Shown here: positions 1 through 64,000 of the stretch, piece by piece
Layout of the letters: each line of letters opens with the position of its first letter
How positions within the stretch are numbered: the stretch's first letter is position 1
Sequence record: NC_031043.1
DNA length: 64,000 nucleotides
Strand: one strand, 5' to 3'
Notes under the pieces: generated by a model
Told to the model about the DNA's origin: nothing
The model's input: the letters and a program-made list of their open reading frames with translations, nothing else
Database searches by the model: none
Position numbers and translations under genes: made by a program

Positions 1-1
1 A

Positions 2-1378
2 CAACTGTTATACGACCAGGTCAATCGAGACAACCCACATCTTCCGGTGAAACTGACTCCGGAGATTGCAGCGTTAACCGATGGCCCCATCGCTAAATCA
101 ATTAACGGGCGAAATACTCAGGTAACTTTTACGGGTTTCCCGGGTACCGGTGTACAGGGTAGGGTCTTGCTGTATTACGACCGAGTGAACCTGACCACGC
201 TGTTCAACTTTACACCAGTGGTTTACTTCCCAGCGTCTGTGACGACGGTTACTGATGCCTTACCGTACATTAATGAAATGCTCGGTCTGTCACTCATCGC
301 TGGGGATGTGACAACGCCTAATGCTAACGTACCTGCTCCGAATGCGAAACAGAAACCGCTGACGCTGACTATCTTAGGGTCATCCCCGGCGTATACCGGG
401 CGGTTGGTTCTGAATTACATGATAGCTGAATCAGGGTATTATCCTAATTCAGGTCCGGGGCCGAAGTCACTGCGTATCGGTACGCAGGCGATGGGGTACT
501 TCGGTATAGCGTCCGATGCGGAGCTGATGTCTCGTAAAGACTTCATGGCGGCAGCCTTCCTGAAGTCCACCCCGACCTTAATCTCGGGAGCGGAAGGTTG
601 GCACAAGTTCTTCTATCAAGGAAGCGTGCTGTATCTCCCGGTGTTCATGCTCGTGCAAGGTGTCTCATGGAACACGCTGTATGCTGAAGGGCTGGTCTAC
701 GGCACAGACAATACTGGCGTGGTTCCGGGTACTCCAGCAGTTAACCAGTCACGTATCATCGTCAGTAACGGTTCAGAGGGGCGTTTTTACTTACGCCCTC
801 GCTTACCTAGCTATGCTCTCGGCGACCCTGCACAAGGGACGACTGCGGAGAAGGTAGGTAGTGAGCTGGACATGGTGAGTAAACTGTATAACGGTGAATG
901 GTCAACACCTGATAATGCGACCCCGTTCACCAGTTACGTGCTGTTCCGCACCACGGTAGCCGGTAGTGCCACGGCACACCTGATGGGTTACCTGTCAAGT
1001 GCCAGTGGGTTCTCGCAGGCGAAAGCCACGGCTTACGCTACGGGTTACTGGACACCGATTGTTGAACTGGTCGACAGCAGTACCGTATTGCTAGGGCTTG
1101 AAGAGTTCCGTGGGAAAGTTGATGTGGTCACCACACCTATCTCATTTAGTGCAGCGAATCAGTTCTCGTTAGCACCAATTGAATTTGGTTTACCGGATAC
1201 CATCGATTACCAACCAGTGACATTTGTTACTGAGAACCGGATGTACTTAAGTCCTCTGCTGCCGTATGCACCGAAAACCATTGACTTCGGGCCGATCGTC
1301 TTCACGGCAAGTCTGTACGAACCACCACCGAAAATATCACTCGCGTCATTAGACGGCGAGTTAAACGGTTTTAATTAG
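2..1378 (+). CDS. Virion structural protein, cassette type A, copy 1 (5'-truncated by the window edge)
   Basis: The frame is open from position 2 (QLLYDQVNRDNPHLP), matching the LQLLCDLVNRDNP start of the copy at 3345, so the true start lies upstream of the GTG at 47. Contains the GPGPKSLRIG..GYFG motif and ends ISLASLDGELNGFN. Confidence 0.75.
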   Translation, partial: QLLYDQVNRDNPHLPVKLTPEIAALTDGPIAKSINGRNTQVTFTGFPGTGVQGRVLLYYDRVNLTTLFNFTPVVYFPASVTTVTDALPYINEMLGLSLIAGDVTTPNANVPAPNAKQKPLTLTILGSSPAYTGRLVLNYMIAESGYYPNSGPGPKSLRIGTQAMGYFGIASDAELMSRKDFMAAAFLKSTPTLISGAEGWHKFFYQGSVLYLPVFMLVQGVSWNTLYAEGLVYGTDNTGVVPGTPAVNQSRIIVSNGSEGRFYLRPRLPSYALGDPAQGTTAEKVGSELDMVSKLYNGEWSTPDNATPFTSYVLFRTTVAGSATAHLMGYLSSASGFSQAKATAYATGYWTPIVELVDSSTVLLGLEEFRGKVDVVTTPISFSAANQFSLAPIEFGLPDTIDYQPVTFVTENRMYLSPLLPYAPKTIDFGPIVFTASLYEPPPKISLASLDGELNGFN

Positions 1379-1390
1379 GGGGTAATCTCT

Positions 1391-2389
1391 ATGTCATTTA
1401 CATTACGTTGGAAGAACCCTAACGCCATTGCGACCACGGTAAACATCTACCGTGATACCAAGGACATTTCTCCAGCTGCTTTACCTGCGCCTATCGTAAC
1501 ACTGACCAACGGTGAAACGGAGTGGCGTGACCCAACTGCGGTTCCGGGACAGACGTACTGGTATTTGTCCACGGTAACGGCTAATGGCAAGACGGTATTC
1601 ACGGCCAGTCAGAAATACACTATCGCGGTCAAACGCGGTATTGGGCCAATGACCTTTATTGCTGGCGATGACCGTCTGGGGTTCATGGGGGCGGTGCCCT
1701 ATGATGAATTGTGGACACCGGGGCAAATGCCTGCTGGTTTCTTGGCAATTTTCCCTACGCTATTAACCGACCGCGTGCAATTGTACAAATTCTCTCGCCA
1801 CGGGAAAATTCTGTACATCCTTGGCGTCGCTGGGCAATTCCCTGGTTATGTTAACTGGGCTTCGTTGTATCAGGCTGGGCTAGTTTTCGGTCGAGACGAC
1901 AACGGGCCTGCTGGGGCAAATGGATTATTGACCCCTACTCCGCAAGACGCGAAGATTCTCCACAACGGCGATGTGTACCGCATGCGTCTCCCACGAGGGT
2001 TAACAGACAAATCAGACAGTCCAGTATTCCCGTTTAACAACGACTACCAACTTAAATCGCATGATATTATCCCGGAGTTGACCGGATACTGTGAGTACAA
2101 TGATTTACTGTACGCTATGGTCGGCAGTGCGACCCCTGAAAAGCAACGCTGGGTTAAGTGGAATGCCCTGAGCTATACGTATCTCGGTCAGAGTGGGGTC
2201 AGTGTGGGTTCTAGTATTATAAACAGCGGCACGTTGTGTATGGAGCGCGACTCGGTCACCGAACGTGTACTGGCGCGGGGACACATCTCGAATCCTACGA
2301 TTGGACCGTTGGAGAACATCACCCGCATTAACTACATCTCGCCAAGTCTGCAGGGGCGCTATCATCCTATCTTTGAATTGGTTGAGTAA
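1391..2389 (+). CDS. Virion structural protein, cassette type B, copy 1 (N-terminal FN3/Ig-like domain)
   Basis: Starts MSFTLRWKNPN..VNIYRD, with WRD..YWY pattern typical of FN3-like beta sandwiches; paralogous to 4809 and 8265; GGGG SD-like sequence upstream. Confidence 0.75.
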   Translation: MSFTLRWKNPNAIATTVNIYRDTKDISPAALPAPIVTLTNGETEWRDPTAVPGQTYWYLSTVTANGKTVFTASQKYTIAVKRGIGPMTFIAGDDRLGFMGAVPYDELWTPGQMPAGFLAIFPTLLTDRVQLYKFSRHGKILYILGVAGQFPGYVNWASLYQAGLVFGRDDNGPAGANGLLTPTPQDAKILHNGDVYRMRLPRGLTDKSDSPVFPFNNDYQLKSHDIIPELTGYCEYNDLLYAMVGSATPEKQRWVKWNALSYTYLGQSGVSVGSSIINSGTLCMERDSVTERVLARGHISNPTIGPLENITRINYISPSLQGRYHPIFELVE

Positions 2390-2398
2390 GGTGACATT

Positions 2399-3322
2399 AT
2401 GACCATCCGTTTGAATTGGCCATCGCAGGCTGAAAAAAACCTAACCTCGATTGAAATCTATCGCAAGGTGGGCTGGAACGCTACCTTGGACGTGAATAAT
2501 CCGGGGACACCCTACGCTACTCTAGCGGGTACTGCTACGGAGTTTATCGACGCGGTTGAGAACCTCACAAATAATACCATTTATAAATATTGGATTGGGG
2601 CGGTGAAAGGCACCGAGCGTTTGATTGGCGCCCCTGTGATGCAGGGATTCTTTTTAGATACCGGTCCCGGGCCGCAAACCATTAAACGTGGGGATTGGGC
2701 TGCAGGGTATTTTGGTACCGTGGCGAAGGCAGACTTTTTCGACACGCCTGAACTCAAACTAATTTTACCTGCGGCACAGGGGGCTATGTTTGTATACGAC
2801 CCGGTAGCATGGCACAAGTTCGTGTTCCGCGGAAAGATATTCTACATTCCTACCTCATCGCATAACCGGGGCACCACCTTTAACACTATCTATGCACGCG
2901 GAATGGCTTACGGTACGGATGACACCGGGCGCGTGATTCCTAGTGGGCAAAATGCGGCAGTTCAAGATTGCAAGGTTTCGAAGGCAGGTAGAACCTACCG
3001 CATTCGTTTACCTCGCACCATTGACGATGCTGATTCCACTTCAAGCCAAACGCACCAAAATGGCGAGTGGATGAACACCATGGCGCGTTTGTACGGGGGG
3101 AGTCTGGCCTTTTCTAATGCGGGGCAAGGGGCGTTCGACACCTTGGCGACTTTGAGTTCGGGTACCTCATCCAACGAAGAAGGGGCGGCGATGCTGACCC
3201 CGCTCTACACAAATGCTACAGGCTATTTCGCCTATCCGTATAACCCGATGATAGTTACTACCTACAATGGATTAACGACAGCGGTCACGGTGTATTTTGT
3301 CTTCGAGTTAGTCCTCCCTTAA
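2399..3322 (+). CDS. Virion structural protein, cassette type C, copy 1
   Basis: Starts MTIRLNW..IEIYR; contains GPGPQTIKRGDWAAGYFG and WHKFVFRGKIFYIP; paralogous to 5804 and 9255. Confidence 0.75.
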   Translation: MTIRLNWPSQAEKNLTSIEIYRKVGWNATLDVNNPGTPYATLAGTATEFIDAVENLTNNTIYKYWIGAVKGTERLIGAPVMQGFFLDTGPGPQTIKRGDWAAGYFGTVAKADFFDTPELKLILPAAQGAMFVYDPVAWHKFVFRGKIFYIPTSSHNRGTTFNTIYARGMAYGTDDTGRVIPSGQNAAVQDCKVSKAGRTYRIRLPRTIDDADSTSSQTHQNGEWMNTMARLYGGSLAFSNAGQGAFDTLATLSSGTSSNEEGAAMLTPLYTNATGYFAYPYNPMIVTTYNGLTTAVTVYFVFELVLP

Positions 3323-3344
3323 CAGTAAAAAGGCGGTAATGTAA

Positions 3345-4796
3345 ATGGGAATGTATACAGCGTCCAGTTTACAGCTGCTGTGTGATTTGGTGAACCGGGA
3401 TAACCCCGGTCTACCTAAACCCTTCATGCCACAAAACGTGGCGTTGAAAGGCACACCTGTTGCAAAGGCTGTGAACGGAAGGAACACACAGGCTACTTTT
3501 GTAGCCAAGCCTGGGTTCGGTCTGCAGGGGACGTTAACGGTCTATTACGACCGTATCAATTTAACGAACCTCTTCCAAAGTAGACCGTTAGATGTAACAG
3601 TGCCGAGAACTGCCGCTACTGTTAAAGACCTGTTACCCATTGTAAACGAGAAGTACGGCCTTAACTTGCAGGCTGAAGATATTACCACTCCGGCAGCCGC
3701 ACTGACGTTACTTGCAACGCCCACTGCAGTAACACTCACCATTACCGCCGCCTCGTTCTGTTTTGCTGGGACGTTGACCGTTTCGTATCTGCCTGAGCCG
3801 ATTGGTTATTATCCGAACAGTGGGCCGGGTACGAAATATCTGATGGCTGGTAATGAACTGTACGGTTATTTCGGATTAGTCGAGCAGAAAGAACTGATAT
3901 CAATTGCCGAGTTATGGTTAGCCGCCTTCCCCGGGGCGACGTCAATAACTGATACCGGTTTCAAATGGTTGAAGTTCTTCTACAATGGTAAGGTGGTATA
4001 TCTCCCCACTTGCTTAGTAGGCACTACAAGTTGGGTATCCCTTTACGGTAAAGGTTTAATCTTCGGTACAGGTGACACGGGTAACCCGCCTTCAGGTACT
4101 ACACCAGTCGAGCAGTTGTTCTACCTCACGAAAACTGACAGTGATAAATCGCATTACTTCAGTTTGAATGTTCCTTTCGATGGCAGCCAGGGGTTGACTT
4201 CTGTACTTGGGTTATTGGTTCGTTTGGGTGACGGGGTTAATGCCGGTGCTTGGGGTAAAGAAACTTCGATTCAGTACACGAACACGGTGATGTTCCAACA
4301 AGTCAGTGGGTCAACTATCTTAGTGGGCAACCTGAAAGGCAGTGGGGGTTCTTGGATACCGTCGTATCAGGACACTGGCTGGTACCCGGTTCTCGAGTTA
4401 TTAGACCCGTCTCAAATCGTGTTGCCGCTGGCTGACGTGGAGACTGTGCTGGCATGGGAGGCCCGTCCATTACCGGTTGAGTCAATTAATCCAGAACCGT
4501 CTATCAAACCGCTAGAGCTTAATTTCTTCGCAGAAGACCAACCTATTCCGGTACCGACGACTTCTGAGAACATCGACGTTATTATCAAGCCATTGTTCCT
4601 GTTAGAGCCTAACGTGACTACTGCGTTACCGTTAGCCGGGTATGCTGAGGCCACCGGCCCTGGGATTACACCTATCGAGATAGGTACACCTGCTTCCGTA
4701 CCGACACGTCCGTTAGCCGTCACAGTGGATACGGCAGAACCAATAATTAAAACGAATCTTTCAGCGCTGGATGGCGAATTGAATGGTTTCCAGTAA
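3345..4796 (+). CDS. Virion structural protein, cassette type A, copy 2
   Basis: NRDNP..RNT..YYDR N-terminal domain, YPNSGPG..GYFG domain, Pro-rich C-terminal region, ends NLSALDGELNGFQ. Confidence 0.75.
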   Translation: MGMYTASSLQLLCDLVNRDNPGLPKPFMPQNVALKGTPVAKAVNGRNTQATFVAKPGFGLQGTLTVYYDRINLTNLFQSRPLDVTVPRTAATVKDLLPIVNEKYGLNLQAEDITTPAAALTLLATPTAVTLTITAASFCFAGTLTVSYLPEPIGYYPNSGPGTKYLMAGNELYGYFGLVEQKELISIAELWLAAFPGATSITDTGFKWLKFFYNGKVVYLPTCLVGTTSWVSLYGKGLIFGTGDTGNPPSGTTPVEQLFYLTKTDSDKSHYFSLNVPFDGSQGLTSVLGLLVRLGDGVNAGAWGKETSIQYTNTVMFQQVSGSTILVGNLKGSGGSWIPSYQDTGWYPVLELLDPSQIVLPLADVETVLAWEARPLPVESINPEPSIKPLELNFFAEDQPIPVPTTSENIDVIIKPLFLLEPNVTTALPLAGYAEATGPGITPIEIGTPASVPTRPLAVTVDTAEPIIKTNLSALDGELNGFQ

Positions 4797-4808
4797 GGAG
4801 TAAATGAA

Positions 4809-5798
4809 ATGGCTTTTACACTGCGTTGGAAAAATGAAAATCCCGCGGGGTCGGTAGTCAAGATTTACCGTGGTACTGCCGCGTTAAACCCGGCATCGTT
4901 ACCTGCCCCGTCGGCAACATTGAGTAATGGTGAAGAGTCGTGGGTTGATACGACTGTGCTGCTCAACACGGGGTACTATTACCTGTTGACCGTTACAGTC
5001 GGCGAACGCACGGTTGCTGGGCCCCAGAAGTTTATCACTATCAAGAACCGGCGGGGTGTAGGTAAGGTCGATTTGATTAACTGGGGTGAGTCAGACATGC
5101 TGGCGAACCTTGGGGATATGGACTTTGCCGAACGTTTTACGTACAACGCTTTCCCCGCAGGCTTCCGGGCTTTGACCGGATTATCTGGAGATGCAGCACA
5201 ATCACTTACCAAGTATTTGCATCAGGGACGTGTCCTGTACATGTTCTCATACGGCGCAAGATTCCAAGCGAAGGTGTTCTCATGGGATGCTATCTACAAC
5301 GCGGGCCTAGTATACGGTGTAGATGGGTTTGGTCCTGATGATGGTCGTGGCGTTCTTTCAGGCGTTGACCAAGGTGGTTTGTTCGACTGGCAAGGTGATA
5401 CGTACCGCATGCGTTTAATGCGCGGGTTATCCGACGTCGGCGAACCTACTGTCATGAACCTGCCTGCCTCGCTGAATAATGCTTTGCATGGTGCCACCGG
5501 ATTAGGTGTGTGTGAGTATAATGAGTTGATTTACCCGTGGTGTGAGTGGATGCCTGCTCAGCAACGTATTGCTAACTGGGGCAACAACGGCCCGTCAAGT
5601 CTGTTCTCCTATAATGCGACGTGGAACGGTGCGGGTTACCTGTGTCAAGAACGTGACCCGGTAACCAACAAAGTTGTGATGCGCGGCTCTGCACCGGCAA
5701 CCAACGTTAGCGTACGTGATGACTTGGAACGCATCGCATTAGTTGACCCTAGCGTGAACTCTGGGTACTTCATGCCTGTTATTGAATTGATGGAGTAA
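4809..5798 (+). CDS. Virion structural protein, cassette type B, copy 2
   Basis: Starts MAFTLRWKNEN..VKIYRG; YRMRLMRG and CEYNELIY are shared with copy 1; AAGGAG SD upstream. Confidence 0.75.
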   Translation: MAFTLRWKNENPAGSVVKIYRGTAALNPASLPAPSATLSNGEESWVDTTVLLNTGYYYLLTVTVGERTVAGPQKFITIKNRRGVGKVDLINWGESDMLANLGDMDFAERFTYNAFPAGFRALTGLSGDAAQSLTKYLHQGRVLYMFSYGARFQAKVFSWDAIYNAGLVYGVDGFGPDDGRGVLSGVDQGGLFDWQGDTYRMRLMRGLSDVGEPTVMNLPASLNNALHGATGLGVCEYNELIYPWCEWMPAQQRIANWGNNGPSSLFSYNATWNGAGYLCQERDPVTNKVVMRGSAPATNVSVRDDLERIALVDPSVNSGYFMPVIELME

Positions 5799-5803
5799 GC
5801 ACC

Positions 5804-6712
5804 ATGTCAATCGTACTCAATTGGAAACAGCAGCCGGGTCAGGTGTTGGATTCTATCGAAATCTACCGCTATGCCAACGCACGTGCTACACCAAACCCAA
5901 ATGCTCTCGGTACCCCGCTTGCCACATTACCGGGCGACGCTACCACGTATGAGGATACCGCGGTCATTAGCAACCAAGTGTATCAGTATCGCGTAGTGTC
6001 GGTGAAGGGAACGGACAAGGTGATGGGCTTGCCCATCGTGCAGGGATACTTCCCGTATACTGGCCCTGGCCCTCAAGAGTTGTTACGCGGGGATTGGTGG
6101 ATAGGTTACTTCGGTACACTGACCAACCAAGAGTTTTTCCTGAACTCAGCAGACATGAATGGACGAGCTGGTTTTGGCGTGTGGAACCAAAACCCAGTTC
6201 TGTTCCATAAGTTCGCTTATAAAGGGAAAATTATATTCATTCCGAACAGCCCGACTATGATGGGTACCTCGTACAATAACCAATACCTCGCAGGACTCAT
6301 TTGGGGTATGTCTGGCGCGGGACGTTTTACGCCAAACGGCCTTTCCGCCGTGGACCAGAGGAAAACGGTAATCAAAGACGGCTTCGAATACATTATTCGC
6401 TTGCCAGAGCTGTATGATAGTGGGAGCTATAGCAGCAATTATAACTCGCTGGCATTCTTTGTTCAGGGCGAGTGGTACAACACGATGGTGCGTCTTTATC
6501 GTGGAGCACCGGCAACAATGCCCGGACGTTGGGGGGATTTGGATGTTGTGCCGGGGAACGCTGGTACTGATCAGGGTGTGGCGCTTTTCGCGCAGGCGTA
6601 CAATAACCAAGTCAGTATTTACTATCGCGGCAGCTACCCCGATTCAGTCAGCACAATAAACAACGCCAACTCCGCTACAGTGTATCACGTATTAGAGTTA
6701 ATCCTTAACTAA
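5804..6712 (+). CDS. Virion structural protein, cassette type C, copy 2
   Basis: Starts MSIVLNW..IEIYR; contains GPGPQELLRGDWWIGYFG; ends VLELILN. Confidence 0.75.
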   Translation: MSIVLNWKQQPGQVLDSIEIYRYANARATPNPNALGTPLATLPGDATTYEDTAVISNQVYQYRVVSVKGTDKVMGLPIVQGYFPYTGPGPQELLRGDWWIGYFGTLTNQEFFLNSADMNGRAGFGVWNQNPVLFHKFAYKGKIIFIPNSPTMMGTSYNNQYLAGLIWGMSGAGRFTPNGLSAVDQRKTVIKDGFEYIIRLPELYDSGSYSSNYNSLAFFVQGEWYNTMVRLYRGAPATMPGRWGDLDVVPGNAGTDQGVALFAQAYNNQVSIYYRGSYPDSVSTINNANSATVYHVLELILN

Positions 6713-6722
6713 GGAGGTAGAA

Positions 6723-8252
6723 ATGGGGACCTACAGTCAATCGTCGCTAGACTTAGTCTGTCGACTGATTCACCGTGACAACCCCCAAATCGAGACACCG
6801 CTCAGTAGCGAGAACGTCATGCTATTGGGCGGGCCGTTCACTTCCGGACTAGGTAGCAGCGGGCGTAATACCCGCGTGCTTCTAAACGGGAAAACGGGTT
6901 CGGGTATAGTGGGAAAGAAAGAGTTCTTCTATGACCGAATCGATATTGGGAAATTGTTCAACGGCATCACTGTCGTATTCACTGCTAAAGGTGAAGCGGC
7001 TACAGTTGTTGACTTGTTACCAGCCCTGAATGAGCAATACGGATTAGGCTTAACTGCCGAAGACATCACCAACGGCTCTACAAAGCTCGGTACGGGTTAT
7101 TCACCTACACCGGTAACAATCACTATAGCTTCCACATCCGTCGCTTACAGAGGCTCTCTGAGCGTTATATGGACACGTCAACCGGTGGGGGTATATCCTG
7201 ACTCTGGGCCGGGAAGTAAAGTATTGTTGGTTGGGAGTTTGAACGAGGGATACTTCGGGATAGTGCAGGAAGCGGAACTCTTTAATCCACTGTTTATACA
7301 CTCGAAGCTTAACGAAGGTCAAGCTACACCGATTGGCACCCCGACGTCACAACCAGCAAACCGTTACTGGTATAAGTTTGTCCGTGATAGTAAAATTTTG
7401 TATCTGGCCAATTATAACCACATGAACGTGCGGTGGCAAGATCTATACTCACGTGGTGCTGCTTATGAAACCGACCAGCCTACCGACAAGCAATTCCCTG
7501 CGGATGGCAATATTGTCGCTCAGCGTTTCGCAATAAAGAAAGCAGAAACAGGGCGTGATTGGTACTTGTCACCGTGCATGCCGAGGCTGTCTACAGTCTT
7601 CCCATGGGACTACGAGGCTGCCAATCAGACCCCTGACCCAACGGGCGATGTCGCCCGACTCTTTGCGAAAATTGTAGCTTCGACTGGGTTCGCCACCGGT
7701 GAGTGGGATAGTCAGTCTATCGACGCTGGCGGTTTCTGGTTCTCGACCACTTCTGAAAAAGACCCCACTAAAGCATTCGGCAGTAACATGGTGGGAATAA
7801 ATCAAAACGTATACGACAAAGCTACCTACAACGGTGGGTGGCGTCCTATGCTGGAGTTAATTGATTTAGATGCTGCCGCTGTACCCCTCGAGGACTTCAT
7901 GGGTGTACCAGACGGCGTACTGCGTAAACCATTATTCACTATTAGCCCCGACACCGGAGAAGTGCTACTGATAGTGAATGACATTAGCTGGGAAGTCTCC
8001 GGCGCATTACGAAAACCTTTGTTGTCAATGGACCCATCGCCATTGATGAATGTGAATACCTTTGGCTGGCACCGATTACCTGAAACACGGCCAGTGCCTG
8101 TCCGTTTAACGCCCGACACACCGTCCCCATTAGGAACGTATGGTTGGAGTAAATTACTGAGGGCGCCGGTTGCTCAGATAACTTCTGAGTACAAGGAAGC
8201 AACGGCGGTGGATTTAAGCACTGCTGACGGCGAACTCGATGGCTTTAATTAA
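6723..8252 (+). CDS. Virion structural protein, cassette type A, copy 3
   Basis: HRDNP..RNT..FFYDR; YPDSGPG..GYFG; ends DLSTADGELDGFN; AAGGAGG SD upstream. Confidence 0.75.
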   Translation: MGTYSQSSLDLVCRLIHRDNPQIETPLSSENVMLLGGPFTSGLGSSGRNTRVLLNGKTGSGIVGKKEFFYDRIDIGKLFNGITVVFTAKGEAATVVDLLPALNEQYGLGLTAEDITNGSTKLGTGYSPTPVTITIASTSVAYRGSLSVIWTRQPVGVYPDSGPGSKVLLVGSLNEGYFGIVQEAELFNPLFIHSKLNEGQATPIGTPTSQPANRYWYKFVRDSKILYLANYNHMNVRWQDLYSRGAAYETDQPTDKQFPADGNIVAQRFAIKKAETGRDWYLSPCMPRLSTVFPWDYEAANQTPDPTGDVARLFAKIVASTGFATGEWDSQSIDAGGFWFSTTSEKDPTKAFGSNMVGINQNVYDKATYNGGWRPMLELIDLDAAAVPLEDFMGVPDGVLRKPLFTISPDTGEVLLIVNDISWEVSGALRKPLLSMDPSPLMNVNTFGWHRLPETRPVPVRLTPDTPSPLGTYGWSKLLRAPVAQITSEYKEATAVDLSTADGELDGFN

Positions 8253-8264
8253 GAGGACTTTCTC

Positions 8265-9245
8265 ATGGCCTTAAAACTGAAATGGAAGAACCCCAACAAA
8301 GGGGCAACCAGCGTAGAAATCTATCGCGGTGATACACCCGACGTGGATTTAACGACCCCGCTTGTCACCTTATCCTCAGGCGAGTTAGCATGGGTAGATA
8401 CCACTGCGTTGTTTGGCAGTACCTACTATTACGTCTGGGCGGTTAACACTGCTAACGACCGTGTGGTCAGTCGTCCTCAGAAAGTGGAAGTCGCAGACCG
8501 TAAAGGTCCCGGTCCAAATACGTTGCAAGCTGGTAATGAGTCTTACGGATATTTTGGTTCCGTGCCGAGCGCGGACTTCGTTAATAGCTCTACTGTATTA
8601 GCCGCATTAAAAACTTTGTCTGGTATCCCGGGCGGGACATCCTACCCAACGTGGTATAAGTTTATCCGGAACGGTAAAGTTCTGTTTGTGCCTAATACGA
8701 CCTTCGGTGACGTGTCTTGGATTAGTCTGTATAATGCAGGGGCGGTTTATGGTACGGACGATAACGGCGGTGTAAACTCGCCCAATAACGTGAATCAGAT
8801 GACCACCTTTGAGTTAAACGGTGACCTGTTCTTGGTACGTTTAGCTAAAGGCGTTCCCGAAAACATGGAGTGGGACGGCACAGCGGTTAATTTGAACACC
8901 CTACCCGCGGCGCAAGGTATCTATGCAGAATACGAAGACCTCATGTATCCGTTAATTACCCTTAGCCCTTTACGAAAACGGATGGTTACTGTTGATGCTG
9001 TAAACCCCACTTCAATAATTCCATCCGGGACTTACAGCAACCGCACATCATACGGCGTAGTTATGCAGGAAGCAGCTACCGTAGCTAACTCAGTACAGCG
9101 TGGTGGCGGCACGTATAATTACGACGCGCATTCCCGTGGGACTATAGAGTCATTCTCTTTACGAGGACGAACGAGTGCTTGCTGTTGGTGGCCTGTAATT
9201 GAATACATTGGTCGTGTCGGCGAAATAAACTTAGCGAATGCATGA
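8265..9245 (+). CDS. Virion structural protein, cassette type B, copy 3
   Basis: Starts MALKLKWKNPN..VEIYRG; GPGPNTLQAG..GYFG; WYKFIRNGKVLFVP. Confidence 0.75.
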   Translation: MALKLKWKNPNKGATSVEIYRGDTPDVDLTTPLVTLSSGELAWVDTTALFGSTYYYVWAVNTANDRVVSRPQKVEVADRKGPGPNTLQAGNESYGYFGSVPSADFVNSSTVLAALKTLSGIPGGTSYPTWYKFIRNGKVLFVPNTTFGDVSWISLYNAGAVYGTDDNGGVNSPNNVNQMTTFELNGDLFLVRLAKGVPENMEWDGTAVNLNTLPAAQGIYAEYEDLMYPLITLSPLRKRMVTVDAVNPTSIIPSGTYSNRTSYGVVMQEAATVANSVQRGGGTYNYDAHSRGTIESFSLRGRTSACCWWPVIEYIGRVGEINLANA

Positions 9246-9254
9246 GGATAGAAC

Positions 9255-10157
9255 ATGGGTATTACAATCGAGTGGGACAATCAAGCCGACCAGCAGTTGG
9301 ATGCGATTGAGGTTTATCGTTCAACATCACCTATCGATGAAAACAGTCCCGGCGTCCCCATTGCAACCTTAAGCGGCACAGACCGACAATACATCGATAA
9401 TGACGTGCGGGTTGGCAACACCTATTATTACCGAGTGGCCGTGAAGAAAGGAGAGAATCGCTCCTTTGGTGCTAATCAAACCCAGGGGTACTACTCCAAT
9501 CTAGGTCCTGGACCGCAGAAGGTTATCAGGGGGGATTGGGTACGAGGATTCTTTGGGGAGATTCCTCCGGTTGAATGGACAACGGTCACTGATGTTACCG
9601 ACAAGATTAAAGCGCAGTTAAAATCCTTAACGGGGATTACGCTTGCATCCAACACCGGTGCAATATGGTATAAATTTGTGTACAAAGGGAAAATCCTATT
9701 TCTTCCCAGTTTGCAGATGATTGTCAGTAATAACTGGCAGAACGGCTATAACGCCGGGTTTATTTACGGCGTGGACGGATTTGGCAGTACGCCAGACGGT
9801 GATGCAGGTGCCGTTAATCAGTTGACGGTGATTGAGGTCGCTGGGCAGCAATACATTGTCCGTGCGATTCGTCTTAGCGATAAACCAACTTCTCAGTATC
9901 TGACAGACCCGTTGGACTTCAATGACAGCGAATGGAAATCAACATACGCGCGTTTACGTACTGATAATGCAGCGTTGACTGACCCTACAATCCAACCGCG
10001 CTTCAATGACTTGGGTTCTATAGTTGGTACAGGTAGCGCGCACATGGCGGATGCTACCAGTCTAGCCACAGTATCGAACTCTACTCCTGAAACGCTAACC
10101 AAGGCACTTAAGACCAGCAGCATCAGCTGGATGGTTGTGCTTGAGTTAATACCGTAA
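9255..10157 (+). CDS. Virion structural protein, cassette type C, copy 3
   Basis: Starts MGITIEW..IEVYR; GPGPQKVIRGDWVRGFFG; ends VLELIP. Confidence 0.75.
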   Translation: MGITIEWDNQADQQLDAIEVYRSTSPIDENSPGVPIATLSGTDRQYIDNDVRVGNTYYYRVAVKKGENRSFGANQTQGYYSNLGPGPQKVIRGDWVRGFFGEIPPVEWTTVTDVTDKIKAQLKSLTGITLASNTGAIWYKFVYKGKILFLPSLQMIVSNNWQNGYNAGFIYGVDGFGSTPDGDAGAVNQLTVIEVAGQQYIVRAIRLSDKPTSQYLTDPLDFNDSEWKSTYARLRTDNAALTDPTIQPRFNDLGSIVGTGSAHMADATSLATVSNSTPETLTKALKTSSISWMVVLELIP

Positions 10158-10207
10158 AAAAGAAAAAGCCCCTCTCCCTTTGGGGAGAGGTAAGCTTTAT
10201 TTTTTTA
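10158..10207. terminator. Bidirectional intrinsic terminator between convergent genes
   Basis: Stem CCTCTCCC (10171-10178), loop TTTG, GGGAGAGG (10183-10190), with an A-run on the left and a T-run on the right. Confidence 0.85.
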
Positions 10208-10705
10208 GTTGAATCCATCCAACTCACCCGATTTATACATCAAGTTATCTTCCCCTTCATCAATAACCCGGATAACGAATTTACCGTGCCACTTCAGATG
10301 ATTAGGGTCGATAGCAATTTTCACATCGTGAGTACCCGCATCTACCTCAGTTCGAGTAATGGTTACTTCAGACGCCAGTAACTTAGGCTCAGTCAGGTTC
10401 ATGTTGAATACGTTCAGCACATACGCATCATCTAACCAGTTACTGTACAAATCCCCCGTTGCTAACGAGTAGGTATCTTCCCCGTTTGGATGGGTCAGAT
10501 TAAAACGAGAGAAGTGATACTCTTTACTGCCTTTAAACGTGGGACTGTCCGGCTTTGCCGTTAACACTAACGCCGTGTTACGAGTACCGGTTTCAGGGAT
10601 ATACTCAGTAGGGTTACCGAAATCCACATCAGTTAACGCTAACCCCAGCTCAGGGTTCTTTGCGTTAATCAAGTCAATGAACTGTTCTTGTAATGACTTA
10701 GCCAT
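10205..10705 (-). CDS. Small virion protein, stand-alone paralogue of the type-A N-terminal domain
   Basis: LINAKNP..DVDFGNP..RNT..YHFSR; ends SGELDGFN. Start placed at MAKSL, which has a GAGG SD. Confidence 0.7.
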   Translation of the reverse strand: MAKSLQEQFIDLINAKNPELGLALTDVDFGNPTEYIPETGTRNTALVLTAKPDSPTFKGSKEYHFSRFNLTHPNGEDTYSLATGDLYSNWLDDAYVLNVFNMNLTEPKLLASEVTITRTEVDAGTHDVKIAIDPNHLKWHGKFVIRVIDEGEDNLMYKSGELDGFN

Positions 10706-10720
10706 CTCTTGCCTCACTTA

Positions 10721-11224
10721 TTAAGGGGTAGAATTGGTGATTTGCCACTCCACTAACACAGTTGCTCCATAACGCAAACTGTCTCGCGTTGTGACTGTTA
10801 CATCTTTATCATAACCATCGTTGGCTAACACACCATCATAGACATCAATGTCGTAACCCACGAAGTCCAGCAAATCCAAATCTCCGCCCACTGCAGCATA
10901 CTCTTGACGAACGCGTGCATCTATTTTCTCAGTGGTGTCCCAATCAGCGAGTGATTCGGTAATAGGCCTGCCGGTTTCTGGAGCAATCGGTTTCATTATC
11001 TCCCGCTGCCAGCGTAAGGTTTGGGTTCCTTTAAAGTGTAGACACTCCGGTTTGGCGGTGATGGTAATAGCCGTATCTCGCATGTCCTCGTCGTCGTTCT
11101 CGTTCCAATATTGCCAGTCAGGCTCCCCAAATGTCACATCATCTTGGGTTAACGGTGTTGCAAAGTGTGGGTTCTCTGCATTGAACACATCAAGAAGGTC
11201 TTGCTTAAAGTCGAATGTTGGCAT
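10721..11224 (-). CDS. Small virion protein, paralogue of the type-A N-terminal domain
   Basis: LLDVFNAENP..DDVTFGEP..RDT..FKGTQTLRW; lacks the GELDGF tag; AGGAG SD. Confidence 0.65.
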   Translation of the reverse strand: MPTFDFKQDLLDVFNAENPHFATPLTQDDVTFGEPDWQYWNENDDEDMRDTAITITAKPECLHFKGTQTLRWQREIMKPIAPETGRPITESLADWDTTEKIDARVRQEYAAVGGDLDLLDFVGYDIDVYDGVLANDGYDKDVTVTTRDSLRYGATVLVEWQITNSTP

Positions 11225-11240
11225 CCTTTTCTCCTGCTAT

Positions 11241-11278
11241 TAAAAAATAAAATAACCTACTTCGCACGAAGTAGGTTA
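11241..11278 (-). terminator. Intrinsic terminator (minus strand)
   Basis: 11-bp stem TAACCTACTTC (11253-11263) / GAAGTAGGTTA (11268-11278), followed on the minus strand by TTTTATTTTTTA. Confidence 0.8.
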
Positions 11279-11292
11279 GGTGTTACACGAGG

Positions 11293-11883
11293 CTAGACAA
11301 CGAAGCCGTCCATCTCGCCATTAGCACTGCTCAAATCTAGTTTAGTCTGCGTCAGTTTTGCAAAGTGCTCATCCAACTTAACCTTCCAGTCATCTGTACC
11401 GTCAGAAAAGTTGATAGTGAACACCGCGGCATGACGGAAAACATCGCCGATATATTTGTAGGTCTCGCCAATAACAATTTGACAAGGCCCACTTGCCTGC
11501 TCCGTCCAACCGTAAACCGGACCAATGTCAGTAGAATTTGACGAGCCTGTTGTATTACTGGCATACACATCACCAAACGTGTCTGCCCAGAGGGCCCGCA
11601 TTTTATTACGAATCATGTATTCTGAAACGGTAGACAAATCACAGGCAATGTCAACGTTGGGAATTGTAGGGGCAGGGATTTTATTGTAGTACAGGTGTAC
11701 GCTGCCTGTGAAATGGTCGTTATTTTGGTGTGCCGTCATTTGTGCTGCAGAATTAAATCCGACTGGGATGTTTCCGCTCGAGGTAACGAGGGAAATGTCA
11801 TACTGCGTAACCGCTTGTGGCAGGTCAGGATTCTTTGCATTATACAGGTCTAACAGCTGCTCGACTTCGGTTTTCTTGGTCAT
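11293..11883 (-). CDS. Small virion protein, paralogue of the type-A N-terminal domain
   Basis: LLDLYNAKNPDL..HLYYNK; ends LDLSSANGEMDGFVV. Confidence 0.65.
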   Translation of the reverse strand: MTKKTEVEQLLDLYNAKNPDLPQAVTQYDISLVTSSGNIPVGFNSAAQMTAHQNNDHFTGSVHLYYNKIPAPTIPNVDIACDLSTVSEYMIRNKMRALWADTFGDVYASNTTGSSNSTDIGPVYGWTEQASGPCQIVIGETYKYIGDVFRHAAVFTINFSDGTDDWKVKLDEHFAKLTQTKLDLSSANGEMDGFVV

Positions 11884-12009
11884 TTTCTTGCCCTAGAGAA
11901 TATTAAAATACACAAAAGTAATGCAGGTGAATCTATTTTTATAATAATTTGTTTCGTACAAAAATGATGAATCTACCCCCTAGCCGGAGGTAGATTATCT
12001 TACTTCAGG

Positions 12010-12534
12010 TTACGCCGTGAAACCGTCCAGCTCACCGTCGGTGGTGCTCAGGTCAGTCTTAACGATTTCCTGAGTGACGGTGTACGCTACCAGCAGACCT
12101 GGCAGGTATTTGATGTGGCCCGCATTCACAGACACGCTGATGACTTTCTCGCCGTCTTCGCCATCAGTACGGCCGATGGTCAGTTCAGCTGCGGTAAACG
12201 CATCTTCGGTTTTACCGGCAGTAATCAGGTCAGCGTTAACAAACGCCAGCACTTCTTCGTCGGTATCCCAGTCAGCCTGGTCATCGGTAACTGCTTTCGC
12301 ACCGATAAGAGCCGCAGAAGCAATACGGATATAATGCAGTTCTTTCGAACCGGTGAAGTGTACGCTGTCACCTTTCGCAGTAACAGTCAGTTTAGTGTTA
12401 CGACCTGCATCACCACCGGTGAGGTCTTCCACTGTACCAAAATCAACATCTGCAGACGCCAGCGCTTGCGCAAGGCTGGAGTTCTTAGCGTTGAAAAGAG
12501 CAACCAGTTGGTCTTTAAAAGACTTAATAGCCAT
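12010..12534 (-). CDS. Small virion protein, paralogue of the type-A N-terminal domain
   Basis: LFNAKN..DVDFG..RNT..HFTGSKELHYIR; ends TDLSTTDGELDGFTA. Start placed at MAIKS, which has an AAGGA SD. Confidence 0.7.
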   Translation of the reverse strand: MAIKSFKDQLVALFNAKNSSLAQALASADVDFGTVEDLTGGDAGRNTKLTVTAKGDSVHFTGSKELHYIRIASAALIGAKAVTDDQADWDTDEEVLAFVNADLITAGKTEDAFTAAELTIGRTDGEDGEKVISVSVNAGHIKYLPGLLVAYTVTQEIVKTDLSTTDGELDGFTA

Positions 12535-12637
12535 GTTCCAATTCCTTCTATTTACGGTACCGTAGGGACGCAATACAAACTGCGCCTTCATAATAAATTT
12601 AAAACTAGGCTACCCCACAAAGGAGGTAGCCCGAGTC

Positions 12638-13162
12638 CTACAGGTGTGACACCAATTTATTCCACTCAATTGGCTTTTGTGGAATGACCGATACGGTTCC
12701 CCGGGTCGGTGACCAGACCGTTAAGTTCGCCTGATTCCGCACATCAAAATGGAACCAGCTGATGTCGGTTTCTAAGAAGTGAATGAACGGGAACTCGTTC
12801 GGATTCTGCATGATGTAAGCACGAACTTCTTGCGAGCTGTAGTTCTGGAAGTTTAAGTCCATTGCCCCGCCGTATTTGTGCATGCTGTCAGACGCCGCGT
12901 AAAGCTCGTGAGCGCGTTCTTTCCAATTACCGCCCTTTGGCTTCTCTTGGTTAATAAAGAACTGTAGCGTGCGAATGGTGCGCTGTGTCATACCTTTAGA
13001 CGGCGAATTTGCAACGATAGGCCCGAACTTGTTACGTAACTGCTGTAACGTCACCATTACCAACGGACTAATCAAGTAAGCCGCATTAGCACCGCGCCGT
13101 GCAATGATATCCGGTGGGACTAATTCTTCGAGCTTAAACTGCTTGGGGTTCGGTTGGAACAT
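12638..13162 (-). CDS. Peptidase M15-like zinc peptidoglycan hydrolase
   Basis: SMHKYGGAMD matches the SxHxxGxAxD zinc motif and WFHFDVR matches WxHxDxR of M15 (LAS-family) peptidases; AGGAGG SD. Confidence 0.7.
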   Translation of the reverse strand: MFQPNPKQFKLEELVPPDIIARRGANAAYLISPLVMVTLQQLRNKFGPIVANSPSKGMTQRTIRTLQFFINQEKPKGGNWKERAHELYAASDSMHKYGGAMDLNFQNYSSQEVRAYIMQNPNEFPFIHFLETDISWFHFDVRNQANLTVWSPTRGTVSVIPQKPIEWNKLVSHL

Positions 13163-13826
13163 GGGTGCCTCCTGCAGGCGGTATTGGGTAACTCAGGAAT
13201 GAACGTTTAATGTTCAAGTATAAGACATGCGCCTGTCGACCGCTATACAGCTCAGACATGTCTTGTGGGGGAATAGCGACTTCCGGACGTTCACGCACGA
13301 ACTCATAATTGCAGTTCATGTTAAAGGTGTAAGCATCCGGTTTTAAATAGATGCAGCCTTTGTTGTTGTCGATATACGACTCGATACCAAAGTGCTTGAC
13401 CGCCAGATAGAACGACTGTCGGGTGAGCCACGCCACATTAAGCTGTTTCATGACGTACAGGAACATGCGGTCTGCAAACTCTTTATTAATGAAACGATTG
13501 AGCTTACCGCAAGCCGTGTCTTTGTAATGGCCGATAATCGGAATCTTCTGGTACAACAAATCATGCAGACAAGCCGCAGGACCGTAATCGCCTTCCGGTT
13601 TAAACAAGAACTGTAGCTGTGTAGGAATTGAAGCTAAATCGGTTACAAACCCTTTCGGGGCAACCAAATATAAAGGGGTGGTGGACACTAAGCCCGTTTC
13701 CTTTAAAATGACCCCGAGTGTTTTCGGGTCGTCCTCGTACAGACCAGCTAATGTAAAACCGAAGTTGAAGTCTTTGGTAAGAATAAACCAGTGGTCATCT
13801 AACCGTGTGTATTCAAACTTATCCAT
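13134..13826 (-). CDS. DUF1353 family protein
   Basis: APKGFVTDLASIP..YGPAACLHDLLY..ADRMF..M..L.V..FYLAVKHFG, the characteristic DUF1353 pattern. Start placed at MDKFEY (AAGGA SD). Confidence 0.7.
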   Translation of the reverse strand: MDKFEYTRLDDHWFILTKDFNFGFTLAGLYEDDPKTLGVILKETGLVSTTPLYLVAPKGFVTDLASIPTQLQFLFKPEGDYGPAACLHDLLYQKIPIIGHYKDTACGKLNRFINKEFADRMFLYVMKQLNVAWLTRQSFYLAVKHFGIESYIDNNKGCIYLKPDAYTFNMNCNYEFVRERPEVAIPPQDMSELYSGRQAHVLYLNIKRSFLSYPIPPAGGTHVPTEPQAV

Positions 13827-13858
13827 TCTAGTTATCCTTCGATTTACGTGGTAGTCAT

Positions 13859-13892
13859 AAAAAAAGAACAAGGTGTGCCCCGAAGGGCACAC
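13859..13892 (-). terminator. Intrinsic terminator closing the radical SAM operon
   Basis: On the minus strand GTGTGCCC-TTCG-GGGCACAC (UUCG tetraloop, 13873-13892) is followed by CTTGTTCTTTTTT, 3 nt after the stop at 13895. Confidence 0.85.
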
Positions 13893-13894
13893 GC

Positions 13895-14551
13895 TTAGGC
13901 TTCTGCTACAAACTTCTCACGCATGCCTTTGAGTTTAGTGTACTCACTCTTCTCGGCCGCAATACGTGCGTCCCGTTTAAAGTCAGTCAACTTCTCATGC
14001 AGCGCGTTCGTACGGCTTACGATACCTGAATTCAACGCTTTCAAATCATCCAGCGTAAACTCCAGCTTTTCGTTATTCGCGTCCACCCAGTAACCCGGGC
14101 TTTCATCGACACTGAGATAACGAGCAATCGCAGCCAGCGCTTTTTCATCAGTCTGGTAAACACGCCCACCCAGCTCGATAGGTTGCACTACCGCTTCGCT
14201 GTATGCCTGATTTACCCACGCAATCAAATCGTGCAGCAGTGCGTAGCACTTGCCTGACGTTGAGATACGCTCTGCCTGACGGGTTGCCAAATCGATTTCC
14301 AGCACGTCTTTGATAAACGTGTGTGCTGACTTAAGCACGAACTTAATCTCCAGCGGAGACAGTCCCTGCTCTTTCAGCTGAGCGGAAAGCTCGTCGTCTT
14401 TCATCCCATCGAGTAAACGATAGTGTGCCAGACGTGACAGCGACGGGTTCCAACGACCATCACTCAGATGACCATCGACGAACTGACCGTGACGGTCGAC
14501 GAGTTTCCCGCTGTTCAGGAAACGATTTTTTATTTCGTCATTACTAAGCAT
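13895..14551 (-). CDS. DUF4376-like tail-fibre-associated protein
   Basis: The C-terminal half PIELGGRVYQTDEKA..YWVDANNEKLEFTLDDLKAL..K resembles the DUF4376 pattern (G..f..D..s..W..aDN..v.lt...l..l), a domain usually encoded beside tail-fibre genes. Confidence 0.55.
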   Translation of the reverse strand: MLSNDEIKNRFLNSGKLVDRHGQFVDGHLSDGRWNPSLSRLAHYRLLDGMKDDELSAQLKEQGLSPLEIKFVLKSAHTFIKDVLEIDLATRQAERISTSGKCYALLHDLIAWVNQAYSEAVVQPIELGGRVYQTDEKALAAIARYLSVDESPGYWVDANNEKLEFTLDDLKALNSGIVSRTNALHEKLTDFKRDARIAAEKSEYTKLKGMREKFVAEA

Positions 14552-15093
14552 TCAGTTTTCCCCACGATGCCGATATCTTTCAGCAGACCGTAGTCGAGGA
14601 ACTGATAGTCCTTGGCCAGGTCGTACTGCCAGATGAGGTTGTTAATACGTTGCTCTTCCGTAATCTCTTCGGCCGTATTGAACACCCCTACGTGTTCCCA
14701 AATCTCAAAGTAGTTACATTGGTCTTTACTGTTGCGGACAATAAGGACTTTATTGAGTGGGAACGACTGCGCCACTGCAACCAGAGAAGTTACCGCTTTA
14801 CCGTGATTGGTACGGTACAGCACTTTCAGTTTGCTTGGCGGGGTTTCCAGCATACGCTCTTCGAGACCGGTGTTACGCAGCTCAGCCTGTGCCAGTGAGT
14901 TGTGACCCTGCTCCACGCAGTCCAGTTCAATCAGCACATTCAGGGAATGACGCACCACCAGTCGTTTAACAACGTCGGTGTAGTTCTCAGCTTTACACAG
15001 CAGAGTTACATCGAACAGCTTGTGCTTCGTCAGGAACTGGTCCAGCAACGTTGTATCAAGCCTGGTAAAATTGTGAATCAGTAATGACTTCAT
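14530..15093 (-). CDS. Hypothetical accessory protein of the radical SAM operon
   Basis: Open frame overlapping both neighbours (translational coupling); start placed at MKSLLIH; no motif recognised. Confidence 0.55.
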   Translation of the reverse strand: MKSLLIHNFTRLDTTLLDQFLTKHKLFDVTLLCKAENYTDVVKRLVVRHSLNVLIELDCVEQGHNSLAQAELRNTGLEERMLETPPSKLKVLYRTNHGKAVTSLVAVAQSFPLNKVLIVRNSKDQCNYFEIWEHVGVFNTAEEITEEQRINNLIWQYDLAKDYQFLDYGLLKDIGIVGKTECLVMTK

Positions 15094-16417
15094 TGGTCTT
15101 TTCCTGTTTAACTGGAGCGTGCTTATGTTCAACTGCCGGAGCTTCGGGCTGAGCACGTGAAAGGGTTGGGAGTTTGTTTTGTGCGGATGCCTTCACACGG
15201 CACTCGTAGCAGTTACAGGACAGTTTCTCGAACTGGTCACCATAAGTGCCGAAACGACGTTCCCACCATTGGGCGGTCAGCAGTTTAGCCGTAGTCCAAC
15301 CACACTGGCGGCGCTCAGAGTGATAAGCTTTACGGGCTTCTTCTTCGCCATCGCCATTCTCATACGCAGCGGCCACGCAGGACGCACAGATGTGTTTGGC
15401 TGGGCAACCCAGACATGCATCCGGGTAAGACTGCCACTGGGTCTGTACTTCGTTCAGCAGTTTGCCACCGTCGGTGTTGATAATCTCACGACCAACCAGT
15501 TTGGCAATTGCTTGACGCGTAGTGACCGTTGACATGAAGCGGTTACAACCGTAGATGTTACGGTCAAAGCCGAGACAGGTCATGTGTACCGTGGTACCAC
15601 AGTGAGGACGCAGACGCTCTGGGTCGTAACGAATCTGATCGTCATGCAGAAGCTTTTCACGCCAGTCCGGTTTCCACAATTCATCGACGTTCATGCCACG
15701 TGGGGTAATGTGCCCCATTTCAGCGGTCGGGTCTTTGTGCAAATCTTTACCAATCCAGTATTCCAGCACTTCAATCATCTGGTTAGAGATGCCGAGCGCC
15801 ATATCACGTGGAATGATATCTTCGAAGACCATGTTACCGTAGATAGTACCACCGCCTGATTGGTCAATCAGGGACTTCATGGACGCCGCATAATGCTTAA
15901 GCGTGTCGTGAGTAAAGGTGGCTTTAATACCCAGGTCATTAATCTTCATGGACTTGAGGTAATGGTAGCCTTCCAGCGCCTTCTCATACGAGCCCTTACG
16001 GGAAGTCGTAAAGATACGGTGCTTATCGTGCGTTTCAGGCAGACCATCGATTGACACGCCGATAGACAGCTTCGGATACCAGCGCTCAATGATTGAACGG
16101 TTCAGCGGTTTATCAAACAGCGTGCCGTTCGTGGAGATGGAGAACATGTACGGACGATTGTCTCGTGCCGCCAGAATCTCTGCAGTTTCAAAGGCCGCAA
16201 TCAGCAGCTTCGGTTGCAGGAAAGGTTCACCACCGATAATGTCGATAATCGCGCCACCCAGGTTAGGTTTACCTTTGTCGCGGTCAAAACAGGCGTGGAT
16301 GAAATCCACCACATCTTCTACACGGTTATTACGTGGAAACTTGCGCTCGTAGCAGTAATCGCAGTCGAGGTTACACGACAAGTTCGTAACAATCTGATAC
16401 GTTACGTCCATAGCCAT
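15056..16417 (-). CDS. Radical SAM/SPASM peptide maturase (CXXX-repeat target type)
   Basis: CNLDCDYC (CX3CX2C), GGEPFL, ISTNGT, VSIDG..HDKHR, and C-terminal CX7CX9C plus CLGCPAKHICASC (CX2CX5CX2C) plus RQC, i.e. SPASM-type auxiliary cluster ligands. Confidence 0.9.
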   Translation of the reverse strand: MAMDVTYQIVTNLSCNLDCDYCYERKFPRNNRVEDVVDFIHACFDRDKGKPNLGGAIIDIIGGEPFLQPKLLIAAFETAEILAARDNRPYMFSISTNGTLFDKPLNRSIIERWYPKLSIGVSIDGLPETHDKHRIFTTSRKGSYEKALEGYHYLKSMKINDLGIKATFTHDTLKHYAASMKSLIDQSGGGTIYGNMVFEDIIPRDMALGISNQMIEVLEYWIGKDLHKDPTAEMGHITPRGMNVDELWKPDWREKLLHDDQIRYDPERLRPHCGTTVHMTCLGFDRNIYGCNRFMSTVTTRQAIAKLVGREIINTDGGKLLNEVQTQWQSYPDACLGCPAKHICASCVAAAYENGDGEEEARKAYHSERRQCGWTTAKLLTAQWWERRFGTYGDQFEKLSCNCYECRVKASAQNKLPTLSRAQPEAPAVEHKHAPVKQEKTNEVITDSQFYQA

Positions 16418-16430
16418 AACAGCATCCCCC

Positions 16431-17303
16431 TCAGGAGTTAAGATTCAGGTAATTGTGCAGATACTTGTAAGTCTCTACACCGATAATTTGTGCCATGGCG
16501 TTACAGCCTGAGTTGACGTAAAACTCTACGTTCTCATTGTGCTTAATATCGCCGTTCGGCTCGACCAGTTTCAACTGGCCACAGGCATTACAGTTTTCGT
16601 GGTCGAAGAACTTCTCGAGACGGAAGACTGTATTAATCCCATTCACCGAATTCAACTCACGCATCTGAGACTCTAACTGCTTATAGCCGTAGATAAAGTT
16701 CAGAACATGATCCTGATTGAGAGGTTTGGCCATCAGTTTGTCAAACGTCAGGGTCATTGCACCCAAACGCAAGTGATGCATTGCCGAATGTAAACGCAAC
16801 GTATCTTCAAACCAGCGTGGCTTACTGACTTGTTCGCGGGTCAGCACGCCCCACGTAACGACATTGTCCAGCTCAGACATCACTTCAAAAGCTTCTTGCG
16901 CCCCGTCTTCCACAAACGCCATCAGACTGCGGTCACCACCTTCGAAGGTATCGATGGAGACGATGATGCGGTCAAACGTTTTCAGGAACTCGAGTTGCGA
17001 GAGCTTAAGTTTACGGCCATTGGTAAACAGCAGGTGTTTTGCAGAAGGCACTTGCTCACGCGCCTGTCCTACGAAGTCGACTAACTTCTGATAGGCAAGC
17101 AGCGGTTCGCCACCAGTCCACAGGAATTCCTCGACAAGAGGATTTTCTTTTATAATGTCCACCATTGCCTCTTTGTGTTTTGTTTTCGAGACATCACCTT
17201 TCGCCATGTGAGCCGCTCCTCCACAGAAGGAGCAGTTCAGGTTACACTTCGACGTAAGCGCAATGTCAATCATGGTTGCAGACGACTTAGGGGTATCGTG
17301 CAT
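16431..17303 (-). CDS. Second radical SAM enzyme with a short, twitch-like C-terminus
   Basis: CNLNCSFC (CX3CX2C), WTGGEPLL, FTNG, IVSID; C-terminal CNAC..VEPNGDI..GC. Start is uncertain (MHDTP at 17303 or MIDIA at 17273). Confidence 0.85.
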   Translation of the reverse strand: MHDTPKSSATMIDIALTSKCNLNCSFCGGAAHMAKGDVSKTKHKEAMVDIIKENPLVEEFLWTGGEPLLAYQKLVDFVGQAREQVPSAKHLLFTNGRKLKLSQLEFLKTFDRIIVSIDTFEGGDRSLMAFVEDGAQEAFEVMSELDNVVTWGVLTREQVSKPRWFEDTLRLHSAMHHLRLGAMTLTFDKLMAKPLNQDHVLNFIYGYKQLESQMRELNSVNGINTVFRLEKFFDHENCNACGQLKLVEPNGDIKHNENVEFYVNSGCNAMAQIIGVETYKYLHNYLNLNS

Positions 17304-18228
17304 CAGGATTCTTTTTCCACAGATTTTCCATGAAAGTGAAAATCGGGTCTGTGAGTCGGACGTTCTCACCGGCCTTAATCAAGCGCTTATCATGGTACGC
17401 CTCAAGAATAGCATCCAGTACCTTATTCCGGTCGTTCAAACGATTCAGTTCACCCACGGTAACTTCACTGCGAGTAAAGGAACTGACCGCCTGTTGCTCT
17501 TCGGCCGACAGGAGTCCCGCTTCATTGACTTTACCAACCAAGAAGGTCAGTACACGATGTAAGTCAGCGGTGGTATTAGGTTGCTCACCGTATTCACACT
17601 GAACCAGATAATTCGTCCATGGCTTACGGATACGTTTGGTAATCTCGTATTCGTCCGTGATTGCGGTCCACTTCATATCACGGTGTTGCCATGTAAATTT
17701 GTAGGAGTAAGCCCACAAGTCAGCCAGACAATCAATGCCCAACTCTTCGTAACCTTCAACCGGATAGTAACGCTCCAGGTTGTGGTAATCGGCATCCGGC
17801 ACTTCTGCTGCTTCAACCAGCGTATAATAGAATGGGAAGGAAGACGGGTACTCCCAGCCCCACTGACGCTGAATCATCGGCACCATGCCGTTTTCTTTAA
17901 ACGAAGCGAACACCATCTCGATAGGCATGGAGTAGTTCAGTACCGCATCGGTAAAGAAATACTTGTCGTTCACCAGCTTGCCGAAATACTCATCCGTACC
18001 GTTTAAGATGTACAGGATTTTAATGTGCAGACCTTCCGGAGTCGTGAACTCTTCACGGACTTCCGCGTTGTCTAAAATATCACGAGGACGCAGACGAGGG
18101 AACTCGCCCGGGTTCATGCAGATTAAACGCAGACGGTCGTTGACGTGTGCATCAACGCTGTCAGGCAACCCGAGGTGAATCGGATAGTTAAAGTTGGTGC
18201 GGAAGGCAAGATGCGAATTATTCTTCAC
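17287..18228 (-). CDS. Hypothetical accessory protein of the radical SAM operon (about 313 aa)
   Basis: GTG at 18228 is preceded by TAAGGAG, which overlaps the stop of the 69-aa gene; the longer ORF-track start at 18318 overlaps that gene. No motif recognised. Confidence 0.65.
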   Translation of the reverse strand: MKNNSHLAFRTNFNYPIHLGLPDSVDAHVNDRLRLICMNPGEFPRLRPRDILDNAEVREEFTTPEGLHIKILYILNGTDEYFGKLVNDKYFFTDAVLNYSMPIEMVFASFKENGMVPMIQRQWGWEYPSSFPFYYTLVEAAEVPDADYHNLERYYPVEGYEELGIDCLADLWAYSYKFTWQHRDMKWTAITDEYEITKRIRKPWTNYLVQCEYGEQPNTTADLHRVLTFLVGKVNEAGLLSAEEQQAVSSFTRSEVTVGELNRLNDRNKVLDAILEAYHDKRLIKAGENVRLTDPIFTFMENLWKKNPDARYP

Positions 18229-18238
18229 GGAAAACTCC

Positions 18239-18448
18239 TTAGGAAGGCCAAGTGACTGCTTTTGCGCCACCGGACGATGACCAGCTACAGCTGCCATTGC
18301 AACGGTAAGATGCGGCATTAATGCCGTTTAAACGGTTAGCATTGTTCACGGTACCGCGCGTCGCAATATAGGTGTTCGCTTGGGCGGTAGTGATGTAACC
18401 TTCAATACGTGCGAGTTGTACGCCAACCTCATTAAGGGATACGGCCAT
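18239..18448 (-). CDS. Short CXXX-family paralogue P3 (69 aa, only 2 Cys)
   Basis: MAVSLNEV..NNANRLNGINAASYRCNGSCSW aligns with the N-termini of P1 and P2; TAAGGAG SD. Confidence 0.8.
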   Translation of the reverse strand: MAVSLNEVGVQLARIEGYITTAQANTYIATRGTVNNANRLNGINAASYRCNGSCSWSSSGGAKAVTWPS

Positions 18449-18457
18449 GAGAACTCC

Positions 18458-18856
18458 TTACGGTCCTGAGCACCCGGAGCAACCCGTACATGAACTGGAG
18501 CAAGAACCAGAACAACCACCCGAGCAACCACCAGAACAGCTCGTCGAACAAGTCCCTGTACATGTTCCCGTACAGCTACCAGAACAGCCACCTGCGCAGC
18601 CTCCCGTACAGCTGGAAGAACATGAAGAACCACAGGTACCTGAACAGGTACCGGTACACCCGCCCGAACATGCAGAACCACACGTCCAACTGCAGGTGCC
18701 GCCACAGTGATAATAGTTTGCGTCTTGACCACCAAAGCGGTCTACGTTGTTTGAGGTTTTTGACCCAATGTACGACTGTACACCGGCTTCGGTTTTAAGA
18801 GCGGCTGATTCAATGCTGTTAAGCTGTGTTTTTACTGCATTAAGTCCAACTGGCAT
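18458..18856 (-). CDS. CXXX-repeat protein P2 (radical SAM target candidate)
   Basis: 50-aa N-terminal part followed by an 82-aa Cys/Ser/Gly/Thr tail with 21 Cys (18 CXXX units, then CTG CSG CSGP); TAAGGAG SD. Confidence 0.9.
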   Translation of the reverse strand: MPVGLNAVKTQLNSIESAALKTEAGVQSYIGSKTSNNVDRFGGQDANYYHCGGTCSWTCGSACSGGCTGTCSGTCGSSCSSSCTGGCAGGCSGSCTGTCTGTCSTSCSGGCSGGCSGSCSSSCTGCSGCSGP

Positions 18857-18868
18857 TTTTTTATCTCC

Positions 18869-19255
18869 TTACATCGGACCGGAACAGGCAGAGCAGCCTG
18901 TGCAGGAACTTGAACAGGAGCCTGAGCAGCCTGCACCACACCCGCCAGAGCAAGATGAAGAACATGCCGAGCCGCAGCCACCGACACACGTCCCGGAACA
19001 CGTCCCTGCGCAAGAACCAGTACACGTACCAGAACACCCGCCAGAACAGTTACCCGAACAGCTCGAACAACCAGAGGTACAGCCTGCAGAACAAGTCCAA
19101 CTACAACTCCCGTTACAACGGACGTCGCCGGGACTCATTCCTCCTAAGAAATTTGAGTTATATGCTTTCGATGCCACCTGTGCATCCACCGATGGACCGG
19201 TAGCGATTTGCAGGCGGGCCATCCTCGCACTAACATCGTTGAGTTTAACGGCCAT
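18869..19255 (-). CDS. CXXX-repeat protein P1 (radical SAM target candidate)
   Basis: 46-aa N-terminal part followed by an 82-aa tail with 21 Cys in CXXX/CXX spacing; AAAGGAAG SD. Confidence 0.9.
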   Translation of the reverse strand: MAVKLNDVSARMARLQIATGPSVDAQVASKAYNSNFLGGMSPGDVRCNGSCSWTCSAGCTSGCSSCSGNCSGGCSGTCTGSCAGTCSGTCVGGCGSACSSSCSGGCGAGCSGSCSSSCTGCSACSGPM

Positions 19256-19269
19256 ATGCTTCCTTTAAA

Positions 19270-19296
19270 GGGTGAGACTCGCATAGAGTAACACCC
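19270..19296 (-). promoter_or_regulatory. Imperfect hairpin between the last tail-fibre gene and P1 (weak terminator or attenuator)
   Basis: On the minus strand GGGTGTTACTC-TATGC-GAGTCTCACCC is followed by only TTT and then the P1 SD. Confidence 0.4.
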
Positions 19297-19310
19297 TGAC
19301 GTTATAAGAG

Positions 19311-20510
19311 TTATTTGGTGCCTGCCGCAGACTGAACGTCGTCGCGTGTGGTCAGGTTGGCGTTGATGTGAACGTTTGCCTGTACAACACCACCCGTGTT
19401 CTTGTTCAGGTACTGGTCGTGCGGGTTTGCCGCCGACTGGTGGTTTGCCAAGTTCTGGTTAGTAGTCGCAAGGTTACGCTCAAGCGCAGCAATACGGTTT
19501 TCTAAGCCAGCGTTAGCATTACCCATATCCGCAATCTGCTGTTTCAGGTTAGCGATTTCCTGATTAGCAGCCGCCAGTCCTTGCTTCAGCGTGTTAAGCT
19601 GCTGAGACAATAACCCGACCTGCGTTTCCAGTACCAGAATCTCATCCATCAACTCAGCAATTTGCAACTGGGTTTTCTGGTAGTTCTGGTCAACCACGTT
19701 TAACTGGGTGTTCCACGTTGCAATCGAACTGACCAGTGCCGCAATCTTCTGCGCCAAATCAGTGTCGGTAGCATTCAGAGTACCAATGTCTTGCAGGACG
19801 GCGTTGATGTTGCTCTGCACGGTCTGGACAAGCGCACTGACTTCTGCGGTAGAGTACACGTCCAGTTGACCACGGGTCAGCTTGTGAACGTTACCTTCAG
19901 CATTACGGTGCTCTTCCAATGCATCGAGCATCTCTTGACGATACGCTTTAAGCATGTTTTGAATCTGTACCATTTCGGCACTGGCACCCAGACGGATGGC
20001 ATCGTTCAGCTTAGACAACAGCGTGACGATATATTCAAAACCAAAGAAGTCACCGAGGTCACGGAATGCCGGAGCACCCGCAAACTCATCCGGAATGTTA
20101 CGCAGTTCGTAGAAGTTGATAGTCGGGTCGTCTAAGTCCAACGACTCCACACACTGGATAATACTTTCTACGTTAGCGGCGTACGGCCCACCCACAATCT
20201 GCGCGCTGACAGTAATGTCGGATGGAACAGACGATTTGGTGATTACGATAGCGGTCGCAATCTCACGCCCACCCACCATTTTGGTTAATGACGGATGCAA
20301 CAGAATCGCTTCGTAGTTTGTTCCGCGTACCAACGGTTGGTTGGGAGCATTCACCGGAGCAATTCGAAGCGTATCAACAAAGAACGGACCTGTCGGGAAA
20401 GCAAACGCTCGGTTAATGGTTCCCGTTCCGAGTTTAATCGGATGAGAGACCGCGTTACCGGTGTTAGTTCCAAACAGGTCCAATGGGTACTGCATTATAA
20501 CCTTACTCAT
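19311..20510 (-). CDS. Short tail-fibre-like coiled-coil protein
   Basis: Shares the YPLDLFG..N..F.TGPFF..L N-terminal domain with the three large fibres; long heptad-rich segment; HQSAANPHDQY motif. Start placed at MSKVI (AAGGAG SD). Confidence 0.7.
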   Translation of the reverse strand: MSKVIMQYPLDLFGTNTGNAVSHPIKLGTGTINRAFAFPTGPFFVDTLRIAPVNAPNQPLVRGTNYEAILLHPSLTKMVGGREIATAIVITKSSVPSDITVSAQIVGGPYAANVESIIQCVESLDLDDPTINFYELRNIPDEFAGAPAFRDLGDFFGFEYIVTLLSKLNDAIRLGASAEMVQIQNMLKAYRQEMLDALEEHRNAEGNVHKLTRGQLDVYSTAEVSALVQTVQSNINAVLQDIGTLNATDTDLAQKIAALVSSIATWNTQLNVVDQNYQKTQLQIAELMDEILVLETQVGLLSQQLNTLKQGLAAANQEIANLKQQIADMGNANAGLENRIAALERNLATTNQNLANHQSAANPHDQYLNKNTGGVVQANVHINANLTTRDDVQSAAGTK

Positions 20511-20565
20511 CGGAAAAGCTCCTTGATGGTGAGCAAAGAATGGGGAGCCGAAGCTCCCCACTTAT

Positions 20566-23500
20566 TTACATGCTCAGTGAGGAATCATGAATCATAACAT
20601 CAAGGAGAGCAGCCCACTGTGCATCGTAATAGATGTCAATGTAACGGCCTCCCGCGAATGTTCTTTCTTCCGTCCAGTAAAAGACTGGGGCTTTAGTGGT
20701 ACTATCCGGCCGCAGTGCCAGAATGTAATCCTTTCCTGTTGGTACAGTTAAGGTATACAGACCGATACTACTCGGCCCCGGAACCGAGGCAGGGATTGCT
20801 GGGGTAGGGAGAATGACCGCAGTCATATCCAACGAAGACGATACGAGCTTGGTTGCCCCATCCTGTATCAATTCAAACGCGATATAACACGGTGTATTCC
20901 CTGGCGCCTCCTTCACAACCAAACACAAAGCGTTCACTTGGTTTAACAATAGACCGCCTGAGCCGATAGTAAAGGACTGCGTACCGCCCGACCCACGAGA
21001 TACCCCGTTGATATAAATATCGACTGAGTCATCCACCTGCACGTTCAACACCAGATTCAGCGATGTTGGCGTAAAGTAGGTCTTCGTTCCCCATACAACA
21101 CCTGCTGCCAACGGTGGGGCATTCACCTTAATCGCTGGTGCAGCTAATGGCGGTGTATAGGAGTTGGTCGACTGCAGAACTTGTGGCCAGAGTTTCTCCA
21201 CTTTATTCGTAGGTTGGAACCAGTTCCCATTACTTACCTGTGGCAGGGTAATACGCTGCACCGCATCAAATGCACCGGCTAACGCGTTCGCATTGTCTAA
21301 TGCGGCGGCGGTGCCGTATGCTTTCGATAGGTCTGCACCCGGACGGCCAAGGTTCCAGAATCGTGTTGCATTCTGAGACGCCGCACCATACCCGAATCGA
21401 CAACTACGAGCAAACGTCGGGGCAGCGACCGCTAAATCAACTTCCAGATATTTATACGTCGGGTCATTACGCAATTGCCCTAAAGACAGTGCGCGCTTCG
21501 CGGCGTTAATTGTCCGGATGTTGGTGTCACGGTCACCAGTAGTCGGCAGCTTCGCACGTTGTACCGCGATGTAAAGCTTATTACCGCGACGCTCTACGTA
21601 CGCATGAGCATACCACGTGTTCCAAGCCAACTGGTCAACCACGGACGTATCCACAACACCAACTGTACGAGCATTGGATTGCAGATAGTTTTCTTTCAGG
21701 ACCGTAATCGATTCTGCACCCAGATGACCTTCGATGGAATTACTGATAACCAAACACAACGTTTGTTCACGACTGGCCGCGTTCTCGTTGGCTTTTAAAG
21801 CAGCCACAACAATCGCAGTCGCGTCGTTATCGGTATCGTTGGAGGTAATTACCGTGTTGAAGACGTAATCCCCTACCAGCTCATCAGAGATGAACCCGAC
21901 AAACGTTGCGGTGTTCAGTGTACATTCCACGATGTCATCGGCTGCCACATACTTCCACGCCAGCAGTTCACTTTCGTTAGCCGGACGGGTTTCTGTAGTA
22001 GTTGCGTGACTGAAGCGATACCAGCTGTTATAGATATCTTGGAAGGACGGGAATGAGAACGTGTTAATCGTGCCCAAGTTCTCCATGTTCGAGTAAATGG
22101 ACTCGGTCAGACTCCCGCCCGGAAGGTAGCCGTGCGCATACGGGTTATCCGCGTGTGCCAGTAAAGCCCCTACCTGCCCCAAACGTTTCACACGGGTGAT
22201 GTTCACTTCGCCTAACGCGTTAAGTGTTGTCACCACGTAACCAATGTACAGCCGAGAGTCCGTATCCGCCAACTGTGTTTTGGATACCAGATACTCAGCA
22301 GCCCCGGTGGTTGCATTTAACTGCACGTGGAAATAGAACGTCTGGTTCTGATACCCCGATGGGAACAACGCCTTGAAGTCAAACTGGCTGACCGGGACGA
22401 TATGTTCTTCCATCTTCGCAAAGAAAGGAATTGCCTGGGTGATATACAACAACATCCCTTCTGCCAGCTGAGGACCAAACAGAATCACCTGACGAGAAGG
22501 ACCCGTTGTGAAGTTACGGGAGTTGTTTGAATACGCGGTGCCGCCGTAATACGCCCCATTCGAAATCCATTGCGCTGCCAGAATCTCGTTGGTTTCAGGT
22601 AAATGCACAATATCGTATTCACCGTACGCCGGGTTAGCGCTATCTCTCGATAGTGTCCAGTTCGCAAAGTTCAGGTCACAGGTAATCGTTGGGGTGTACA
22701 TCGTCCCACCGCCCACTGTAGGCATATACCCTAACGCATGCGTGCGAATAACCCAACCGTCTGAACGTTTGATTAACCGTAACTGCCAGTAGTCGCCCGT
22801 AACTGCAAAACCTGTGGTAGCAGCATTAACACGATCTTCTGTGGCGATGGTCGTTGTACCACTAAAGTTTAAGGTCAGCACCCCTGCCGCAAAGGTCATT
22901 GGGACACGGAACGTATAGTAGTACATGTAGTTGATACCGTCAGCCTCTGTTTGACAGAATGTTGCGGTAGCAATACAAAGGTTCACGCCCCCTAAGTCGA
23001 AGAGGTTCAGCCAAGTCACTTTCCATTTAGAGGCAGCTTCACTAAACTTCGGAATGCGGCTGACCAACATGGATTGGAAATCCGCCCATTGGGTCGTGCT
23101 CACCGTCACCCGGTCCGCGTGCACCGAGGCGTTACCGTTGATGTTTTTGTAAGCGCGAGTTTCCGCTTGGTAGAACGCGGTACCGTTAAGGTAATTATTC
23201 GTACCATCAAACACATAAGCGCAACGTGCTAACGTGTTATAGGTTGCCTCAGGTAAAGAGGTGCGGTCGTTACTTGGACCCCATCCGCCGTAACCCGGGA
23301 AGTTATAAGACCCCGCGGTATCGTACCCGGTCTGAATACAGTCGCCGGTGTTAGTGCGACGGAACAACGCTTTCTTTACACTGTTCCCTAACTGAATCAT
23401 CCCACGCATGCGATACTGGTAAACAGACCCATACGCACCCAACACAGCTGGCTCACCACCCATGCGACCTGTTAACGGATTATCCCAACGTAAAGCTTCG

Positions 23501-26265
23501 AACGGGGTTTTACCGCCTAAGCTAATACGTACGTTGTAGTTGTCACTGTTCGAGTTATCATTCCCGATGACATCGAAATACGTCTTCCGCACAACGTTAG
23601 AGTTAATTCGGTTGCCGTACAAAGAACCGTCTGAGTTATTGGTGTGATAATTCCCACCTTTATCAGTTACCCCATTCTCGTTCAACTCCATTGGCAAGAA
23701 GTCATCGTCTAACGTAACTGTTTTAGCAGTCAAGTCCAAAACATACGAAATCTGCCATTTGACGCCCCAAGCCGTTACTGAGTTAGAGATGTGAGTGCTA
23801 CAGTTAGCGCGTAAACGAATCTTCTTATCCTGTCGCGCATGTAACCAGTTACGACGTGCCGAGTGAACCACGTTCCGTGCACCTGTCCATTTCGCGTCCC
23901 CCGCAGGGGTCACGTAATACAAACTCGTGGTGTTTGGGTCCGTGCTATTAACAGCGTACGTCGCCAAGCGTCCCACGTTACCATCGGGGTACTTACCGGC
24001 CAGCGGGACTGATGCGAAGACCGTATCGGTTTTACTGAAATCGCTAAGTGGTATAACCCACAAACACGTGTACATCTCATTGCTATTCAGCAACGGTCTA
24101 ACTACATAAACGTCCTTATCAACGATATGGATATAATCCGCACCGGGTAAAGGAACAAAGTCGTATTGACCCGAAGCACGGGGCACCGGTGCGTAAGTAA
24201 CACGCACCACGTCAGTGTGTTTGGCTGCGTCAGCTGTCCCGTTAAAGAGAACCAGGTAGTACAGCGCGTCAGTACCGACAAAGATAGCAGCATCATCACC
24301 AGTAACGCACACACGCATCAGTTCAATACCCGGATACTTTTTAGCCATTCCTGCGGGCTTATACTGCACCGCGGTAGACAGATACGACGTATTTGAAAGA
24401 TTGTCCGTGCCCGGGTCGCAATCGCGATACCAGTAGAACACCCGCTGCGAATCCACATAGCCGTCCCAACCGTTGCGCAGAATATACAGACGCCCATCTT
24501 GCACAATCTGCATGGCATTGAAATCACCATCGATGAGAGATGAGGTTCCTTTATACTGCCCCGCTGTCGGGATAGGTAAGAACCCGGAGTCGCCGTAGTA
24601 CGTTCCGTTGGCCACCCAGCTTGGTAACAGGTTTAACGCTTTATCCTCTGCCGCATCGATTTTCAGTTTCAAATCGTAGCCCAGTTTAGACGTCGCTGCC
24701 TTATCAGTAGTGGCATCCAAAATGGTGTAGAGGTACGTTAAGCCTGAGACCGTCTCAGAAGCCGTAGGGACGTTTAGCAGATCACTGGCTACGTGACTGT
24801 GGACTTTCAACGCTTTGTTCGTCAGGGCGTCACGGAAGGGCTGTGTGACAGGCTTATCAGCAGGGGCGGTGTTATTCACGTTACCTAAGCCGAAAGATGC
24901 CTTCGTCAGGTTGATGGTCTGCGTTGCACCGAAAGCAGCACCGTTGATTTTGAAAGTCTCATCAACGTAGTTGTTCAGTTTCAGCAGTAAGTCATTAACG
25001 CCTTTCTGCGACAACGCGTAGTTTGGTGCAATTACCTCCACGTTATCTGTCAGACGGAACAGTCCTTCAACGGTATCCGTAGCCGATGGCGGTTGGGCTG
25101 CCATGTTCACCGGAGAAGTCGCTGAACCATTACCACCAATACGTACAGTCGGCGTAGAGGTAAAGGTAGGTTGTGCGTTCGAGTTCAATGGCGGATAAAG
25201 GTAAACCGTCACTGTCGATGGAGTAATAAGGAAAGCGCCGTTATAAATCGGACGGACGTCTTTCGCTCCAGCAGCACTTCCTTTCGACGGCACGAACAGC
25301 TCATCATAACCTGCCCGGGAAGAAACCCCGATACCGCGGCCATTGTTGTCACTGTCAGCGGCCAATTCAACAACCGCTTCGGTTCCGGTCAACAGGATTT
25401 TCCCTGCTGAGAACCGTAAGGCAGACTTACCATCTGCTGTGGCGTAGACCAGTTCGTCGTTGTTAATCGCACGGAAGCGTCCGAACACCTGACCCATGGT
25501 ATCATCAATCAACGTATCGACGACACGCTGAGAGATTTTGTTCTCTACCATAATCGCAACCAGCTGTGCTAACGTCTTACTGAACGCTTTCACGGCATTG
25601 GTTGCTGCCGCATCGACAGCTAACGCCCCAACGTCTGCTGGAGTGTATTTGTGCTGATGTGGGGTCTTGTGGTGCTGGAACAGTTTGTCGTCGTACATCT
25701 TTGCAGCAGAGCGTGACAGTGCTGTAATCGCTGCATCGATGTCCGTGTCCAGCTGACCTGCCTTCTCTTCAATCTTGAGACGGATGTTGTTGATAGCCGC
25801 TGCAATCGAATCGCGAGCGATGGCTTCATCCAAATCCTTCGGTGGGTCAACCGGTTCAATGGGAATCTGGTAGCGCATGAGCGCCGACCAGTCGGTATTA
25901 CGTGGCTCGGTAATAGCCGGGTTAACGAGGAACTTGCCGATATCCGACTCAGGGACGGAATAAGAAGAACCGAGTACCTGCAACTTATAGGTAATCTCGG
26001 TCTTCGTCAGCAGCATTATCCCGCCGAACAACTGAGCGCTTGCGGCGTGGGCACCGGCAGAGTAATACAACGCGAGGTAGTAGTCGATACCTTCGAATAG
26101 CAGGTTACCGTCAGTATCCTTAATCTCTAAGCCGTTACGGAAGAAGGGTGCCTCGAAAGGCACCACTAAGTTGAAACGGTTAGGATAAGTTAATGTACTG
26201 AGTGAACCCTCCGCGATGTTATCAGGGCTTTCACCCGTCAAATCTTCGGGATAATGTGTTCTCAT
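20566..26265 (-). CDS. Large tail fibre protein (1899 aa)
   Basis: Shared YPEDLTG..PFEAPFF N-domain, HKTPHQH and LGNVNNTAPADKPV fibre motifs, beta-rich body, and a C-terminal VDDSVDIYING carbohydrate-binding-like module. Confidence 0.75.
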   Translation of the reverse strand: MRTHYPEDLTGESPDNIAEGSLSTLTYPNRFNLVVPFEAPFFRNGLEIKDTDGNLLFEGIDYYLALYYSAGAHAASAQLFGGIMLLTKTEITYKLQVLGSSYSVPESDIGKFLVNPAITEPRNTDWSALMRYQIPIEPVDPPKDLDEAIARDSIAAAINNIRLKIEEKAGQLDTDIDAAITALSRSAAKMYDDKLFQHHKTPHQHKYTPADVGALAVDAAATNAVKAFSKTLAQLVAIMVENKISQRVVDTLIDDTMGQVFGRFRAINNDELVYATADGKSALRFSAGKILLTGTEAVVELAADSDNNGRGIGVSSRAGYDELFVPSKGSAAGAKDVRPIYNGAFLITPSTVTVYLYPPLNSNAQPTFTSTPTVRIGGNGSATSPVNMAAQPPSATDTVEGLFRLTDNVEVIAPNYALSQKGVNDLLLKLNNYVDETFKINGAAFGATQTINLTKASFGLGNVNNTAPADKPVTQPFRDALTNKALKVHSHVASDLLNVPTASETVSGLTYLYTILDATTDKAATSKLGYDLKLKIDAAEDKALNLLPSWVANGTYYGDSGFLPIPTAGQYKGTSSLIDGDFNAMQIVQDGRLYILRNGWDGYVDSQRVFYWYRDCDPGTDNLSNTSYLSTAVQYKPAGMAKKYPGIELMRVCVTGDDAAIFVGTDALYYLVLFNGTADAAKHTDVVRVTYAPVPRASGQYDFVPLPGADYIHIVDKDVYVVRPLLNSNEMYTCLWVIPLSDFSKTDTVFASVPLAGKYPDGNVGRLATYAVNSTDPNTTSLYYVTPAGDAKWTGARNVVHSARRNWLHARQDKKIRLRANCSTHISNSVTAWGVKWQISYVLDLTAKTVTLDDDFLPMELNENGVTDKGGNYHTNNSDGSLYGNRINSNVVRKTYFDVIGNDNSNSDNYNVRISLGGKTPFEALRWDNPLTGRMGGEPAVLGAYGSVYQYRMRGMIQLGNSVKKALFRRTNTGDCIQTGYDTAGSYNFPGYGGWGPSNDRTSLPEATYNTLARCAYVFDGTNNYLNGTAFYQAETRAYKNINGNASVHADRVTVSTTQWADFQSMLVSRIPKFSEAASKWKVTWLNLFDLGGVNLCIATATFCQTEADGINYMYYYTFRVPMTFAAGVLTLNFSGTTTIATEDRVNAATTGFAVTGDYWQLRLIKRSDGWVIRTHALGYMPTVGGGTMYTPTITCDLNFANWTLSRDSANPAYGEYDIVHLPETNEILAAQWISNGAYYGGTAYSNNSRNFTTGPSRQVILFGPQLAEGMLLYITQAIPFFAKMEEHIVPVSQFDFKALFPSGYQNQTFYFHVQLNATTGAAEYLVSKTQLADTDSRLYIGYVVTTLNALGEVNITRVKRLGQVGALLAHADNPYAHGYLPGGSLTESIYSNMENLGTINTFSFPSFQDIYNSWYRFSHATTTETRPANESELLAWKYVAADDIVECTLNTATFVGFISDELVGDYVFNTVITSNDTDNDATAIVVAALKANENAASREQTLCLVISNSIEGHLGAESITVLKENYLQSNARTVGVVDTSVVDQLAWNTWYAHAYVERRGNKLYIAVQRAKLPTTGDRDTNIRTINAAKRALSLGQLRNDPTYKYLEVDLAVAAPTFARSCRFGYGAASQNATRFWNLGRPGADLSKAYGTAAALDNANALAGAFDAVQRITLPQVSNGNWFQPTNKVEKLWPQVLQSTNSYTPPLAAPAIKVNAPPLAAGVVWGTKTYFTPTSLNLVLNVQVDDSVDIYINGVSRGSGGTQSFTIGSGGLLLNQVNALCLVVKEAPGNTPCYIAFELIQDGATKLVSSSLDMTAVILPTPAIPASVPGPSSIGLYTLTVPTGKDYILALRPDSTTKAPVFYWTEERTFAGGRYIDIYYDAQWAALLDVMIHDSSLSM

Positions 26266-26268
26266 TTC

Positions 26269-29200
26269 TTATTCCTTTTCTTGTGCCACCATTTGGATTG
26301 CATACTCCCAGTTACGCTGGGTTAGGTTCCACGGGTTATGCATGGCAAGCACTGGGACATTGTTGTATTCAACCGCAAACCAGTCAGTGATGTTCGTTAA
26401 CAGGGTGCGGGTGCTGTTGTCAGCGTACGTGAAAACAAATTTACCTTCAACGAAACAGTTTTTAGCAGCAGTCGTCGGCAATACCGCAATACTGATATAA
26501 CCTTTAAAGTCAGCGCTCGGTACGATGGCGGCGGTTACTGTGGAGATAGTATCCCCCGGCCCATGCGTGACACCCATGATACCCTGACCATCAATCCACA
26601 CATTTAACTGCCCTTGACCTGCAATGGACACCGTCACGCTCGTCGCATTCTGTAACAGTGCAGGTTCTGGATGGCAAACAATGAAACCTCGGTTACACAT
26701 TGCTGTCAGTGCAATCGCATTAACAGAAGCATCGCCTGGGTTAGCCGCGTCATAAGCGAGGTTAGGTTTAGCCCCGCGGACGGTCGCCCGTCCTGCTGCT
26801 GGCCACAGTGGAGCAGGTACAGAATAAGTGGCTGTCTCGTAGATAATACCCGTTGACTGCTCGGTCATTATCTGTTGGGTGGCTAATTCCAATGGGCCGA
26901 ACTCATTGGTGTGCGAACCCACTGTTTTCCCACGATACAACCCATTTTGTTTCGCAGCGTACCACGACAGTTCTGACCCACGAATGTAACTCTGGATAAG
27001 ACCGCGGTGACAGTTAACCCGTGCCAGTACGTTCGGTGCAATACTGGAGTCAAAGATAGACCCCACCAGACGGAACCCTTTCACGGAATCAGAGGAGTAA
27101 CCGAAATACGGCCCTTCAAAGAAACGTGACAGGTCTTGGTCAAACACTAACGAAATAATGCGGTGGGACTCAACGCGGGTGGTCGGGTCTACCGCACTGT
27201 ACGTTAACGTCAGACGTTTTTCAGCTGGGACGTAACGATAACGCACCATGACCAGAGGTGGCTTCTTCATCCCCACACCGTCAATCTGGGCAGGGAAGTT
27301 AAAGCTTGCTGCCAGTGCTGCGTCTTCTGTACGAGTGAACGCGATCAGGTTATTGCGGGGAATGGCGGTATAAGGTAATGCAATCGGCTGTGGGCTGACT
27401 TCATTAACAAACGCGATGGATGCGGTGCCCTGTGCAGTATTAATCGCCTGCAACGATAACACCTCGTGCTTCCCATTCACTGCTTGCGCCACTAACTCAA
27501 TAATCCCCTCAGCATTCGCCACGAACGACCCGTCGTAAGTAACACGATAGCTTTCCAACGGGTTAGCCATGTTCTTCCAACGGTACGGCGACTGACCACG
27601 AATACCAATCCATACACGGAGCGGGTTGGCGGCTGCAGCACCCTCGGTTACGACTAGCGTCCCTTGGGTACGTAAAGCCATGCCCGCGGCATTGGTGAAC
27701 ATTGCCACGTCCGGTATACCGGTCACTGACTTATCCGCCACGCCATACGGCTCGGTACTCTCCAGCCCGGTCACTTTTACGTTAGCGGGACTGTAGTTCG
27801 GGTCAGTGATGTCAACCACATCATGCGCATCCGGGTCAGCCATGTGCGTTTGCAGCTCACGGAAATTACCGAAGTCGATTACCTGACTAAACTGCACTGG
27901 CCCACCGCTCGTAATCACCCCGGTATCGTTCGTATCAACATGTCCTAAATACAACATGTCAACATTCAACGCATCGCCTGCTACTGGAGCAGCGACAGCT
28001 TGGAACTTACCGAGAATCACGTTACCGTAAATGAAGAAGCGGTTATTCGCCGGGGGCATGTAAGCATCAATGGTTCCGACACGGGTATCTGCTGAGCTGT
28101 TGTAGACCAGAGAGTCCCCGTCAGAAATATCGAATGCCAGACTAGCCGGTTTCGTGTTGTCTTCACACAGGGACTGGATAGCCACGACATGCACACCCGG
28201 TACCAGTTCGATTTCTACCGATGGGTCAGTCAGTGCGTTGGCAATCTGGTTTTCATCAACCCAGATGGACACTTTACCGGCAGAGCGGACACGGACTTTC
28301 ACCACGTCATCAGTGAAACGCAGACGAATCTTTGCGGCCACTTTCAGATTAGCGGTGCCAGTCAAGGCTGCTGTGGTTGAGATTGCCTTAGCCTGCGGCA
28401 GCGGGTTAGTAGGTTGCGTGTTGTGCACCGCGCCTAATTTCCAACTCCCTTCGATGCCGCAGCCAGTGTAGTACCAGACGTTAGACGAGACCGCAGCAAG
28501 ATTGATAGTCCCATCGAGCGTGCCTTCTGCAGAGTCCAGAGACCGGGCAATGAAGTAACGGTACGATGCTTGCGGAGTCAACGTCCATCCGGTAGTACCG
28601 AACGTAGTAGGCTCAACCGACGTAAACTCTAAGGTGTCACGGAACATCACCCCAAAGAAACGCTGGTTAATCAACGTGAGTCGGTCATTCAACCCTTTCA
28701 GTACCGCAGGGGCAACCGCTTGACCATCCTTAACCTTATCAAAGGTCGGGGCAATCATTACCGTACCATAATCCGCTACAGTGGCCTGACCAATCCCCAG
28801 CATCGACCAATCGTGTTTGTGGTCCTTGGCCACTAACGCATCGGTACGTGCCTTCTGTGGGGTTGACAGTGGCTTGGCTGTGTCCGCGGTGTTATCCACG
28901 GTGTCCAGATTCAAGTCCGTCTTATCCAGCGTGATTTCCGTTCCCGACATTGGCTTGTTGTTAATGAGAATGGTTTTCGGCACCATGTCATTAAAGCCAT
29001 CGTTATACGGCTTACCTGAATCAGGAGTAGCGGCTTCACCGACCACGCCCGTTCCCGTACCAGATACCAACTTCACTTTACCTGCGACCGTTTTAGACGC
29101 TTTCGGAATGTTCAGCTCTCCTTGCAATGGTGCAGAAGGGGTGCCTTTACCGGTAAAGGTGATGTTAGTTGACTGAATGTTAATCTGCACGTTCTCAGGG

Positions 29201-30291
29201 TCACCATTCGTGTCTTCGGACTGGTACTGCTTAATAGTACGGCCTGTCAGTAACGCCACACCGTTCAGTGTGAGTTTGTCCACGCCTAACGTTGTTCCGT
29301 TGGTGGTCACCCGTAAGGTGTTTGTCCCACAAACGTATTCGACGTATTTCGCCCCTGACAAATCTGTACCTGCCGCAGCAACAATCGACCCTTGGGTGAT
29401 TAGTTGAATCTTCGCAGCAGACAGAATCAGCTTAGTGGTGCCCGTGCTATCAGAAATAGCCGTAGCCCCATCCGTAAACTGGAACGTACCTTTGACGTTC
29501 TTTGACAGGTAGCGATGAATGTACTGCTGAATATCCGCGTCGGTTAAACCTTGACTACGGATATTTTCAATCAGTGCACGCAGTGTCATGCCATACGCCA
29601 AGAAGGTGTCCGGCACTTCTAGCCCAACTGGGTGGGCGTTTAATTGCGCAGTGGTCAACTGGTGCGGGTCTTTCGCAGCAATGTGACCGGGATAGTTAAA
29701 GGCTTCGATGTCGGTATATAACTGGTCAGCTAGTTGAGCCAACTCCGCCAAGTCACCTTTAAGGTCTTGCATGTCATCATCTAAGGCAGCATTAACATCA
29801 TCCACCGCAGAGGCAACATACTGCTTGTTCTTGGCATCTGACCAACTGGTGTAGCTGGGCTTCTGCGGGAACAAGGCAGGAACCCCGTTAAGCGAACGGT
29901 AATCCGCTGCACGGGGGTTATTCATGTATTTGATGAGGTAGTCAAGGATTTCTGTCAGAGGGTCGTAGAAGTCCCCTCCGAGCAGATTTCCTTTAAAGGT
30001 TAACCCACCGCTGATATCAGGATTAATGAACTGGACACCACAGTAGACCGGTGCAGCATCGGCAGCCAACGACCCTTTTAATGCCGTCAGCTCATAAACG
30101 TATTCATAATCGGAACCTTCAGACAACGGCGTGGCGCTGTTGCCGTTGAGGATTTGTAACGTCCCAAAGAACGGGGCGTTACTGAGCATGATTACACGGT
30201 TCGTGTTCTCATTAGATTCAAGAATACGCTCCTCAGTGAAGGTATTGGTAATCGCCTCCCCTGTGGGGTCGTACGGGTATCTAGTCATCAT
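26269..30291 (-). CDS. Tail fibre protein (1340 aa)
   Basis: YPYDPTG N-domain, HIAAKDPHQLT and LDTVDNTADTAKPLS fibre motifs, two PA14-like segments (GKVSIWVD..PGVHVVAI; GQLNVWIDG). Confidence 0.75.
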   Translation of the reverse strand: MMTRYPYDPTGEAITNTFTEERILESNENTNRVIMLSNAPFFGTLQILNGNSATPLSEGSDYEYVYELTALKGSLAADAAPVYCGVQFINPDISGGLTFKGNLLGGDFYDPLTEILDYLIKYMNNPRAADYRSLNGVPALFPQKPSYTSWSDAKNKQYVASAVDDVNAALDDDMQDLKGDLAELAQLADQLYTDIEAFNYPGHIAAKDPHQLTTAQLNAHPVGLEVPDTFLAYGMTLRALIENIRSQGLTDADIQQYIHRYLSKNVKGTFQFTDGATAISDSTGTTKLILSAAKIQLITQGSIVAAAGTDLSGAKYVEYVCGTNTLRVTTNGTTLGVDKLTLNGVALLTGRTIKQYQSEDTNGDPENVQINIQSTNITFTGKGTPSAPLQGELNIPKASKTVAGKVKLVSGTGTGVVGEAATPDSGKPYNDGFNDMVPKTILINNKPMSGTEITLDKTDLNLDTVDNTADTAKPLSTPQKARTDALVAKDHKHDWSMLGIGQATVADYGTVMIAPTFDKVKDGQAVAPAVLKGLNDRLTLINQRFFGVMFRDTLEFTSVEPTTFGTTGWTLTPQASYRYFIARSLDSAEGTLDGTINLAAVSSNVWYYTGCGIEGSWKLGAVHNTQPTNPLPQAKAISTTAALTGTANLKVAAKIRLRFTDDVVKVRVRSAGKVSIWVDENQIANALTDPSVEIELVPGVHVVAIQSLCEDNTKPASLAFDISDGDSLVYNSSADTRVGTIDAYMPPANNRFFIYGNVILGKFQAVAAPVAGDALNVDMLYLGHVDTNDTGVITSGGPVQFSQVIDFGNFRELQTHMADPDAHDVVDITDPNYSPANVKVTGLESTEPYGVADKSVTGIPDVAMFTNAAGMALRTQGTLVVTEGAAAANPLRVWIGIRGQSPYRWKNMANPLESYRVTYDGSFVANAEGIIELVAQAVNGKHEVLSLQAINTAQGTASIAFVNEVSPQPIALPYTAIPRNNLIAFTRTEDAALAASFNFPAQIDGVGMKKPPLVMVRYRYVPAEKRLTLTYSAVDPTTRVESHRIISLVFDQDLSRFFEGPYFGYSSDSVKGFRLVGSIFDSSIAPNVLARVNCHRGLIQSYIRGSELSWYAAKQNGLYRGKTVGSHTNEFGPLELATQQIMTEQSTGIIYETATYSVPAPLWPAAGRATVRGAKPNLAYDAANPGDASVNAIALTAMCNRGFIVCHPEPALLQNATSVTVSIAGQGQLNVWIDGQGIMGVTHGPGDTISTVTAAIVPSADFKGYISIAVLPTTAAKNCFVEGKFVFTYADNSTRTLLTNITDWFAVEYNNVPVLAMHNPWNLTQRNWEYAIQMVAQEKE

Positions 30292-30299
30292 TGAATCCC

Positions 30300-33200
30300 T
30301 TAGGTAGACCGGCGCATCATTAACATGGTGTACGCCTTAAGAAGTGAGTAATAGGAACAGTTATTAGCGGTGTAGACGATACCCCGCCCATCCAAAGTTG
30401 GAATAACCGGTGTACCCACGGCGGTCTGTATCTGTGCCTGAGTCATACCAGCCGTTGCTAACGCACCGTTAACGACACGCACGCGGGCCAGTGGTGACAC
30501 GTTATCAATCAGGCTCCCCAGTGTGGAGTACAAGTTTGTTGTATCCACCGCTGGATGTTGCGTAAAGTTGTACGTAATCTTGGACTTGTACTGACCCAAG
30601 ACACCAACAAACACTGTACCTTTAAAGAAGTCTGTTGGAATGCCTTTACTGAGCATCAACGGACTAAGGCTAGTGACTTTATTCAACCCAGCACTGTTAC
30701 TTGCCACAACCGTTAACGCACCAAAATCGATAACAAAACGGTCAGTGGTAGCATCCCCTGCAATAGGAGAAGCGACATCGACAGTGAACACATTACCTAC
30801 GCGAGTGACGGTATGTACCCCAGCAGCGAGCTGTGACATCTTGTTACCAGCGGTTCGACCGGTTACAGCAGGGATAACAATCCCCGGCCATTTCTCAGCA
30901 TCGATTACAATCGCATGGTAAACCGTTTCCCCGTTGCCGTTTGCCCATTGTCCAGTAGGGGCGGTCATCAACGTGAGCGAGTGCGCGTCTGTCCCTACCG
31001 TACGCTGAGCCAGTAACAGACCGGCAAGGCCGTCATTGTCGTTAGCGGGGTCACACACCTGACTTGCTTTAAGGACATAATCCCCTTGAGCCTGCCTATG
31101 CGATAAGCCAAGCATCATCGTTTGGGCAGCACCGAAGTTATTGTAGAACAATTGATTTCCGGTTTGTGTCCATGGTCGTTCGAGGTAAACACCTTGCCAA
31201 TCACGAAGGGCGTTAGTAAAACCTTGCTTGTAATTGCTTTTGGCAGCAGGGATATTACGCACACTGGATAGACCAAGACTGTTTTTGTCTGCGGTTTTTT
31301 CAATGTGGGCATTGGCGTTGGTGACGTGCTCTTCGAACTCACGGAAGCTACCCAGACGAGTGACGTTATAGACATTGGCGCGAATAATAGAATCATCATC
31401 CGCAGTCACTTGCCCAATTTCCGTTAAGGTATCGTTTTCCACCAGTTTATCGGCACTGATAGACAACTCACCACCACCGTCTGCGGCGACATCAACGTAC
31501 AGGTAGAACGTCTTACCGGCGTACGCACCAGGGAACAAGTCCACCAAGTTAAAGGAAGCTGCTGGAACTACACGACGCCCCCCGCAATAATAGGTGTTCT
31601 CAGGAATCGAAACCATGAAGTCTTCGAACTCCACCCCTTCCACAAACCCAGTACCTGTAGTGCCGTAACGAAGGATGTTAATAACCGCAGGCGTTAACGT
31701 ATCGTTAGAGAGCGTATCCACCTCATCGAGACGGGTCTTCTGCTCTAAGACTTCACGACCGTTCAGTACCAGCGTGTTATCATTAACTAACCCACCCAGT
31801 TTCACCGTGCCCAACACCGTGGTGGTGGCAGTGGTAATCCCGAACATGCTCGCCGGGTGGGTGTGGTCAGGGTTATCCTCGTAGTCCGCAATCATGAGTT
31901 CCATGGCGTCAGACATCGGCATCAGCATATCTGAAATATCAACCACTTCAGACATCCCGTACATTGACTTAGACAGCGTGATGGAACTCGCCAGCGGTGT
32001 GCCGTTAATATTGGCTCGCGCTTTAAGCAGTTTACCGGTGAAGTTACCCGCCAGTTTCCCAATCAGTGCAGGCGTTGCCGCAAGCGTTGTGTCGGTACCG
32101 AAATCGTCGGTTACCTTACGCATGGCCAACGTGCTCAGGTCAGCAGCAGAAGGTGCTACCCACGTTGCTACAAATGGATTAGAGCCGATACCTTTACCGG
32201 TAAGGGTAATCGTCGCGGTACTCACCCCCGTGAAGCCAGCAGCCGCTGCACCCCCTTGAGGGATATACGGCCCGATGGTGTCATGGGTTAAGAGTTTCTC
32301 ATTATTCCATTGCAGGCCACGGACGTCATTATACAGACGTAATACACCCGTACCGGCTTTGATATCAATATACTGCGCCGCAGTCACCGACACGTTATCA
32401 GTCTGGGCAACAAGCCAAGAAGTTAACTTATCGAACTTCGACAGGATACGGATATTGTTAGCGTCGGAACCTTGGGTGAACTGGGTTAAACCTTCCACCC
32501 CAACAATCGTCCCCTTCAGAGCGCGGCTGGTGACCTCACGACGGACTTTCGTCACAAAGGAGGCGGTAGTAGGGGCAAGAGCGTTAATGTACGTGGTGAG
32601 CTGCGGAAGCGTTCTATTATAGACACGCACTGCATCGGCAGAGATACCGTTACGTACTAACGCCTTAATCCAACCGGCTTCTTCGTCATGCGGGTTATCT
32701 TTTCGCAAGACGTGGTCATGGGCAGGGGAGTGGTCGTAACTGTCACGCAACAGATTATACCAAATCCGGAGCAACCCTAAGATATCCTCCCCAACATCCG
32801 CAGTAAAGCCCGGACAGCCCCAGATACGCATATAGCCGTTCTGTTTATCGCCTGTGCCAGTACGCACATCGGTATTACCCGCTAACGCGTTAGCGATGCC
32901 ATACGTGGTGTACACATTCAGCATGTTTGCAGGTGGGTTGTTGTGGTCGTAGTTAATCTTTCCAACCGTACCGCCGTCGTTCGAAATATAAATGTCGAAA
33001 CGGTTTTGGTTCAGGCTGCGATTAATCTTTACACGGAACGGTTTAGCGAATAAGGACTTAGCGAATGGGATGGTGGCCAATACCCAGCGCGTCTCCACTT
33101 GGCTCTGTGTACGGGACAACACCGCTTGGAATTGCTGCGTTGCCATATCGTACACTAACTGCACGTTGGTGAAGATACTGCCCCAGTTATTATTGAGCAT

Positions 33201-33923
33201 TAAGTAGAATGTGGATGCCGTCGCCGTTTGTAACTTAGGCAGGTACCATTCCACGTCCAAACTGTAGTCACCCAACTGGGAGTTATTGTAGTTACCTAAA
33301 TCGTAACGGAAGTTGACCGCCGAACCGAATAAATGACGGCCGGTTTGGCCATCGAAAGTCACACCGGTGGCCGTGTAGCCGTCCTTATAACCGGGGGCCG
33401 TGGTCACCACCAACGGGTCTTTCTTCGGAGGCTTATACTTCAAACCTTCTGCCAGTACGCCCAGAGCATCCATCAGCTCTTTCTCACCGCACCAGTTATC
33501 CCAATCGAACTGAATATCAACCGGTGGGAAGTACGGTTCGCCGATAACATCTTCCCAATATTTATCGGTGAAGACCGTGTTAGCGGCTACGAAATCGGTT
33601 TTCTGTTGGGCAGAGGCAACATTAATACCAACCGGATGATACGTTACCTGCAAGGAGCGGGAAACCTTATCATCTATAATCAGAATCGCACCATGCACAC
33701 GACGTGCGGTACGAACCACCCCGGTAGCATAGGGTAATACTTTGTAATAGTGAACCTGCTCTTTCAGCAGTGTCGTTCCATCGTACAGTTCAAACGTATT
33801 GTCTGAGTAGTACGGGCCTTGGGTCGGGAAAATTAAACGTGGACCGGTAGCGGGCAGGGTTTGTGCTTCTTTTGTCTGCACGTTTTCCGCTACTGTCCCG
33901 TGTGGATCGAACACGACAGACAT
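30300..33923 (-). CDS. Tail fibre protein (1207 aa)
   Basis: FDPHG..N..E..FPTQGPYY N-domain; HVLRKDNPH motif; internal modules shared with the 1899-aa fibre. Confidence 0.75.
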   Translation of the reverse strand: MSVVFDPHGTVAENVQTKEAQTLPATGPRLIFPTQGPYYSDNTFELYDGTTLLKEQVHYYKVLPYATGVVRTARRVHGAILIIDDKVSRSLQVTYHPVGINVASAQQKTDFVAANTVFTDKYWEDVIGEPYFPPVDIQFDWDNWCGEKELMDALGVLAEGLKYKPPKKDPLVVTTAPGYKDGYTATGVTFDGQTGRHLFGSAVNFRYDLGNYNNSQLGDYSLDVEWYLPKLQTATASTFYLMLNNNWGSIFTNVQLVYDMATQQFQAVLSRTQSQVETRWVLATIPFAKSLFAKPFRVKINRSLNQNRFDIYISNDGGTVGKINYDHNNPPANMLNVYTTYGIANALAGNTDVRTGTGDKQNGYMRIWGCPGFTADVGEDILGLLRIWYNLLRDSYDHSPAHDHVLRKDNPHDEEAGWIKALVRNGISADAVRVYNRTLPQLTTYINALAPTTASFVTKVRREVTSRALKGTIVGVEGLTQFTQGSDANNIRILSKFDKLTSWLVAQTDNVSVTAAQYIDIKAGTGVLRLYNDVRGLQWNNEKLLTHDTIGPYIPQGGAAAAGFTGVSTATITLTGKGIGSNPFVATWVAPSAADLSTLAMRKVTDDFGTDTTLAATPALIGKLAGNFTGKLLKARANINGTPLASSITLSKSMYGMSEVVDISDMLMPMSDAMELMIADYEDNPDHTHPASMFGITTATTTVLGTVKLGGLVNDNTLVLNGREVLEQKTRLDEVDTLSNDTLTPAVINILRYGTTGTGFVEGVEFEDFMVSIPENTYYCGGRRVVPAASFNLVDLFPGAYAGKTFYLYVDVAADGGGELSISADKLVENDTLTEIGQVTADDDSIIRANVYNVTRLGSFREFEEHVTNANAHIEKTADKNSLGLSSVRNIPAAKSNYKQGFTNALRDWQGVYLERPWTQTGNQLFYNNFGAAQTMMLGLSHRQAQGDYVLKASQVCDPANDNDGLAGLLLAQRTVGTDAHSLTLMTAPTGQWANGNGETVYHAIVIDAEKWPGIVIPAVTGRTAGNKMSQLAAGVHTVTRVGNVFTVDVASPIAGDATTDRFVIDFGALTVVASNSAGLNKVTSLSPLMLSKGIPTDFFKGTVFVGVLGQYKSKITYNFTQHPAVDTTNLYSTLGSLIDNVSPLARVRVVNGALATAGMTQAQIQTAVGTPVIPTLDGRGIVYTANNCSYYSLLKAYTMLMMRRST

Positions 33924-33992
33924 GGATTACTCCTTTGTAAACTGGGCCACCGAGGGTCATATTATGACCGTTCTTCTAATGAGGAAGCCCTG

Positions 33993-35240
33993 ATGGAAGC
34001 GATTTATCAAGTGCGGAATGACTGCGCTTACGGCTACAATCGTGGTACACGCATTTGGGAAAATGTTGACATCACGAAGCCAATTAAAACCCTGTTAGAC
34101 CAGTATCACGAAATAGAGGTAGGTGTCAGTGATGTTACTGACCATGACTACACTTTTTTTGTGCAGTTACATCTTTCCGCCTTGAGCAACTTTACCGGCA
34201 CCTTACAAGACTGGTTTACTTCCAAAGCGGGCATCACCATCACCACCCTTAAACCTGGACTGCCAACACTGGAGTTCACCAACGCGTATTATCAATCACT
34301 GTTCTGGGACTTGGGGATTAAAACCCACATCTGTCCACCGGGTGTGCATTTCACACAGGACTTTGCCATTGATGATGCAACTGACGTAGTAGTGGAAGTC
34401 GAGAAAGAAAGCTCTGAACTCTACAACAACTACGCCATGTACAACGTTGACGGGTATTGGGTGCCTCACGTCTATGACGATGCGGGTATTCGCATGCCGG
34501 GCGCTGGGAACATTATCAAACGCAGCAGTGCTGTCAGTATTGGTTGTTTGGTAACGAAACATATTGCTAAGCTTAAGACCATACCGATTACAGACGATAT
34601 GTTATTCCGTGTAGACACCTCACTGGACTGGACATCGAACCTGCTGTTAAAGGTGGGTACCGGACTGACGGGTAAAACCGTGGGGCTAGTGATTGGCGGG
34701 GTACTGCGTTGGCTGAAACCTAGCCAGATTATCTCCGATACGACTTGTACGGTTTCACTGTCGAATCTGAATCTGTTAAAGCAGCTGTTGATGTCGGAAA
34801 CGCACTTCGATTGGGATGCTATCGGATTAGGTGACTTCGGTTCGCCGACTGCGGTGGCGAAGCTTCGCAATACCGAAATCTTACGTGGGTTGTTGAAACA
34901 CCAGTCATCGTTCTTGGTTACCATTGATACCCCGTATCTGGAAATCACTAACGATTACGTCAACCACACCGCTGTACCGGGACGAGTATTCTTCTCTGAC
35001 CCAGAAGGTACCAAGACGTTGGGTATCCTGACCAACGACTTAGGTAAGTGTGTTGACTACTGGCCTATCTGGGAAGAGGGTGAATGGACGCTTCACAGCA
35101 ACGAGCTGTCGAATCCTAACTACATCGCCTTTACCTCAAAGTGGCAATCACATCACTACGTAAATGACGCGTACAAGCATATTGACACGTACCGCAAACC
35201 TTACTTAATCATGCAGCAGTTCCGAGCACGAAAAAAATAA
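33993..35240 (+). CDS. Hypothetical, probably virion-associated protein (about 415 aa)
   Basis: Long ORF; start placed at MEAIYQ after a GAGGAAG SD; followed by a terminator; no motif recognised. Confidence 0.6.
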   Translation: MEAIYQVRNDCAYGYNRGTRIWENVDITKPIKTLLDQYHEIEVGVSDVTDHDYTFFVQLHLSALSNFTGTLQDWFTSKAGITITTLKPGLPTLEFTNAYYQSLFWDLGIKTHICPPGVHFTQDFAIDDATDVVVEVEKESSELYNNYAMYNVDGYWVPHVYDDAGIRMPGAGNIIKRSSAVSIGCLVTKHIAKLKTIPITDDMLFRVDTSLDWTSNLLLKVGTGLTGKTVGLVIGGVLRWLKPSQIISDTTCTVSLSNLNLLKQLLMSETHFDWDAIGLGDFGSPTAVAKLRNTEILRGLLKHQSSFLVTIDTPYLEITNDYVNHTAVPGRVFFSDPEGTKTLGILTNDLGKCVDYWPIWEEGEWTLHSNELSNPNYIAFTSKWQSHHYVNDAYKHIDTYRKPYLIMQQFRARKK

Positions 35241-35246
35241 AGACTA

Positions 35247-35287
35247 CTCCACTCCCGATGAGGAGTGGAGGCTTTTACTTTTTTACG
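35247..35287. terminator. Bidirectional intrinsic terminator
   Basis: CTCCACTCC (35247-35255), loop CGATGA, GGAGTGGAG (35262-35270), then GCTTTTACTTTTTT; an A-run lies on the left; convergent genes on both sides. Confidence 0.8.
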
Positions 35288-35292
35288 ATCGA

Positions 35293-35496
35293 TTAGTCTT
35301 GCTTGTAAACGACCGCATTGCCGAACAGTTTGTTGTCACCGCCAACAGCGATAATAACGATGGCGTCACCGCCCAATTCTGCAGCTTTTGCTTCCAGTGC
35401 TTTTTCTGCGTCGTTCAGAGTCGCTTGACCCGAAACAGAAACTTTACCGATTTCAGAATAACCTGCAGGTACAGAACCTTTTGCGAACTGTTGCAT
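35293..35496 (-). CDS. DUF1471 (YdgH/BhsA/McbA-like) miniprotein without a signal peptide
   Basis: IGKVSVSG..TLNDAEKALEAKAAELGGDAIVIIAVGGDNKLFGNAVVYK matches the DUF1471 pattern; ATG at 35496 follows GAGGA. Confidence 0.7.
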   Translation of the reverse strand: MQQFAKGSVPAGYSEIGKVSVSGQATLNDAEKALEAKAAELGGDAIVIIAVGGDNKLFGNAVVYKQD

Positions 35497-35790
35497 ACTT
35501 TCATCCTCAGTGGTTTTCAAGATAACAAGACACCATGTCTTTTACCTAAGTGCATATAAAGGCAGTAAAAAAGAATACACCCCCTACCTAAGCTTGGCAC
35601 GAATCATTTATCGGCCGAAGGGAAGAGTAGGGGGTCATTTCATTTCTTTGTTGGCTTCCTCACCACTCGCAAGCGGGTCATCAAGTCCAACGGCGTTAGC
35701 CATTAATGGCGCAATTAAGCGCTAGGTAAGTTTCAAATTGTGGGCACTACTTGATTACATACTAATACGAGTAGTGTTGTTATTAAACTT

Positions 35791-36720
35791 TTAGTGCGGT
35801 GTAGAAACGTCGTTACCATCGCCCAGTTCTTTGTGAACGTGCAAGCTGAAGGTGATACCTCCAATGATTGCCTCGGTAACCGTGAACGTTCCCTTACCTT
35901 CGCCAGTGCCATTGTAGGTGAAGTTCTTCTGCACCAACAAGTTACCGGTTAGGTCGGTATCTGGGGTGTCGTGGGTGATTTTCGATGAAGCTTTCACCAC
36001 TGACGTCGTGCAGTTCATGGTCGCCGTTTCACAATCCACTAGCCACTCTTTCGTCTTCCAGTGAATCTTATCTTTCGCCCAGCCGTATATCTCATCCCGG
36101 AACATGTGCATCTTCGTCCCGAAGGAGTTCTCTGCCCCAATATCCCCTTCTGTAGATGCCAGCCAAATCTTGTTCCCTGCATCATCCATGACAACGAACT
36201 TGGACTCTTCGGTATCGAGTTGAATGTCGTAACCGAATGCTTCTCCGTTCATCTTAGACGTGTGCAGCGTAATGTGTTTGTCCATTGGAGAGAACGCAAG
36301 CCAGTAAGCGTTGTTCAGGTTATTGGTCTTCCCGTTGTTCGGGTCAGCACCAAACGCGAACACCACGTGCTCCAGACGCTTCACGTTCATGCTATCCATG
36401 TCTTCCCAATAATAGATATCGGTTTCACCCAGACGATGGATACGCACTTGGTCACCCTTTTTCACATCAGGGGACGTCACACGGTTTGTGTTGAACTTAA
36501 GCCACGTGGCGGGGATAGTGTTCCCCATGGTCAGCTTAAGACTATCTTGAGAGCCAGTGGCCGTCTGATGATTCAGCTCGACTTCGGTCTCTTGTGCAGC
36601 TACTGCAGTCGGATTCGCGAAGTTGACTTCGATAGGGATGACTTGAATCCGGTCTACCCCTCGTGCTTTATCTTCAGCAACGATTCCGTAACTGTAAACC
36701 TTCAGTTGTGAAATTTCCAT
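35791..36720 (-). CDS. Baseplate central spike (gpV/gp138-like)
   Basis: OB-fold-like N-terminus (GIVAEDK..IQVIP), repeated short beta strands, and a C-terminal GGITFSLHVH with the HxH metal-binding tip motif of contractile-tail spikes; GAGG SD. Confidence 0.65.
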   Translation of the reverse strand: MEISQLKVYSYGIVAEDKARGVDRIQVIPIEVNFANPTAVAAQETEVELNHQTATGSQDSLKLTMGNTIPATWLKFNTNRVTSPDVKKGDQVRIHRLGETDIYYWEDMDSMNVKRLEHVVFAFGADPNNGKTNNLNNAYWLAFSPMDKHITLHTSKMNGEAFGYDIQLDTEESKFVVMDDAGNKIWLASTEGDIGAENSFGTKMHMFRDEIYGWAKDKIHWKTKEWLVDCETATMNCTTSVVKASSKITHDTPDTDLTGNLLVQKNFTYNGTGEGKGTFTVTEAIIGGITFSLHVHKELGDGNDVSTPH

Positions 36721-36895
36721 CTGACACCTCGTTGTACGTTACATACTATTTCTTCCTCTCTTTTTTTACGTTACGGGTAGTAGTTATAGAGGAGTATGCG
36801 AAAGCAGATTCTGGGGAGAGGGGGCTTTTAATACACGGAGCGTAGCGACCTCCTTATTCTTCTTTTAATCCCTTTCTTCTAACGAATTTAATTTC

Positions 36896-36908
36896 AGATA
36901 TATATTAC
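36896..36908 (+). promoter_or_regulatory. Candidate early (virion RNAP) promoter
   Basis: AGATATATATTAC contains TATATTAC, the early-promoter motif described for phiKZ; about 85 nt upstream of the first plus-strand gene. Confidence 0.55.
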
Positions 36909-36993
36909 CATTGTGATAAGAGCCATGTGTTCTTTACATCCCTAGTTTCCTTTAGTGAAACGTTTAGGGTTAAAACATCTATAGGAGAGTATC

Positions 36994-37953
36994 ATGGAAC
37001 AAGCATTGCGCGAATTAGTTAACACTGTTACAGAAGCTAACGTGACTGAATACCCTGCGATGGCCGCACAAGCATTCAGTAAAGAGTCGGGTTTAGACTG
37101 GGTAGTGACCGACACCACAGATGAATTAAACGAACAACAAATCCCTCAGTACGCCCAAAACCACGGACTGTCATGCGACCGTTCTTGGCAGAAGGGCGAG
37201 CTGTACACCACGTTCATCAAGCTCAACGCAGAATTAAACCGCGACGGTTCAAACCGGTTTAACTTTTACGGCTTCGAGCACGAAGATGTAAAGATGGTGA
37301 TAGTGCGCACCGACCCTAATAAAATGATAGTGGCTATTTTGGAACGGCAGTACGAAGACGCGTCTTTGGGCGAGGCACTGGGTCAGTTCTGGAATAAAAC
37401 ACGAAGCGAACGGTCAGCTGTTCAGACCCTAGAAAAGTTTCTTGTCGAACATACCGGTAAAGACTGGGCTGCTATGGGCGGTTCGGATAATCCCTTTTAT
37501 ACGGAGTCTGCGACCTTACTGTCGCTTACGTTTTTCGCCGAAGCTGAAAAATTATTGCTTGCCGAGTTACATCCCGTATTGAGCGCACTATACCCAAATA
37601 ACTGTTACTCAGTTCGTTTGTTACCTTCTTCAATTGGGTTTGGTAATGTCTGCAAGGTAGCGGTCACAGTCACGGGTAAAAATAAAAATGTGCGTTTTCA
37701 GTACACCAAGTCGTTTATAGGTGATTCTGAAACTACGCTTTACAGTACATTGGAAAGCATCACTGCTGCCATCCCTGATTCTGGGGAACGTAGCCGTAAC
37801 GAACCTGTGTATCTCATGTCGGCGAAAGCCACACGCTCTTTAGTAAGCGGTAGCAGTTTAGACCGTGTCCTTGACGACGTTCGCCACGTCGCAAAGCAGC
37901 AGGGATGGAGTGATGTGCAGGCTTATGGACATCAGCTGTTGTTCATTAGCTAA
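36994..37953 (+). CDS. Hypothetical protein (319 aa)
   Basis: Long ORF with an AGGAG SD; no motif recognised. Confidence 0.7.
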   Translation: MEQALRELVNTVTEANVTEYPAMAAQAFSKESGLDWVVTDTTDELNEQQIPQYAQNHGLSCDRSWQKGELYTTFIKLNAELNRDGSNRFNFYGFEHEDVKMVIVRTDPNKMIVAILERQYEDASLGEALGQFWNKTRSERSAVQTLEKFLVEHTGKDWAAMGGSDNPFYTESATLLSLTFFAEAEKLLLAELHPVLSALYPNNCYSVRLLPSSIGFGNVCKVAVTVTGKNKNVRFQYTKSFIGDSETTLYSTLESITAAIPDSGERSRNEPVYLMSAKATRSLVSGSSLDRVLDDVRHVAKQQGWSDVQAYGHQLLFIS

Positions 37954-38014
37954 AACTATAATGTCGGGCGGGATAACTCGCCCATTTAAGAAATTCGTTC
38001 ATAGGAGCATTGCC

Positions 38015-38302
38015 ATGTTTGACTTTATAAACAAGTTGGTTCTTGCCGCATCATTCGCTAACAAAGAGTCCGCAGATTACCTCCGTGCTAACACGGAACT
38101 GGGACGTTGGCTATTCCGCAGTGAGAAACGTATTAACCTTGATAAAGTTCAACGTTTAGTCAATGAAGACTACGACATTCGATTTATTCGACGTCATCCC
38201 GAGTGCGTGAAAGCCGCTCGCCAACCTGATGTTTGTAAGGGGGACGTTGTCATCATCAATCATAACGGAGCGGAGTTCGAGTTCGAATACCGCCTCGAAT
38301 AA
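38015..38302 (+). CDS. Hypothetical protein (about 95 aa)
   Basis: ATG at 38015 follows an AGGAG SD; the upstream extension in the ORF track overlaps the previous gene. Confidence 0.6.
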   Translation: MFDFINKLVLAASFANKESADYLRANTELGRWLFRSEKRINLDKVQRLVNEDYDIRFIRRHPECVKAARQPDVCKGDVVIINHNGAEFEFEYRLE

Positions 38303-38323
38303 TTAACTTATTTGGAGTGTGCT

Positions 38324-38893
38324 ATGCGTACTAAGATGTCCTTTGGCAGATCAATGTATCTGCGTGAAACAGTTGAAGACTATTCTGCAACTGAATTATG
38401 TGCTCTGATTAAATCGATTGAAACTAATCGTGAAGCACGAGTAGTAGCTCTCAACGGTACCCGTGAGATGCTTGAGGCTATCTTAAACGAGCCGCAGTTA
38501 AACTACTACATCCGTTCAAACTTTAAGTCGGTTATCGACGCAGTAGAAATGGGCCGTTGCAAGTTCAAGAAAGAACAAGCTCCCGCTCGCGCTACCGTGG
38601 TAGTGACCGACCACCATGAAGGTGTGCGGGTGGGCATTCTCGGAACCGAGATGTCTGTAGTAGTCCCTAGCGATTACGTCACCAAGTATGACGTAGCGGA
38701 GAATTCGATTGACGGTGTTGCATTCTACGCAGACCGCTTCGATTTCACATACACATTCCCGGTAGCAATTCAGTGCTACCACCCGTTAGTCAAAATGCTG
38801 CGTAGTGCTTCACAGCACCTTGAGTGTATTGAAGCATTCCGTTCACAAGAAGCTGCAGGCGTGATGGAGAATGCTCTCCGTCTTTTCGCCTGA
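38324..38893 (+). CDS. Hypothetical protein
   Basis: ATG at 38324 follows GGAG; no motif recognised. Confidence 0.6.
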   Translation: MRTKMSFGRSMYLRETVEDYSATELCALIKSIETNREARVVALNGTREMLEAILNEPQLNYYIRSNFKSVIDAVEMGRCKFKKEQAPARATVVVTDHHEGVRVGILGTEMSVVVPSDYVTKYDVAENSIDGVAFYADRFDFTYTFPVAIQCYHPLVKMLRSASQHLECIEAFRSQEAAGVMENALRLFA

Positions 38894-38918
38894 CCCTAGT
38901 ACCCGATGAGGAGTAATC

Positions 38919-39425
38919 ATGTTTACCTTTTCCCGACTGAACAAATTCACTGCTGTACAACTGTCTGCACTGGCATCTACCGTGTGTCAAATGCAGGATT
39001 TAGAACAACGCCTTCTTAATGGAAGCGGCCAAGATAGTGTTGAGAAGCTTGCGCGTCAAATCAACATTCATCTGTATAATGCCGCTCTCTATAGCGGTGC
39101 GTTTCACAAGTCGTTGTTTCAGCTGCCGATGGTTACCGCGTATCGTGATAACTACGGCCTCCCGTTCAATCGGGACTTCCCGCTACACCTCAACATCATT
39201 CGTTACATTGCATACAAGCCGCTGTTTGGCGACATTCGCATTCGTGACATTCAGTCTGGTGAAGAGTTCCGTAGTGTTGAAAAGGGCGTTCCATTGCTGG
39301 AGCGTACGGAAGGGGTATTCGTGTTTAAGGGTGGTAGGGTGTTAAACAATACGCCTTATGAAGATATCTCCGGATGCTTCGCGAAACCTGTTGATGTAGA
39401 AGATGAAGACCTTGTAATGGGATAA
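38919..39425 (+). CDS. Hypothetical protein (168 aa)
   Basis: GAGGAG SD; followed by a terminator. Confidence 0.65.
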   Translation: MFTFSRLNKFTAVQLSALASTVCQMQDLEQRLLNGSGQDSVEKLARQINIHLYNAALYSGAFHKSLFQLPMVTAYRDNYGLPFNRDFPLHLNIIRYIAYKPLFGDIRIRDIQSGEEFRSVEKGVPLLERTEGVFVFKGGRVLNNTPYEDISGCFAKPVDVEDEDLVMG

Positions 39426-39449
39426 CCAACGTTGGGCCCGTGTTGGGCT

Positions 39450-39478
39450 AAGGGTAGCGGATGCTACCCTTTTTTTAC
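39450..39478 (+). terminator. Intrinsic terminator
   Basis: AAGGGTAGC-GGAT-GCTACCCTT followed by a T-run. Confidence 0.75.
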
Positions 39479-39504
39479 CTTAATTCTAATCTGTGGAGTT
39501 TACC

Positions 39505-40326
39505 ATGAAAGACCATTTCCCAAAATTAAGTTTATCGCACGTTTTCCTGAATACCATGGAAATCCCTCATGCAAACCGCATTGCGGTAGCGCATGCCGTT
39601 AACGATTTACTCATCTCCCTCTTTGCTAATCCGGGTATTCCCGATACAGTTAAGCCCGAGCTGTGCGGTGAAGTGCGCATGGACAACCTGACCCAAGAAG
39701 AGTTCGATTATTTTCTTCGCTGTGACTCCGGGGTAACGGCATTCTTCAAAGAAAGTTTCCCGGAATTGACTGCCGCGTCTATCATTAACGATGGCTGCAT
39801 TGCCAAAACACCGGCGAAACAAAAGATAGCGGTTTATTTCGAAACCCGGAACAACTACACCATTCTTAAACCGGTCGGGTTCTCGACACGCAGTGGGGTG
39901 GTATACGAGCCTGATGAAACACGCGTGGGCGATTATTACAAACTACTGCTTGACAACTTTGTCTTCTTTGGACCAGATGCAAAATACGTTACTCATATCC
40001 CGCCAGCGGCGTACGAAGACTTAATGTTCTTACTGAATCATGAACATGACTATGCCGACGCGCTGCATGTACCTATCCCAGTTATTGCTACTGAAGCTAA
40101 GCTTCACATTGATAAATGTAATGAGCGGCGTAATAAAGGCGCTATCTTGGCACCGGCGTTACATGTGGCCATTGCGGCATTAAACGATACCGCTTCGCGA
40201 AAAGACATCACACGTTGGATTATCAGTGAGATGCTGCGCGATGAAGAAAGTTTCTTAACTGCCTGTGATATCTTAAAGGTTGATATCAACGGCGATGATA
40301 AAGCTCTTACGGTTCGTTACAAATAA
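39505..40326 (+). CDS. Hypothetical protein
   Basis: ATG at 39505 follows GGAG; no motif recognised. Confidence 0.6.
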   Translation: MKDHFPKLSLSHVFLNTMEIPHANRIAVAHAVNDLLISLFANPGIPDTVKPELCGEVRMDNLTQEEFDYFLRCDSGVTAFFKESFPELTAASIINDGCIAKTPAKQKIAVYFETRNNYTILKPVGFSTRSGVVYEPDETRVGDYYKLLLDNFVFFGPDAKYVTHIPPAAYEDLMFLLNHEHDYADALHVPIPVIATEAKLHIDKCNERRNKGAILAPALHVAIAALNDTASRKDITRWIISEMLRDEESFLTACDILKVDINGDDKALTVRYK

Positions 40327-40333
40327 AAAGCAG

Positions 40334-40368
40334 GGGTCTTCGGACCCTTTCTTTTTTTGTCTTTTTTT
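40334..40368 (+). terminator. Intrinsic terminator with a UUCG loop
   Basis: GGGTC-TTCG-GACCC followed by TTTCTTTTTTT. Confidence 0.8.
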
Positions 40369-40413
40369 ACGTATCGACCCTAAAGTATAGGGACTCACAG
40401 TGGCGCTAAAATC

Positions 40414-42927
40414 ATGCTAAAAGTAGAACGTATCATTTTAAAAGGGTTCACCGGAATGTCGTTACATGACATTGCCGAGTTTGACTTTACTATTAAAAGT
40501 CCAATTACCATCATCTTAGGTGGTAACGGCTCAGGGAAAACCAGTTTACTGTCCGTGTACTTACCGGTCTGCCCACCGAAAGAAGATTTCAAAGATGGGG
40601 GTTCTTACACCAACATCTGTTTAGTCAACGATACCCGTTACAAGTTCCATGTGAAACGTACCGGTAGCACGTTGCATTGCAGTATCACGAACATGACCAC
40701 CAAAGATGAAGTGGTCACTAATGTTAATCCGAAAGTGTACAATGCCAACGTACAGGATATCACTGGCCTGACCAAAGAGATTAAAGACATGCTCAACGGT
40801 GAGCTGTCGTTGACTCGTGCAGGTACGGCACAACGCCGCTCGTGGTTCACCCTGTTGTCTACTTCTGACTTGGGTTATGCGTTAGGTTTCTATACGCGTT
40901 TGCGTAAGCACCTGACTGCGCTAGGTAACCAGATTGATTACGTCCGTGGTAAGATTGCAGAAACCAAGACGCGGGTTGTGGAAGACACCGTTGAACGCGA
41001 AGTGTTGGAAACGCGTCTTAAGACGTTAGAAGATGAGATTAACCATCTGACGAACTCACTGGCGAATACTCCAGCAACTGACCCTAACATCGACCACGGT
41101 TATATCGAGTCGATTATTAAGGAAGCGGGTAGTGTCAGTCGTCACATTGTAGGTCAGGATAAACTTATCCCAACCGAAACTGATATAGGTTATCTGAATA
41201 ATGCAATTCGTCAGTACGGGGAATTGGTTTCTTCGTGGTCAGCGGTTTACGTTGAGCGTAATAAAGCACTGTGCGCTTTAGTGGATGAACAAAACCGTCA
41301 GGAATACCTGATGCGTGACCACCAAGGTTTACAGACCCAGATTGCAGATTTAAAAATGCATCTGGGCGGGTATGACATGCGTGACCGTTTATACCCGGCG
41401 CTGTACGAATCTTTCTTTGATGCTGAACATTTACAGGGTGCGGCTAAGACAGCACAGGAGTTCACCTACACACTGCAGACCAATGTGGATGGACTTACTA
41501 CCCGAGACACGTTAAAGGTCTTACAAGAGCGTGTAGGGCCTCTGGATGAACAGATTGTGGCAGTTACAAATCACATCGTTCGTTTAGAGCGTTTATTGGG
41601 TGAAGACCAGACCATGTTGCAGCATCTCCGTGACACGGATGAGGTTAGCTGTCCGAATTGTACACACACCTTTAAACCGGGCGTGGGTAAACTCACCGAA
41701 GCGGACTTACTGCAACGTATTGATGCCGGTACTAAGCACAAAGCTGCCAAGACCCTTGAACTTGACGATGCGAAACGTGTTCGGGGTGAAATCTTAGAAG
41801 AGATGAAACGTCTGCAGACCATTCGTGAATTGGTACTGACGTATTCCCGTGACCCGATTCTGAGTCACCTCTTTAAGAAGCTCTCCGAAGAAGATGCGTT
41901 CCGTGTTAACCGTCAACGTTTCGGTGCATTGATTCAGGCCTTCTTTGAAGAGATTACCGATGCTACGGTTTATGCTCGTACTGCTCAACAACTGCAGAAG
42001 GCGGAGAAAGAGTGGGAAGAGCTGGCTCGGGCGAAGGGTAACATTGACACCACCTTAGCAGACCGTGTGGCTGTTCAACGTGAAGCGGTTGATGAAGCTC
42101 TGCGTGAGAAGTACCGTATCGAGAATGAACTCAGTGAAGCGAAGACTCGTTTGGACAAGCACATGCAGGTGGATGCGGCCAGTAAACGTTTCGTGGAGTT
42201 GGAGAAGAAGCTGACTAACGCGGTACGCTTACACGCAAACAACCTTGCCGTGAAGCAAGTGGAAGACCATCGTGCGATGCGTTGGGACCAGTATTCAGTT
42301 GCCCGTGAACGTTTCCGTATCATGCAACAGGAACTGGACAAGCTGTTGGAGATGGAGAAGGAGTTAGAACGACTGGTCTCCCATCAGCACAATGCTAAGT
42401 TAATGGTACAAAGCTTCTCTCCTGAAAAGGGTGTGTTGCGTCGTTACTTCTTTAACTCAATTGCACGTGTGACTGAGATGATGTCCAAGTACATTGAACA
42501 CGTCTGGTCTTATCCAATGAAGGTCTTGCCGTGCGACATGTCCGAAGGTGAACTGGACTATCGTTTCCCGTACACTCTGAAAGACAACCCAGAACCGGTA
42601 TTCGATATCTGTAAAGGGTCAGCAGCACAGCGCGATATCTTTGACTTGGCGTTTCGTCTGACTGGTTACCGTGCTTTAGGCCTCGAACAGTTTCCTTTAT
42701 TACTCGATGAGCCGGGTGCCACGTTTGATGAACACCACCGTAATGAACTGGTTGACTTTGTGAAGATGCTGTTGAACTCCGGACAGTTCTCACAAATCAT
42801 TGTCATCTCTCACAACTCAGAAGTTCACTCGAAGTTATCTGGGGCGGACTACTGCGTATTAGAGTCTGACGGGATTACCCCTCCGCCGGTTTATAATCAA
42901 CATGTGAAGGTGACTTACAATGAGTAG
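40414..42927 (+). CDS. sbcC: SbcC/Rad50-like SMC ATPase
   Basis: Walker A GGNGSGKTS, long coiled coils, central CPNC zinc hook, degenerate ABC signature CKGSAAQ, Walker B/D-loop LLLDEPGATFD, H-loop IISH. Confidence 0.9.
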   Translation: MLKVERIILKGFTGMSLHDIAEFDFTIKSPITIILGGNGSGKTSLLSVYLPVCPPKEDFKDGGSYTNICLVNDTRYKFHVKRTGSTLHCSITNMTTKDEVVTNVNPKVYNANVQDITGLTKEIKDMLNGELSLTRAGTAQRRSWFTLLSTSDLGYALGFYTRLRKHLTALGNQIDYVRGKIAETKTRVVEDTVEREVLETRLKTLEDEINHLTNSLANTPATDPNIDHGYIESIIKEAGSVSRHIVGQDKLIPTETDIGYLNNAIRQYGELVSSWSAVYVERNKALCALVDEQNRQEYLMRDHQGLQTQIADLKMHLGGYDMRDRLYPALYESFFDAEHLQGAAKTAQEFTYTLQTNVDGLTTRDTLKVLQERVGPLDEQIVAVTNHIVRLERLLGEDQTMLQHLRDTDEVSCPNCTHTFKPGVGKLTEADLLQRIDAGTKHKAAKTLELDDAKRVRGEILEEMKRLQTIRELVLTYSRDPILSHLFKKLSEEDAFRVNRQRFGALIQAFFEEITDATVYARTAQQLQKAEKEWEELARAKGNIDTTLADRVAVQREAVDEALREKYRIENELSEAKTRLDKHMQVDAASKRFVELEKKLTNAVRLHANNLAVKQVEDHRAMRWDQYSVARERFRIMQQELDKLLEMEKELERLVSHQHNAKLMVQSFSPEKGVLRRYFFNSIARVTEMMSKYIEHVWSYPMKVLPCDMSEGELDYRFPYTLKDNPEPVFDICKGSAAQRDIFDLAFRLTGYRALGLEQFPLLLDEPGATFDEHHRNELVDFVKMLLNSGQFSQIIVISHNSEVHSKLSGADYCVLESDGITPPPVYNQHVKVTYNE

Positions 42928-43111
42928 TGTTGCTACCACAGCGGCAGTCTCTGGAATGAATGCAACCATCATTTCCAACAACATGATGCAATCCGCAGGC
43001 GGTGGGGATGAAGTTATATCCGTACTCGTCCTGTACGTGGTATTGATTATTGTGACGGCTGTCATTTTTGTTGTGGAGATACTTTTAATGATAATGGCGG
43101 CGAACTCGTAA
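42920..43111 (+). CDS. Small predicted membrane protein (63 aa)
   Basis: ATGA-type overlap with the sbcC end; a hydrophobic run of about 28 residues. Confidence 0.45.
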   Translation: MSSVATTAAVSGMNATIISNNMMQSAGGGDEVISVLVLYVVLIIVTAVIFVVEILLMIMAANS

Positions 43112-43213
43112 ATGAATATCATGACGTTAATCGGCAGAGTGTTGAAGTTTATTTTCATGTCTATGTTCAGAAAGAAGAAAGACGACAAAGGCCAACCAAA
43201 AGATTTTGAATAA
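43112..43213 (+). CDS. Small peptide (33 aa; below the ORF-track cut-off)
   Basis: ATG immediately after the previous stop; reads MNIMTLIGRVLKFIFMSMFRKKKDDKGQPKDFE. Confidence 0.35.
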   Translation: MNIMTLIGRVLKFIFMSMFRKKKDDKGQPKDFE

Positions 43214-43233
43214 ACCGCGGTAGATTAATTTTG

Positions 43234-43246
43234 AGATATATATCAT
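43234..43246 (+). promoter_or_regulatory. Candidate early promoter
   Basis: AGATATATATCAT preceded by TAATTTTG, near-identical to the 36896 site and its TAATTTC context. Confidence 0.5.
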
Positions 43247-43278
43247 CTTCATGCTAATCAATCCATTTGGAGCTAATC

Positions 43279-44007
43279 ATGTCTTATTCTTTTCTCGAGC
43301 GGTATGAAGATGAATTGAATGACTCAAACCGTAGTAGCTGGGACGACCAATATCGCCAGTTCTTTTCGGCGAAAGTTGTTAACGGTAACTATTACTTTGC
43401 GGTAATGTGTGACCTGAAAATCAAAGACCGAATGATGCGGGCTTTGGATATGTGGCATCAGCGTTGGGGGCATGGGGAAAACCCAACATCCAGATATGTC
43501 GCAACGTGGGATGAGCATCGCATGCGTGAACTGTACGAGAAAGCGCTCATGCATAATCCGTTCGATGAGGTATTATTTCTGGATGCGCTACAACATCACC
43601 TCAACGGCAACTTAAGGTTCTCGAAGGTAGCTCTGCCTGCTTGGAAGGTATCCCCTGATGGGCACTATTGGGACATGCCTAATAAACTCATGGCTATTAT
43701 GCGTGAAATTTGGGATGGTGAGCGCTCCCGCAAAATAGATTTGTGGCACGATAAACTCCACACGTCCTTCCGTTTCCACCGCTGCCATTATTTCATCTAT
43801 CAACCCGAACCTAAGCTGTGGTTTGAGTTAATTCAACGCGCTATTCCTTCTTACGTCAAAGGCCGTTTGTATGCATACCTCAAACATCGAGACATGAGCG
43901 TACTGCAAGAGCCCGCGATGCGCGAAACATTAAACGCGCTAGTGTCAAACCGTAAACCTGGAAAAGCGAGTGCACTAAAACAATGGAAGGCTATACAGCA
44001 GAAATAG
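43279..44007 (+). CDS. Hypothetical Trp/His-rich protein
   Basis: ATG at 43279 follows GGAG; no motif recognised. Confidence 0.65.
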   Translation: MSYSFLERYEDELNDSNRSSWDDQYRQFFSAKVVNGNYYFAVMCDLKIKDRMMRALDMWHQRWGHGENPTSRYVATWDEHRMRELYEKALMHNPFDEVLFLDALQHHLNGNLRFSKVALPAWKVSPDGHYWDMPNKLMAIMREIWDGERSRKIDLWHDKLHTSFRFHRCHYFIYQPEPKLWFELIQRAIPSYVKGRLYAYLKHRDMSVLQEPAMRETLNALVSNRKPGKASALKQWKAIQQK

Positions 44008-44091
44008 TTGGGAGCGTGTTATTCATCGCGCTGTCTTTTACTTTTATGTACATTATTCATCGACGTGATAAAAAGAAACGAGGTAAGAATC

Positions 44092-44232
44092 GTGAGAAAC
44101 CCTAAGATTATTTTTGGTGTGGTGATGCTCGCCTTATTCCTGATGAAACAGTGGTGGCTGTTCCTGCCGATGTTCGGCTTTGCGTTAGGCTACTCTCTGC
44201 GTCGAGAAATCGACCGCGAGGATAAACAGTGA
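44092..44232 (+). CDS. Small membrane protein (46 aa)
   Basis: GTG at 44092 follows GAGG; one or two hydrophobic segments and a charged C-terminus; stop overlaps the next GTG. Confidence 0.5.
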   Translation: MRNPKIIFGVVMLALFLMKQWWLFLPMFGFALGYSLRREIDREDKQ

Positions 44233-44531
44233 ACCCGCAGTTTACGCCGGTGAAAAACCCGGCATTATTGCCCGTCGTCATTAGACGTCCACAGCTGCCT
44301 TCTGCGGACTTTGATGGGGATTCTCCGTCCATACCGTTCCGTACCTCTTACCGTGACCGTTTGGTTGCTTTCGCAAGGACACTGTATCCCGCGATAGTCG
44401 TTATAGCTAGAGCGTACCGAGATATAACTAACAACCCGGCCTTTATTCGTGCTGTGCATATTGCGCACAAAAAGAAACGGCTGAAAAATCAAAGACGACG
44501 TCGCAAAACTAAAGCGATGCGTAAAAAGTAA
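44229..44531 (+). CDS. Hypothetical protein with a highly basic C-terminus
   Basis: GTGA overlap; ends KKKRLKNQRRRRKTKAMRKK. Confidence 0.55.
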   Translation: MNPQFTPVKNPALLPVVIRRPQLPSADFDGDSPSIPFRTSYRDRLVAFARTLYPAIVVIARAYRDITNNPAFIRAVHIAHKKKRLKNQRRRRKTKAMRKK

Positions 44532-44576
44532 TAATCCAAAAGACATATCTATCAATCATACCGTGGAGTATTTAAA

Positions 44577-45188
44577 ATGAACGATGAAAAGAAAGAATCC
44601 TTATCTGCAGCTGCGTCTTTAATGCAACCTAGAACGCCGGAAGAGCAGAAGAACTGGTGGTCTGAACGCAAACGCGGTGTCGAAGTCGTGATTACACCGG
44701 AACTTGCTAATGACCCGAAAGCAGCGAAGATGATTAAATTGATGGAAGCTACAGGTGCTACTATCCATATCGGATGTTCTGAAACCATGGACATTGACGG
44801 TAACATTGCTCAAGCGGTTACGCAGAAGCAGCTTAGCGATATCCGCATGCTAATGCATAACGGCGTGGCCGGAGCTTTCCGTTCCTCAGACCAGTCAGAG
44901 CCGGTACGGTGGCGGGGCGAGACTGAACTTTCACGTTTCGATTTAAACAGCGGAATCTATGAGCGTTCCCCGATGGTTAAAACCGGGGCAATCGATTTTG
45001 ATGCGCTGTTAGACCCGCAAGGTATTCTGGCTAAAACTTCCCCGGCGCGTGAACGGATGTGTGGCCAGTACGGCAATGCATTCCACCACTATACTCCTGA
45101 GTATCTACGTGAGCGAGCCATGACTCGTAAAGCTAAACGTCTTAAGAACCAGCGCCGTCGTCGTAACGCGAAGGCACGGAGAAAATAA
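44577..45188 (+). CDS. Hypothetical protein with a highly basic C-terminus
   Basis: GGAG SD; ends KAKRLKNQRRRRNAKARRK. Confidence 0.65.
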   Translation: MNDEKKESLSAAASLMQPRTPEEQKNWWSERKRGVEVVITPELANDPKAAKMIKLMEATGATIHIGCSETMDIDGNIAQAVTQKQLSDIRMLMHNGVAGAFRSSDQSEPVRWRGETELSRFDLNSGIYERSPMVKTGAIDFDALLDPQGILAKTSPARERMCGQYGNAFHHYTPEYLRERAMTRKAKRLKNQRRRRNAKARRK

Positions 45189-45364
45189 TGGAAAAGGAAT
45201 TTCAGCTACAGCCGATACCGTTTATCGTACGTCCTCCCGAGGAAGAAGCTGTTCTCCGTTATCGCACTGTCGTTAAGATAGGCGATAAAGATTACATCAT
45301 GTATACGCCGGGTCCTCAAGACTCCACGTCGACGCTGGTTAAGGTGAAAGTAAATGACTGCTGA
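45188..45364 (+). CDS. Small hypothetical protein (58 aa; below the ORF-track cut-off)
   Basis: TAATG stop/start coupling with the previous gene; reads MEKEFQLQPIPFIVRPPEEEAVLRY..KVKVNDC and fills the gap exactly. Confidence 0.55.
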   Translation: MEKEFQLQPIPFIVRPPEEEAVLRYRTVVKIGDKDYIMYTPGPQDSTSTLVKVKVNDC

Positions 45365-45551
45365 TACGATTATCTTGTTTCAAAAGTTTCTGTGCGTCTT
45401 AAGCATAGGCGTTGCATTAATTGTACTGGCACTTGCGGTCGTGGTGCTGATTGATAAACTCCGTAACAAACCGGCAGATGTAGAGGAAGAGGGTTCTAGC
45501 GATGACAATGACGTGGCACACGAAGCACGAACATTACCACACTCTGAATAA
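45354..45551 (+). CDS. Small single-pass membrane protein (65 aa)
   Basis: Hydrophobic LCVLSIGVALIVLALAVVVLI segment followed by an acidic tail. Confidence 0.55.
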   Translation: MTADTIILFQKFLCVLSIGVALIVLALAVVVLIDKLRNKPADVEEEGSSDDNDVAHEARTLPHSE

Positions 45552-45819
45552 TGAAATTGCTGAGTGGGCAAAAACGCATGTCGGTGAGCGTTGGGATTTA
45601 GAAACCACTTACACTTTTATTTGGTTTGATGGTGAGGAACATCTGTTCCGTGAAGATGTACGTGAGAAGATACTGAAGAAGATGGCGGGACACCCACCTA
45701 TTCCGGCTACCCACCGTCGTCTTTACAACCTGTATCAAAACTACAATCACGCACCGGCGAAAACGTACTTCACGTACATTGATGTACCGGCCGAAGACTG
45801 TTATCAGAAAGAGCGTTAA
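45502..45819 (+). CDS. Hypothetical protein
   Basis: ORF filling the gap before the macrodomain gene; start uncertain. Confidence 0.45.
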   Translation: MTMTWHTKHEHYHTLNNEIAEWAKTHVGERWDLETTYTFIWFDGEEHLFREDVREKILKKMAGHPPIPATHRRLYNLYQNYNHAPAKTYFTYIDVPAEDCYQKER

Positions 45820-45821
45820 TC

Positions 45822-46319
45822 ATGTCTTCATTAAAGTTTCTTCGCGAAACCGATATTGGTGGGGATTTGTTCAATGCACCAGAAACGTATAAAGTCGTGA
45901 CGGTGAATCAGGTAGGTGCAATGGGTCGGGGCATTGCACTAGCCTGTAAAGAACGATACCCTATCGTATATCAGAAGTACCGCAAGGCCTGTCGTGAGAA
46001 ACTTTATTTCCCCGACCGTGTGATGACGTTCCCTGATGAAAAGGTTATCCTACTTGCCACAAAGAACGATTGGAAAGACGCCTCAACTGTGGAGATTCTT
46101 TATCGGAGTCTCCATGGATTGAGAAACGAACTCCCGTCGTTAAACGCCTCCGTTGCCCTTCCGCCTTTAGGAATGGTTAACGGGTGGCTGAAGAAATCTC
46201 AGCGTGCTGAGGTTTTTTCTTTGCTCGTTGAGCTATTCCATCGACAAGAATGTGAGGTCCGTATGTACTTGCCAGACGTTTTGTATGAGGAGGTACATGC
46301 GCTTTATCAATCCAAATAG
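45822..46319 (+). CDS. Macrodomain protein (DarG/Poa1p-like ADP-ribosylhydrolase)
   Basis: GDLF..VNQVGAMGRGIALACKERYP and SVALPPLGMVNG match the macrodomain consensus VNxvGvMGkGIAxxfKxxyP and SiAxPxlGxgnG. Confidence 0.8.
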   Translation: MSSLKFLRETDIGGDLFNAPETYKVVTVNQVGAMGRGIALACKERYPIVYQKYRKACREKLYFPDRVMTFPDEKVILLATKNDWKDASTVEILYRSLHGLRNELPSLNASVALPPLGMVNGWLKKSQRAEVFSLLVELFHRQECEVRMYLPDVLYEEVHALYQSK

Positions 46320-46323
46320 GCAT

Positions 46324-46336
46324 GGATATATATTCT
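46324..46336 (+). promoter_or_regulatory. Candidate promoter (TATATT motif)
   Basis: GGATATATATTCT, intergenic and upstream of the transglycosylase gene. Confidence 0.35.
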
Positions 46337-46469
46337 CTTGGTGACTAATAGATTAGTCCGAGAACAACAATTTTAACTCCGCAGGAGGCTGACTTACTTA
46401 CAACCCGCCATTGGGGTAGTTGCATGACTACAAACCAGCGTTATTAAATTCAACAAGGATAACCTTACC

Positions 46470-47321
46470 ATGAAACGTTTTCTCTTGGGCGTCGCACTCC
46501 TGCTGACCAGCCTGACTGTTTTTGCATCTACGTCTACGAGCGTACACTGGGACCGCCATAAGCAGACTGTTGTTAAGGCTGCTAATAAAGTTGGGGTCTC
46601 TCCTAAGTTAGCCACCGCAGTTGCTGGACGAGAGTCTGGCGGAAATGCACAGGCCAAAAATCAATTCTCGTCGGCCTCGGGCTTGATGGGTATCACGCGT
46701 CCGACCGCCCGGGCGATGTTACGTAAGTACGGTGCCGAACTTGGCTTACCGCGAAACGCGAACATCATGAACCCAAAGGTGAACGCGCTGTTAGGGACTG
46801 TCTATTTGAGAGAAGTCCGTCAGGAAATGAATCAACGCTTGCATCGCCCAGCCCGGGACCACGAAGTGTATCTTGCTTATCACTTCTCACCCGCAAAAGC
46901 TGAGCGTATTATTAAAGCGCGTCCTTCAAAACGTATGGTTGACATTTACCCAGCTGCGGCACGCGGTAACAAGCCATGGTATTACCACAAAGGTGGAAAA
47001 GCTAAATCAGCCTCAGATGTTATTCTGATGGCTCAAGCAAAAGTCGGCAAACAGTCGAAGTATGGTCACGAAGCTGTGTCAATAGCCAAAGTACAGAAGG
47101 CTAAAGCCACTCCTAAACGTATAGCGAGTATGGCTACCACCACCCCTGTCTGCATGACAGATTTGGTTGCAGAGTCGTCTCAGCCTCGTGAACACCCTTT
47201 AACGGTGAAAGGGAAAAGCGGTACCAGCGTTATGTCACGCTGTCGCGATTCAGTCACCCCTGACCTGGAGTTCGATACTGCGATGGTGCAGTTCTCCTTA
47301 AAAGACCAATACCTACACTAG
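46470..47321 (+). CDS. Lytic transglycosylase (SLT/lysozyme-like fold) with an N-terminal signal peptide
   Basis: MKRFLLGVALLLTSLTVFA signal-like N-terminus; catalytic RESGG, SASGLMG, N..LG..YL and YLAYH motifs. Confidence 0.8.
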   Translation: MKRFLLGVALLLTSLTVFASTSTSVHWDRHKQTVVKAANKVGVSPKLATAVAGRESGGNAQAKNQFSSASGLMGITRPTARAMLRKYGAELGLPRNANIMNPKVNALLGTVYLREVRQEMNQRLHRPARDHEVYLAYHFSPAKAERIIKARPSKRMVDIYPAAARGNKPWYYHKGGKAKSASDVILMAQAKVGKQSKYGHEAVSIAKVQKAKATPKRIASMATTTPVCMTDLVAESSQPREHPLTVKGKSGTSVMSRCRDSVTPDLEFDTAMVQFSLKDQYLH

Positions 47322-47327
47322 GAGTGA

Positions 47328-47804
47328 ATGGTGGATATAAAAGAAATGCCGTTTTATCGACCAACCGCAGAGGCATTGCGTTTGAAGTCGAAGGAAATCG
47401 TAAGCATGATAATCAGCATCAACTTCGGGGTAAAGAGTAGCTTCCATCGGGTACACGATTGTCAGCAAACTCTGCATCAAGCTACCGAACGTCGCAAGTT
47501 TGATTTTGATACTGCTTACGGTTTGCTCTATCTGGCGGGTTTTCGCCCTCAGGTGTTAGAAACCGCGGACGGGTTTGTTTTTCTTCTTCTGCCATCAGGC
47601 ACGTATGACAAGACCATCACCTTGGAAGTGGCCATGCAAGAAGCGCGGGTGTATTTAGCTCGTTTGCTGAAAGTTGACGAGAACATCAAATCGCCATTGA
47701 AAATGCTGGCTGTCTTCCGTGGCGATATGAATGTCACACGTGGCCAGCACGTTCCCCGTGATAAAATCCTCTTTGAGTTTAAACGCCATGAAAACGTTGC
47801 TTGA
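47328..47804 (+). CDS. Hypothetical protein (158 aa)
   Basis: AGGAG SD; no motif recognised. Confidence 0.6.
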   Translation: MVDIKEMPFYRPTAEALRLKSKEIVSMIISINFGVKSSFHRVHDCQQTLHQATERRKFDFDTAYGLLYLAGFRPQVLETADGFVFLLLPSGTYDKTITLEVAMQEARVYLARLLKVDENIKSPLKMLAVFRGDMNVTRGQHVPRDKILFEFKRHENVA

Positions 47805-48297
47805 CCTTGCCCGCTTTTACAATCAACCGGATGCACACGAGTGGTTAACGATGGCTATGCCGGTTCTGGTTGAAGCCGCTCGGTTAGATGCAGCTGCTAT
47901 CAAAGGCGAGTATCTGCAAACGGCGATGACCGATTACGACGTAGACCTGTTCACCTCTGCGCCTCAGTTGGTCTTCCCTCGCCCTATGCGGATTGTTATT
48001 GCACCAAGCGAACAAGCAGTTTACTTTACTGCCGAACCAACCACGCTACTGGGAGACCCGTTAGAAGGTACCGTACGAGCGGTGCAGTTCTTCCGTCCTG
48101 GTGTAGGAATGGGTTATCGTAGTTGGGCGCTGGCTTCGTGGGAAGACGGTAGCGATGAAATCACAGTGTTGGCCGCACTGACTGATTCGCCACTGACTCC
48201 GACGGTTGTGAAAGTCACCGATGTGGAAGAGACTACCGATGCAGCAATCATCACGCGCAGTGTTTGCTATATTCGTGTAGATGCCCCGATGCAATAA
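47788..48297 (+). CDS. Hypothetical protein
   Basis: Start placed at MKTLLDL, overlapping the end of the previous gene. Confidence 0.55.
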   Translation: MKTLLDLARFYNQPDAHEWLTMAMPVLVEAARLDAAAIKGEYLQTAMTDYDVDLFTSAPQLVFPRPMRIVIAPSEQAVYFTAEPTTLLGDPLEGTVRAVQFFRPGVGMGYRSWALASWEDGSDEITVLAALTDSPLTPTVVKVTDVEETTDAAIITRSVCYIRVDAPMQ

Positions 48298-48350
48298 AAA
48301 AGAAACGTCCCCGTACCCCAAAAGGGTACGGAGGCGCTCTTTATTTTTTT
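48298..48350. terminator. Bidirectional intrinsic terminator
   Basis: CCGTACCC-CAAAA-GGGTACGG (48311-48331) flanked by an A-run and a T-run; convergent genes. Confidence 0.8.
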
Positions 48351-48966
48351 ATGGCTTAGTTTTATCGTTCGCTACCTGAATCAACTTCTCATTGAGCGAA
48401 GTCAATTCCTGATTGCGTGTTTCCAGTGTCGCAATCTGTTCCTCGTAAGGAACCGTATCACGAATGTTCATTTTCCGCTTGTTCTCCATTTCGACATGTT
48501 GGTCATTATCTACCTGACCTTCATAGCGCATGGTGGAAATATACGGAACTGGCACAATCCCCAAACGAGACTTCACGTAGTTGGCAAAGTCACCAACAAA
48601 CGCTTGAGCATCCACATAGTCCGGCAACAGTGCCAAGTCTACCACTAACACATTGCGGTTGTACGTAAGCCCACTCAGTCCAGGATATGAAACGAGGTAA
48701 GTGTTTGGCACATACCGCACTTCCCCATCGCTGGCCTTCAGAACGAGAATAGACGCCTTAACAGCGACATCCGCGTTGTAGTCTGCCTTCGTGATGTTAT
48801 GGGGTGCGTAATAGGTATCATATACCGGCTTGTTTCCACGCTCTAATTCCGGGAAGGTACGAATAGCTTGTAAGCTATAGATGACCCCATTGGGTAATTC
48901 GAACGGTGACAGGCAAGTAAATGACCCCTCGGTGTTAATGGGTGGTGATAATGGTGTACGTGCCAT
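48349..48966 (-). CDS. Conserved jumbo-phage protein, probably virion structural
   Basis: AGGAGG SD; C-terminal coiled coil; co-oriented with the 444-aa gene. Confidence 0.55.
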   Translation of the reverse strand: MARTPLSPPINTEGSFTCLSPFELPNGVIYSLQAIRTFPELERGNKPVYDTYYAPHNITKADYNADVAVKASILVLKASDGEVRYVPNTYLVSYPGLSGLTYNRNVLVVDLALLPDYVDAQAFVGDFANYVKSRLGIVPVPYISTMRYEGQVDNDQHVEMENKRKMNIRDTVPYEEQIATLETRNQELTSLNEKLIQVANDKTKP

Positions 48967-48974
48967 TCATCCTC

Positions 48975-50309
48975 CTAGACGGTTGGCCAAACCGAAGTAC
49001 GGCTCAGTACGCGGTACTCTACGTTTTCATGTTCGAAGACATAGAACGCCAAGTCTGGGTTGTTTTCGTCAACCACTTTCACCACGTCAGTCGTACCGGA
49101 ATACGGGTGGTACTCTTCCGCCGCAATCAGTGCCTGAATGTATAAACGAATCCATTCAGTCGTCAACTTAGATACCCGCGAAATCTCACTGGAAGAAGTT
49201 GAGATTAAAGCATAGTCAGGAATGACTTCATGCAGGGTCTTTTTGTTGTCGATGTTTTCAGGCCCACTAATACAGACCGCACTCAATGACTTATACTGTG
49301 CAGGAATAACGCACACGTCGGTCGTTGGCAGTTTGTGTGGGTGGTCTTCACTGATAGCCGTAGCATCCCATTCACCGAACGCGTCAATCGTGTTCAGAAT
49401 GAAATCGTATGGGAGCATGGGTGAGTAAAGAGATGCGATATCTTCCATATTCGGGATACCGCGCACTTTCCAACCCGGAACCATCGTAAAGCGAGTTGTA
49501 GAGAACAGGTCAGGGAATACCTTCGACCAATCAATACGACCATAGCCCGATTGTGACAGAACAGCGTTTTGATACGCTTCTTTGACATACGTCGGGTTGC
49601 GGCCTTGAGGGCCGTAGATAATACAGGAAAAGACAATATTCGGAATCGTTGAGTCGTAGTTCTCACGGTCATGCCAGGTGTAGTAGTTTGTCTGGATGGT
49701 CGTGAACGGGAATTTGTTTGCTGCCTCGTTCACCTTTTCGTGGTGAGCCGGTAAGCTCCATCCCTCCAACGCTTTCTCCACCACCGTCTTCACAGACTGG
49801 AAGGTGTCGATAGGATTCAACATCAAAATGACTTCGATGTCAAAACCGCGGTAGTCTTTCGCGAAATCCACATCGGAGAACCAGAGGCGAATTTCGTTCT
49901 CTTCTTGCCCTTCGAGTTTGTAGGAAATCCAGCGGGGGAACCAATTCCCGTTGCCTTCAATCATCGCACCAGTGGCAACTTTAGAAATGGTAGATGAAAA
50001 CTGTCCGACCAGCAGACGTTGAAACTCGACCTCGTCGTTTTTCAGCACGCCGTTAATCGCTTGGGAATAAATCCACTGCGTAACTGTTAATACGTTATCG
50101 GAGAACGACGACGGAACAGTAATGGCTACCTTATCTCGTTTCGAGGTGAAGGCAACCAGTTCCACCTGCATGTTAGCTTTACGAAAGCCTTGTTTATCCT
50201 TGGCAAAGCTGGTAGAATACTCCGAGAGCTCCCCTACAGGAGCTGTTACACCGCCGGGTGTATTATCTTTCAGCGGTCCAATATTGATAAACCCTTGTAA
50301 ATCGTACAT
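48975..50309 (-). CDS. Conserved jumbo-phage protein, probably virion structural (444 aa)
   Basis: GGAG SD; position between sbcC and RNase H recalls the phiKZ-like gene order; function inferred. Confidence 0.55.
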   Translation of the reverse strand: MYDLQGFINIGPLKDNTPGGVTAPVGELSEYSTSFAKDKQGFRKANMQVELVAFTSKRDKVAITVPSSFSDNVLTVTQWIYSQAINGVLKNDEVEFQRLLVGQFSSTISKVATGAMIEGNGNWFPRWISYKLEGQEENEIRLWFSDVDFAKDYRGFDIEVILMLNPIDTFQSVKTVVEKALEGWSLPAHHEKVNEAANKFPFTTIQTNYYTWHDRENYDSTIPNIVFSCIIYGPQGRNPTYVKEAYQNAVLSQSGYGRIDWSKVFPDLFSTTRFTMVPGWKVRGIPNMEDIASLYSPMLPYDFILNTIDAFGEWDATAISEDHPHKLPTTDVCVIPAQYKSLSAVCISGPENIDNKKTLHEVIPDYALISTSSSEISRVSKLTTEWIRLYIQALIAAEEYHPYSGTTDVVKVVDENNPDLAFYVFEHENVEYRVLSRTSVWPTV

Positions 50310-50333
50310 ATAACAACTCCGAGGTAAGTAATA

Positions 50334-50858
50334 ATGGTAGCAGTAGCCCTCAAGCTGATACCACTATTGCAGTTTCTGCTGGAAGTATTCAAATCTGATG
50401 ATGGTAAGCTCACGGCGAAGGTTAAAGCCGCATGTCTGGCTTTTGTGGCCTTGCTCATTTTTTCCGCCTACGTCTCCTACGCATACGTTCAGCAGTTTCA
50501 CGCATTAGTGGAATTGAAAGCACATCAACAGTATCTGGTTAAATCGGAAGTCGACGCCACGGGGCGCTCTCTCAGACTCGAGAGCCGTGTCGCCGCATTG
50601 GAAAACAAGCTCGACTTGTGTCGGCGTGGGCCTGAGCCATATGAAGGTACGTCGCCAAAGCCGATGCCGCAACCGACAGCTCCCGAAAAGGCGGTTAGCG
50701 TATTGAAGGAAACGCAACCGGTTGATAAGCGGATTCCGTCACCCACCCCCTTCCCTAAACACGTCCAGCTTCCTGTTGCGGTAATCCCGTCACGGGAAGA
50801 GGTCGAGAAAGCGCTCTCTGACCGCATGGACAGAATCTCAAGACACATAAATAACTAA
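50334..50858 (+). CDS. Probable inner-membrane spanin (Rz-like)
   Basis: Single TM (AACLAFVALLIFSAYVSYAYV), then a coiled coil (LRLESRVAALENKLDLC) and a Pro-rich tail; adjacent to a lipoprotein gene. Confidence 0.5.
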   Translation: MVAVALKLIPLLQFLLEVFKSDDGKLTAKVKAACLAFVALLIFSAYVSYAYVQQFHALVELKAHQQYLVKSEVDATGRSLRLESRVAALENKLDLCRRGPEPYEGTSPKPMPQPTAPEKAVSVLKETQPVDKRIPSPTPFPKHVQLPVAVIPSREEVEKALSDRMDRISRHINN

Positions 50859-50867
50859 GGAGCCGTT

Positions 50868-51314
50868 ATGCGTGTTGTAATATGGTTCTTTATATTCTTG
50901 CTGTGCAGCTGTACCCAGTTCGGGGCAGTACGTAATGGGTCGGTCGGGCCCATGCGTGACGGACCAGAATTAACGGACTACCGTGACATCGATAATAACG
51001 ATGCTATACTACGGGACTACGTTACCGAAGTCAATCTGTACGCATTTTATGTCTTTAACTACACGAAAGCCCTGAATGAGTATGCCATGAAACACGGGTG
51101 GCATCAACTTCCAATGTCGCCGTTGTGTGAACAGTATGCGATGCCAGGTCTAATGGATATCCCAGACTTTGCATTCCGTCATAGCGTGCATTCTAACGAT
51201 GAAGTGGATATGGCTTTGGCTGATTACATTCGGCGTCTTCGAATACGCATGGATGAAAATGCCAAACGTGTTAGCAATGCGTTTGCTAAACACCGCGATG
51301 CGTGCATGTACTAA
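50868..51314 (+). CDS. Probable outer-membrane lipoprotein spanin (Rz1-like)
   Basis: MRVVIWFFIFLLCSC signal II with a lipobox-like LCSC; AAGGAG SD. Confidence 0.55.
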   Translation: MRVVIWFFIFLLCSCTQFGAVRNGSVGPMRDGPELTDYRDIDNNDAILRDYVTEVNLYAFYVFNYTKALNEYAMKHGWHQLPMSPLCEQYAMPGLMDIPDFAFRHSVHSNDEVDMALADYIRRLRIRMDENAKRVSNAFAKHRDACMY

Positions 51315-51318
51315 TAAG

Positions 51319-51357
51319 GTAACTGCCTGAAAGGGCAGTTACATCTTTTACTTTTTT
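51319..51357 (+). terminator. Intrinsic terminator
   Basis: GTAACTGCCT-GAAA-GGGCAGTTAC followed by ATCTTTTACTTTTTT. Confidence 0.8.
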
Positions 51358-51398
51358 ACGCTACACCCACTTACTGTGTATATAACAGGAGACTCAGC

Positions 51399-52130
51399 AT
51401 GGCACATTACATTCCAAAAATTCCGGTAATCGTTCATGGGTTCGATGCCGAAACCAAAGCACTGCGTCCCGACGCCTATATCCTGAGCATGGGTATGGCC
51501 ACCTTTGATATCGCAACATTAACGCTGCTTGGTTGCTCGTACGTAGCCGTTGACCCGAACGACCCAGAGGCCAATGAGATTTTCCATACCGACCCCGGTA
51601 CGTTAGAGTGGTGGGAAGGTAAAGGCAACCCTGATTATGCCCCCTCGCCCGAAGCCCGTAAAGCGGCATTCTCGGGCACGACCAAAATGCCTGATGCGCT
51701 ACGCATTATGGTGAACTACGTCGAACAGTTTAAGAAGTTCGATTCTGTCATCGTCAGTCGCGGCCCTGAATTCGATATTCCGATTGTCTGTAATGCACTG
51801 GTGCGTTGTAACCAGTACCAAGGTTTGTTCCGTCGCTTCTCAGCTAACGATTCTGACCGTACGGTTGAGCGTCTGATGCTGGCTATGGGTCTGGAGATGG
51901 ACCAAGACACAGAACAGCACAACTGGTTACGCGGCGGTGGTGAGTGGGTTGAGCACCATCCGGGCTTTGACTCTGCCCGCAGTGCTTATCGTACGGCACG
52001 TGCCTATCATTTAGCGCACATCGCCAAGAACTACGGCTTTGAGCAGATGCTCGTTGCTCATAAAGCATTACGCGCTGGGAACTACAACCCGCCGTTAGGA
52101 TTCAAAGGGGAATTCAATGGAGCAAGTTGA
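51399..52130 (+). CDS. DEDD-family 3'-5' exonuclease
   Basis: FDAET (ExoI), RGPEFDIPI (ExoII) and HHPGFD (ExoIII) motifs; AGGAG SD. Confidence 0.75.
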   Translation: MAHYIPKIPVIVHGFDAETKALRPDAYILSMGMATFDIATLTLLGCSYVAVDPNDPEANEIFHTDPGTLEWWEGKGNPDYAPSPEARKAAFSGTTKMPDALRIMVNYVEQFKKFDSVIVSRGPEFDIPIVCNALVRCNQYQGLFRRFSANDSDRTVERLMLAMGLEMDQDTEQHNWLRGGGEWVEHHPGFDSARSAYRTARAYHLAHIAKNYGFEQMLVAHKALRAGNYNPPLGFKGEFNGAS

Positions 52131-53652
52131 AGTAGCCGTGTTGTACAGTGACGGTAGCCACTTTCCTGACCCTCACGGGTCAGGTGCGGGTATCTTCGCG
52201 TACACCATCGACAAATTAGATGAAGGGTTTCTGGGAGGCTACAGCTTTCCGGGAGTCCCGGATGCTATTACGTCGGAAGGCTTTAAACCAATGACGTTAT
52301 CTGACCCAAAACCAATGCTACCGGTTGGTCGTGTGAAGTTTTGGGAGTCAGTCATTCCAGTACGTCCTTCTTCGGCACAAGTCGGGGAACTGACAGCGTT
52401 CATTGCGGTATTCGATAAGACCCCATTCAAAGCCAAGAAATACATCATTTATGCTGACTCAACGTATATGATTAATACGGTCACCGACTGGATTTGGGGT
52501 TGGGAACGTAATGGCTGGCGTCGTGCAGACGGAACACCGTGTGCCAATCTGGATATCCTGAAACGTATTCTGGCGATTCTGAAATCTATAAAGGAAGAAG
52601 GGATTACCCTGATAGTGCGTAAGATTAAAGCGCACGCAGGACACTATGGAAACGAGATGGCGGATAAACTCGCGAAGCAAGGGGCAGCGGCTTCTGCTTT
52701 GACTAACGAGCATAACTTCCAACCCTTCTGGCGTGAGGTGTTTAACGATGAGGAAACGCCGGAGGAGTCGATGTTTATCGAGCCGGAGAAACCGGGCGCG
52801 GGCATGGACATTACGTCGTTACCAAGCATCATGTCCCACAAGTGGCATTACATGCTGGGTGATGAACCGACCCCTTCCCTTACGCTGGCCAATGGCGAGA
52901 AGTGGGAATACGTTATGTCTGGCCACCATGCTAAGGATAAGAACGACTTAGTGTTGGTGGGTAAGTTCTTGCCTGACGCCATGTTCTCTGTGACTCTGCA
53001 TCGTAAAGCGCCGGAGAACTTGAAGTTCGTTGCGGATGAACATGCTAAGCAAGCATGGGAAGGCGTTCCGGCGATGAAGCAGTACAGTGCCATTACCATG
53101 GTCAACGGTGACCACCTCAGACGTAAGAAGTTTGTGGAAGCGGCGAAGAACGGTTTGCCATTGTCCGAGATGGAATTCAAGTCAGACGGTAATGCGTGGA
53201 TGTTTGGTGATACCTGCATCAGTTACATGTTACGTCCGGCACTGTTGTCGTATCGTGTATTGGAAATTCGTGATGAACTGGCGACGATGTTGAAAGACGT
53301 GGTTGATGGCCATCACTCAGTAACCTTTAACGATATCACGCTGAAGTTCTTTGACGAGGAAGGCAAGCCACGTAAAGACTATTACCGTAACGTTGACCGT
53401 AGCATTAAGTTACCGGTGAACTTCCCGGGCAGTGATAAACAGATTGACGTTATCCTGTCTCGTGGTATTGACATGCCGGGCCGTACTGAGCTGAACCGTA
53501 TCATGGAACCGGGCGGTAAATTCGGGATTGCCACATGGCGTCGTGATAAGCAACTGGTGCAATACGCCTTGGTGTATCTGGGTGCTCAATCACACGGGCT
53601 GTGGATGGGTTATTACAGTGCTAAGCGCATCCTGACGGCCGAACAAATTTAA
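52117..53652 (+). CDS. rnhA: Ribonuclease HI with a long C-terminal extension
   Basis: YSDGS, AQVGELTAF, YADSTY, WERNGW..ANLD, KIKAHAGHYGNEMADKLAK: all RNase H catalytic residues are present. Confidence 0.9.
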   Translation: MEQVEVAVLYSDGSHFPDPHGSGAGIFAYTIDKLDEGFLGGYSFPGVPDAITSEGFKPMTLSDPKPMLPVGRVKFWESVIPVRPSSAQVGELTAFIAVFDKTPFKAKKYIIYADSTYMINTVTDWIWGWERNGWRRADGTPCANLDILKRILAILKSIKEEGITLIVRKIKAHAGHYGNEMADKLAKQGAAASALTNEHNFQPFWREVFNDEETPEESMFIEPEKPGAGMDITSLPSIMSHKWHYMLGDEPTPSLTLANGEKWEYVMSGHHAKDKNDLVLVGKFLPDAMFSVTLHRKAPENLKFVADEHAKQAWEGVPAMKQYSAITMVNGDHLRRKKFVEAAKNGLPLSEMEFKSDGNAWMFGDTCISYMLRPALLSYRVLEIRDELATMLKDVVDGHHSVTFNDITLKFFDEEGKPRKDYYRNVDRSIKLPVNFPGSDKQIDVILSRGIDMPGRTELNRIMEPGGKFGIATWRRDKQLVQYALVYLGAQSHGLWMGYYSAKRILTAEQI

Positions 53653-53664
53653 AATATATGTTAT
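53652..53664 (+). promoter_or_regulatory. Candidate promoter (ATATATGTTAT variant)
   Basis: AAATATATGTTAT, 30 nt before a gene start; the same ATATATGTTATC core recurs at 60371. Confidence 0.35.
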
Positions 53665-53694
53665 CGCGTGATACTAAATTGAGGAGTATGTCAC

Positions 53695-54471
53695 ATGCGA
53701 GTTATTGCATCGTATAAAATGTCGAGGCTGAATATTCCATTTCGCAATCGTTTAATGGAATACCTCATCACGCGATACTTTGAAGAGAATAAGATTCCAG
53801 ATACGTGGGCGGAGGAAACCGACACTATCAAAGAAGAGCTGGACATTCCGGCTCAACTTATTATCTCTCGTTTATTCGGGGGTTGGTTAGACGCGGTGGT
53901 TAACCACGTCAATCAGGGGACGCCATTGACCGAAGAGGAGTTAGTCGAGTATCCACACCAGATGGATGACTTATACGACTCCTACAGTTTCGAAAGCGAT
54001 AAAGAATACCACCGTGACTTCTCCGGTTACATGGACCAGACCGCTTGGGAGTTTATGTCTAAAGCGGCCGAGTACCTGACCGAAGATGAGATGCTGGCAA
54101 CCATCTGGCAGACCTTGTCTGATATTGGGGCGGAGGTCTACGGGACGTTGAAAGTGCTTCAGCCGGGCGGGGCGGTAGGGCTGTGGCATTCACTGGAAAA
54201 CTACGAGCAGCAGATTTGGCAGGGTAAGATGGCGTTATTCGCTATCGACTCGGGCGATTACGAAGTGCTGTACAAAGGGCCGAAAGCGGAAGAGTTCTCT
54301 GGGTCAGAAGAAGCTAAAGCGACCGCCGGTAACGGGGAGTTCTTCTTCATCTGGAACGGGAAACTCATTACTTACGGCAACCGTATCGTAACCATCCCTA
54401 CGGGGGATATCATTGAAGCCTGCGAGCTGAATGGTGATATCGTCTCGTCTATCGAGAGGGCTTCAGAATGA
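53695..54471 (+). CDS. Acidic hypothetical protein (258 aa)
   Basis: GAGGAG SD; ATGA coupling to the next gene. Confidence 0.65.
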   Translation: MRVIASYKMSRLNIPFRNRLMEYLITRYFEENKIPDTWAEETDTIKEELDIPAQLIISRLFGGWLDAVVNHVNQGTPLTEEELVEYPHQMDDLYDSYSFESDKEYHRDFSGYMDQTAWEFMSKAAEYLTEDEMLATIWQTLSDIGAEVYGTLKVLQPGGAVGLWHSLENYEQQIWQGKMALFAIDSGDYEVLYKGPKAEEFSGSEEAKATAGNGEFFFIWNGKLITYGNRIVTIPTGDIIEACELNGDIVSSIERASE

Positions 54472-55262
54472 AGAAGGTCATCAGTGGTGTTTTAACTTCG
54501 CTTAACACCTCCATTCTTTACGAGTGGGATGACTGGTGGGAAAAGGAGTTCTCGGTCGGGGTGCCGGAAGAATGCAAACCGGTTATCTTCGATTTGGTAC
54601 TGGAAGGGGAACTGGACAAAACCGCCCCTAACTACCACAGCCGTTTAATGTTACGCACCGCAGTCACCCTTTTTAAGGCGCGTCTTTATCACCAGTTAAT
54701 TACGACGTACAACAACAACCCGGTCTACCAACCCGAAGAGTTTAATGAGCGGGTCAAGCTTGCTTATGACGAATCGTGGTGGGAAGGCTTCCGCGATGAA
54801 GTCCAGCGTTGCGACGGTGACAGTGACGACAGTTGTAACATGCTCACCATGAACATGTTAGAAACCTTCATTAACCAGCTCATTGAAATCATGACCTCGG
54901 AATGGGCTGAGAAGTTCTACACGGCCTTCTACGACGAGCTGGGGAACATCATGAACGGTTTGCAGTGCGTGGGAGTGTGGTTGAACGAGTTCATGACTCG
55001 TCGACTGGCTGAAGACCCGCAGTGCCGTCTGTACGTGCTGGAAACCGACGATGTGAAATTCATTGCTTCTAAGAAGTGGGATGAATCTCCGGAAGTCGTG
55101 GAATGGTTAGACCAACAAATGTCCAACGCCACTATTCTGCCAATGCTGTGGGTAGTGAACGGTATTATCGTGGCAGACATGGCGCATCACACGTTAAACC
55201 GTGGTGATGTGATTAAACGTTACTCTATTAAACCTGAGGTTCTGAATGCAATTAATCATTGA
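54468..55262 (+). CDS. Acidic hypothetical protein (264 aa)
   Basis: Coupled ORF; no motif recognised. Confidence 0.65.
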   Translation: MKKVISGVLTSLNTSILYEWDDWWEKEFSVGVPEECKPVIFDLVLEGELDKTAPNYHSRLMLRTAVTLFKARLYHQLITTYNNNPVYQPEEFNERVKLAYDESWWEGFRDEVQRCDGDSDDSCNMLTMNMLETFINQLIEIMTSEWAEKFYTAFYDELGNIMNGLQCVGVWLNEFMTRRLAEDPQCRLYVLETDDVKFIASKKWDESPEVVEWLDQQMSNATILPMLWVVNGIIVADMAHHTLNRGDVIKRYSIKPEVLNAINH

Positions 55263-55779
55263 TTTCCGTAATCATGACGTCTCTGAGGCGTTACGCAATT
55301 TATCAAACGGCATGAAAACTAACATCGTCATGCAGATTGAAGAAGCGCTGGGAATGACGGAAATCAAACTGTCCGTAGACACCGGTAATGACCATGTGTT
55401 TATCAATAACGCGAAGTTAGGCGACCTTGTTGATGATGTTATCACTCGTGAACTGCAGCGCATGTTCGGGCAGGTGGTTACCATTAATACCGGCAACTTC
55501 CAAAACGTGGGTGAGTTCCTTGACCTCGTCTCAAATCGCTTTGGTGAAATCTTTACGCGTCTGATTACCGAAGCACAAGCGACGGAACTGACTGCGAAGA
55601 TGTTGGTGGATGGACAGACCGCAGGCGACTACAAAGAGACCTTAACCAATCTCGTACCGGGCGATGTCTGGCAATCGATTGAGAAAGAACTCAATGGTGG
55701 TCGTCAGCAAGCACTGCGTATTATGCGTACTGCATTAGAAAGCATGCAGGCGTCTATTGAACCCGGTTCAGTAATGTAA
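55246..55779 (+). CDS. Hypothetical protein (177 aa)
   Basis: GAGG SD; overlaps the previous stop; followed by a terminator. Confidence 0.6.
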   Translation: MQLIIDFRNHDVSEALRNLSNGMKTNIVMQIEEALGMTEIKLSVDTGNDHVFINNAKLGDLVDDVITRELQRMFGQVVTINTGNFQNVGEFLDLVSNRFGEIFTRLITEAQATELTAKMLVDGQTAGDYKETLTNLVPGDVWQSIEKELNGGRQQALRIMRTALESMQASIEPGSVM

Positions 55780-55780
55780 C

Positions 55781-55830
55781 AAAAAATAAATAAGTCCCTG
55801 CTACCCGATGGGTAGCAGGAGGCTTTTAAC
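55781..55830. terminator. Bidirectional intrinsic terminator
   Basis: CCTGCTACCC-GAT-GGGTAGCAGG (55797-55819) with an A-run on the left and GCTTTT on the right; convergent genes. Confidence 0.8.
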
Positions 55831-56587
55831 GCTTATCTTTTTTTGCCAACATCTTGAATTGTTCAGCAGTGGCATTCAGACAGTTGGTCAGCTCATCGGT
55901 CTGACGCATGAACAGGCCAAGTAACTGCACCCATGCATCCGCCATGTCAACCAGCTTCACTAACTCTTTACCCACGTTCGGGTTAATCGAGGAGTCAGAA
56001 ATAATCTGCACCGATTCAGCGATAGACTCCACCAGATTCTGGGTGTCTTTACGTACCGCTTTACTGATAGCATCACGCAGGGCGCTGGCACGGTGGAACG
56101 CTGCTTCCAGTTCAGAAGCCGAACGGTACGCCTTTTCGAACGGGCGCTGGTCAATCGCAGACGCAACGTAGTTCTTTGACAGCTTCTTCGTGAGGTCATC
56201 GGCATTGACGTTAGACAATGGGTATTTGAACCCTGCCATACGGAACGCAACCGGGACAGTCAGCATAGCAGGGGAGTTAGCCAAACCTGCCAGTTCGAGG
56301 TTAACTGGTTTCAGTACCCCGTCAACGATTCCGTCCAATACTTTCCAGACGTCTTCCAGTTGTTTGAGGTGGTCAAACACGAAGGCATCGAAACCCGGTG
56401 GGACTGGTACAAGCATCCCGACAAAGTTGCCATACTGTTCGCGTTTAATCCATTTGGTTACTTCGTCAACATCGTTGTAAGTGGCCAGTACAACATCATC
56501 TTTTGTACCACCAAAGAAACGCGGGACGACGGTGGTCAAGTTACTGACCATGGTGGCCATAGCAGGCCCGATGTCGCGGATGTTCAT
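55826..56587 (-). CDS. Helical protein, probably virion-associated (253 aa)
   Basis: AAGGA SD; predominantly amphipathic helical sequence; function inferred from context only. Confidence 0.55.
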   Translation of the reverse strand: MNIRDIGPAMATMVSNLTTVVPRFFGGTKDDVVLATYNDVDEVTKWIKREQYGNFVGMLVPVPPGFDAFVFDHLKQLEDVWKVLDGIVDGVLKPVNLELAGLANSPAMLTVPVAFRMAGFKYPLSNVNADDLTKKLSKNYVASAIDQRPFEKAYRSASELEAAFHRASALRDAISKAVRKDTQNLVESIAESVQIISDSSINPNVGKELVKLVDMADAWVQLLGLFMRQTDELTNCLNATAEQFKMLAKKDKR

Positions 56588-56696
56588 TAGAGTTCCTTAC
56601 GGTTAAGGGATTAATCATAGTATTGATACTTTTTACATAACATTCCTAAACTATGTATACCCTAAACCACCGAATATTTTGAAATGGAGCATTACG

Positions 56697-58175
56697 ATGG
56701 CAGGTCCTAAGAAGGCGACACAAGGTGAAGCGATTCGTCCGCGTTTTAACGTCTGGACTATTTTCGACCACGCGTTGGGTGAGTACGTAAAAGGGGACGA
56801 TAACCTCTGGTACCTCAACGGTGGCTTTGGCCACATCATGGGTTTTGCAGGTCGAGGCAACACCTTTAAATCGTTCTTGCTCGATTATTGCATTGCAACT
56901 ATTCTGCTGCGCTACCGTGCAGAATGGGCATCGAAGTACGATACTGAAGTTTCCGCACAGCTTTCCCGTATGCAGACAGTAGTGCGCTGTGTCTGTATTG
57001 CCAACGGCTGGGATTACGATTACGCCGAGCATGCGGTTGAAGTATTAATGGAGAAAGGTTGCTTTAACATGCAATCCTCCGAACTGGTACCGGGTGAACA
57101 GTGGTGGGCGGACTACATTCGTGATGAAGTAGAAGACCGCTACAAACAGTACATGGGTCGTAAGAACCTGCGTGAAACTCCGTTCCCTGACCCTATCCGC
57201 AAAGAAAACAAAAAGATGCTCAACCCGTGGCTGTACGGGTGTGACTCTTTGTCAGAGTGGAAAACTTCCAAAATGGAAGATGCCCGTGATGACTCTAACG
57301 TGGGTGACTCCGAGCAGAACGCCTTGGCGGCACAGGATGCGAAACAGAAGTCTGACATGATGGGGCGCTGGCCGAATGCGTTGGCTCGCGGACACTTCTA
57401 CATGGGCTTTGTGGTTCACATCACTGACAACATGCAGATGGGACGTATTGAGCCGGGTAAGAAGCTCGATGAGTTCAAAGGTAACATCAAGTTCGCTAAC
57501 GTGCCGGGGCGTGCCGTTACCTTCCTGACTAACTCCTTATTAGTGGCCACGCACTCAGGCGACTGTAAGCAGCCGGGTACCTTTAACTCGAAGACCGGTG
57601 TTGAAGACCCAATGTTCCCGTCAGCGAAGTCGAAGGGGATGAGTTCGTCGGTCAACGACTTGAAGATTATCCGTTACACTCAGTTCCGTGCCAAGTCAGG
57701 CCCGACTGGTGTGAAGATGGACATGATCTACTCACAGGAGCTGGGCTTTATGCCGCACCTGTCCTTGTGGTATTACCTGAAAGAAACCATTACGGGCGAT
57801 TATGGGTTTAACCGCTCTGGACATTTCTATGAGCTTCAAATCCTGCCGGGAGTGAAATTCGGTCGTACCACTATCTTTGACATGGCGTTGGAAAACCGTC
57901 GTTTACAGCGTGCATTAGAAATTACCGCAGGGCTGGCGTATATCCAGAACAACTGGTTCCGTTTGGAGCCTGAGTATCATATCACGCCGCAAGAGCTTTA
58001 CGACAAGGTGAAGGAAGCTGGTTTTGACTGGGATGAAATCTTAGACAATACCGTAGAATATTGGCAGTTCAAAGACCAAGAGACGAAAGGCTCTAAACGT
58101 TGTGTGACCGTGAAGACATTACTCGACATGGCACTCAAGGGTCTGAAGCCAAAATTCCTCACTGTGAAAAAATAA
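56697..58175 (+). CDS. uvsX: UvsX/RecA-like recombinase
   Basis: Walker A variant GFAGRGNTFKS, YDTE, Walker B-like YGCDSLS, ARGHF..VVH, QFRAKSG; typical phiKZ-like position near RNase H. Start placed at MAGPK (GGAG SD). Confidence 0.7.
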   Translation: MAGPKKATQGEAIRPRFNVWTIFDHALGEYVKGDDNLWYLNGGFGHIMGFAGRGNTFKSFLLDYCIATILLRYRAEWASKYDTEVSAQLSRMQTVVRCVCIANGWDYDYAEHAVEVLMEKGCFNMQSSELVPGEQWWADYIRDEVEDRYKQYMGRKNLRETPFPDPIRKENKKMLNPWLYGCDSLSEWKTSKMEDARDDSNVGDSEQNALAAQDAKQKSDMMGRWPNALARGHFYMGFVVHITDNMQMGRIEPGKKLDEFKGNIKFANVPGRAVTFLTNSLLVATHSGDCKQPGTFNSKTGVEDPMFPSAKSKGMSSSVNDLKIIRYTQFRAKSGPTGVKMDMIYSQELGFMPHLSLWYYLKETITGDYGFNRSGHFYELQILPGVKFGRTTIFDMALENRRLQRALEITAGLAYIQNNWFRLEPEYHITPQELYDKVKEAGFDWDEILDNTVEYWQFKDQETKGSKRCVTVKTLLDMALKGLKPKFLTVKK

Positions 58176-58184
58176 CTTTTGTCC

Positions 58185-58206
58185 GGGTAGGGGGAAACCC
58201 CTACCC
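58185..58206 (+). promoter_or_regulatory. Stable GAAA-loop hairpin (terminator or mRNA stabiliser)
   Basis: GGGTAGGGG-GAAA-CCCCTACCC; no U-tract follows, and the next SD lies immediately downstream. Confidence 0.5.
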
Positions 58207-58221
58207 TAAAGGATTTTAAAA

Positions 58222-58533
58222 ATGCGTTATCAATCCCTAATTATTGAGCGTATTCGCCAAGGGTTGGTTGCAATCAGCCCACAAGTTGCGGAAACCTTTG
58301 TTCAAACCTGTTCCCCACCGATTAACGACCTGCCTACCTTTGTACGTCAAGTGAATGCCCATTTCGTGGGTCTGCTGGCAAGTCATGGGGTGACAGTTGG
58401 TAAACGTGGTTTCGATATCCCAGAAGATGATGAAGCTATTCCGTATTGGGTTGAAGACTTAGAACGGCGTGTTCACCCTGTATTGAAAGCGGCAAAGGAG
58501 AAACAAGATGGCTCTGAATCAGCAGTTGCGTAA
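58222..58533 (+). CDS. Hypothetical protein (103 aa)
   Basis: AAGGA SD; overlaps the next gene. Confidence 0.6.
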   Translation: MRYQSLIIERIRQGLVAISPQVAETFVQTCSPPINDLPTFVRQVNAHFVGLLASHGVTVGKRGFDIPEDDEAIPYWVEDLERRVHPVLKAAKEKQDGSESAVA

Positions 58534-59179
58534 AAAGGCTGAAGCGTACATCATCTCCGTGCTGGATGCGGTTGACCCGTCGGGGATTAACTCCAAGATA
58601 GCCAAGGAAAGTCTGCCGCAAATGAAAGACGATGAATTCGTCGCCATGGCCAAGCAAGGCATTCCAATGTATCAGCCGGTGGGCGGTAAGACGAAAATCG
58701 ATTACCGTAACAACATCAAAGTCGCCGAGAAGATGGGGATTCCCTTATCTGAAAAGGTGTGGTTGACCGAACCGAAGACGGGCATTACCCATCTGACACG
58801 GCATCCCCATTTGATTCTGTTGCTGCCGATTCGTCGTCAGACGCAGATGCTCGAGAAAAAGATGTCGGTAGCGAAACACGACAAAGTGCGTGATAAGCTG
58901 ACCGGTCAAGTTACGGGCCCATCAAAAGCATCGGGTATTTCGTTCCCTGAAGCTTACATTATCTTTTCTGACCAACTTGATGAGTCATTGCAAGAGTTCC
59001 TGCATGCGCGTGGTGGTAACGAGGCCCTTAACCGTGCCTTCTACCAAGCCCTGCGTTTAACAGGACGTGGCCGTATTCACATTCCCGGTGCTGAGCGTAC
59101 TTCTGCGAAGTCTACTCGTACTTGGGGCGCCTATTATAAAGCAATGCACATCGGTAGCAACTTAGGACACCCGCAATGA
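58508..59179 (+). CDS. Multisubunit RNA polymerase beta subunit, C-terminal fragment (virion RNAP, phiKZ gp149-like)
   Basis: EKVWLTEPKTG..LLLPIRRQTQMLEKK..DKLTGQVTGPSKASGISFPE parallels the RpoB C-terminal LKLxHLVxDK..SLVTQQP.GGKAQ..RFGEME region; adjacent to uvsX. Confidence 0.65.
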   Translation: MALNQQLRKKAEAYIISVLDAVDPSGINSKIAKESLPQMKDDEFVAMAKQGIPMYQPVGGKTKIDYRNNIKVAEKMGIPLSEKVWLTEPKTGITHLTRHPHLILLLPIRRQTQMLEKKMSVAKHDKVRDKLTGQVTGPSKASGISFPEAYIIFSDQLDESLQEFLHARGGNEALNRAFYQALRLTGRGRIHIPGAERTSAKSTRTWGAYYKAMHIGSNLGHPQ

Positions 59180-59898
59180 TATTCACGCGTCGGAGCTTAA
59201 TCGATATTAGTTGTTTAGTGGATGACCGCTTAGGATTAGTCGAAGCCCGTTATCCGCATCTGTTGGATAAGTTGGAGCTGGCTGCATTCTATACCCGCAT
59301 AACCGAAGTGTGGGCTAGTATTATCGGCATCCCAGACTTTTACACTGAATACGCCAACCGCGACGTTGCTGTGTTGAAAGCCTCCCGCCCGACGCAGTTT
59401 ATTAACGTGTTCCGTGAAAAGCTTCAGGAAGACTTGCTGGCCATCAAACTGTCTGCGCCTATTGAGCGTCCGCAGGTCACCATTAACTTCTATCCGTACA
59501 CGGACTTATCGCAACTCGAACGTAAAGAGTTTGAGACGGTCTTCCGTGAACTGTTCCCCGGTGTAGAAATCAATACCGTGTGTATTCCCTTGAAAGTGCT
59601 GACGCCTGAGTTCCTCAGAGGGCAGTGGGACGCATGGTTTACGTACGACTATTACGACTGGATGGAACTGCAAAGCAAAAATCTGGCCACGCGTATCCCA
59701 CGGTTTGTGTTACACCGTCCGGGTATCTTGACCAAAGAGCTGACACCGGAAACGGTCGAAGTCATTAAGCGGGATGGTGTGAATCCATTCGACGAGTCAA
59801 AAAAATTCCTTGCCGAGTACATCACAGTAGAAACACTCAAAGTGTCTCTGTTCTGTCATGTACCCGACCTGGACATTACTCCGCCACCGCCTGTTTAA
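59176..59898 (+). CDS. Conserved jumbo-phage hypothetical protein (240 aa)
   Basis: ATGA coupling; the N-terminal LIDISCLVD is weakly HAD-like but not sufficient for assignment. Confidence 0.6.
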   Translation: MIFTRRSLIDISCLVDDRLGLVEARYPHLLDKLELAAFYTRITEVWASIIGIPDFYTEYANRDVAVLKASRPTQFINVFREKLQEDLLAIKLSAPIERPQVTINFYPYTDLSQLERKEFETVFRELFPGVEINTVCIPLKVLTPEFLRGQWDAWFTYDYYDWMELQSKNLATRIPRFVLHRPGILTKELTPETVEVIKRDGVNPFDESKKFLAEYITVETLKVSLFCHVPDLDITPPPPV

Positions 59899-60343
59899 CC
59901 TTGTCGAACTCGTTCGCCATGATTTCTTCAACGTCGATAGTCTCTCCAACCGAAGAGAGCTCGCCATCGATGTGCGTAACGGATGGGATTTCTGGAATGA
60001 CTGGGGACCAATCACCTTCGACGGCTTCGTCGTCATCGTGGCGTTGAATCTTCGCACCCAGTCTTTCAGTCAATACCTGATTAATAGCATTTGCCAAATC
60101 GCCCATTTTCTCGGCTGATTTGTCCTGCGCAGCGATACGACGACGGTTGGTGACTTGCGCATCAATCCCGCTGAGCATTTTGTTCAGGCTATTGATTTCG
60201 TCCTTATCCAGTGCTGCTGCAGGCTTGGACATGATGCCGTCTGCCACCGTAATACGTATCTGTTGCGTATGGCGTTCAATGGCTACGTCATCACTTACAT
60301 CACCAGCAAATTTTTGATGAGTCAGCTTCACTTCTTCGCTCAT
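59876..60343 (-). CDS. Hypothetical protein (155 aa)
   Basis: AGAGG SD; convergent with the previous gene. Confidence 0.6.
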   Translation of the reverse strand: MSEEVKLTHQKFAGDVSDDVAIERHTQQIRITVADGIMSKPAAALDKDEINSLNKMLSGIDAQVTNRRRIAAQDKSAEKMGDLANAINQVLTERLGAKIQRHDDDEAVEGDWSPVIPEIPSVTHIDGELSSVGETIDVEEIMANEFDKVKQAVAE

Positions 60344-60374
60344 ACAAGTACCTCTCTAAAAAGGAAACGGATAT

Positions 60375-60896
60375 ATGTTATCAATGTGCATGGAGTGGAT
60401 TAGAAAGCATCTCTATAATCGTCGTAGAGAGCAGCTAGTCGCCACGTTTCATAAGAACAGTAACAATGTCTACCTGCACGTCGTAACCGGCTTAGAACTG
60501 ATTACAGAGCCTCTAGAATATAAATCCGGGAACTACGCTCCTATCTCTCTGTTTGGTCAAATTGAGAGTGTGGTGCCAGTCTTCGGAATCTTAGTCGACA
60601 GACTCCGTTTTCATTTAACGAACTTCGAGAATCAACTCGGTGGAGGCAAAGCACGAGAAATCCCCGATAACCTGTCACGCAAGAACGATGTAGTTCTGCT
60701 ACGCTGGAAAGATATCTACTTTCAGACCACCAGTCCTGATACAGTCCGTCAGCAGCTAGCAGTCATTCGGCAGCTTTTGGTTCAATACGAGCATGTGTTT
60801 ACAACACCGGCATCGGGAACCGAAGAAGATGTGTTGTGGCGTAATACGCAACCTATCTTACGCGAGTTAGAGGTCATAGTGGAACACTACCTCTAA
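60375..60896 (+). CDS. Hypothetical protein
   Basis: Open frame; the true start may be downstream because the annotated ATG lies within a promoter-like motif (60369-60381). Confidence 0.55.
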   Translation: MLSMCMEWIRKHLYNRRREQLVATFHKNSNNVYLHVVTGLELITEPLEYKSGNYAPISLFGQIESVVPVFGILVDRLRFHLTNFENQLGGGKAREIPDNLSRKNDVVLLRWKDIYFQTTSPDTVRQQLAVIRQLLVQYEHVFTTPASGTEEDVLWRNTQPILRELEVIVEHYL

Positions 60897-60927
60897 CATT
60901 ATACCAACCTTGGAGCAAGGATGGAAA

Positions 60928-61758
60928 ATGGACGAGCCAGAAAAGTCACTTACTGAAGGTGAGACGCCGCAAGACCCGCCATCGGGTAATTATCTACGAT
61001 GGGTTTATTGGGAACTTGCTAAAGCAATGGAGGTCGGCCCGAAACTCTGGGTGCCTTTGATTCACGAGTATGCAAATAACCCTGACTACCTCGGACGCTC
61101 TTCTGCATTACCTGAAGAACGGGCACAGCGACTCACTATCGCACTAACCGGTGGTAACATCGTGGGTTTGCAACCTGACCTCACGTGGAAGCGTTTTAAT
61201 GAAGGTCTGGTAATCCTCAAGATACAGTCACTGAAAGTCACCGTCACTGCAAAGCGCGGGAACTGGAGTGATAAGCAAACGGTCTGGGCGTATACCCGTC
61301 CGCAAAGCGACCACTTGAGGACAATTAATAAAGAGGATGAAGAGCAGTTACGGGAGTCAGTTGGTCGTACCTTAGACCGCTATTTCGAGAACACCGCCCA
61401 TACCGCGACCCGCGTGATGGACCACATCCTACTCAAACTGTTCTGGCAACTCATCAATAAGTACAAGATAGATAATGTGGCATGGAAGCGGTTACTGGTG
61501 GCTTACGTCAATAACCCTGAGAACTGCCCCCAGCTGAAGAGTCGGCGTAACGATGCCCGACATAACCTTCAACAATCTGTTCGTCGAACCAAAAAGCTGA
61601 CATGGCGTTTCTTCTTAAAGGCCCTGAAAGCGATTGATGTCCGTGGTATTGATATTGCGTTTCTCTTCACCACCGAGAGTGAGAAGGAAATCGAAATTGC
61701 CACGAGTATTGATTTGACGAAACACACGTTTAAGAGTGGGAAAGACAAAGATGAGTAA
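60928..61758 (+). CDS. Hypothetical protein with an internal two-fold repeat
   Basis: W..L...Y.NNP.....L.....LTW..F...L occurs twice. Confidence 0.65.
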   Translation: MDEPEKSLTEGETPQDPPSGNYLRWVYWELAKAMEVGPKLWVPLIHEYANNPDYLGRSSALPEERAQRLTIALTGGNIVGLQPDLTWKRFNEGLVILKIQSLKVTVTAKRGNWSDKQTVWAYTRPQSDHLRTINKEDEEQLRESVGRTLDRYFENTAHTATRVMDHILLKLFWQLINKYKIDNVAWKRLLVAYVNNPENCPQLKSRRNDARHNLQQSVRRTKKLTWRFFLKALKAIDVRGIDIAFLFTTESEKEIEIATSIDLTKHTFKSGKDKDE

Positions 61759-62947
61759 TATCGTAAAACCCGATGCGCGGTTAGTCGCTGCCCTCGACGG
61801 TATGGAACAGCAGATGGATAAACTGTTGGCAACGCAAGCCGCCGCCTCAGTCCGTGGTGCAGGTGGTGGTACCGGTCCAACGACACGTGCCACTATTTTC
61901 GAAACCGACCCCACTGGTCTTCTTCCTAACTTTGACCCATTACTGCGCCAAGTTGCTTCCCCGTTTGAAGGGATAGATAAACTGGGCAGTGATGTGCTGA
62001 GTTATTTAGACCCGTCAGGTAAACTGGGGAACCTGGCCAAGAAAGCCGTTTCTGCTCTCCCGAGTGAGTTGAAGGAAGCCGGTACCAAACTCGCCCGTGG
62101 TGATATCGTTGATGCTGCGAAGGGTATTACCGGTTTGCAGAGCTTCCGTGACGTCAGTACCCTGGTGACCACCAAGGACGGTAAGTTCGGCCTGGACTTT
62201 AATTCGGTCAAAGGTCGTATTGAGCGTTCGTTCGGTATTAACGGTGCGCTGGGTCAACTCTCCCCTGAAGTACAGAACCTCATCGGTAAAGCATCTACCG
62301 AGTTCTACGGCGATGAGATGGGTACCATCTTCAACAACGTGGTCGGTGCGGTTACCTCTGCAGACTTTAATTCGGTCTCCAGTGTGACGGATGTGATTAA
62401 CCGTATCGCTGGTCAATCTAAACTGTGGGATGTGTTCGACTTAAGTGCGGGTGCCGCATTGATTTACGGGTTGTCTGATAAGCTCGTTGAATGGGGCGCT
62501 CCAGACATGCTGGACGACGTACTGGATAAAATCACCGACGTCAAAGCCCAGAAAGCAATGATGGATGAGTTGGCTATCCGTGCCTCTGCCAGTGGTTCCC
62601 TCCAATCGACCGAACACTACGTTGACCGTTTGGATGCTAACCGCCGCCCAGCGATTGCCGACCTCGTTATCAGTAACATGATGCGCAGTGTCAGCTTCTG
62701 GGGTTCTGACCGTACCGATGCCTCGTACGGCAGCTACGGCGCGCGCATGATTGCGCTGTTCGAGAAGCTTGACCCTAACTGGGATAAAGACCCTTACGAC
62801 CACACGTCATACAGCTGCTATTATTTCACGCTGATGAATGACACGGCCTACAAAGCCTTACTGACTACTGCAAAGCGTCCGTTCTGTGCAGTGTTTGGTA
62901 TCGTGCGTCGTGATGATGTCGACACCATTATCTCGAACAACTTTTAG
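61751..62947 (+). CDS. Hypothetical, probably virion-associated helical protein
   Basis: Start placed at MSNIVK, overlapping the previous stop; Gly/Ala/Ser-rich helical N-terminal half. Confidence 0.6.
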   Translation: MSNIVKPDARLVAALDGMEQQMDKLLATQAAASVRGAGGGTGPTTRATIFETDPTGLLPNFDPLLRQVASPFEGIDKLGSDVLSYLDPSGKLGNLAKKAVSALPSELKEAGTKLARGDIVDAAKGITGLQSFRDVSTLVTTKDGKFGLDFNSVKGRIERSFGINGALGQLSPEVQNLIGKASTEFYGDEMGTIFNNVVGAVTSADFNSVSSVTDVINRIAGQSKLWDVFDLSAGAALIYGLSDKLVEWGAPDMLDDVLDKITDVKAQKAMMDELAIRASASGSLQSTEHYVDRLDANRRPAIADLVISNMMRSVSFWGSDRTDASYGSYGARMIALFEKLDPNWDKDPYDHTSYSCYYFTLMNDTAYKALLTTAKRPFCAVFGIVRRDDVDTIISNNF

Positions 62948-62958
62948 TGGGGAAACAC

Positions 62959-63951
62959 ATGGTTACGATTGACCCGAAGGTTGTACCGCTCACTCGATTG
63001 ATGGGACTCATCAGCACGATTAAAGGCGGTAATCGATACGGTATCCCAGACGCAGAACGTGAACTGGTGATATCTCGTATTCAGCACGACGTGCGGTTAG
63101 GGATTGTGTACCCGAGAGTATTCCGGGAAGACATGATGGAACCCGAATTATTAGAACCTTATCGAACGGGGAAACACGACGACGAGTACGGTGTGGCGAT
63201 GGCGTTGGAACACGGTATGAACTTACCGCTTGCAAATGCTAAGCAATATAACCCGCTGAAATACACCCATCGTGAAGGCAAGTGGCTACGTGATACTAGC
63301 TACTACATGCATTTGCGTGGTATTGGTGCGGCGGCAATATTCAGTCATGTGGGCGATGACACCGATGGACTGAACCACATCAACATCTATTCCGATGCCA
63401 AAACGTTTGTCGGGGCATGTGCCAGTAACTTTACCGAGGCTCACCATGAGACTCGTGATGGTACCTTCCGTACGTTGGAAGGTTATTATCACTGGTTGCG
63501 TATTCGTGATTGGATGCGGGCGACGAATCAACCGTTCGCTAATATGGCGGAAATGGAAGAGAAGTATCCGGGTATTCATCGTTTGCGTAATCAGTCAGGG
63601 CCTGAAGCAATTCGTGACGGTCGCAAGCTGAAGTCTAACTTGTACGGCGGCACTACTTACAAAGTGGCCGGGTTCTCAGAGGAAGCGACACAGGACTTTA
63701 AGTGGGCGTTGGCATACAAGCTACATGCTTTGCACTTCAATAATGTGACGCTAGGTAATTATTTGTCGTGTCTGGTGTACAGCGGATTCCCTTTGAAGCA
63801 CTACTACGTGTATCAGGGAAAAGCGAAGTTCCCAGCGTACAATGAATGGCTACCTAATATCTTGACTGCGCTGTTGGAGCATATTGACCCTAACGGTGCG
63901 GACTTTGATCTCGAAGCCTTACAGGCCAAAATCATTGAGGGTTCCGTATGA
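62959..63951 (+). CDS. Protein with a C-terminal NADAR/YbiA-like domain
   Basis: HINIYSDAKTFVGACASNF..DGTFRTLEGYYHWL..AIRDGRKLK recalls the NADAR pattern LSNF..G..F.SVEHYYQ..K..ak..Gr. Confidence 0.5.
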   Translation: MVTIDPKVVPLTRLMGLISTIKGGNRYGIPDAERELVISRIQHDVRLGIVYPRVFREDMMEPELLEPYRTGKHDDEYGVAMALEHGMNLPLANAKQYNPLKYTHREGKWLRDTSYYMHLRGIGAAAIFSHVGDDTDGLNHINIYSDAKTFVGACASNFTEAHHETRDGTFRTLEGYYHWLRIRDWMRATNQPFANMAEMEEKYPGIHRLRNQSGPEAIRDGRKLKSNLYGGTTYKVAGFSEEATQDFKWALAYKLHALHFNNVTLGNYLSCLVYSGFPLKHYYVYQGKAKFPAYNEWLPNILTALLEHIDPNGADFDLEALQAKIIEGSV

Positions 63952-64000
63952 GTCTTTCAGCATTACTGCAAGGGATTGACAACGACAAAGAGTGGGGTCA
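63948..64000 (+). CDS. Start of the next gene (runs off the window)
   Basis: ATGA overlap with the previous stop; reads MSLSALLQGIDNDKEWG. Confidence 0.5.
   Translation, partial: MSLSALLQGIDNDKEWG

Follow-up and report, generated by a model that had tools for sequence, protein, structure and literature searches.

A cysteine-repeat operon beside the tail-fibre genes

The DNA analysed here, a 64,000-nucleotide stretch 100% identical to NC_031043.1 (the giant Erwinia phage vB_EamM_Phobos) that we call the window, carries eight minus-strand genes, translationally coupled, in the order P1, P2, P3, gp165, gp164, gp163, gp162 and gp161 (Table 1; window coordinates equal record coordinates minus 124000). 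From P1 to gp165, the genes are separated by 12, 9 and 10 nt; gp165 and gp164 overlap by 17 nt, 13 nt lie between gp164 and gp163, and the last two junctions are overlaps of 38 and 22 nt. A strong UUCG terminator at 13892-13873 closes the operon, and the P1 ATG lies 55 nt past the stop of gp169, the last tail-fibre gene. The layout described in the first-pass annotation (eight minus-strand genes with overlaps or gaps of at most 13 nt, bounded by this terminator and this spacer) was thus confirmed upon re-measurement, as was its statement that the operon lacks a transporter, protease or immunity gene, none being found among the operon genes with Pfam, NCBIfam and PHROG profiles. No hairpin was seen in the 55-nt spacer between gp169 and P1; therefore, these two genes are probably co-transcribed.

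Table 1. Features of the operon and its flanks, in window coordinates
Feature	Position	Strand	Description
gp169	19311..20510	-	virion structural protein; phrog_2163, E 2.6e-101
P1	18869-19255	-	128 aa, 21 Cys; phrog_6085, E 5e-39
P2	18458-18856	-	132 aa, 21 Cys, P1 paralogue; phrog_6085, E 5.6e-39
P3 (gp166)	18239-18448	-	69 aa, 2 Cys; phrog_6085, E 2.6e-24, profile positions 1-67
gp165	17287-18228	-	313 aa; GTG start, TAAGGAG RBS; phrog_8030
gp164	16431-17303	-	290 aa, radical SAM; PF04055, E 2.5e-10; phrog_1802
gp163	15056-16417	-	453 aa, radical SAM/SPASM
gp162	14530-15093	-	187 aa; phrog_7988, E 6e-86; 38-nt overlap with gp163 end
gp161	13895-14551	-	218 aa; C-terminal DUF4376 (PF14301), E 5e-10, 40.2 bits, cut-off 25
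Intrinsic terminator	13873..13892	-	GTGTGCCC-TTCG-GGGCACAC, 8-bp GC-rich stem, then T-run CTTGTTCTTTTTTT
gp160	13134..13826	-	DUF1353 (PF07087), E 1e-18; phrog_1158 ('tail assembly chaperone'); just past terminator

P1 begins with an N-terminal domain of 46 residues ending in N-x-x-L-G-G-x5-x-R-C-N-G-S-C-S-W, after which a (C-X3)n repeat with 21 Cys and G/S/T/A spacers follows, visible in the DNA as a 12-nt period. An AlphaFold2 model of P1 was uninformative (pLDDT 46). P3 shares the N-terminal domain and the C-N-G-S-C-S-W motif of P1 and P2 and lacks the repeat; its length is 68-69 aa in all relatives, and therefore it is not a truncated gene. The proposed cysteine-repeat set P1-P3 accordingly holds for P1 and P2, whereas in P3 nothing beyond the common N-terminal domain and the C-x-G-x-C-S-W junction is present. 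The assignment to the CXXX target family TIGR04114 is likewise divided: P2 exceeds the cut-off of 20 bits (25.6) and P1 stays below it (17.8). In Phobos, P1-P3 are small free-standing proteins that are not fused to a fibre, and therefore the N-terminal part could be a leader instead of a docking domain.

Each of the three genes is preceded by an RBS (AAGGA for P1), and all are intact in EarlPhillipIV, CR5, pEa_SNUABM_38, pEa_SNUABM_29 and SPN3US, with 20-21 Cys in P1/P2. Differences between orthologues of P1-P3 concentrate at third codon positions of the minus frame; between the P2 genes of Phobos and EarlPhillipIV, they are distributed 11/11/74 over the codon positions, with 66 synonymous and 16 non-synonymous codons. 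Judged from this pattern, P1-P3 are real minus-frame genes under purifying selection. RefSeq places antisense plus-strand ORFs over P1 (gp168) and P2 (gp167), a strand choice that on the same comparative grounds is wrong for Phobos. The P genes are also missed or mis-framed in the annotations of CR5, pEa_SNUABM_38 and the model phage SPN3US, where P1 and P3 are absent and P2 is mis-framed.

The radical SAM pair and its neighbouring genes

gp163 carries a CX3CX2C motif (C15/C19/C22) and seven SPASM Cys, and its cluster-binding Cys are all invariant in the clade alignment. Over its full length, it scored 113.7 bits against TIGR04115 (cut-off 350) and 113.6 bits against the PapB family (cut-off 340), with E about 1e-32, and it falls far under the cut-offs of every characterised family in NCBIfam. 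Therefore, gp163 is not a member of TIGR04115; by its profile scores, its clade belongs beside TIGR04115 and the PapB peptide maturases, as a sister to both and below both cut-offs. gp163 is a full radical SAM/SPASM enzyme: although PF13186 (SPASM) gave no match to gp163 at E <= 0.1, the seven invariant Cys and the full-length match of the gp163-clade profile to CteB (5wgg, E 3e-36, CteB residues 105-432 only) establish the SPASM domain. We found no N-terminal RRE domain in gp163 or in gp164. gp163 is a predicted cross-linking maturase.

The shorter enzyme, gp164, contains the motifs CNLNCSFC and GGE, and its short C-terminal part, which bears Cys, is possibly twitch-like. Its best PDB match is BtrN, and we regard it as a putative second maturase. 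A natural fusion joins gp164-like and gp163-like enzymes in one 686-aa protein (locus L038). P1 is the predicted substrate of the pair.

For gp165, RefSeq starts the gene at 18270, which probably makes it too long. The protein has a G-x6-A-D-x2-(R/K)-(L/V)-(I/L) motif and an AlphaFold2 model (pLDDT 83, pTM 0.76) that found no structural match in the PDB or BFVD save the Asesino orthologue. Its family is rare, with only 35 representatives among 1.84 billion proteins, and its relatives adjoin the substrate gene in L009, L010, L012 and L033-L040, L032 being an exception. gp165 is a conserved third component of the module, and from its position and conservation we propose that it acts as a substrate-docking or assembly partner.

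gp162 has no Pfam or NCBIfam match and is clade-specific, being found in 18 loci that are all SPN3US-like. gp161 is the expected DUF4376-like gene, with a PF14301 score well past the cut-off (Table 1), and it also matches phrog_8169 and phrog_3811. In L033, phrog_3811 is matched as well by a 'tail fiber assembly' protein encoded upstream of the fibre with the Cys tip, and in L012 the module is followed by a DUF4376 gene. We take DUF4376 to be linked with tail-fibre assembly proteins, and gp161 is a probable fibre-assembly accessory protein. gp160 is a possible accessory to the module, as a DUF1353 gene (L010, 10068-10433) sits directly 3' of the radical SAM pair in a Campylobacter prophage. 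On the other flank, gp169 has an N-terminal domain common to gp171 and gp172 (same profile) and a long coiled coil but lacks a distal domain, and is likely the shaft or partner of the P proteins.

The same module in other phages

A same-strand Cys-repeat ORF was present within 3.6 kb in 72 of the 80 viral loci that contain a gp163 relative, upstream in 67 of these 72, compared with 2 of 70 loci (847 kb) taken as controls, whose radical SAM enzymes are unrelated. At least five of the eight exceptions (L043, L054, L056, L059 and L063) bear same-strand upstream Cys-repeat coding stretches. The first-pass annotation had counted the occurrence, in relatives, of radical SAM genes lacking a CXXX partner as evidence against its proposal; what we observed was the two together in these 72 loci.

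The Cys repeat forms the C-terminus of a tail-fibre protein in at least nine viral loci, which come from unrelated P2-like, lambda-like and jumbo phages. The fused proteins (L010/L035, L032, L033, L034, L036, L038, L039 and L040) are 247-568 aa long and end in the repeat; those of L033, L034, L038 and L039 match tail-fibre PHROGs (E to 1e-40), that of L010 matches Pfam Phage_tail_fib, and those of L032 and L036 match phrog_6085 at their C-termini. Four of the fused fibres (L032, L036, L039 and L040) carry the junction motif of Phobos. The genes of the Cys-tipped fibres come immediately after those for a central tail fibre J, a baseplate wedge or a tail fibre; tail-fibre assembly genes are also among their neighbours, and 3' of the fibre come a gp165-like gene and then a radical SAM enzyme or pair. 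In the loci examined, the module always lies within tail or baseplate gene blocks; even the loci of true TIGR04115 members (such as L045, L050 and L075, at 430-634 bits) adjoin baseplate genes. We found no publication on this module.

The virion proteome of SPN3US bears on the enzymes. It contains gp167 to gp173; the gp169 orthologue (SPN3US gp167) is thus a virion protein, and adjoining fibre and baseplate proteins were detected, with gp157 (the gp160 orthologue) at a low level. gp161 to gp165 were not detected, and the proteome contains neither the enzymes nor the gp165, gp162 and DUF4376 proteins, as expected of maturation factors. As the SPN3US annotation lacks P1 and P3 and has P2 in a wrong frame, that proteome is silent on P1-P3 and not supportive.

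A proposed enzymatically cross-linked fibre tip and related known systems

We suggest, with moderate confidence, that the operon is a tail-fibre-tip maturation module in which the Cys-repeat P proteins are enzymatically cross-linked and mounted as a fibre tip. Since the same repeat tips the tail fibres of unrelated phages, phages probably cross-link fibre tips enzymatically. The idea that RiPP-type radical SAM chemistry was turned to a virion appendage is supported by the fibre-tip fusions and by the co-occurrence in 72 of 80 loci. P1 and P2, each with a short N-terminal docking domain, the C-x-G-x-C-S-W junction and about 20 C-X3 units, would be made late, probably on one transcript with the fibre protein gp169. 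gp163, whose SPASM domain would hold two auxiliary Fe-S clusters, and gp164 would then act on P1-P3 in the reducing cytoplasm, where covalent cross-links would make a rod of the cysteine ladder. Most likely these links on P1/P2 would be thioethers that join Cys sulphur to a carbon atom in the spacer. gp165 would probably hold or present the substrate, while gp161 (DUF4376) and gp162 would aid mounting of the product. We infer that the finished P proteins enter the Phobos virion at the distal fibre tip, plausibly on the gp169 shaft, which offers an anchor domain and coiled coil but no tip, and the enzymes would remain in the cell, outside the virion. Against this reading stand the lack of Asp, to which PapB links Cys, in the P1/P2 repeats and the scores of gp163, far under the cut-offs of the characterised families.

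It is rather unlikely that the ladder stays free of cross-links and, along the axis of a trimeric fibre, binds metal ions or Fe-S clusters instead. The radical-SAM-like pair and gp165 would then load or shape a metallo-domain, or epimerise or oxidise Cys/Ser. Evenly spaced Cys and small spacers would permit coordination layers from three chains, and the tip of the T4 long tail fibre binds iron ions via repeated His-x-His motifs. The P1/P2 repeats contain no Asp, the acceptor residue of PapB, and gp164 is similar to BtrN and other twitch-domain enzymes, with a weak likeness to the anaerobic sulfatase maturase and to YydG, an epimerase. However, gp163 retains the full SAM-cleaving motif and both auxiliary-cluster motifs, and its nearest families (PapB, TIGR04115 and CteB/SCIFF) are all peptide cross-linking maturases; to our knowledge, radical SAM/SPASM enzymes have no metal-insertion function.

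We give little credence to P1-P3 being leader-plus-core precursors of a released bacteriocin-like, signalling or anti-defence peptide whose position among tail genes is incidental. Their format as small proteins whose N-terminus is free of repeats and whose Cys core is repetitive, the kinship of the gp163 clade to RiPP maturases and the lack of the enzymes in SPN3US virions fit a diffusible RiPP. But genes for a leader peptidase, an exporter or immunity are missing from the operon, the same domain lies covalently within tail-fibre proteins of at least eight other phage lineages, the module is always inside tail or baseplate blocks, and the hairpin-free spacer makes co-transcription with gp169 probable. 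That the enzymes modify a nucleotide, DNA or a host target, the Cys-repeat ORFs being unrelated or non-genes, is scarcely credible and largely refuted: it could draw on the RefSeq plus-strand gp167 and gp168 over P2 and P1 and on weak matches at the N-terminus to models of QueE, MoaA and viperin, but the codon-position pattern and conserved Cys count mark the minus frame as coding, the antisense ORFs vary in extent among relatives, the QueE and viperin matches are limited to the common SAM-binding core, and Cys-repeat ORFs accompany the enzymes far more often than they do the controls.

The TIGR04114/TIGR04115 system, hitherto treated as a RiPP system, resembles the proposed fibre-tip module in having Cys at each fourth residue, small spacers and a SPASM enzyme gene adjoining the substrate gene; gp163 aligns over the whole TIGR04115 profile, and P2 passes the TIGR04114 cut-off. 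Its true loci, unlike the Phobos module, have neither a second radical SAM enzyme nor a gp165-family protein. PapB, which acts on PapA in freyrasin (a ranthipeptide of Paenibacillus polymyxa), is the best-scoring NCBIfam equivalog for gp163; it is a SPASM radical SAM enzyme that lacks an RRE and installs one thioether per repeated C-X3 motif (PMC12373016). It differs in linking Cys to the Asp of CXXXD, and PapA is a small peptide rather than a virion-associated protein. The closest solved structure is CteB, the SCIFF maturase (5wgg, 5why), in which the radical SAM core and SPASM domain are covered. Its N-terminal roughly 100 residues, which we take to be a peptide-recognition (RRE) domain, are missing in the gp163 clade, its substrate, with six Cys in 45 residues, lacks a long CX3 ladder, and gp163 scored 42 against TIGR03974 (cut-off 425). 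HxsB/HxsC are likewise an adjacent radical SAM pair, long SPASM plus short, acting on a short-period repeat protein; HxsC is the top NCBIfam match of gp164, and gp163 also matches HxsB, with scores far under the cut-offs (58 vs 370; 48 vs 268). The repeats of that system are His-Xaa-Ser rather than Cys, and HxsA and HxsD equivalents are absent in Phobos.

As a structural device, the proposed tip recalls the HK97 capsid chainmail, where cross-links formed after synthesis covalently stabilise a virion structure. In HK97, isopeptide bonds arise autocatalytically within the capsid, whereas Phobos would use dedicated radical SAM enzymes on a tail-fibre tip. HK97 work is among the entries in the reference list of PMC10052503. 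The module also shares the slot of lambda Stf/Tfa and P2 H/G: in L034 and L036, the Cys-tipped fibre follows the central fibre J, and in L010 it comes after baseplate J and I and before the sheath. Where a fibre assembly chaperone would usually lie, the gp165-like protein and the radical SAM enzymes are encoded. Classical chaperones, however, are non-enzymes, and here predicted redox enzymes would covalently change the fibre.

P1, P2 and P3 are genuine minus-strand genes

Erwinia phage vB_EamM_Phobos (NC_031043.1, genus Derbicusvirus, 229.5 kb) matches the window at 100% identity, and subtracting 124000 from record coordinates gives window coordinates. The eight-gene minus-strand operon proposed in the first-pass annotation was recovered in every element and position, with all genes unbroken and with junctions formed by gaps of 12, 9, 10 and 13 nt and overlaps of 17, 38 and 22 nt. 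Upstream, on the same strand, lie the genes for the large virion proteins gp172, gp171, gp170 and gp169, after which the P genes come in the Phobos gene order, and the baseplate gene gp175 is nearby. The gp169 stop is 55 nt from the P1 start, and no hairpin was found between them. GC-rich hairpins mark three minus-strand gene ends, and two of them, after gp161 and between gp170 and gp169, carry a TTCG tetraloop. The hairpin ahead of gp169 has only a weak T-run and so may serve attenuation or RNA stability, not full termination.

Features of the Phobos module and its surroundings (window coordinates)
Feature	Position	Strand	Remark
P1	18869-19255	minus	
P2	18458-18856	minus	
P3	18239-18448	minus	
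gp165	17287-18228	minus	GTG start at 18228
gp164	16431-17303	minus	
gp163	15056-16417	minus	
gp162	14530-15093	minus	
gp161	13895-14551	minus	
Terminator after gp161 stop	13873-13892	minus	GTGTGCCC-TTCG-GGGCACAC and T-run
GC-rich hairpins at gene ends	12607-12632, 13873-13892, 20541-20560	minus	
gp160	13134-13826	minus	past the terminator; DUF1353; PHROGs name 'tail assembly chaperone'
gp169-gp172	19311-33923	minus	
RefSeq gp167, gp168	18447-19268	plus	antisense ORFs over the real genes P2, P1
RefSeq gp165	17287-18270		annotated start 18270 probably 42 nt too far upstream

P1, P2 and P3 were intact in all six genomes compared (Phobos, EarlPhillipIV, CR5, pEa_SNUABM_38, pEa_SNUABM_29 and SPN3US), with 20-21 Cys in P1 and P2, and a ribosome-binding site, AAGGA(G), precedes each of them. 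Differences between the P2 genes of Phobos and EarlPhillipIV were distributed 11/11/74 over the three codon positions (66 synonymous and 16 non-synonymous codons), those between P1 orthologues 20/11/65, and all three products matched one PHROG family of unknown function, phrog_6085. Therefore, the minus-strand reading of P1-P3 is the correct one.

In reference records, these predicted substrate genes are wrong-stranded, out of frame or missing. Besides the antisense RefSeq ORFs of Phobos, the CR5 record has a plus-strand ORF at the P1/P2 region, and that of pEa_SNUABM_38 has no gene called there. The EarlPhillipIV record calls P1 correctly on the minus strand and has an out-of-frame minus-strand ORF over P2. 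The SPN3US record leaves P1 and P3 unannotated, and its 'gp166' is an out-of-frame ORF overlapping P2. For gp165, the GTG start is served by a TAAGGAG ribosome-binding site and gives a length that agrees with its relatives. When the N-terminal 56 residues of P2 were compared with 5.8 billion predicted proteins in a word-indexed search, a single candidate, from a short assembly, was matched, which fits a systematic failure of gene callers on such genes; the match did not help to trace the putative docking domain.

P1 and P2 share one layout: an N-terminal region of ~46-50 residues, an invariant C-x-G-x-C-S-W junction and a C-X3 repeat of ~75 residues. Spacers in the repeat are nearly all Gly, Ser, Thr or Ala, the repeat region contains no Lys, Arg or Asp, and the underlying DNA has a 12-nt period matching the C-X3 unit. 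P3 consists of the N-terminal domain and the junction without the repeat; its description as a truncated copy was rejected, as the length of 68-69 aa is kept in all relatives. Against the TIGR04114 repeat model (cut-off 20 bits), P2 qualified as a member (25.6 bits), P1 fell slightly short (17.8 bits) and P3 gave no match. The P1-P3 N-termini matched only one another in BLAST against all window ORFs, so no partner can be inferred by similarity. The AlphaFold2 model of P1, built on a four-row alignment, was unusable (pLDDT 46, pTM 0.31).

Enzymes, partner proteins and virion neighbors

Both gp163 and gp164 belong to the radical SAM superfamily (47.8 and 41.2 bits against Pfam PF04055, cut-off 29.5). 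Over its full length, gp163 (453 aa) matched the PapB model with 113.6 bits and TIGR04115 with 113.7 bits (E about 1e-32), far under the curated cut-offs of 340 bits (PapB-family NF047865) and 350 bits, and by score it is a member of neither family. The first-pass annotation had pointed to TIGR04115; its proposal held for the neighboring CXXX-repeat target (P1 and P2 lie 1.8-2.5 kb upstream) and failed on score. Among the other models that it had named, PF04055 and PF14301 were recovered, TIGR04114 was recovered for P2 only, and the SPASM model PF13186 gave no match to gp163 at E <= 0.1.

An alignment of gp163 with 16 relatives, at identities down to 30%, contained an invariant CX3CX2C motif (C15, C19, C22), an invariant GGE motif (G62-G63-E64) and seven invariant C-terminal Cys (C273, C291, C335, C338, C344, C347, C372). 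The profile of this clade matched the thioether-forming enzyme CteB (PDB 5wgg) with an E of 3e-36 across the SPASM domain, followed by anaerobic sulfatase maturase as the second-best match. From the seven Cys and the CteB alignment, we assign gp163 to the SPASM-domain radical SAM enzymes; PF13186 weakly matches a fused relative in a 284-kb phage (locus L038). Because the match covers CteB residues 105-432 only, the N-terminal extension of CteB is missing from the gp163 clade. In CteB, these N-terminal ~100 residues are the peptide-recognition (RRE) domain.

The shorter enzyme, gp164 (290 aa), has CNLNCSFC and GGE motifs, which its relatives also carry, and, towards the C-terminus, a C-x2-C ... 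G-C pattern. Among proteins of solved structure, the twitch-domain enzyme BtrN is its closest relative; in NCBIfam, HxsC scores best, far under the cut-off (47.7 bits against 268); gp163 likewise reached 57.9 of the 370 bits required for HxsB, which places neither protein in these families. Iterated HMMs of gp163 and gp164 drifted to general radical SAM enzymes; they were used only for counting the radical SAM ORFs in each locus, and no subfamily was assigned from them.

No Pfam or NCBIfam match was obtained for gp165 (313 aa), and no Pfam match for gp165-like proteins. Its AlphaFold2 model is confident (pLDDT 83, pTM 0.76); Foldseek returned no PDB relative (best E 0.29) and, from BFVD, only the Asesino orthologue, and profile searches against PDB sequences found nothing. 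Since neither the model nor the profiles matched anything, no function by homology was given to gp165. Among 1.84 billion representative proteins searched exhaustively with a profile, only 35 relatives were returned. gp162 (187 aa) is confined to the SPN3US-like phage clade; its PDB matches to an animal-virus envelope glycoprotein (18-20 bits, E about 0.007-0.03, 59 residues) came from many redundant entries of one sequence and were judged to be chance. Matches of gp161 to PDB sequences were at chance level only. It is a DUF4376 protein (PF14301, 40.2 bits against a cut-off of 25, E 5e-10, residues 109-199) and also matches phrog_3811; in another phage locus (L033), this PHROG is matched by a 'tail fiber assembly' protein encoded ahead of a Cys-tipped fiber. 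Protease, transporter and immunity families were found in none of the eight operon products with Pfam, NCBIfam and PHROGs, in agreement with the first-pass annotation.

Among the virion neighbors, an N-terminal domain of ~200 aa is common to gp169, gp171 and gp172, all of which match phrog_2163, and an internal stretch of gp170 matches a tail-fiber PHROG. gp169 resembles a shortened paralogue, made up of the anchor and a long coiled coil only, with no distal domain. Its SPN3US orthologue, gp167, is present in virions (PMC5694885, Supplementary Table 1), as are SPN3US gp168 to gp173 and, at a low level, gp157 (DUF1353); SPN3US gp168 to gp170 were described as 'baseplate/tail fiber candidates' and are missing in a tailless mutant (PMC5694885). 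SPN3US gp161 to gp165 are not listed among the virion proteins (PMC5694885); therefore, the enzymes, gp165, gp162 and the DUF4376 protein are non-virion in SPN3US, as expected of maturation factors. The virion search used annotated ORFs, without P1 and P3 and with P2 mis-framed, so that study is silent on P1-P3.

Two further observations concern structural genes nearby. SPN3US gp157, the orthologue of gp160, was assigned to the head (PMC5694885), and its detection in virions does not fit a pure chaperone role. At window positions 1-10157 (plus strand), RefSeq gp146-gp154 are nine consecutive virion structural genes forming three tandem triplets (1404/999/924, 1452/990/909 and 1530/981/903 nt); they suggest a three-gene cassette that was triplicated, the counterpart of the SPN3US paralogue family B head proteins.

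Cysteine-repeat domains and radical SAM enzymes in other phages

Full-length relatives of gp163 at >=60% identity were found in 62 records of the phage collection, comprising Derbicusvirus, Seoulvirus/SPN3US and many Erwinia giant phages. In the synteny check proposed in the first-pass annotation, the order P1, P2, (P3), gp165, gp164, gp163, gp162, gp161 was kept in 18/18 inspected loci of SPN3US-like phages. Two SPN3US-like metagenomic phages have a third radical-SAM-like ORF of ~300 aa between P1 and P2 (L025 3545-4456, L031 3546-4457).

We regard gp163 relatives of 30-39% identity in unrelated phages as the decisive comparative evidence. In a P2-like prophage of Campylobacter pinnipediorum (L010/L035), baseplate J and tail protein I are followed by a 384-aa tail-fiber protein (Pfam Phage_tail_fib) whose last 40 residues form a C-X2-3 ladder, and then by a 250-aa gp165 relative (E 3e-7), both radical SAM enzymes, a DUF1353 gene, sheath and tube. 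In two lambda-like loci (L034, L036), the central fiber J precedes a Cys-tipped side fiber, a gp165-like gene and one or more radical SAM genes. The 284-kb phage (L038) encodes a 1143-aa tail fiber, a 451-aa Cys-tipped fiber and a gp165-like protein in succession, and a single 686-aa protein (6131-8191) in which two Radical_SAM regions are combined with a SPASM domain, a natural fusion of gp164-like and gp163-like enzymes. Three more loci (L032, L033, L039) are arranged analogously, and L039 also bears collagen-like G-x-y repeats. Free-standing Cys-repeat proteins of 76 and 116 aa occur in L009 and L012, where a gp165-like gene and then the two radical SAM genes come next, with a tail assembly chaperone (PF16778) downstream in the former and a DUF4376 gene in the latter.

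The fibers of L033, L034, L038 and L039 match tail-fiber PHROGs and, at the C-terminus, phrog_6085. Two junction types continue motifs typical of fiber shafts. One, N-x-x-x-L-x-G-x5-Y-x-C-x-G-x-C-S/T-W, occurs in Phobos P1-P3, L032, L036, L039 and a further locus, L040; the other is Y-F-(N/D)-G-(S/T)-G-(D/N)-x2-I-x2-G-C-x-S-G-C. By sequence, the Cys-repeat domain is assigned to the tail fiber in these relatives, and in Phobos gene position alone suggests the same. The first-pass annotation had proposed that RiPP chemistry was turned to the building of a virion appendage, and the repeat domains fused to fibers in unrelated phages support this.

It had also named radical SAM genes occurring in relatives without CXXX genes as evidence that would count against this reading; both were present together in 72 of the 80 best viral loci, where a ladder ORF was defined by >=8 Cys on the same strand and <=3.6 kb from the enzyme gene, and in 67 of the 72 it lay upstream. 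Of the eight exceptions, at least five retain upstream, same-strand coding stretches with Cys repeats, one cut by a contig end and the rest missed by the ORF definition. Among 70 bacterial and archaeal control loci (847 kb in all), chosen as matches to the generic radical SAM core only, two had such an ORF; both have longer matches and may be true members.

Three gut-phage contigs (L045, L050, L075) encode true TIGR04115 members (430-634 bits) with 25-28% identity to gp163, compared with 115-169 bits for the other fiber-associated relatives. Their loci contain a single radical SAM gene, lack a gp165-like gene and encode Cys-repeat proteins of up to 60 Cys. The maturase and repeat genes of L050 and L075 directly follow tail protein, baseplate wedge and baseplate genes. 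L075 (IMG/VR contig 3300029053_000015, 267-12873; Cys-repeat proteins of 176 and 262 aa) has ~12 near-identical loci. These few inspected loci provide a lead that canonical TIGR04115 loci are phage-tail associated too. A reverse transcriptase gene ~5 kb downstream in L075 is possibly part of a diversity-generating retroelement targeting the same tail region. Separately, MAGs of Candidatus Termititenax/Margulisiibacteriota (L095-L097) encode 660-667-aa proteins with ~50 Cys in C-X3 and C-X2-3 ladders, adjoining a near-TIGR04115 enzyme (275 bits).

Putative mechanism and comparison with known systems

We provide a putative mechanism, in our view the most likely one, for maturation of the Phobos Cys-repeat proteins. 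The operon would be transcribed by read-through from gp169. gp163 is predicted to install one thioether per C-X3 unit through SAM-derived radical chemistry and would hold the substrate Cys at an auxiliary cluster, the mode of binding reported for PapB (PMC12373016). gp164 would carry out a second step or one that complements the first, and the two may act as one machine because they are fused in L038. From position and conservation, gp165 could supply the substrate recognition that both enzymes lack, and gp161 and gp162 could help mounting. P1 and P2 would dock on a fiber via their N-terminal domains, and P3, which has no repeat, might be a third chain or a cap. The receiving fiber may well be gp169, with its shared anchor domain and a long coiled coil but no distal domain. 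Fibers are assembled in the reducing cytoplasm, where disulfides are impossible, and thioethers would permanently cross-link the extracellular tip.

Other readings were weighed. The Cys ladder might bind metals or clusters, to which its regular Cys spacing would lend itself; we consider this unlikely. A diffusible RiPP, suggested by the enzyme type, is more doubtful again: unlike in a classical secreted RiPP cluster, no leader peptidase, exporter or immunity gene was found in the Phobos module with Pfam, NCBIfam and PHROGs, and gp163 has no RRE-like extension. An unrelated radical SAM function beside non-coding P ORFs, in line with the RefSeq gene calls, is largely refuted by the coding evidence and highly improbable.

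If cross-linking of a fiber tip is true, it would be the first instance found in which radical enzymes cross-link a structural protein of the virion, and there is a substantial chance that the module defines a new class of virion modification. A literature search across the full text of ~8.4 million papers and preprints found no work linking radical SAM/SPASM enzymes with tail fibers, which leaves unpublished status unproven, and none treating the SPN3US radical SAM genes. Phages would then build a host-contact organelle by radical SAM chemistry, with covalent cross-links installable in a reducing cytoplasm where disulfides fail, and virion biology would gain a new type of post-translational modification. 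The conservation of two radical SAM genes in SPN3US-like giant phages would be explained, and the gp165 family, with a predicted fold unmatched in PDB and BFVD, would be a third, widely conserved partner. The uncharacterized CXXX-repeat maturase family would acquire a biological role. It is conceivable, at somewhat less than an even chance, that Cys ladders, with SPASM radical SAM enzymes as their maturases, constitute a general, so far unrecognized class of tail-fiber tips, comprising the canonical TIGR04114/TIGR04115 'RiPP' system and the two-enzyme sister clade. On that reading, a supposed peptide natural-product family would prove to be virion armor or a receptor-binding device, overlooked because its low-complexity genes escape gene callers or are put on the wrong strand, even in the model phage SPN3US.

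In its predicted mode of action, the Phobos module resembles maturase pairs of the CXXX-repeat or PapB type. However, PapB-family substrates carry a CXXXD motif, whereas the P1/P2 repeats have no Asp, and unlike the His-Xaa-Ser system, the Phobos repeats are Cys-based. Compared with TIGR04115, PapB, SCIFF and HxsB/HxsC, the Phobos enzymes miss the membership cut-offs, and the module adds a second enzyme and a gp165-family partner and lacks export and protease genes. Above all, modules of this type differ from these systems in their fixed place within tail-fiber modules and in the covalent fusion of the substrate domain to fibers in the phage relatives.

Follow-up and report, generated by a model that had tools for sequence, protein, structure and literature searches.

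Do three small proteins encoded among the tail-fibre genes of a jumbo phage shed their N-termini as RiPP leaders, or do they keep them as part of the fibre apparatus? This question is raised by positions 18239–19255 of the window (the whole stretch of DNA analysed, 64,000 nucleotides of NC_031043.1), where the genes for P1, P2, and P3 are situated. The source phage of the window is the Erwinia jumbo phage vB_EamM_Phobos. The original prediction had taken the N-termini for tail-fibre shaft segments and had proposed that the Cys-rich tail stays attached to them. Our analysis indicates that P1–P3 are probably enzyme-modified fibre parts and not released peptides, since true tail fibres of relatives end in the same kind of Cys ladder beside the same two radical-SAM enzymes.

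Coding Strand and Conservation of P1–P3

Exactly this region is taken up by three minus-strand open reading frames (ORFs), each preceded by a GGAG-type Shine–Dalgarno sequence (Table 1). P1, P2, and P3 are real minus-strand genes under purifying selection, closely packed and provided with strong Shine–Dalgarno sites. In GenBank KX397372, by comparison, gp168 and gp167 are plus-strand ORFs antisense to P1 and P2, respectively, and if these were the real genes, P1 and P2 would be artefacts of low-complexity sequence. We consider this explanation to be practically excluded, as the minus-strand frames of P1–P3 and their Shine–Dalgarno sites are intact in all related loci examined, the non-repetitive N-terminal modules (N-modules) are conserved, and the dN/dS values in the three frames range from 0 to 0.18 with saturated dS (0.06–0.18 for P1 alone). 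The annotation of the region is inconsistent among relatives, some of which carry genes on the P strand, and a coding sequence rich in TGY/AGY/GGN can be expected to leave antisense frames open. P1 and P2 have been put on the wrong strand in GenBank.

An orthologue of P1 was found in every related locus, with 21 Cys in each, which suggests that the length is constrained, as is typical of structural elements. Orthologues of P2 contain 19–23 Cys, and the length of P3 is 68–69 aa across nine isolate loci. The N-modules of P1, P2, and P3 form three orthologous types with 54–58% identity inside a type and approximately 30% across types; this differentiation exceeds what one shared recognition signal would need and was counted in favour of a structural role.

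Table 1. Features of the P1–P3 locus and its surroundings (positions in the window).
Feature	Position	Strand	Evidence or remark
gp170, 1899-aa fibre/baseplate-periphery protein	20566..26265	-	ORF; SPN3US paralogue family
gp169, coiled-coil virion protein	19311..20510	-	phrog_2163; immediately upstream of P1
P1, 128 aa	18869..19255	-	ORF and Shine–Dalgarno; phrog_6085, E 5e-39; TIGR04114, 17.8 bits
P1 N-module, residues 1–46	19118..19255	-	
P1 junction and CXXX ladder, residues 47–128	18869..19117	-	21 Cys
P2, 132 aa	18458..18856	-	ORF and Shine–Dalgarno; PHROG match; TIGR04114, 25.6 bits
P2 N-module, residues 1–50	18707..18856	-	
P2 junction and ladder	18458..18706	-	21 Cys
P3, 69 aa	18239..18448	-	ORF
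P3 N-module, residues 1–49	18302..18448	-	
P3 junction, then short tail	18239..18301	-	Only 2 Cys in junction
gp165, ~313 aa, phrog_8030	17287..18228	-	E 8e-147, aligned from ORF residue 31
gp164, small radical-SAM enzyme, ~290 aa	16431..17303	-	Pfam Radical_SAM
gp163, radical-SAM/SPASM enzyme, 453 aa	15056..16417	-	PapB and TIGR04115 matches; Pfam Radical_SAM
gp162, phrog_7988	14530..15093	-	Syntenic within jumbo clade
gp161, DUF4376 protein	13895..14551	-	Pfam DUF4376; last of co-oriented gene run
Terminator-like hairpin	13873..13892	-	Right after gp161; 8-bp stem, 6 GC pairs, T-rich tail
gp160, DUF1353/phrog_1158, annotated as tail assembly chaperone	13134..13826	-	Pfam and PHROG

Genomic Context and Synteny

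P1–P3 are situated on one strand between gp169–gp172 and the genes encoding the DUF4376 and DUF1353 proteins, and this layout is repeated in all relatives. The synteny sample comprised nine isolates of five genera, further loci from IMG/VR and metagenomes, and 62 phage records searched by tblastn. In every related locus examined, the trio, the phrog_8030 protein, and the two radical-SAM enzymes were strictly syntenic, and in the syntenic relatives the cassette invariably had the gene of the coiled-coil tail protein on one side and those of DUF4376/DUF1353 on the other; the narrower related-locus search gave the jumbo clade only. A DUF4376 domain also comes after the cassette in loci L036 and L039, and a DUF1353 protein after that of a Campylobacter prophage. 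No promoter or terminator was found in a scan of the stretch separating the cassette from the fibre genes, and P1–P3 are apparently co-transcribed with the fibre genes gp172–gp169.

Mass spectrometry of SPN3US (PMC10052503 supplement) showed the counterpart of gp169, gp167, which is encoded by the same PHROG-sized gene at the same syntenic position, to be an abundant tail protein. SPN3US gp168–170 form a paralogue family of likely tail fibre/baseplate proteins, kin of phiKZ gp131 (PMC5105663, PMC10052503). The counterparts of gp161–165, in turn, were absent from the SPN3US virion proteome or present in traces only, and the enzymes are not virion proteins there (PMC10052503). The SPN3US proteomics papers list the neighbouring proteins and not the P genes; with P1 and P3 left unannotated and gp166 placed in a wrong frame, this proteomics could not have detected them. 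P1–P3 are missing or mis-annotated in reference genomes, including that of the model phage SPN3US, and hence invisible to existing virion proteomics.

N-Terminal Module and Junction

The three strings quoted in the original prediction are present at residues 33–45 of P1, 36–49 of P2, and 36–48 of P3, as is the helix-like start M-x-V-x-L-N-x-V, which is approximate in P1 (M at 12, L at 15). Among 27 orthologues from nine phages, residues 3, 5, 8, 12, and 15 are strongly hydrophobic in 93–100%, and hydrophobicity is less marked at a further position near residue 19; the spacing is a heptad-like 3-4. Also near-invariant are an L or F, a G two residues on, and the Y preceding the first Cys. Such conservation indicates that these features are not due to chance. 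The AlphaFold model of the P3 monomer placed helices at residues 5–17 and 21–30, with a pLDDT of 75–78 over the first 20 residues; overall, this is a low-confidence model (pLDDT 60.7, pTM 0.28) with two short helices and no beta-rich fibre fold.

The strings had further been likened to a motif recurring in fibre shafts, a claim that none of the libraries consulted (Pfam, PHROGs, and PDB sequences) reproduced. At E ≤ 10, the N-modules had no match in Pfam and matched only their own family, phrog_6085, in PHROGs, and a profile of the family compared to all PDB sequences matched no fibre. Within the window, the N-module HMM retrieved only P1–P3 among all ORFs, the next best being the coiled coil of gp169 (E 0.15), and a motif regular expression run across the window proteome showed no enrichment in the phage's own large fibre proteins. 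The HMM was also insignificant against the fibre shaft of a Campylobacter prophage (L032). A search of 1.84 billion representative proteins with the N-module profile gave 28 matches only. Four long matches (P0044, P0052, P0053, and P0054), including a fungal-looking repeat protein, were discarded as low-complexity or repeat noise.

The stretch 'NAxxLxG...Y' is better described as a junction element particular to ladder proteins than as a generic shaft motif. The conserved P-type junction reads L/F-x-G-x5-Y-x-C-x-G-x-C-S-W, and the second half of the 'NAxxLxG...Y' stretch, L-x-G-x5-Y-x-C-x-x-x-C-S-W, also precedes the ladder in the fibre of a T7-like contig (L040).

Cysteine Ladder and Putative Maturation Cassette

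The ladder consists of a Cys at each fourth residue with Ser, Gly, or Thr in between. Across the intervals counted, a Cys spacing of four was found in 149 of 180 for P1 and 150 of 177 for P2. Against the TIGR04114 cut-off of 20 bits, P2 scored above and P1 just below, while P3 had no match. In close pairs, the ladder changes less than the N-module.

Downstream of P3, three genes (gp165, gp164, and gp163) form the putative maturation cassette. The likely start of gp165 is a GTG at 18228, just past the P3 stop. The phrog_8030 accessory protein occurs in every cassette, with remote homologues in loci L010, L032, L034, L036, L038, and L040, and only 15 homologues were retrieved among 5.8 billion proteins. 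Its AlphaFold model was confident (pLDDT 82) and matched no PDB fold, the BFVD match being its own orthologue only; gp165 had no match in Pfam or NCBIfam. Protease and RRE were considered as candidate roles, and neither was backed by a fold or family match. For gp164, the closest solved structure is BtrN, and a full-length homologue is the second radical-SAM enzyme of the Campylobacter prophage cassette.

gp163 matched PapB and TIGR04115 with approximately 113 bits each, both under the cut-off (113.7 versus 350 for TIGR04115). It contains a CX3CX2C motif (C15, C19, and C22) and a seven-Cys SPASM motif of the type with two auxiliary clusters (C273, C291, C335, C338, C344, C347, and C372), all invariant among 19 homologues. 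The closest solved structure is CteB (5wgg), with an alignment that begins at CteB residue 106 and gp163 residue 14; gp163 is therefore devoid of the approximately 100-residue N-terminal leader-recognition (RRE) domain of CteB, which we counted for a retained N-terminus. No match to TIGR04119 was found in gp163, gp164, or gp165 at E ≤ 0.1.

The statement that no RiPP-type peptidase or exporter accompanies these genes was borne out: none is annotated anywhere in the window, and no leader peptidase or export machinery was found in the six phage-type cassettes examined. Searches of the literature on the CXXX repeat, on radical SAM together with tail fibres, jumbo phages, or SPN3US, and on phage RiPPs retrieved no account of this system; papers from the Aravind laboratory that surfaced there proved to be unrelated.

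Ladder Proteins in Tail-Fibre Modules of Other Phages

The combination of a ladder protein, a phrog_8030 protein, and two radical-SAM enzymes is also present in unrelated phages, again within tail-fibre modules. The Campylobacter P2-like prophage (L032) encodes a 384-aa tail fibre (PHROG tail families, E 1e-55) with a Cys ladder at its C-terminus, and the genes behind it specify a gp165-like protein, two radical-SAM enzymes, and DUF1353. The T7-like contig (L040) encodes a collagen-type fibre of 432 aa (phrog_5073, E 6.5e-52) whose C-terminal end is formed by the P-type junction and a ladder of 15 Cys. In both, fibre and ladder form one covalent chain, and barring cleavage the ladder is there carried along with the virion. 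Another protein, P0050, combines a fibre N-terminal anchor domain, a P-type module, and a ladder, the anchor sharing 34–41% identity with two phage tail proteins over their first ~65 residues.

Other arrangements were also found. In L036/L039, a beta-rich domain precedes the ladder, and in L034/L038 the ladder is on a separate, peptide-like product of approximately 75 aa with about 14 residues before the ladder. Across loci, the part before the ladder ranges from 14 to approximately 370 residues, and these parts are not mutually homologous, which speaks against a single leader family. Two P3 variants, P0031 (210 aa) and P0037 (147 aa), carry extra C-terminal globular domains of 70–140 aa, for which tblastn against 50,697 phage records gave no match.

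Overall, the original prediction is partly supported. The fibre-like reading of the N-termini finds support in the ladder-bearing fibres of L032 and L040 and in the P0050 anchor, evidence from outside that prediction, and the shaft motif given as its reason went unconfirmed. Likewise, the attachment of the Cys-rich tail is the better-supported reading owing to the fusions in L032 and L040, from which we infer N-terminus retention in Phobos.

Possible Roles of P1–P3

On balance, we lean towards P1–P3 being tail-fibre-associated structural proteins with a radical-SAM-matured ladder, in which the N-module is most likely retained and not cleaved as a leader. Synteny, the constant 21 Cys of P1, the cassettes in fibre modules, the extra domains of the P3 variants, and the lack of a peptidase or exporter were counted in its favour, as were the tail abundance of the SPN3US counterpart of the upstream gene and the enzymes not being virion proteins. 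On the opposite side, the N-modules match no fibre family, and the low-confidence P3 monomer shows no beta-rich fold. The closest named families are RiPP systems, the ladder in L034/L038 looks peptide-like, and both an amphipathic N-terminal helix and paralogous precursors in tandem are typical of RiPP clusters too.

The latter observations feed an explanation that we regard as rather unlikely, namely that the N-modules are leaders, with gp165 as the leader-binding protein, which are cut by a host or unrecognised protease so that the cross-linked cores are freed at lysis, for example as antimicrobial, metal-binding, or anti-defence agents. That P2 passes the TIGR04114 cut-off and that PapB and TIGR04115 are the best matches of gp163 would agree with it, as would the layout of three tandem precursors followed by modifying enzymes, the frequency of amphipathic helices among leaders, and the small, stand-alone ladder product of L034/L038; true bacterial CXXX systems also have small precursors with N-terminal leaders. 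Neither the window nor any phage cassette, however, contains a peptidase or exporter, and what precedes the ladder is a complete tail fibre in L032 and L040 and, across loci, a set of non-homologous parts of very different length. In close pairs, moreover, it is the core that changes less than the N-module, whereas a variable core would be expected, and neither the fixed Cys count of P1 nor the globular C-terminal domains of the P3 variants suit a released peptide. Finally, gp163 scores far under the TIGR04115 cut-off, and TIGR04119 is absent. Still less probable, in our judgement, is that P1–P3 keep their N-termini and act outside the virion as assembly factors, with the ladders serving as scaffolds, chaperones, or metal/redox carriers for large-fibre assembly beside the DUF1353/DUF4376 proteins. 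The cassette does adjoin annotated tail assembly chaperone genes in several phage types, the counterparts of gp161–165 are absent or in traces in the SPN3US virion proteome, and a Cys-rich, Gly/Ser-rich sequence could bind metals. This is countered by the ladders of L032 and L040, which as covalent parts of fibres are in the virion unless cut off, and by the constant 21 Cys and three conserved paralogue types, which are hard to square with a transient helper; two radical-SAM enzymes would also be a heavy investment for a chaperone.

If P1–P3 are fibre-associated structural proteins, they would be anciently diverged paralogues of one small protein, composed of an N-module of about 50 residues (an amphipathic helix of two and a half heptads, a second short helix, and the conserved junction) and the C-terminal ladder. 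Maturation would take place in the infected cell through the downstream cassette of gp165, gp163, and gp164, with gp165 probably acting as a substrate-handling partner. If PapB and CteB are taken as analogues, the ladder is likely to acquire Cys-derived thioether cross-links, by which this Gly/Ser-rich stretch would become a rigid, covalently stitched rod. The retained N-module may serve to oligomerise the protein or to attach it to the fibre apparatus, and it might in addition be where the maturation enzymes dock. More tentatively, and as a possibility that we would not yet favour, the radical-SAM-stitched Cys ladder could be an undescribed fibre element, a cross-linked distal needle spread as a portable four-gene cassette common to jumbo myoviruses, P2-like prophages, and T7-like podoviruses; in SPN3US-like phages, three mini-fibre chains might be joined by their heptad helices, possibly as a heterotrimer on gp169.

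Radical-SAM/SPASM enzymes with Cys-rich peptide substrates are known from the biosynthesis of secreted natural products. In the present case, a comparable target and enzyme are situated within tail-fibre operons, and in some phages target and fibre are fused. Should the ladder be cross-linked and kept on the particle, enzymes would covalently reinforce an organelle of phage adsorption; such post-translational modification would be of a class new for virions, and RiPP chemistry would have gained a new use.

Comparison with Known Systems

The CXXX-repeat system (TIGR04114/04115/04119) resembles the phage locus in the Cys at each fourth residue, the small residues in between, the C-terminal position of the ladder in the target, and the SPASM radical-SAM enzyme encoded beside it. 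In the bacterial CXXX loci L045 and L049, we found an ABC exporter, a fused TIGR04115 and TIGR04119 maturase (506–513 bits), and precursors with short leaders. In contrast, gp163 remains at 113 bits, and the phage locus has no TIGR04119 domain and no ABC exporter, containing instead a second small radical-SAM enzyme and the phrog_8030 protein. In addition, the phage ladder is borne by a fibre or a conserved 50-residue module and not by a leader of approximately 25 residues, and the phage genes are located inside tail-fibre operons.

By family and structure, gp163 is best matched by PapB, which acts on freyrasin (Cys-X3-Asp ranthionine rings), and CteB, which acts on SCIFF. They share with it the CX3CX2C motif and the seven auxiliary-cluster Cys, and their substrates have regularly spaced Cys. 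The phage ladder differs in the absence of Asp/Glu acceptors, and gp163 differs from CteB in lacking the N-terminal domain.

The short tail fibre of T4, with its metal-binding receptor-binding domain (ref. 68 of PMC2938197), is an example of a metal-stapled fibre tip. As an analogy only, such tips resemble the proposed ladder rod in being a distal element stabilised beyond ordinary packing, with repetitive side chains along its end, although no sequence or HMM relationship to P1–P3 was found in Pfam, PHROGs, or PDB sequences. The Cys-based repeat together with two radical-SAM enzymes implies covalent modification and not metal coordination alone. Lastly, the collagen-like fibres of T7-like marine phages, such as gp40 of Roseobacter phage CRP-125, have no Cys ladder or radical-SAM cassette, and their anchor domain is absent from Phobos P1–P3; this domain is nevertheless common to P0050 and the L040 fibre, and the collagen-like fibres have a repetitive Gly-rich shaft as a further likeness.

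Coding frames and gene neighbourhood

Erwinia phage vB_EamM_Phobos is a jumbo myovirus (229.5 kb, genus Derbicusvirus) of the SPN3US/phiEaH2/CR5 group, and the window is 100% identical to its record KX397372.1, whose positions were converted to window coordinates by subtracting 124000. Judging from the sequence comparisons, the true coding frames over the P region are the minus-strand ones, which are unbroken in every relative and show dN/dS values of 0–0.18 with synonymous sites saturated. In SPN3US, the sole ORF annotated across this region, gp166, is in the wrong frame (5651–5986 of locus L003), and P1 and P3 carry no annotation. The annotation varies among almost all relatives, and P1–P3 are therefore missing from proteomics databases.

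Features of the P region and its neighbourhood (window coordinates)
Feature	Position	Strand	Description
gp170-172	upstream of P1-P3		giant fibre/baseplate proteins
gp169	upstream of P1-P3		coiled-coil virion protein
gp168	18768-19268	plus	GenBank antisense ORF over P1
gp167	18447-18710	plus	GenBank antisense ORF over P2
P1	19255-18869	minus	128 aa; GGAG-type ribosome-binding site
P2	18856-18458	minus	132 aa; GGAG-type ribosome-binding site
P3	18448-18239	minus	69 aa; GGAG-type ribosome-binding site
gp165	likely GTG start 18228	minus	phrog_8030
gp164		minus	small radical-SAM enzyme
gp163		minus	radical-SAM/SPASM enzyme
gp162	between gp163 and gp161	minus	
gp161		minus	DUF4376
Hairpin	13873-13892	minus	strong, terminator-like; directly 3' of gp161
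gp160	3' of hairpin	minus	DUF1353, 'tail assembly chaperone' PHROG

The genes from gp165 to gp160 lie downstream of P1–P3, tightly packed on the same strand. Translation of gp165 probably starts at the GTG, which has a GGAG overlapping the P3 stop codon, and not at the annotated start (18270) or the longest-ORF ATG (18318); all homologues, like the PHROG alignment, set in at the GTG. The position of the hairpin directly after gp161 suggests that the fibre genes, P1–P3 and the enzyme cassette are transcribed as a single unit terminating there. Nine sequenced phages, spread over five genera, share an unchanged gene order, as does every relative from IMG/VR and metagenomes. In SPN3US, gp167 (the counterpart of gp169) and gp168–170 are tail proteins by proteomics, and the radical-SAM enzyme gp163 is assigned to the non-virion class, with gp164/165 unlisted (PMC10052503 supplement; PMC5105663).

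Architecture of P1–P3

Each protein begins with an N-terminal module of 46–50 residues, in which positions 3, 5, 8, 12 and 15 are strongly hydrophobic in 93–100% of 27 orthologues and a further, weaker hydrophobic position falls at about residue 19, a heptad-like spacing of about 2.5 heptads. In P3, AlphaFold predicts helices at residues 5–17 and 21–30, with low overall confidence (pLDDT 60.7, pTM 0.28). A near-invariant junction, L/F-x-G-x5-Y-x-C-x-G-x-C-S-W, closes the module; a ladder follows, with Cys at each fourth, occasionally third, residue and Ser, Gly or Thr in between. P1 has exactly 21 Cys in all loci examined (orthologues in L002–L009 and L012–L029, plus the window) despite N-module identities of 37–87% and ladder indels, and its lone three-residue spacing, the fifth interval, is also conserved; the counts are 19–23 in P2 and 2–5 in P3. 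The three proteins fall into three orthologous groups (54–58% identity within each, about 30% from one to another), so the triplication is older than the five genera.

The original prediction had taken these N-termini for fibre-shaft segments. The strings it quoted are present in the sequence, but their identification as a generic fibre-shaft motif is unsupported because the N-modules match no fibre family in any search run. At E ≤ 10, Pfam and the PDB sequences (family profile) returned no fibre match and PHROGs recovered only the modules' own phrog_6085, nor was there a match to Phobos's own fibre proteins or to a genuine P2-type fibre shaft. The N-module profile found only 28 relatives among 1.84 billion representative proteins, essentially all small P-like proteins. 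The flagged motif is best read as a junction element of ladder proteins, not a general shaft repeat. The repeat protein P0053 (327 aa; start resembling a signal peptide) gave six matches to the helix part of the profile, probably a repeat-amplified chance similarity.

Ladders in other phages

Variant loci were found through the N-module profile and a search with gp163. Throughout the compared loci the ladder is C-terminal, preceded by as little as 14 residues or as much as a whole fibre, and its constant partners are a phrog_8030 protein and two radical-SAM enzymes. For instance, the 384-aa tail fibre of a P2-like prophage of Campylobacter pinnipediorum (L032) ends in a Cys ladder, in the order baseplate J, Tail_P2_I, fibre, gp165-like, two radical-SAM enzymes, DUF1353, sheath and tube. 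The T7-like contig L040 encodes a collagen-type tail fibre of 432 aa that terminates in a junction matching the P type and a 15-Cys ladder, the fibre gene being followed by phrog_8030 and two radical-SAM genes. Protein P0050 (contigs L010/L011), adjoined by the same partners, carries an N-terminal domain of ~65 residues, then a P-type helix and junction and an 18-Cys ladder; this domain matches a tail-fibre PHROG and shares 34–41% identity with the beginning of two tail proteins from phages, the crAssphage LMMB 'tail protein' and the collagen-like gp40 of Roseobacter phage CRP-125. Of two further phage lineages, one has the ladder after an 85-residue beta-rich domain (L036/L039) and the other has it on a small uncalled ORF directly after a T7-type fibre gene (L034/L035/L038), and P3 variants of two jumbo-phage lineages bear an additional C-terminal domain of 70 or 140 residues. 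Across 50,697 phage isolates, the gp163-type enzyme is confined to the SPN3US-like group, apart from one uncultured record.

Upstream of P0050, the gene at L010 105–629 matches tail-protein PHROGs and, by eye, its C-terminus may resemble a lectin or formylglycine-enzyme-type fold, as in some receptor-binding proteins. The ladder ORF missed by the gene finder in the T7-tail-type contigs L034 (about 5021–5248) and L038 (about 4020–4253) would encode about 75 aa with 17 Cys; its frame overlaps the 3' part of the fibre gene, and its ATG appears to fall at about the fibre stop codon.

Possible roles and comparison with bacterial systems

The best reading is that P1–P3 are fibre-associated structural proteins: the cassette enzymes would modify the Cys ladder covalently, and the N-terminal module would stay on the mature protein. 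Thioether rings as the ladder chemistry are an inference, as are oligomeric state and virion location. A classical RiPP, in which the leader is cleaved and a free peptide released, is possible at a rather low probability. Phobos P2 passes the NCBIfam target model for CXXX-repeat systems, and gp163, which carries a radical-SAM motif along with seven SPASM cysteines, has PapB and the CXXX-repeat maturase TIGR04115 as top matches, yet at one third of the cut-off. Among solved structures, the closest relative of gp163 is CteB, a thioether-forming enzyme, in an alignment without the CteB N-terminal domain. In contrast, genuine bacterial CXXX loci (L045, L049) encode an ABC exporter, a maturase in which TIGR04115 and TIGR04119 are fused, and precursors of 65–90 residues with short leaders, none of which was found in Phobos. 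Somewhat less likely still, P1–P3 could be non-virion assembly factors.

Our literature search, which covered sources open without subscription, found no published description of the ladder/cassette system. Candidatus Termititenax/Margulisiibacteriota loci (L041–L043) encode ~670-aa proteins, far larger than any RiPP precursor, with period-4 ladders of dozens of cysteines (longest uninterrupted run, 63 Cys) and an adjoining gp163-like radical-SAM enzyme. Elsewhere in the window, nine successive virion-protein genes (47–10157, plus strand), all weakly related among themselves, are arranged as three copies of a three-gene unit (members of about 440–510, 330 and 300 aa; counterparts 28–38% identical); by gene number, they probably correspond to SPN3US genes 146–154, listed as paralogue family B head proteins.

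Follow-up and report, generated by a model that had tools for sequence, protein, structure and literature searches.

A conserved short third member of the phrog_6085 family accompanies two cysteine-ladder paralogues and two radical SAM enzymes in Erwinia phage vB_EamM_Phobos and its relatives

The window, by which we mean the whole 64,000-nucleotide stretch of DNA that was analysed, corresponds to positions 124001–188000 of the record of Erwinia phage vB_EamM_Phobos (KX397372), a SPN3US-like jumbo phage of the genus Derbicusvirus with a genome of 229.5 kb. The region of interest (window positions 15000–20600) was 100% identical to KX397372, and all open reading frames in it were translated with table 11. 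It holds a cassette of seven genes, namely P1, P2, P3, a phrog_8030 gene, two radical SAM enzyme genes and a phrog_7988 gene, which is present in the SPN3US-like phages and in related uncultured phages. P1 (18869..19255, minus strand; 128 aa) and P2 (18458..18856, minus strand; 132 aa) each have 21 cysteines arranged in a CXXX ladder, and the residues between the ladder cysteines are Gly, Ser, Thr, Ala and Asn.

The P3 gene (18239..18448, minus strand, stop codon included) has an ATG start and a TAA stop, encodes 69 residues and is labelled in GenBank as PHOBOS_166, hypothetical protein gp166. The N-terminal domain of its product (residues 1–49; 18302..18448, minus strand), identified by homology to the N-domains of P1 and P2, is laid out as a heptad helix (approximately residues 4–16), a second helix and then an N-x-L-x-G...Y segment; its invariant columns in the alignment of orthologues were E16, Y18, T21, A24, I28, G32, N38, L40 and Y48. 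A Cys-x-Gly-x-Cys-Ser-Trp box follows (residues 50–56; 18281..18301, minus strand), which holds all the cysteines of the Phobos P3 and whose residues C50, G52, C54, S55 and W56 were unchanged in 16/16 P3 orthologues. The remainder is a cysteine-free tail, S-S-S-G-G-A-K-A-V-T-W-P-S (residues 57–69; 18242..18280, minus strand), that is conserved in Derbicusvirus, Wellingtonvirus and metagenome relatives. Translation of the open reading frame thus bore out the sequence-only reading, in which P3 had been described as sharing its N-terminus with P1 and P2 and as having the same RCNGSCSW box as P1, followed by a tail without cysteines and a stop codon.

P3 had also been proposed to be an in-frame short variant with its own ribosome-binding site instead of the product of a frameshift, and the surrounding sequence agreed on both counts. 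A Shine-Dalgarno sequence, AAGGAG (18454..18459, minus strand), precedes the ATG with a 5-nt spacer and shares bases with the P2 stop codon (TAA), and the same TAAGGAG junction was found, identical, at P1/P2, P2/P3 and P3/next gene. Neither of the two alternative frames has a Cys repeat across the P3 tail or beyond it: one of them extends the next gene in the upstream direction, and stop codons are frequent throughout the other. Furthermore, the next gene begins 10 nt past the P3 stop codon, which leaves no space for a concealed Cys repeat. Predictions of promoters and terminators were uninformative, with fewer sigma-70 sites than in shuffled sequence and terminators at about the expected number, and the phage has its own RNA polymerases.

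Profile searches placed all three proteins in phrog_6085, a family for which PHROGs gives no function and makes no sub-classification into long and short members. P1 (E 5.2e-39) and P2 (E 5.6e-39) each matched the whole profile, and residues 1–68 of P3 matched its N-terminal half (positions 1–67 of 129; E 2.6e-24). Direct profile alignment with hhalign gave E 1.1e-20 for P3 with P1 and E 4.5e-19 for P3 with P2, in both cases over the first ~65 residues. Against TIGR04114, whose curated cut-off is 20 bits, P2 scored 25.6 bits and P1 fell below at 17.8 bits. P3, with just one CxxxC unit, had no match in Pfam or NCBIfam, including the repeat families TIGR04114 and PF27846. It also had no similarity to the neighbouring virion proteins and no Pfam match to a fibre family. 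Searches beyond these families returned noise: the best PDB profile match of P3 was to MatA (E 0.29), and its heptad region matched gp41 at E 0.87. In the ESM Atlas the top score was 0.82, which is of lead level, and Gp53-like_C and PTR followed at 0.79, below the meaningful level.

The N-domains of P1, P2 and P3 are each 37–43% identical to the other two, and across genera each paralogue's N-domain has a mean column identity of 70–72%. N-domains that are distinct between paralogues and yet conserved across genera are as would be expected of distinct subunits; RiPP leaders that serve one enzyme are usually near-identical between paralogues. The most similar segment among the three is the N-terminal helix, which would also fit a common recognition sequence for one enzyme. 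All three paralogues have, in most lineages, a heptad pattern with R-h-x-x-h-E at residues 11–16, a type of motif that Kammerer et al. reportedly described in 2005 as a trimerisation motif. The AlphaFold2 monomer model of P3 had helices at residues 5–16 and 21–31 and was of low confidence (pLDDT 50.6), as expected of a chain that folds with partners only; a disordered leader peptide would fit this value equally well.

To place P3 among its relatives, we compared the locus in 15 GenBank phages, which represent five genera (Derbicusvirus, Wellingtonvirus, Machinavirus, Seoulvirus and Erskinevirus). The order P1, P2, P3, phrog_8030 gene was found in 15/15 of them, with P1 proteins of 127–130 aa and 21 Cys, P2 proteins of 130–142 aa and 20–23 Cys, and P3 proteins of 68–69 aa and 2–4 Cys. 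A tblastn search with P3 identified 62 phage records, all of them SPN3US-like. Of 17 IMG/VR loci, those that were new had the same long, long, short order, as had six metagenome contigs (L033, L034, L039, L041, L043 and L044). In two of the IMG/VR loci, L030 and L031, an additional second radical SAM gene copy was inserted between P1 and P2.

Wider protein searches confirmed the short form. A word search of 5.8 billion proteins returned P3 matches that were all of 61–69 aa, and a profile built from 16 P3 orthologues found 27 proteins among 1.84 billion representatives, most of them of 60–76 residues with tails such as C-S-W-S-S-S-G-R, C-S-W-T-A-S-G-R and C-S-W-T-C-S-G-T-C-T-G-S-C-R-A-R-A-S-A-T. 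Large EF-hand and beta-propeller proteins that were matched in multiple stretches by the profile were set aside as repeat or low-complexity matches and not relatives. Taken across all relatives, P3 is either a protein of 60–77 residues with 2–5 Cys or one bearing an added domain that is free of cysteine. Its architecture consists of a ~50-residue N-domain and an invariant Cys-x(2-3)-Cys-Ser-Trp box, after which the short forms end 5–20 residues on, and C-S-W was present in every P1, P2 and P3 of the distant cassettes.

The Cys counts of the two long proteins differed between lineages and did so together. Those of P1, P2 and P3 were 21/21/3 in L039, 15/16/2 in L041, 31/35/5 in L043 and 22/22/3 in L044, which indicates that the ladders of P1 and P2 change length jointly and that P3 is always short. 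Over all lineages the P1/P2 pairs were 21/21, 21/23, 21/20, 15/16, 22/22 and 31/35, and P3 stayed at 2–5. None of the relatives examined had a long third copy or lacked the P3 gene. The retention of a short third copy in homologous loci, which had been suggested as a check, was therefore seen in the GenBank phages, the IMG/VR loci and the six metagenome contigs alike. The converse, a full-length or absent P3 with relaxed selection in relatives, was looked for, and what was found was a P3 that is always short and under purifying selection.

The segment after the box has two common forms. In Machina-, Seoul- and Erskinevirus it is a 4-Cys tail, C-S-W-x-C-S-G-x-C-S-x-G-A-G-N-R, and in Derbicus- and Wellingtonvirus it is a 2-Cys tail, C-S-W-x-x-S-G-G-A-K-x-V-x-aromatic-P-S. 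Hence the earlier description of P3 as having almost no Cys repeat is apt for Phobos, with its two ladder cysteines and single CxxxC unit, and does not extend to the three other genera, in which there are four. The two 2-Cys genera grouped as one clade (support 94/98) when radical SAM enzyme 1 was used to build a tree, and three outlying lineages also had the 2-Cys tail; the root of this tree was placed at the midpoint, and two rows are on long branches. The presence of the 2-Cys tail in the outlying lineages suggests that the Phobos-type tail is no younger than the 4-Cys type. Derivation of the 2-Cys tail from the 4-Cys tail by frameshift was considered and rejected, as the only resemblance between them was of 8 nt (GCAGTYAC) and the distant 2-Cys lineages argue against it.

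In two lineages P3 has four ladder cysteines and, beyond these, a Cys-free added domain of 80 or 140 residues. These proteins, P0014 (210 aa; L033) and P0020 (147 aa; L034 and L035), are both encoded in the usual place of P3, after P2 and before the phrog_8030 gene. The added domain of P0014 matched no family and had no relatives, and the word search with it returned itself alone.

Substitution patterns were examined by the Nei-Gojobori method. Within Derbicusvirus pN for P3 was ~0.10 compared with a pS of 0.71–0.78, and pS was 0.7–0.9 over the pairwise comparisons. Omega was ~0.05 where dS was computable, and synonymous sites were saturated between genera. When Phobos was compared with CR5 or with EarlPhillipIV, a single non-synonymous change was counted over the 13 tail codons, as against 8 synonymous ones. 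A stretch of 1,201 letters of the window was also aligned with contigs from four public runs. Near-identical metagenome phages differed in P3 at three sites, two of which were synonymous third positions and one a change of Thr26 to Asn, the consensus residue found in all other P3 orthologues; in a more distant metagenome contig the tail differed from the window at every third base. These patterns show strong purifying selection on P3 as a whole, the tail included.

These data bear directly on whether P3 is the truncated remnant of a full-length paralogue drifting to loss. Its shortness, the lack of a repeat and the 8-nt resemblance to the shifted frame of the 4-Cys tail would be in keeping with such a remnant. 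The conservation data refute this explanation, and we give it next to no credence: a long or missing third copy was seen in none of the relatives, omega is ~0.05 with saturated synonymous sites, the length of 68–69 residues is fixed across five genera, and the 2-Cys tail is also that of the three most distant lineages, which speaks against recent decay. Every relative examined keeps two long proteins and one short one beside two radical SAM enzymes, which indicates that P3 works in the cassette. We are thus nearly certain that P3 is a real, ancient and functional short third member of phrog_6085 and not a broken gene.

The other genes of the cassette provide the context for what P3 might do. 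The phrog_8030 protein (PHOBOS_165; 17287..18228, minus strand; 313 aa; E 1.5e-147) is always encoded directly after P3. Its gene has a GTG start with its own Shine-Dalgarno sequence, and this GTG at 18228, which homologues support, is probably the true start, the annotated ATG at 18270 being too far upstream. The AlphaFold2 model of the protein was of good quality (pLDDT 84, pTM 0.80). With Foldseek it had no match in the PDB below E 0.1, and the best match in a wide VIA-align search (Z 4.8 over 61 residues) reflected a mere common arrangement. The phrog_7988 protein (PHOBOS_162; 14530..15093, minus strand; E 9.4e-86) is the last of the seven, and its gene also closes the distant cassette of L041.

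Between these genes are radical SAM enzyme 2 (PHOBOS_164; 16431..17303, minus strand), which matched PF04055, PF13353 and phrog_1802 and had no full SPASM match, and radical SAM/SPASM enzyme 1 (PHOBOS_163; 15056..16417, minus strand), which matched NF047865 (E 1.1e-32) and TIGR04115 (E 1.3e-32). The scores of enzyme 1 were far from the cut-offs of these families (113.6 against 340 for NF047865, the PapB family, and 113.7 against 350 for TIGR04115), and by these scores it is a distant relative of the PapB-like and CXXX-repeat-maturase-like enzymes that is outside the TIGR04115 equivalog. Weak matches to the cyclophane-forming maturases YhhB, GrrM/OscB and DynA were also obtained (E 1e-13 to 1e-14). 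The radical SAM Cys motif of enzyme 1 starts at residue 15, without an N-terminal RRE-type extension, nor was any RRE or PqqD-type family among its Pfam and NCBIfam matches; the phrog_8030 protein, for which no known fold was recognised, might be a novel recognition protein. The proteins of the cassette matched no peptidase and no transporter family.

A tblastn search with enzyme 1 found close relatives confined to the same 62 records as P3, with weak partial matches elsewhere. Its cellular relatives (22–35% identity; the Geobacter group, Thermodesulfovibrio and Saccharibacteria) did not adjoin a CXXX ladder in any case. Based on this distribution, the cassette looks phage-specific.

With two different radical SAM enzymes in the cassette, P3 could be an independent minimal substrate that is modified at its Cys-x-Cys-Ser-Trp box only, possibly by enzyme 2, to give a small product of its own. 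The box is the sole element common to every P3. P3 invariably has Trp as the aromatic residue after Cys-Ser, where P2 has either Trp or Phe, and this would fit cross-linking to an aromatic ring. Enzyme 1 also has its weak matches to cyclophane-forming maturases. We nevertheless consider this improbable. The cassette is without a recognisable leader peptidase or exporter; the 50-residue N-domain is conserved to the same degree as the box, more than would be required of a discarded leader; and the strict co-occurrence and fixed order of P3 with P1 and P2 in every locus argue for a joint function.

Known systems offered several points of comparison. The TIGR04114/TIGR04115/PF27846 systems resemble the phage cassette in having period-4 Cys repeats adjoining a radical SAM/SPASM enzyme; the Phobos P2 passes the TIGR04114 cut-off and a distant P2 has a weak PF27846 match. 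However, P3 has no match to these families, its score as a CXXX target being insufficient, and enzyme 1 is below the TIGR04115 equivalog cut-off, so the system is like the CXXX-repeat family without belonging to it. Among characterised relatives of enzyme 1 the highest score, although far under the cut-off, was that of PapB from the freyrasin ranthipeptide system, an enzyme that forms thioether links from Cys in repeated C-x3-D motifs (PMC9413430). The acceptor Asp/Glu of that system is absent in the phage ladders, and the phage substrates are proteins of 128–132 residues with a 50-residue N-domain.

A closer parallel in organisation was found in an archaeon. In Methanococcus voltae the SPASM enzyme CrpC cross-links the Cys-rich protein CrpA with thioethers (PMC13692751, 2026), and CrpB, whose first 47 residues are common with CrpA and which has few Cys, increased CrpA modification when co-expressed and was proposed to be a chaperone (PMC13692751). 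Both systems have a SPASM radical SAM enzyme that acts on a whole Cys-rich repeat protein, which for the phage cassette is predicted from the genes, and a second product that shares an N-terminus of ~47 residues and has few Cys; in both, the N-terminus is leader-like and the Cys repeats are C-terminal. The differences are considerable, however. The sequences are unrelated, and CrpC belongs to TIGR04463, which phage enzyme 1 matches at E 9e-15 only. The Crp repeats are of 17 and 34 residues with C-x-x-Q/D, whereas the phage ladder is a period-4 C-(G/S/T/A)3 repeat. One long protein and one low-Cys protein are found with one enzyme in the Crp system, in contrast to two matched long proteins, one short protein and two enzymes in the phage. 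Lastly, CrpC has an RRE, none of which was seen in the phage cassette, and the Crp host is an archaeon and not a phage.

By analogy with CrpB, P3 could be a maturation helper that stays outside the final product, its N-domain binding the radical SAM enzymes or the phrog_8030 protein and raising the extent or order of cross-linking in the P1 and P2 ladders. We regard such a role as the strongest rival to our preferred explanation, if still a fairly unlikely one. In addition to the published analogue of CrpB beside CrpA in M. voltae (PMC13692751), it draws on the N-region that P3 shares with P1 and P2 combined with its 2 Cys compared with 21 and 21, and on the N-terminal helix being the part in which the three proteins are most alike. 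A separate adaptor is also plausible for an enzyme 1 that has no RRE-type extension of its own, and P3 is always immediately ahead of the phrog_8030 gene. On the other hand, a pure adaptor would have no need of an invariant Cys-Ser-Trp box and a conserved tail, C-terminal domain fusions of the type seen in two lineages are unusual in chaperones, and the three N-domains clearly differ past the first helix. Moreover, the role of CrpB is itself put forward merely as a hypothesis (PMC13692751).

Alternatively, P3 could occupy the maturases by the shared N-domain as a competitive regulator, and so limit or time the modification of P1 and P2. We consider this very unlikely: other than the shared N-domain and the tight operon arrangement nothing points to it, co-translation via identical coupling signals offers no timing, a lytic phage has no obvious gain from throttling its own enzyme, and the conserved tail and box would be left without explanation.

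The explanation that we prefer, and hold tentatively, is that P3 may be the third chain of a P1-P2-P3 assembly that forms by the N-domains, with P3 retaining the Cys-Ser-Trp box alone of what follows them in P1 and P2. Several observations point to a third chain: the N-domains are distinct, the coupling signals are identical, P1 and P2 vary together in ladder length, change at the C-terminus of P3 is tolerated, P3 is poor as a monomer model, and the heptad pattern is present. In such an assembly P1, P2 and P3 would be made in similar amounts, as the identical TAAGGAG coupling junctions suggest, and would associate by their N-domains. P3 would provide the third chain up to the Cys-Ser-Trp box and no further, and one of the radical SAM enzymes would probably cross-link this box, as in P1 and P2. 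Beyond the box, the length-matched Cys ladders of P1 and P2 would run on as a pair, and the C-terminus of P3 would be a free end. A free C-terminus would explain how P3 can have different short tails, or a whole added domain, depending on the lineage.

Extending the third-chain explanation, we speculate that P1–P3 might form a new enzymatically cross-linked phage structure with a short N-terminal coiled-coil head and with paired ladders that run from a Cys-Ser-Trp collar, P3 ending at this collar as a swappable display point. This is a more doubtful proposition than the assembly itself. Part of the same speculation, and equally doubtful, is that the P3 of one lineage (L033) would be extended by a 142-residue domain in a frame that depends on the length of a run of 11 G.

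The genomic neighbourhood is of interest with respect to where such a structure might act. The cassette of SPN3US-like phages comes after two genes; their homologues in SPN3US are gp167 and gp168, both identified as virion tail proteins by mass spectrometry (PMC5694885, supplementary table 1; PMC5105663). The proteomic analyses of the SPN3US virion detected gp167–173 and not gp161–166, using an annotation in which P1–P3 are not included (PMC5694885), and consequently the published virion proteomics could not have detected P1–P3. The SPN3US annotation lacks P1 and P3 and has, as gp166, an ORF that covers part of P2 out of frame; the three small ORFs lie at 3175–3567, 3578–3982 and 3998–4204 of the SPN3US locus L007. 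Similarly, GenBank has no annotated P1 or P2 for Phobos, CR5, Huxley or Caitlin, and ORFs on the opposite strand were called instead (in Phobos, PHOBOS_167 and PHOBOS_168 are annotated in place of P1 and P2), so existing proteomic searches could not have found these proteins. In the distant L041 contig the seven cassette genes adjoin a nucleotidyltransferase gene, an Acb2/Tad1-like gene and a GIY-YIG gene, and no tail genes; with the cassette away from tail genes there, it is the neighbourhood in the SPN3US-like phages, and only that, which points to a role in the virion.

We found no paper on the SPN3US radical SAM cassette, nor any that characterises the TIGR04115/CXXX-repeat family or names a short paralogue in it, and, within the reach of these searches, a long-long-short architecture in which the ladder lengths match has not been described. 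The rule of two matched long ladders and one short chain constitutes a concrete and testable structural hypothesis. The same cassette is present in SPN3US, for which amber-mutant genetics and published virion proteomics are available. P3, with 69 residues, just two Cys and a box common to all three paralogues, is the easiest entry point, and a single mass shift of co-expressed P3 would reveal the chemistry. The stitching of whole proteins by radical SAM enzymes, and not of short peptides, has been shown experimentally only recently (CrpC, 2026). The phage cassette would be a second and unrelated case of such whole-protein stitching, and the first in a virus.

In Phobos, PHOBOS_168 (18768-19268, plus strand) and PHOBOS_167 (18447-18710, plus strand) are GenBank ORFs that lie antisense to the real P1 and P2 genes, respectively, and the P1/P2 stretch of the relatives CR5, Huxley and Caitlin is likewise annotated with opposite-strand ORFs. 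In SPN3US, gp166 is an ORF that lies over P2 but is out-of-frame, and the annotation contains neither P1 nor P3.

In L030 and L031 the second radical SAM gene occurs twice: an additional copy, encoding 303 aa, is located between P1 and P2 (3622-4533), and the usual copy downstream of the phrog_8030 gene is also kept. The distant seven-gene cassette of L041 (1-10210) adjoins a nucleotidyltransferase gene, a small gene resembling the Acb2/Tad1 hairpin and a GIY-YIG gene, with one further radical SAM gene at the left contig edge; its neighbors are not tail genes. In one uncultured lineage (L033 6190-6215; proteins P0014, P0039, P0042, P0043 and P0045), P3 continues across an 11-G tract into a 142-residue orphan domain that lacks a separate start codon. 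At the site of this tract the closest relatives of L033, L023 and L026, have G-G-R followed by a stop, and in other assemblies of the L033 phage type the orphan domain and P3 are in different frames. The discrepancy is due either to sequencing error in the homopolymer or to genuine variation in its length, which would switch P3 between a short and a long form.

At residue 26 of P3 (18372, minus strand), Phobos has Thr, whereas nearly all other orthologues have Asn, which is also found in metagenome contigs of 99% identity and in protein P0001. Across all loci, the N-terminal helices (residues 4-16) of P1, P2 and P3 have changed jointly by lineage, with S-L-N in all three proteins of Derbicusvirus and S-L-K in those of the other lineages. 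Derbicusvirus P1 has retained Arg11 and lost Glu16, and its P2 and P3 have retained Glu16 and lost Arg11. The DNA sequences that encode the three helices differ from one another, which makes recent gene conversion among them unlikely.

P1 and P2 have matching cysteine counts within each phage, and these counts differ among lineages (21/21, 21/23, 21/20, 15/16, 22/22 and 31/35 in the window and L016-L032, L039, L041, L043 and L044). P1 has exactly 21 cysteines in every SPN3US-like genus. A P3 with four ladder cysteines is accompanied by a P2 with 20 cysteines that is missing one rung (G-S-A-S-G), and a P3 with two by a P2 with 21-23.

The start codon of the phrog_8030 gene, which follows P3, is probably the GTG at 18228 (minus strand) and not the annotated ATG at 18270, from which the gene would overlap P3 by 32 nt. 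An AAGGAG site is located 6 nt ahead of the GTG, and homologues begin at the corresponding M-K-N/S-D/N position. The AF2 model of the protein (17287-18228, minus strand) was confident (pLDDT 84, pTM 0.80), beta-rich in the N-terminal half and helical in the C-terminal half. Searches of the PDB with Foldseek and VIA-align produced no convincing match to this model, and the protein may therefore have a new fold.

An identical string, TAAGGAG, in which the stop codon is fused to the Shine-Dalgarno site, is present on the minus strand at all three junctions: P1/P2 (18862-18868), P2/P3 (18454-18460) and P3/next gene (18235-18241). The repetition of this string suggests that translation of P1, P2 and P3 is coupled and that the three proteins would be produced in roughly equimolar amounts.
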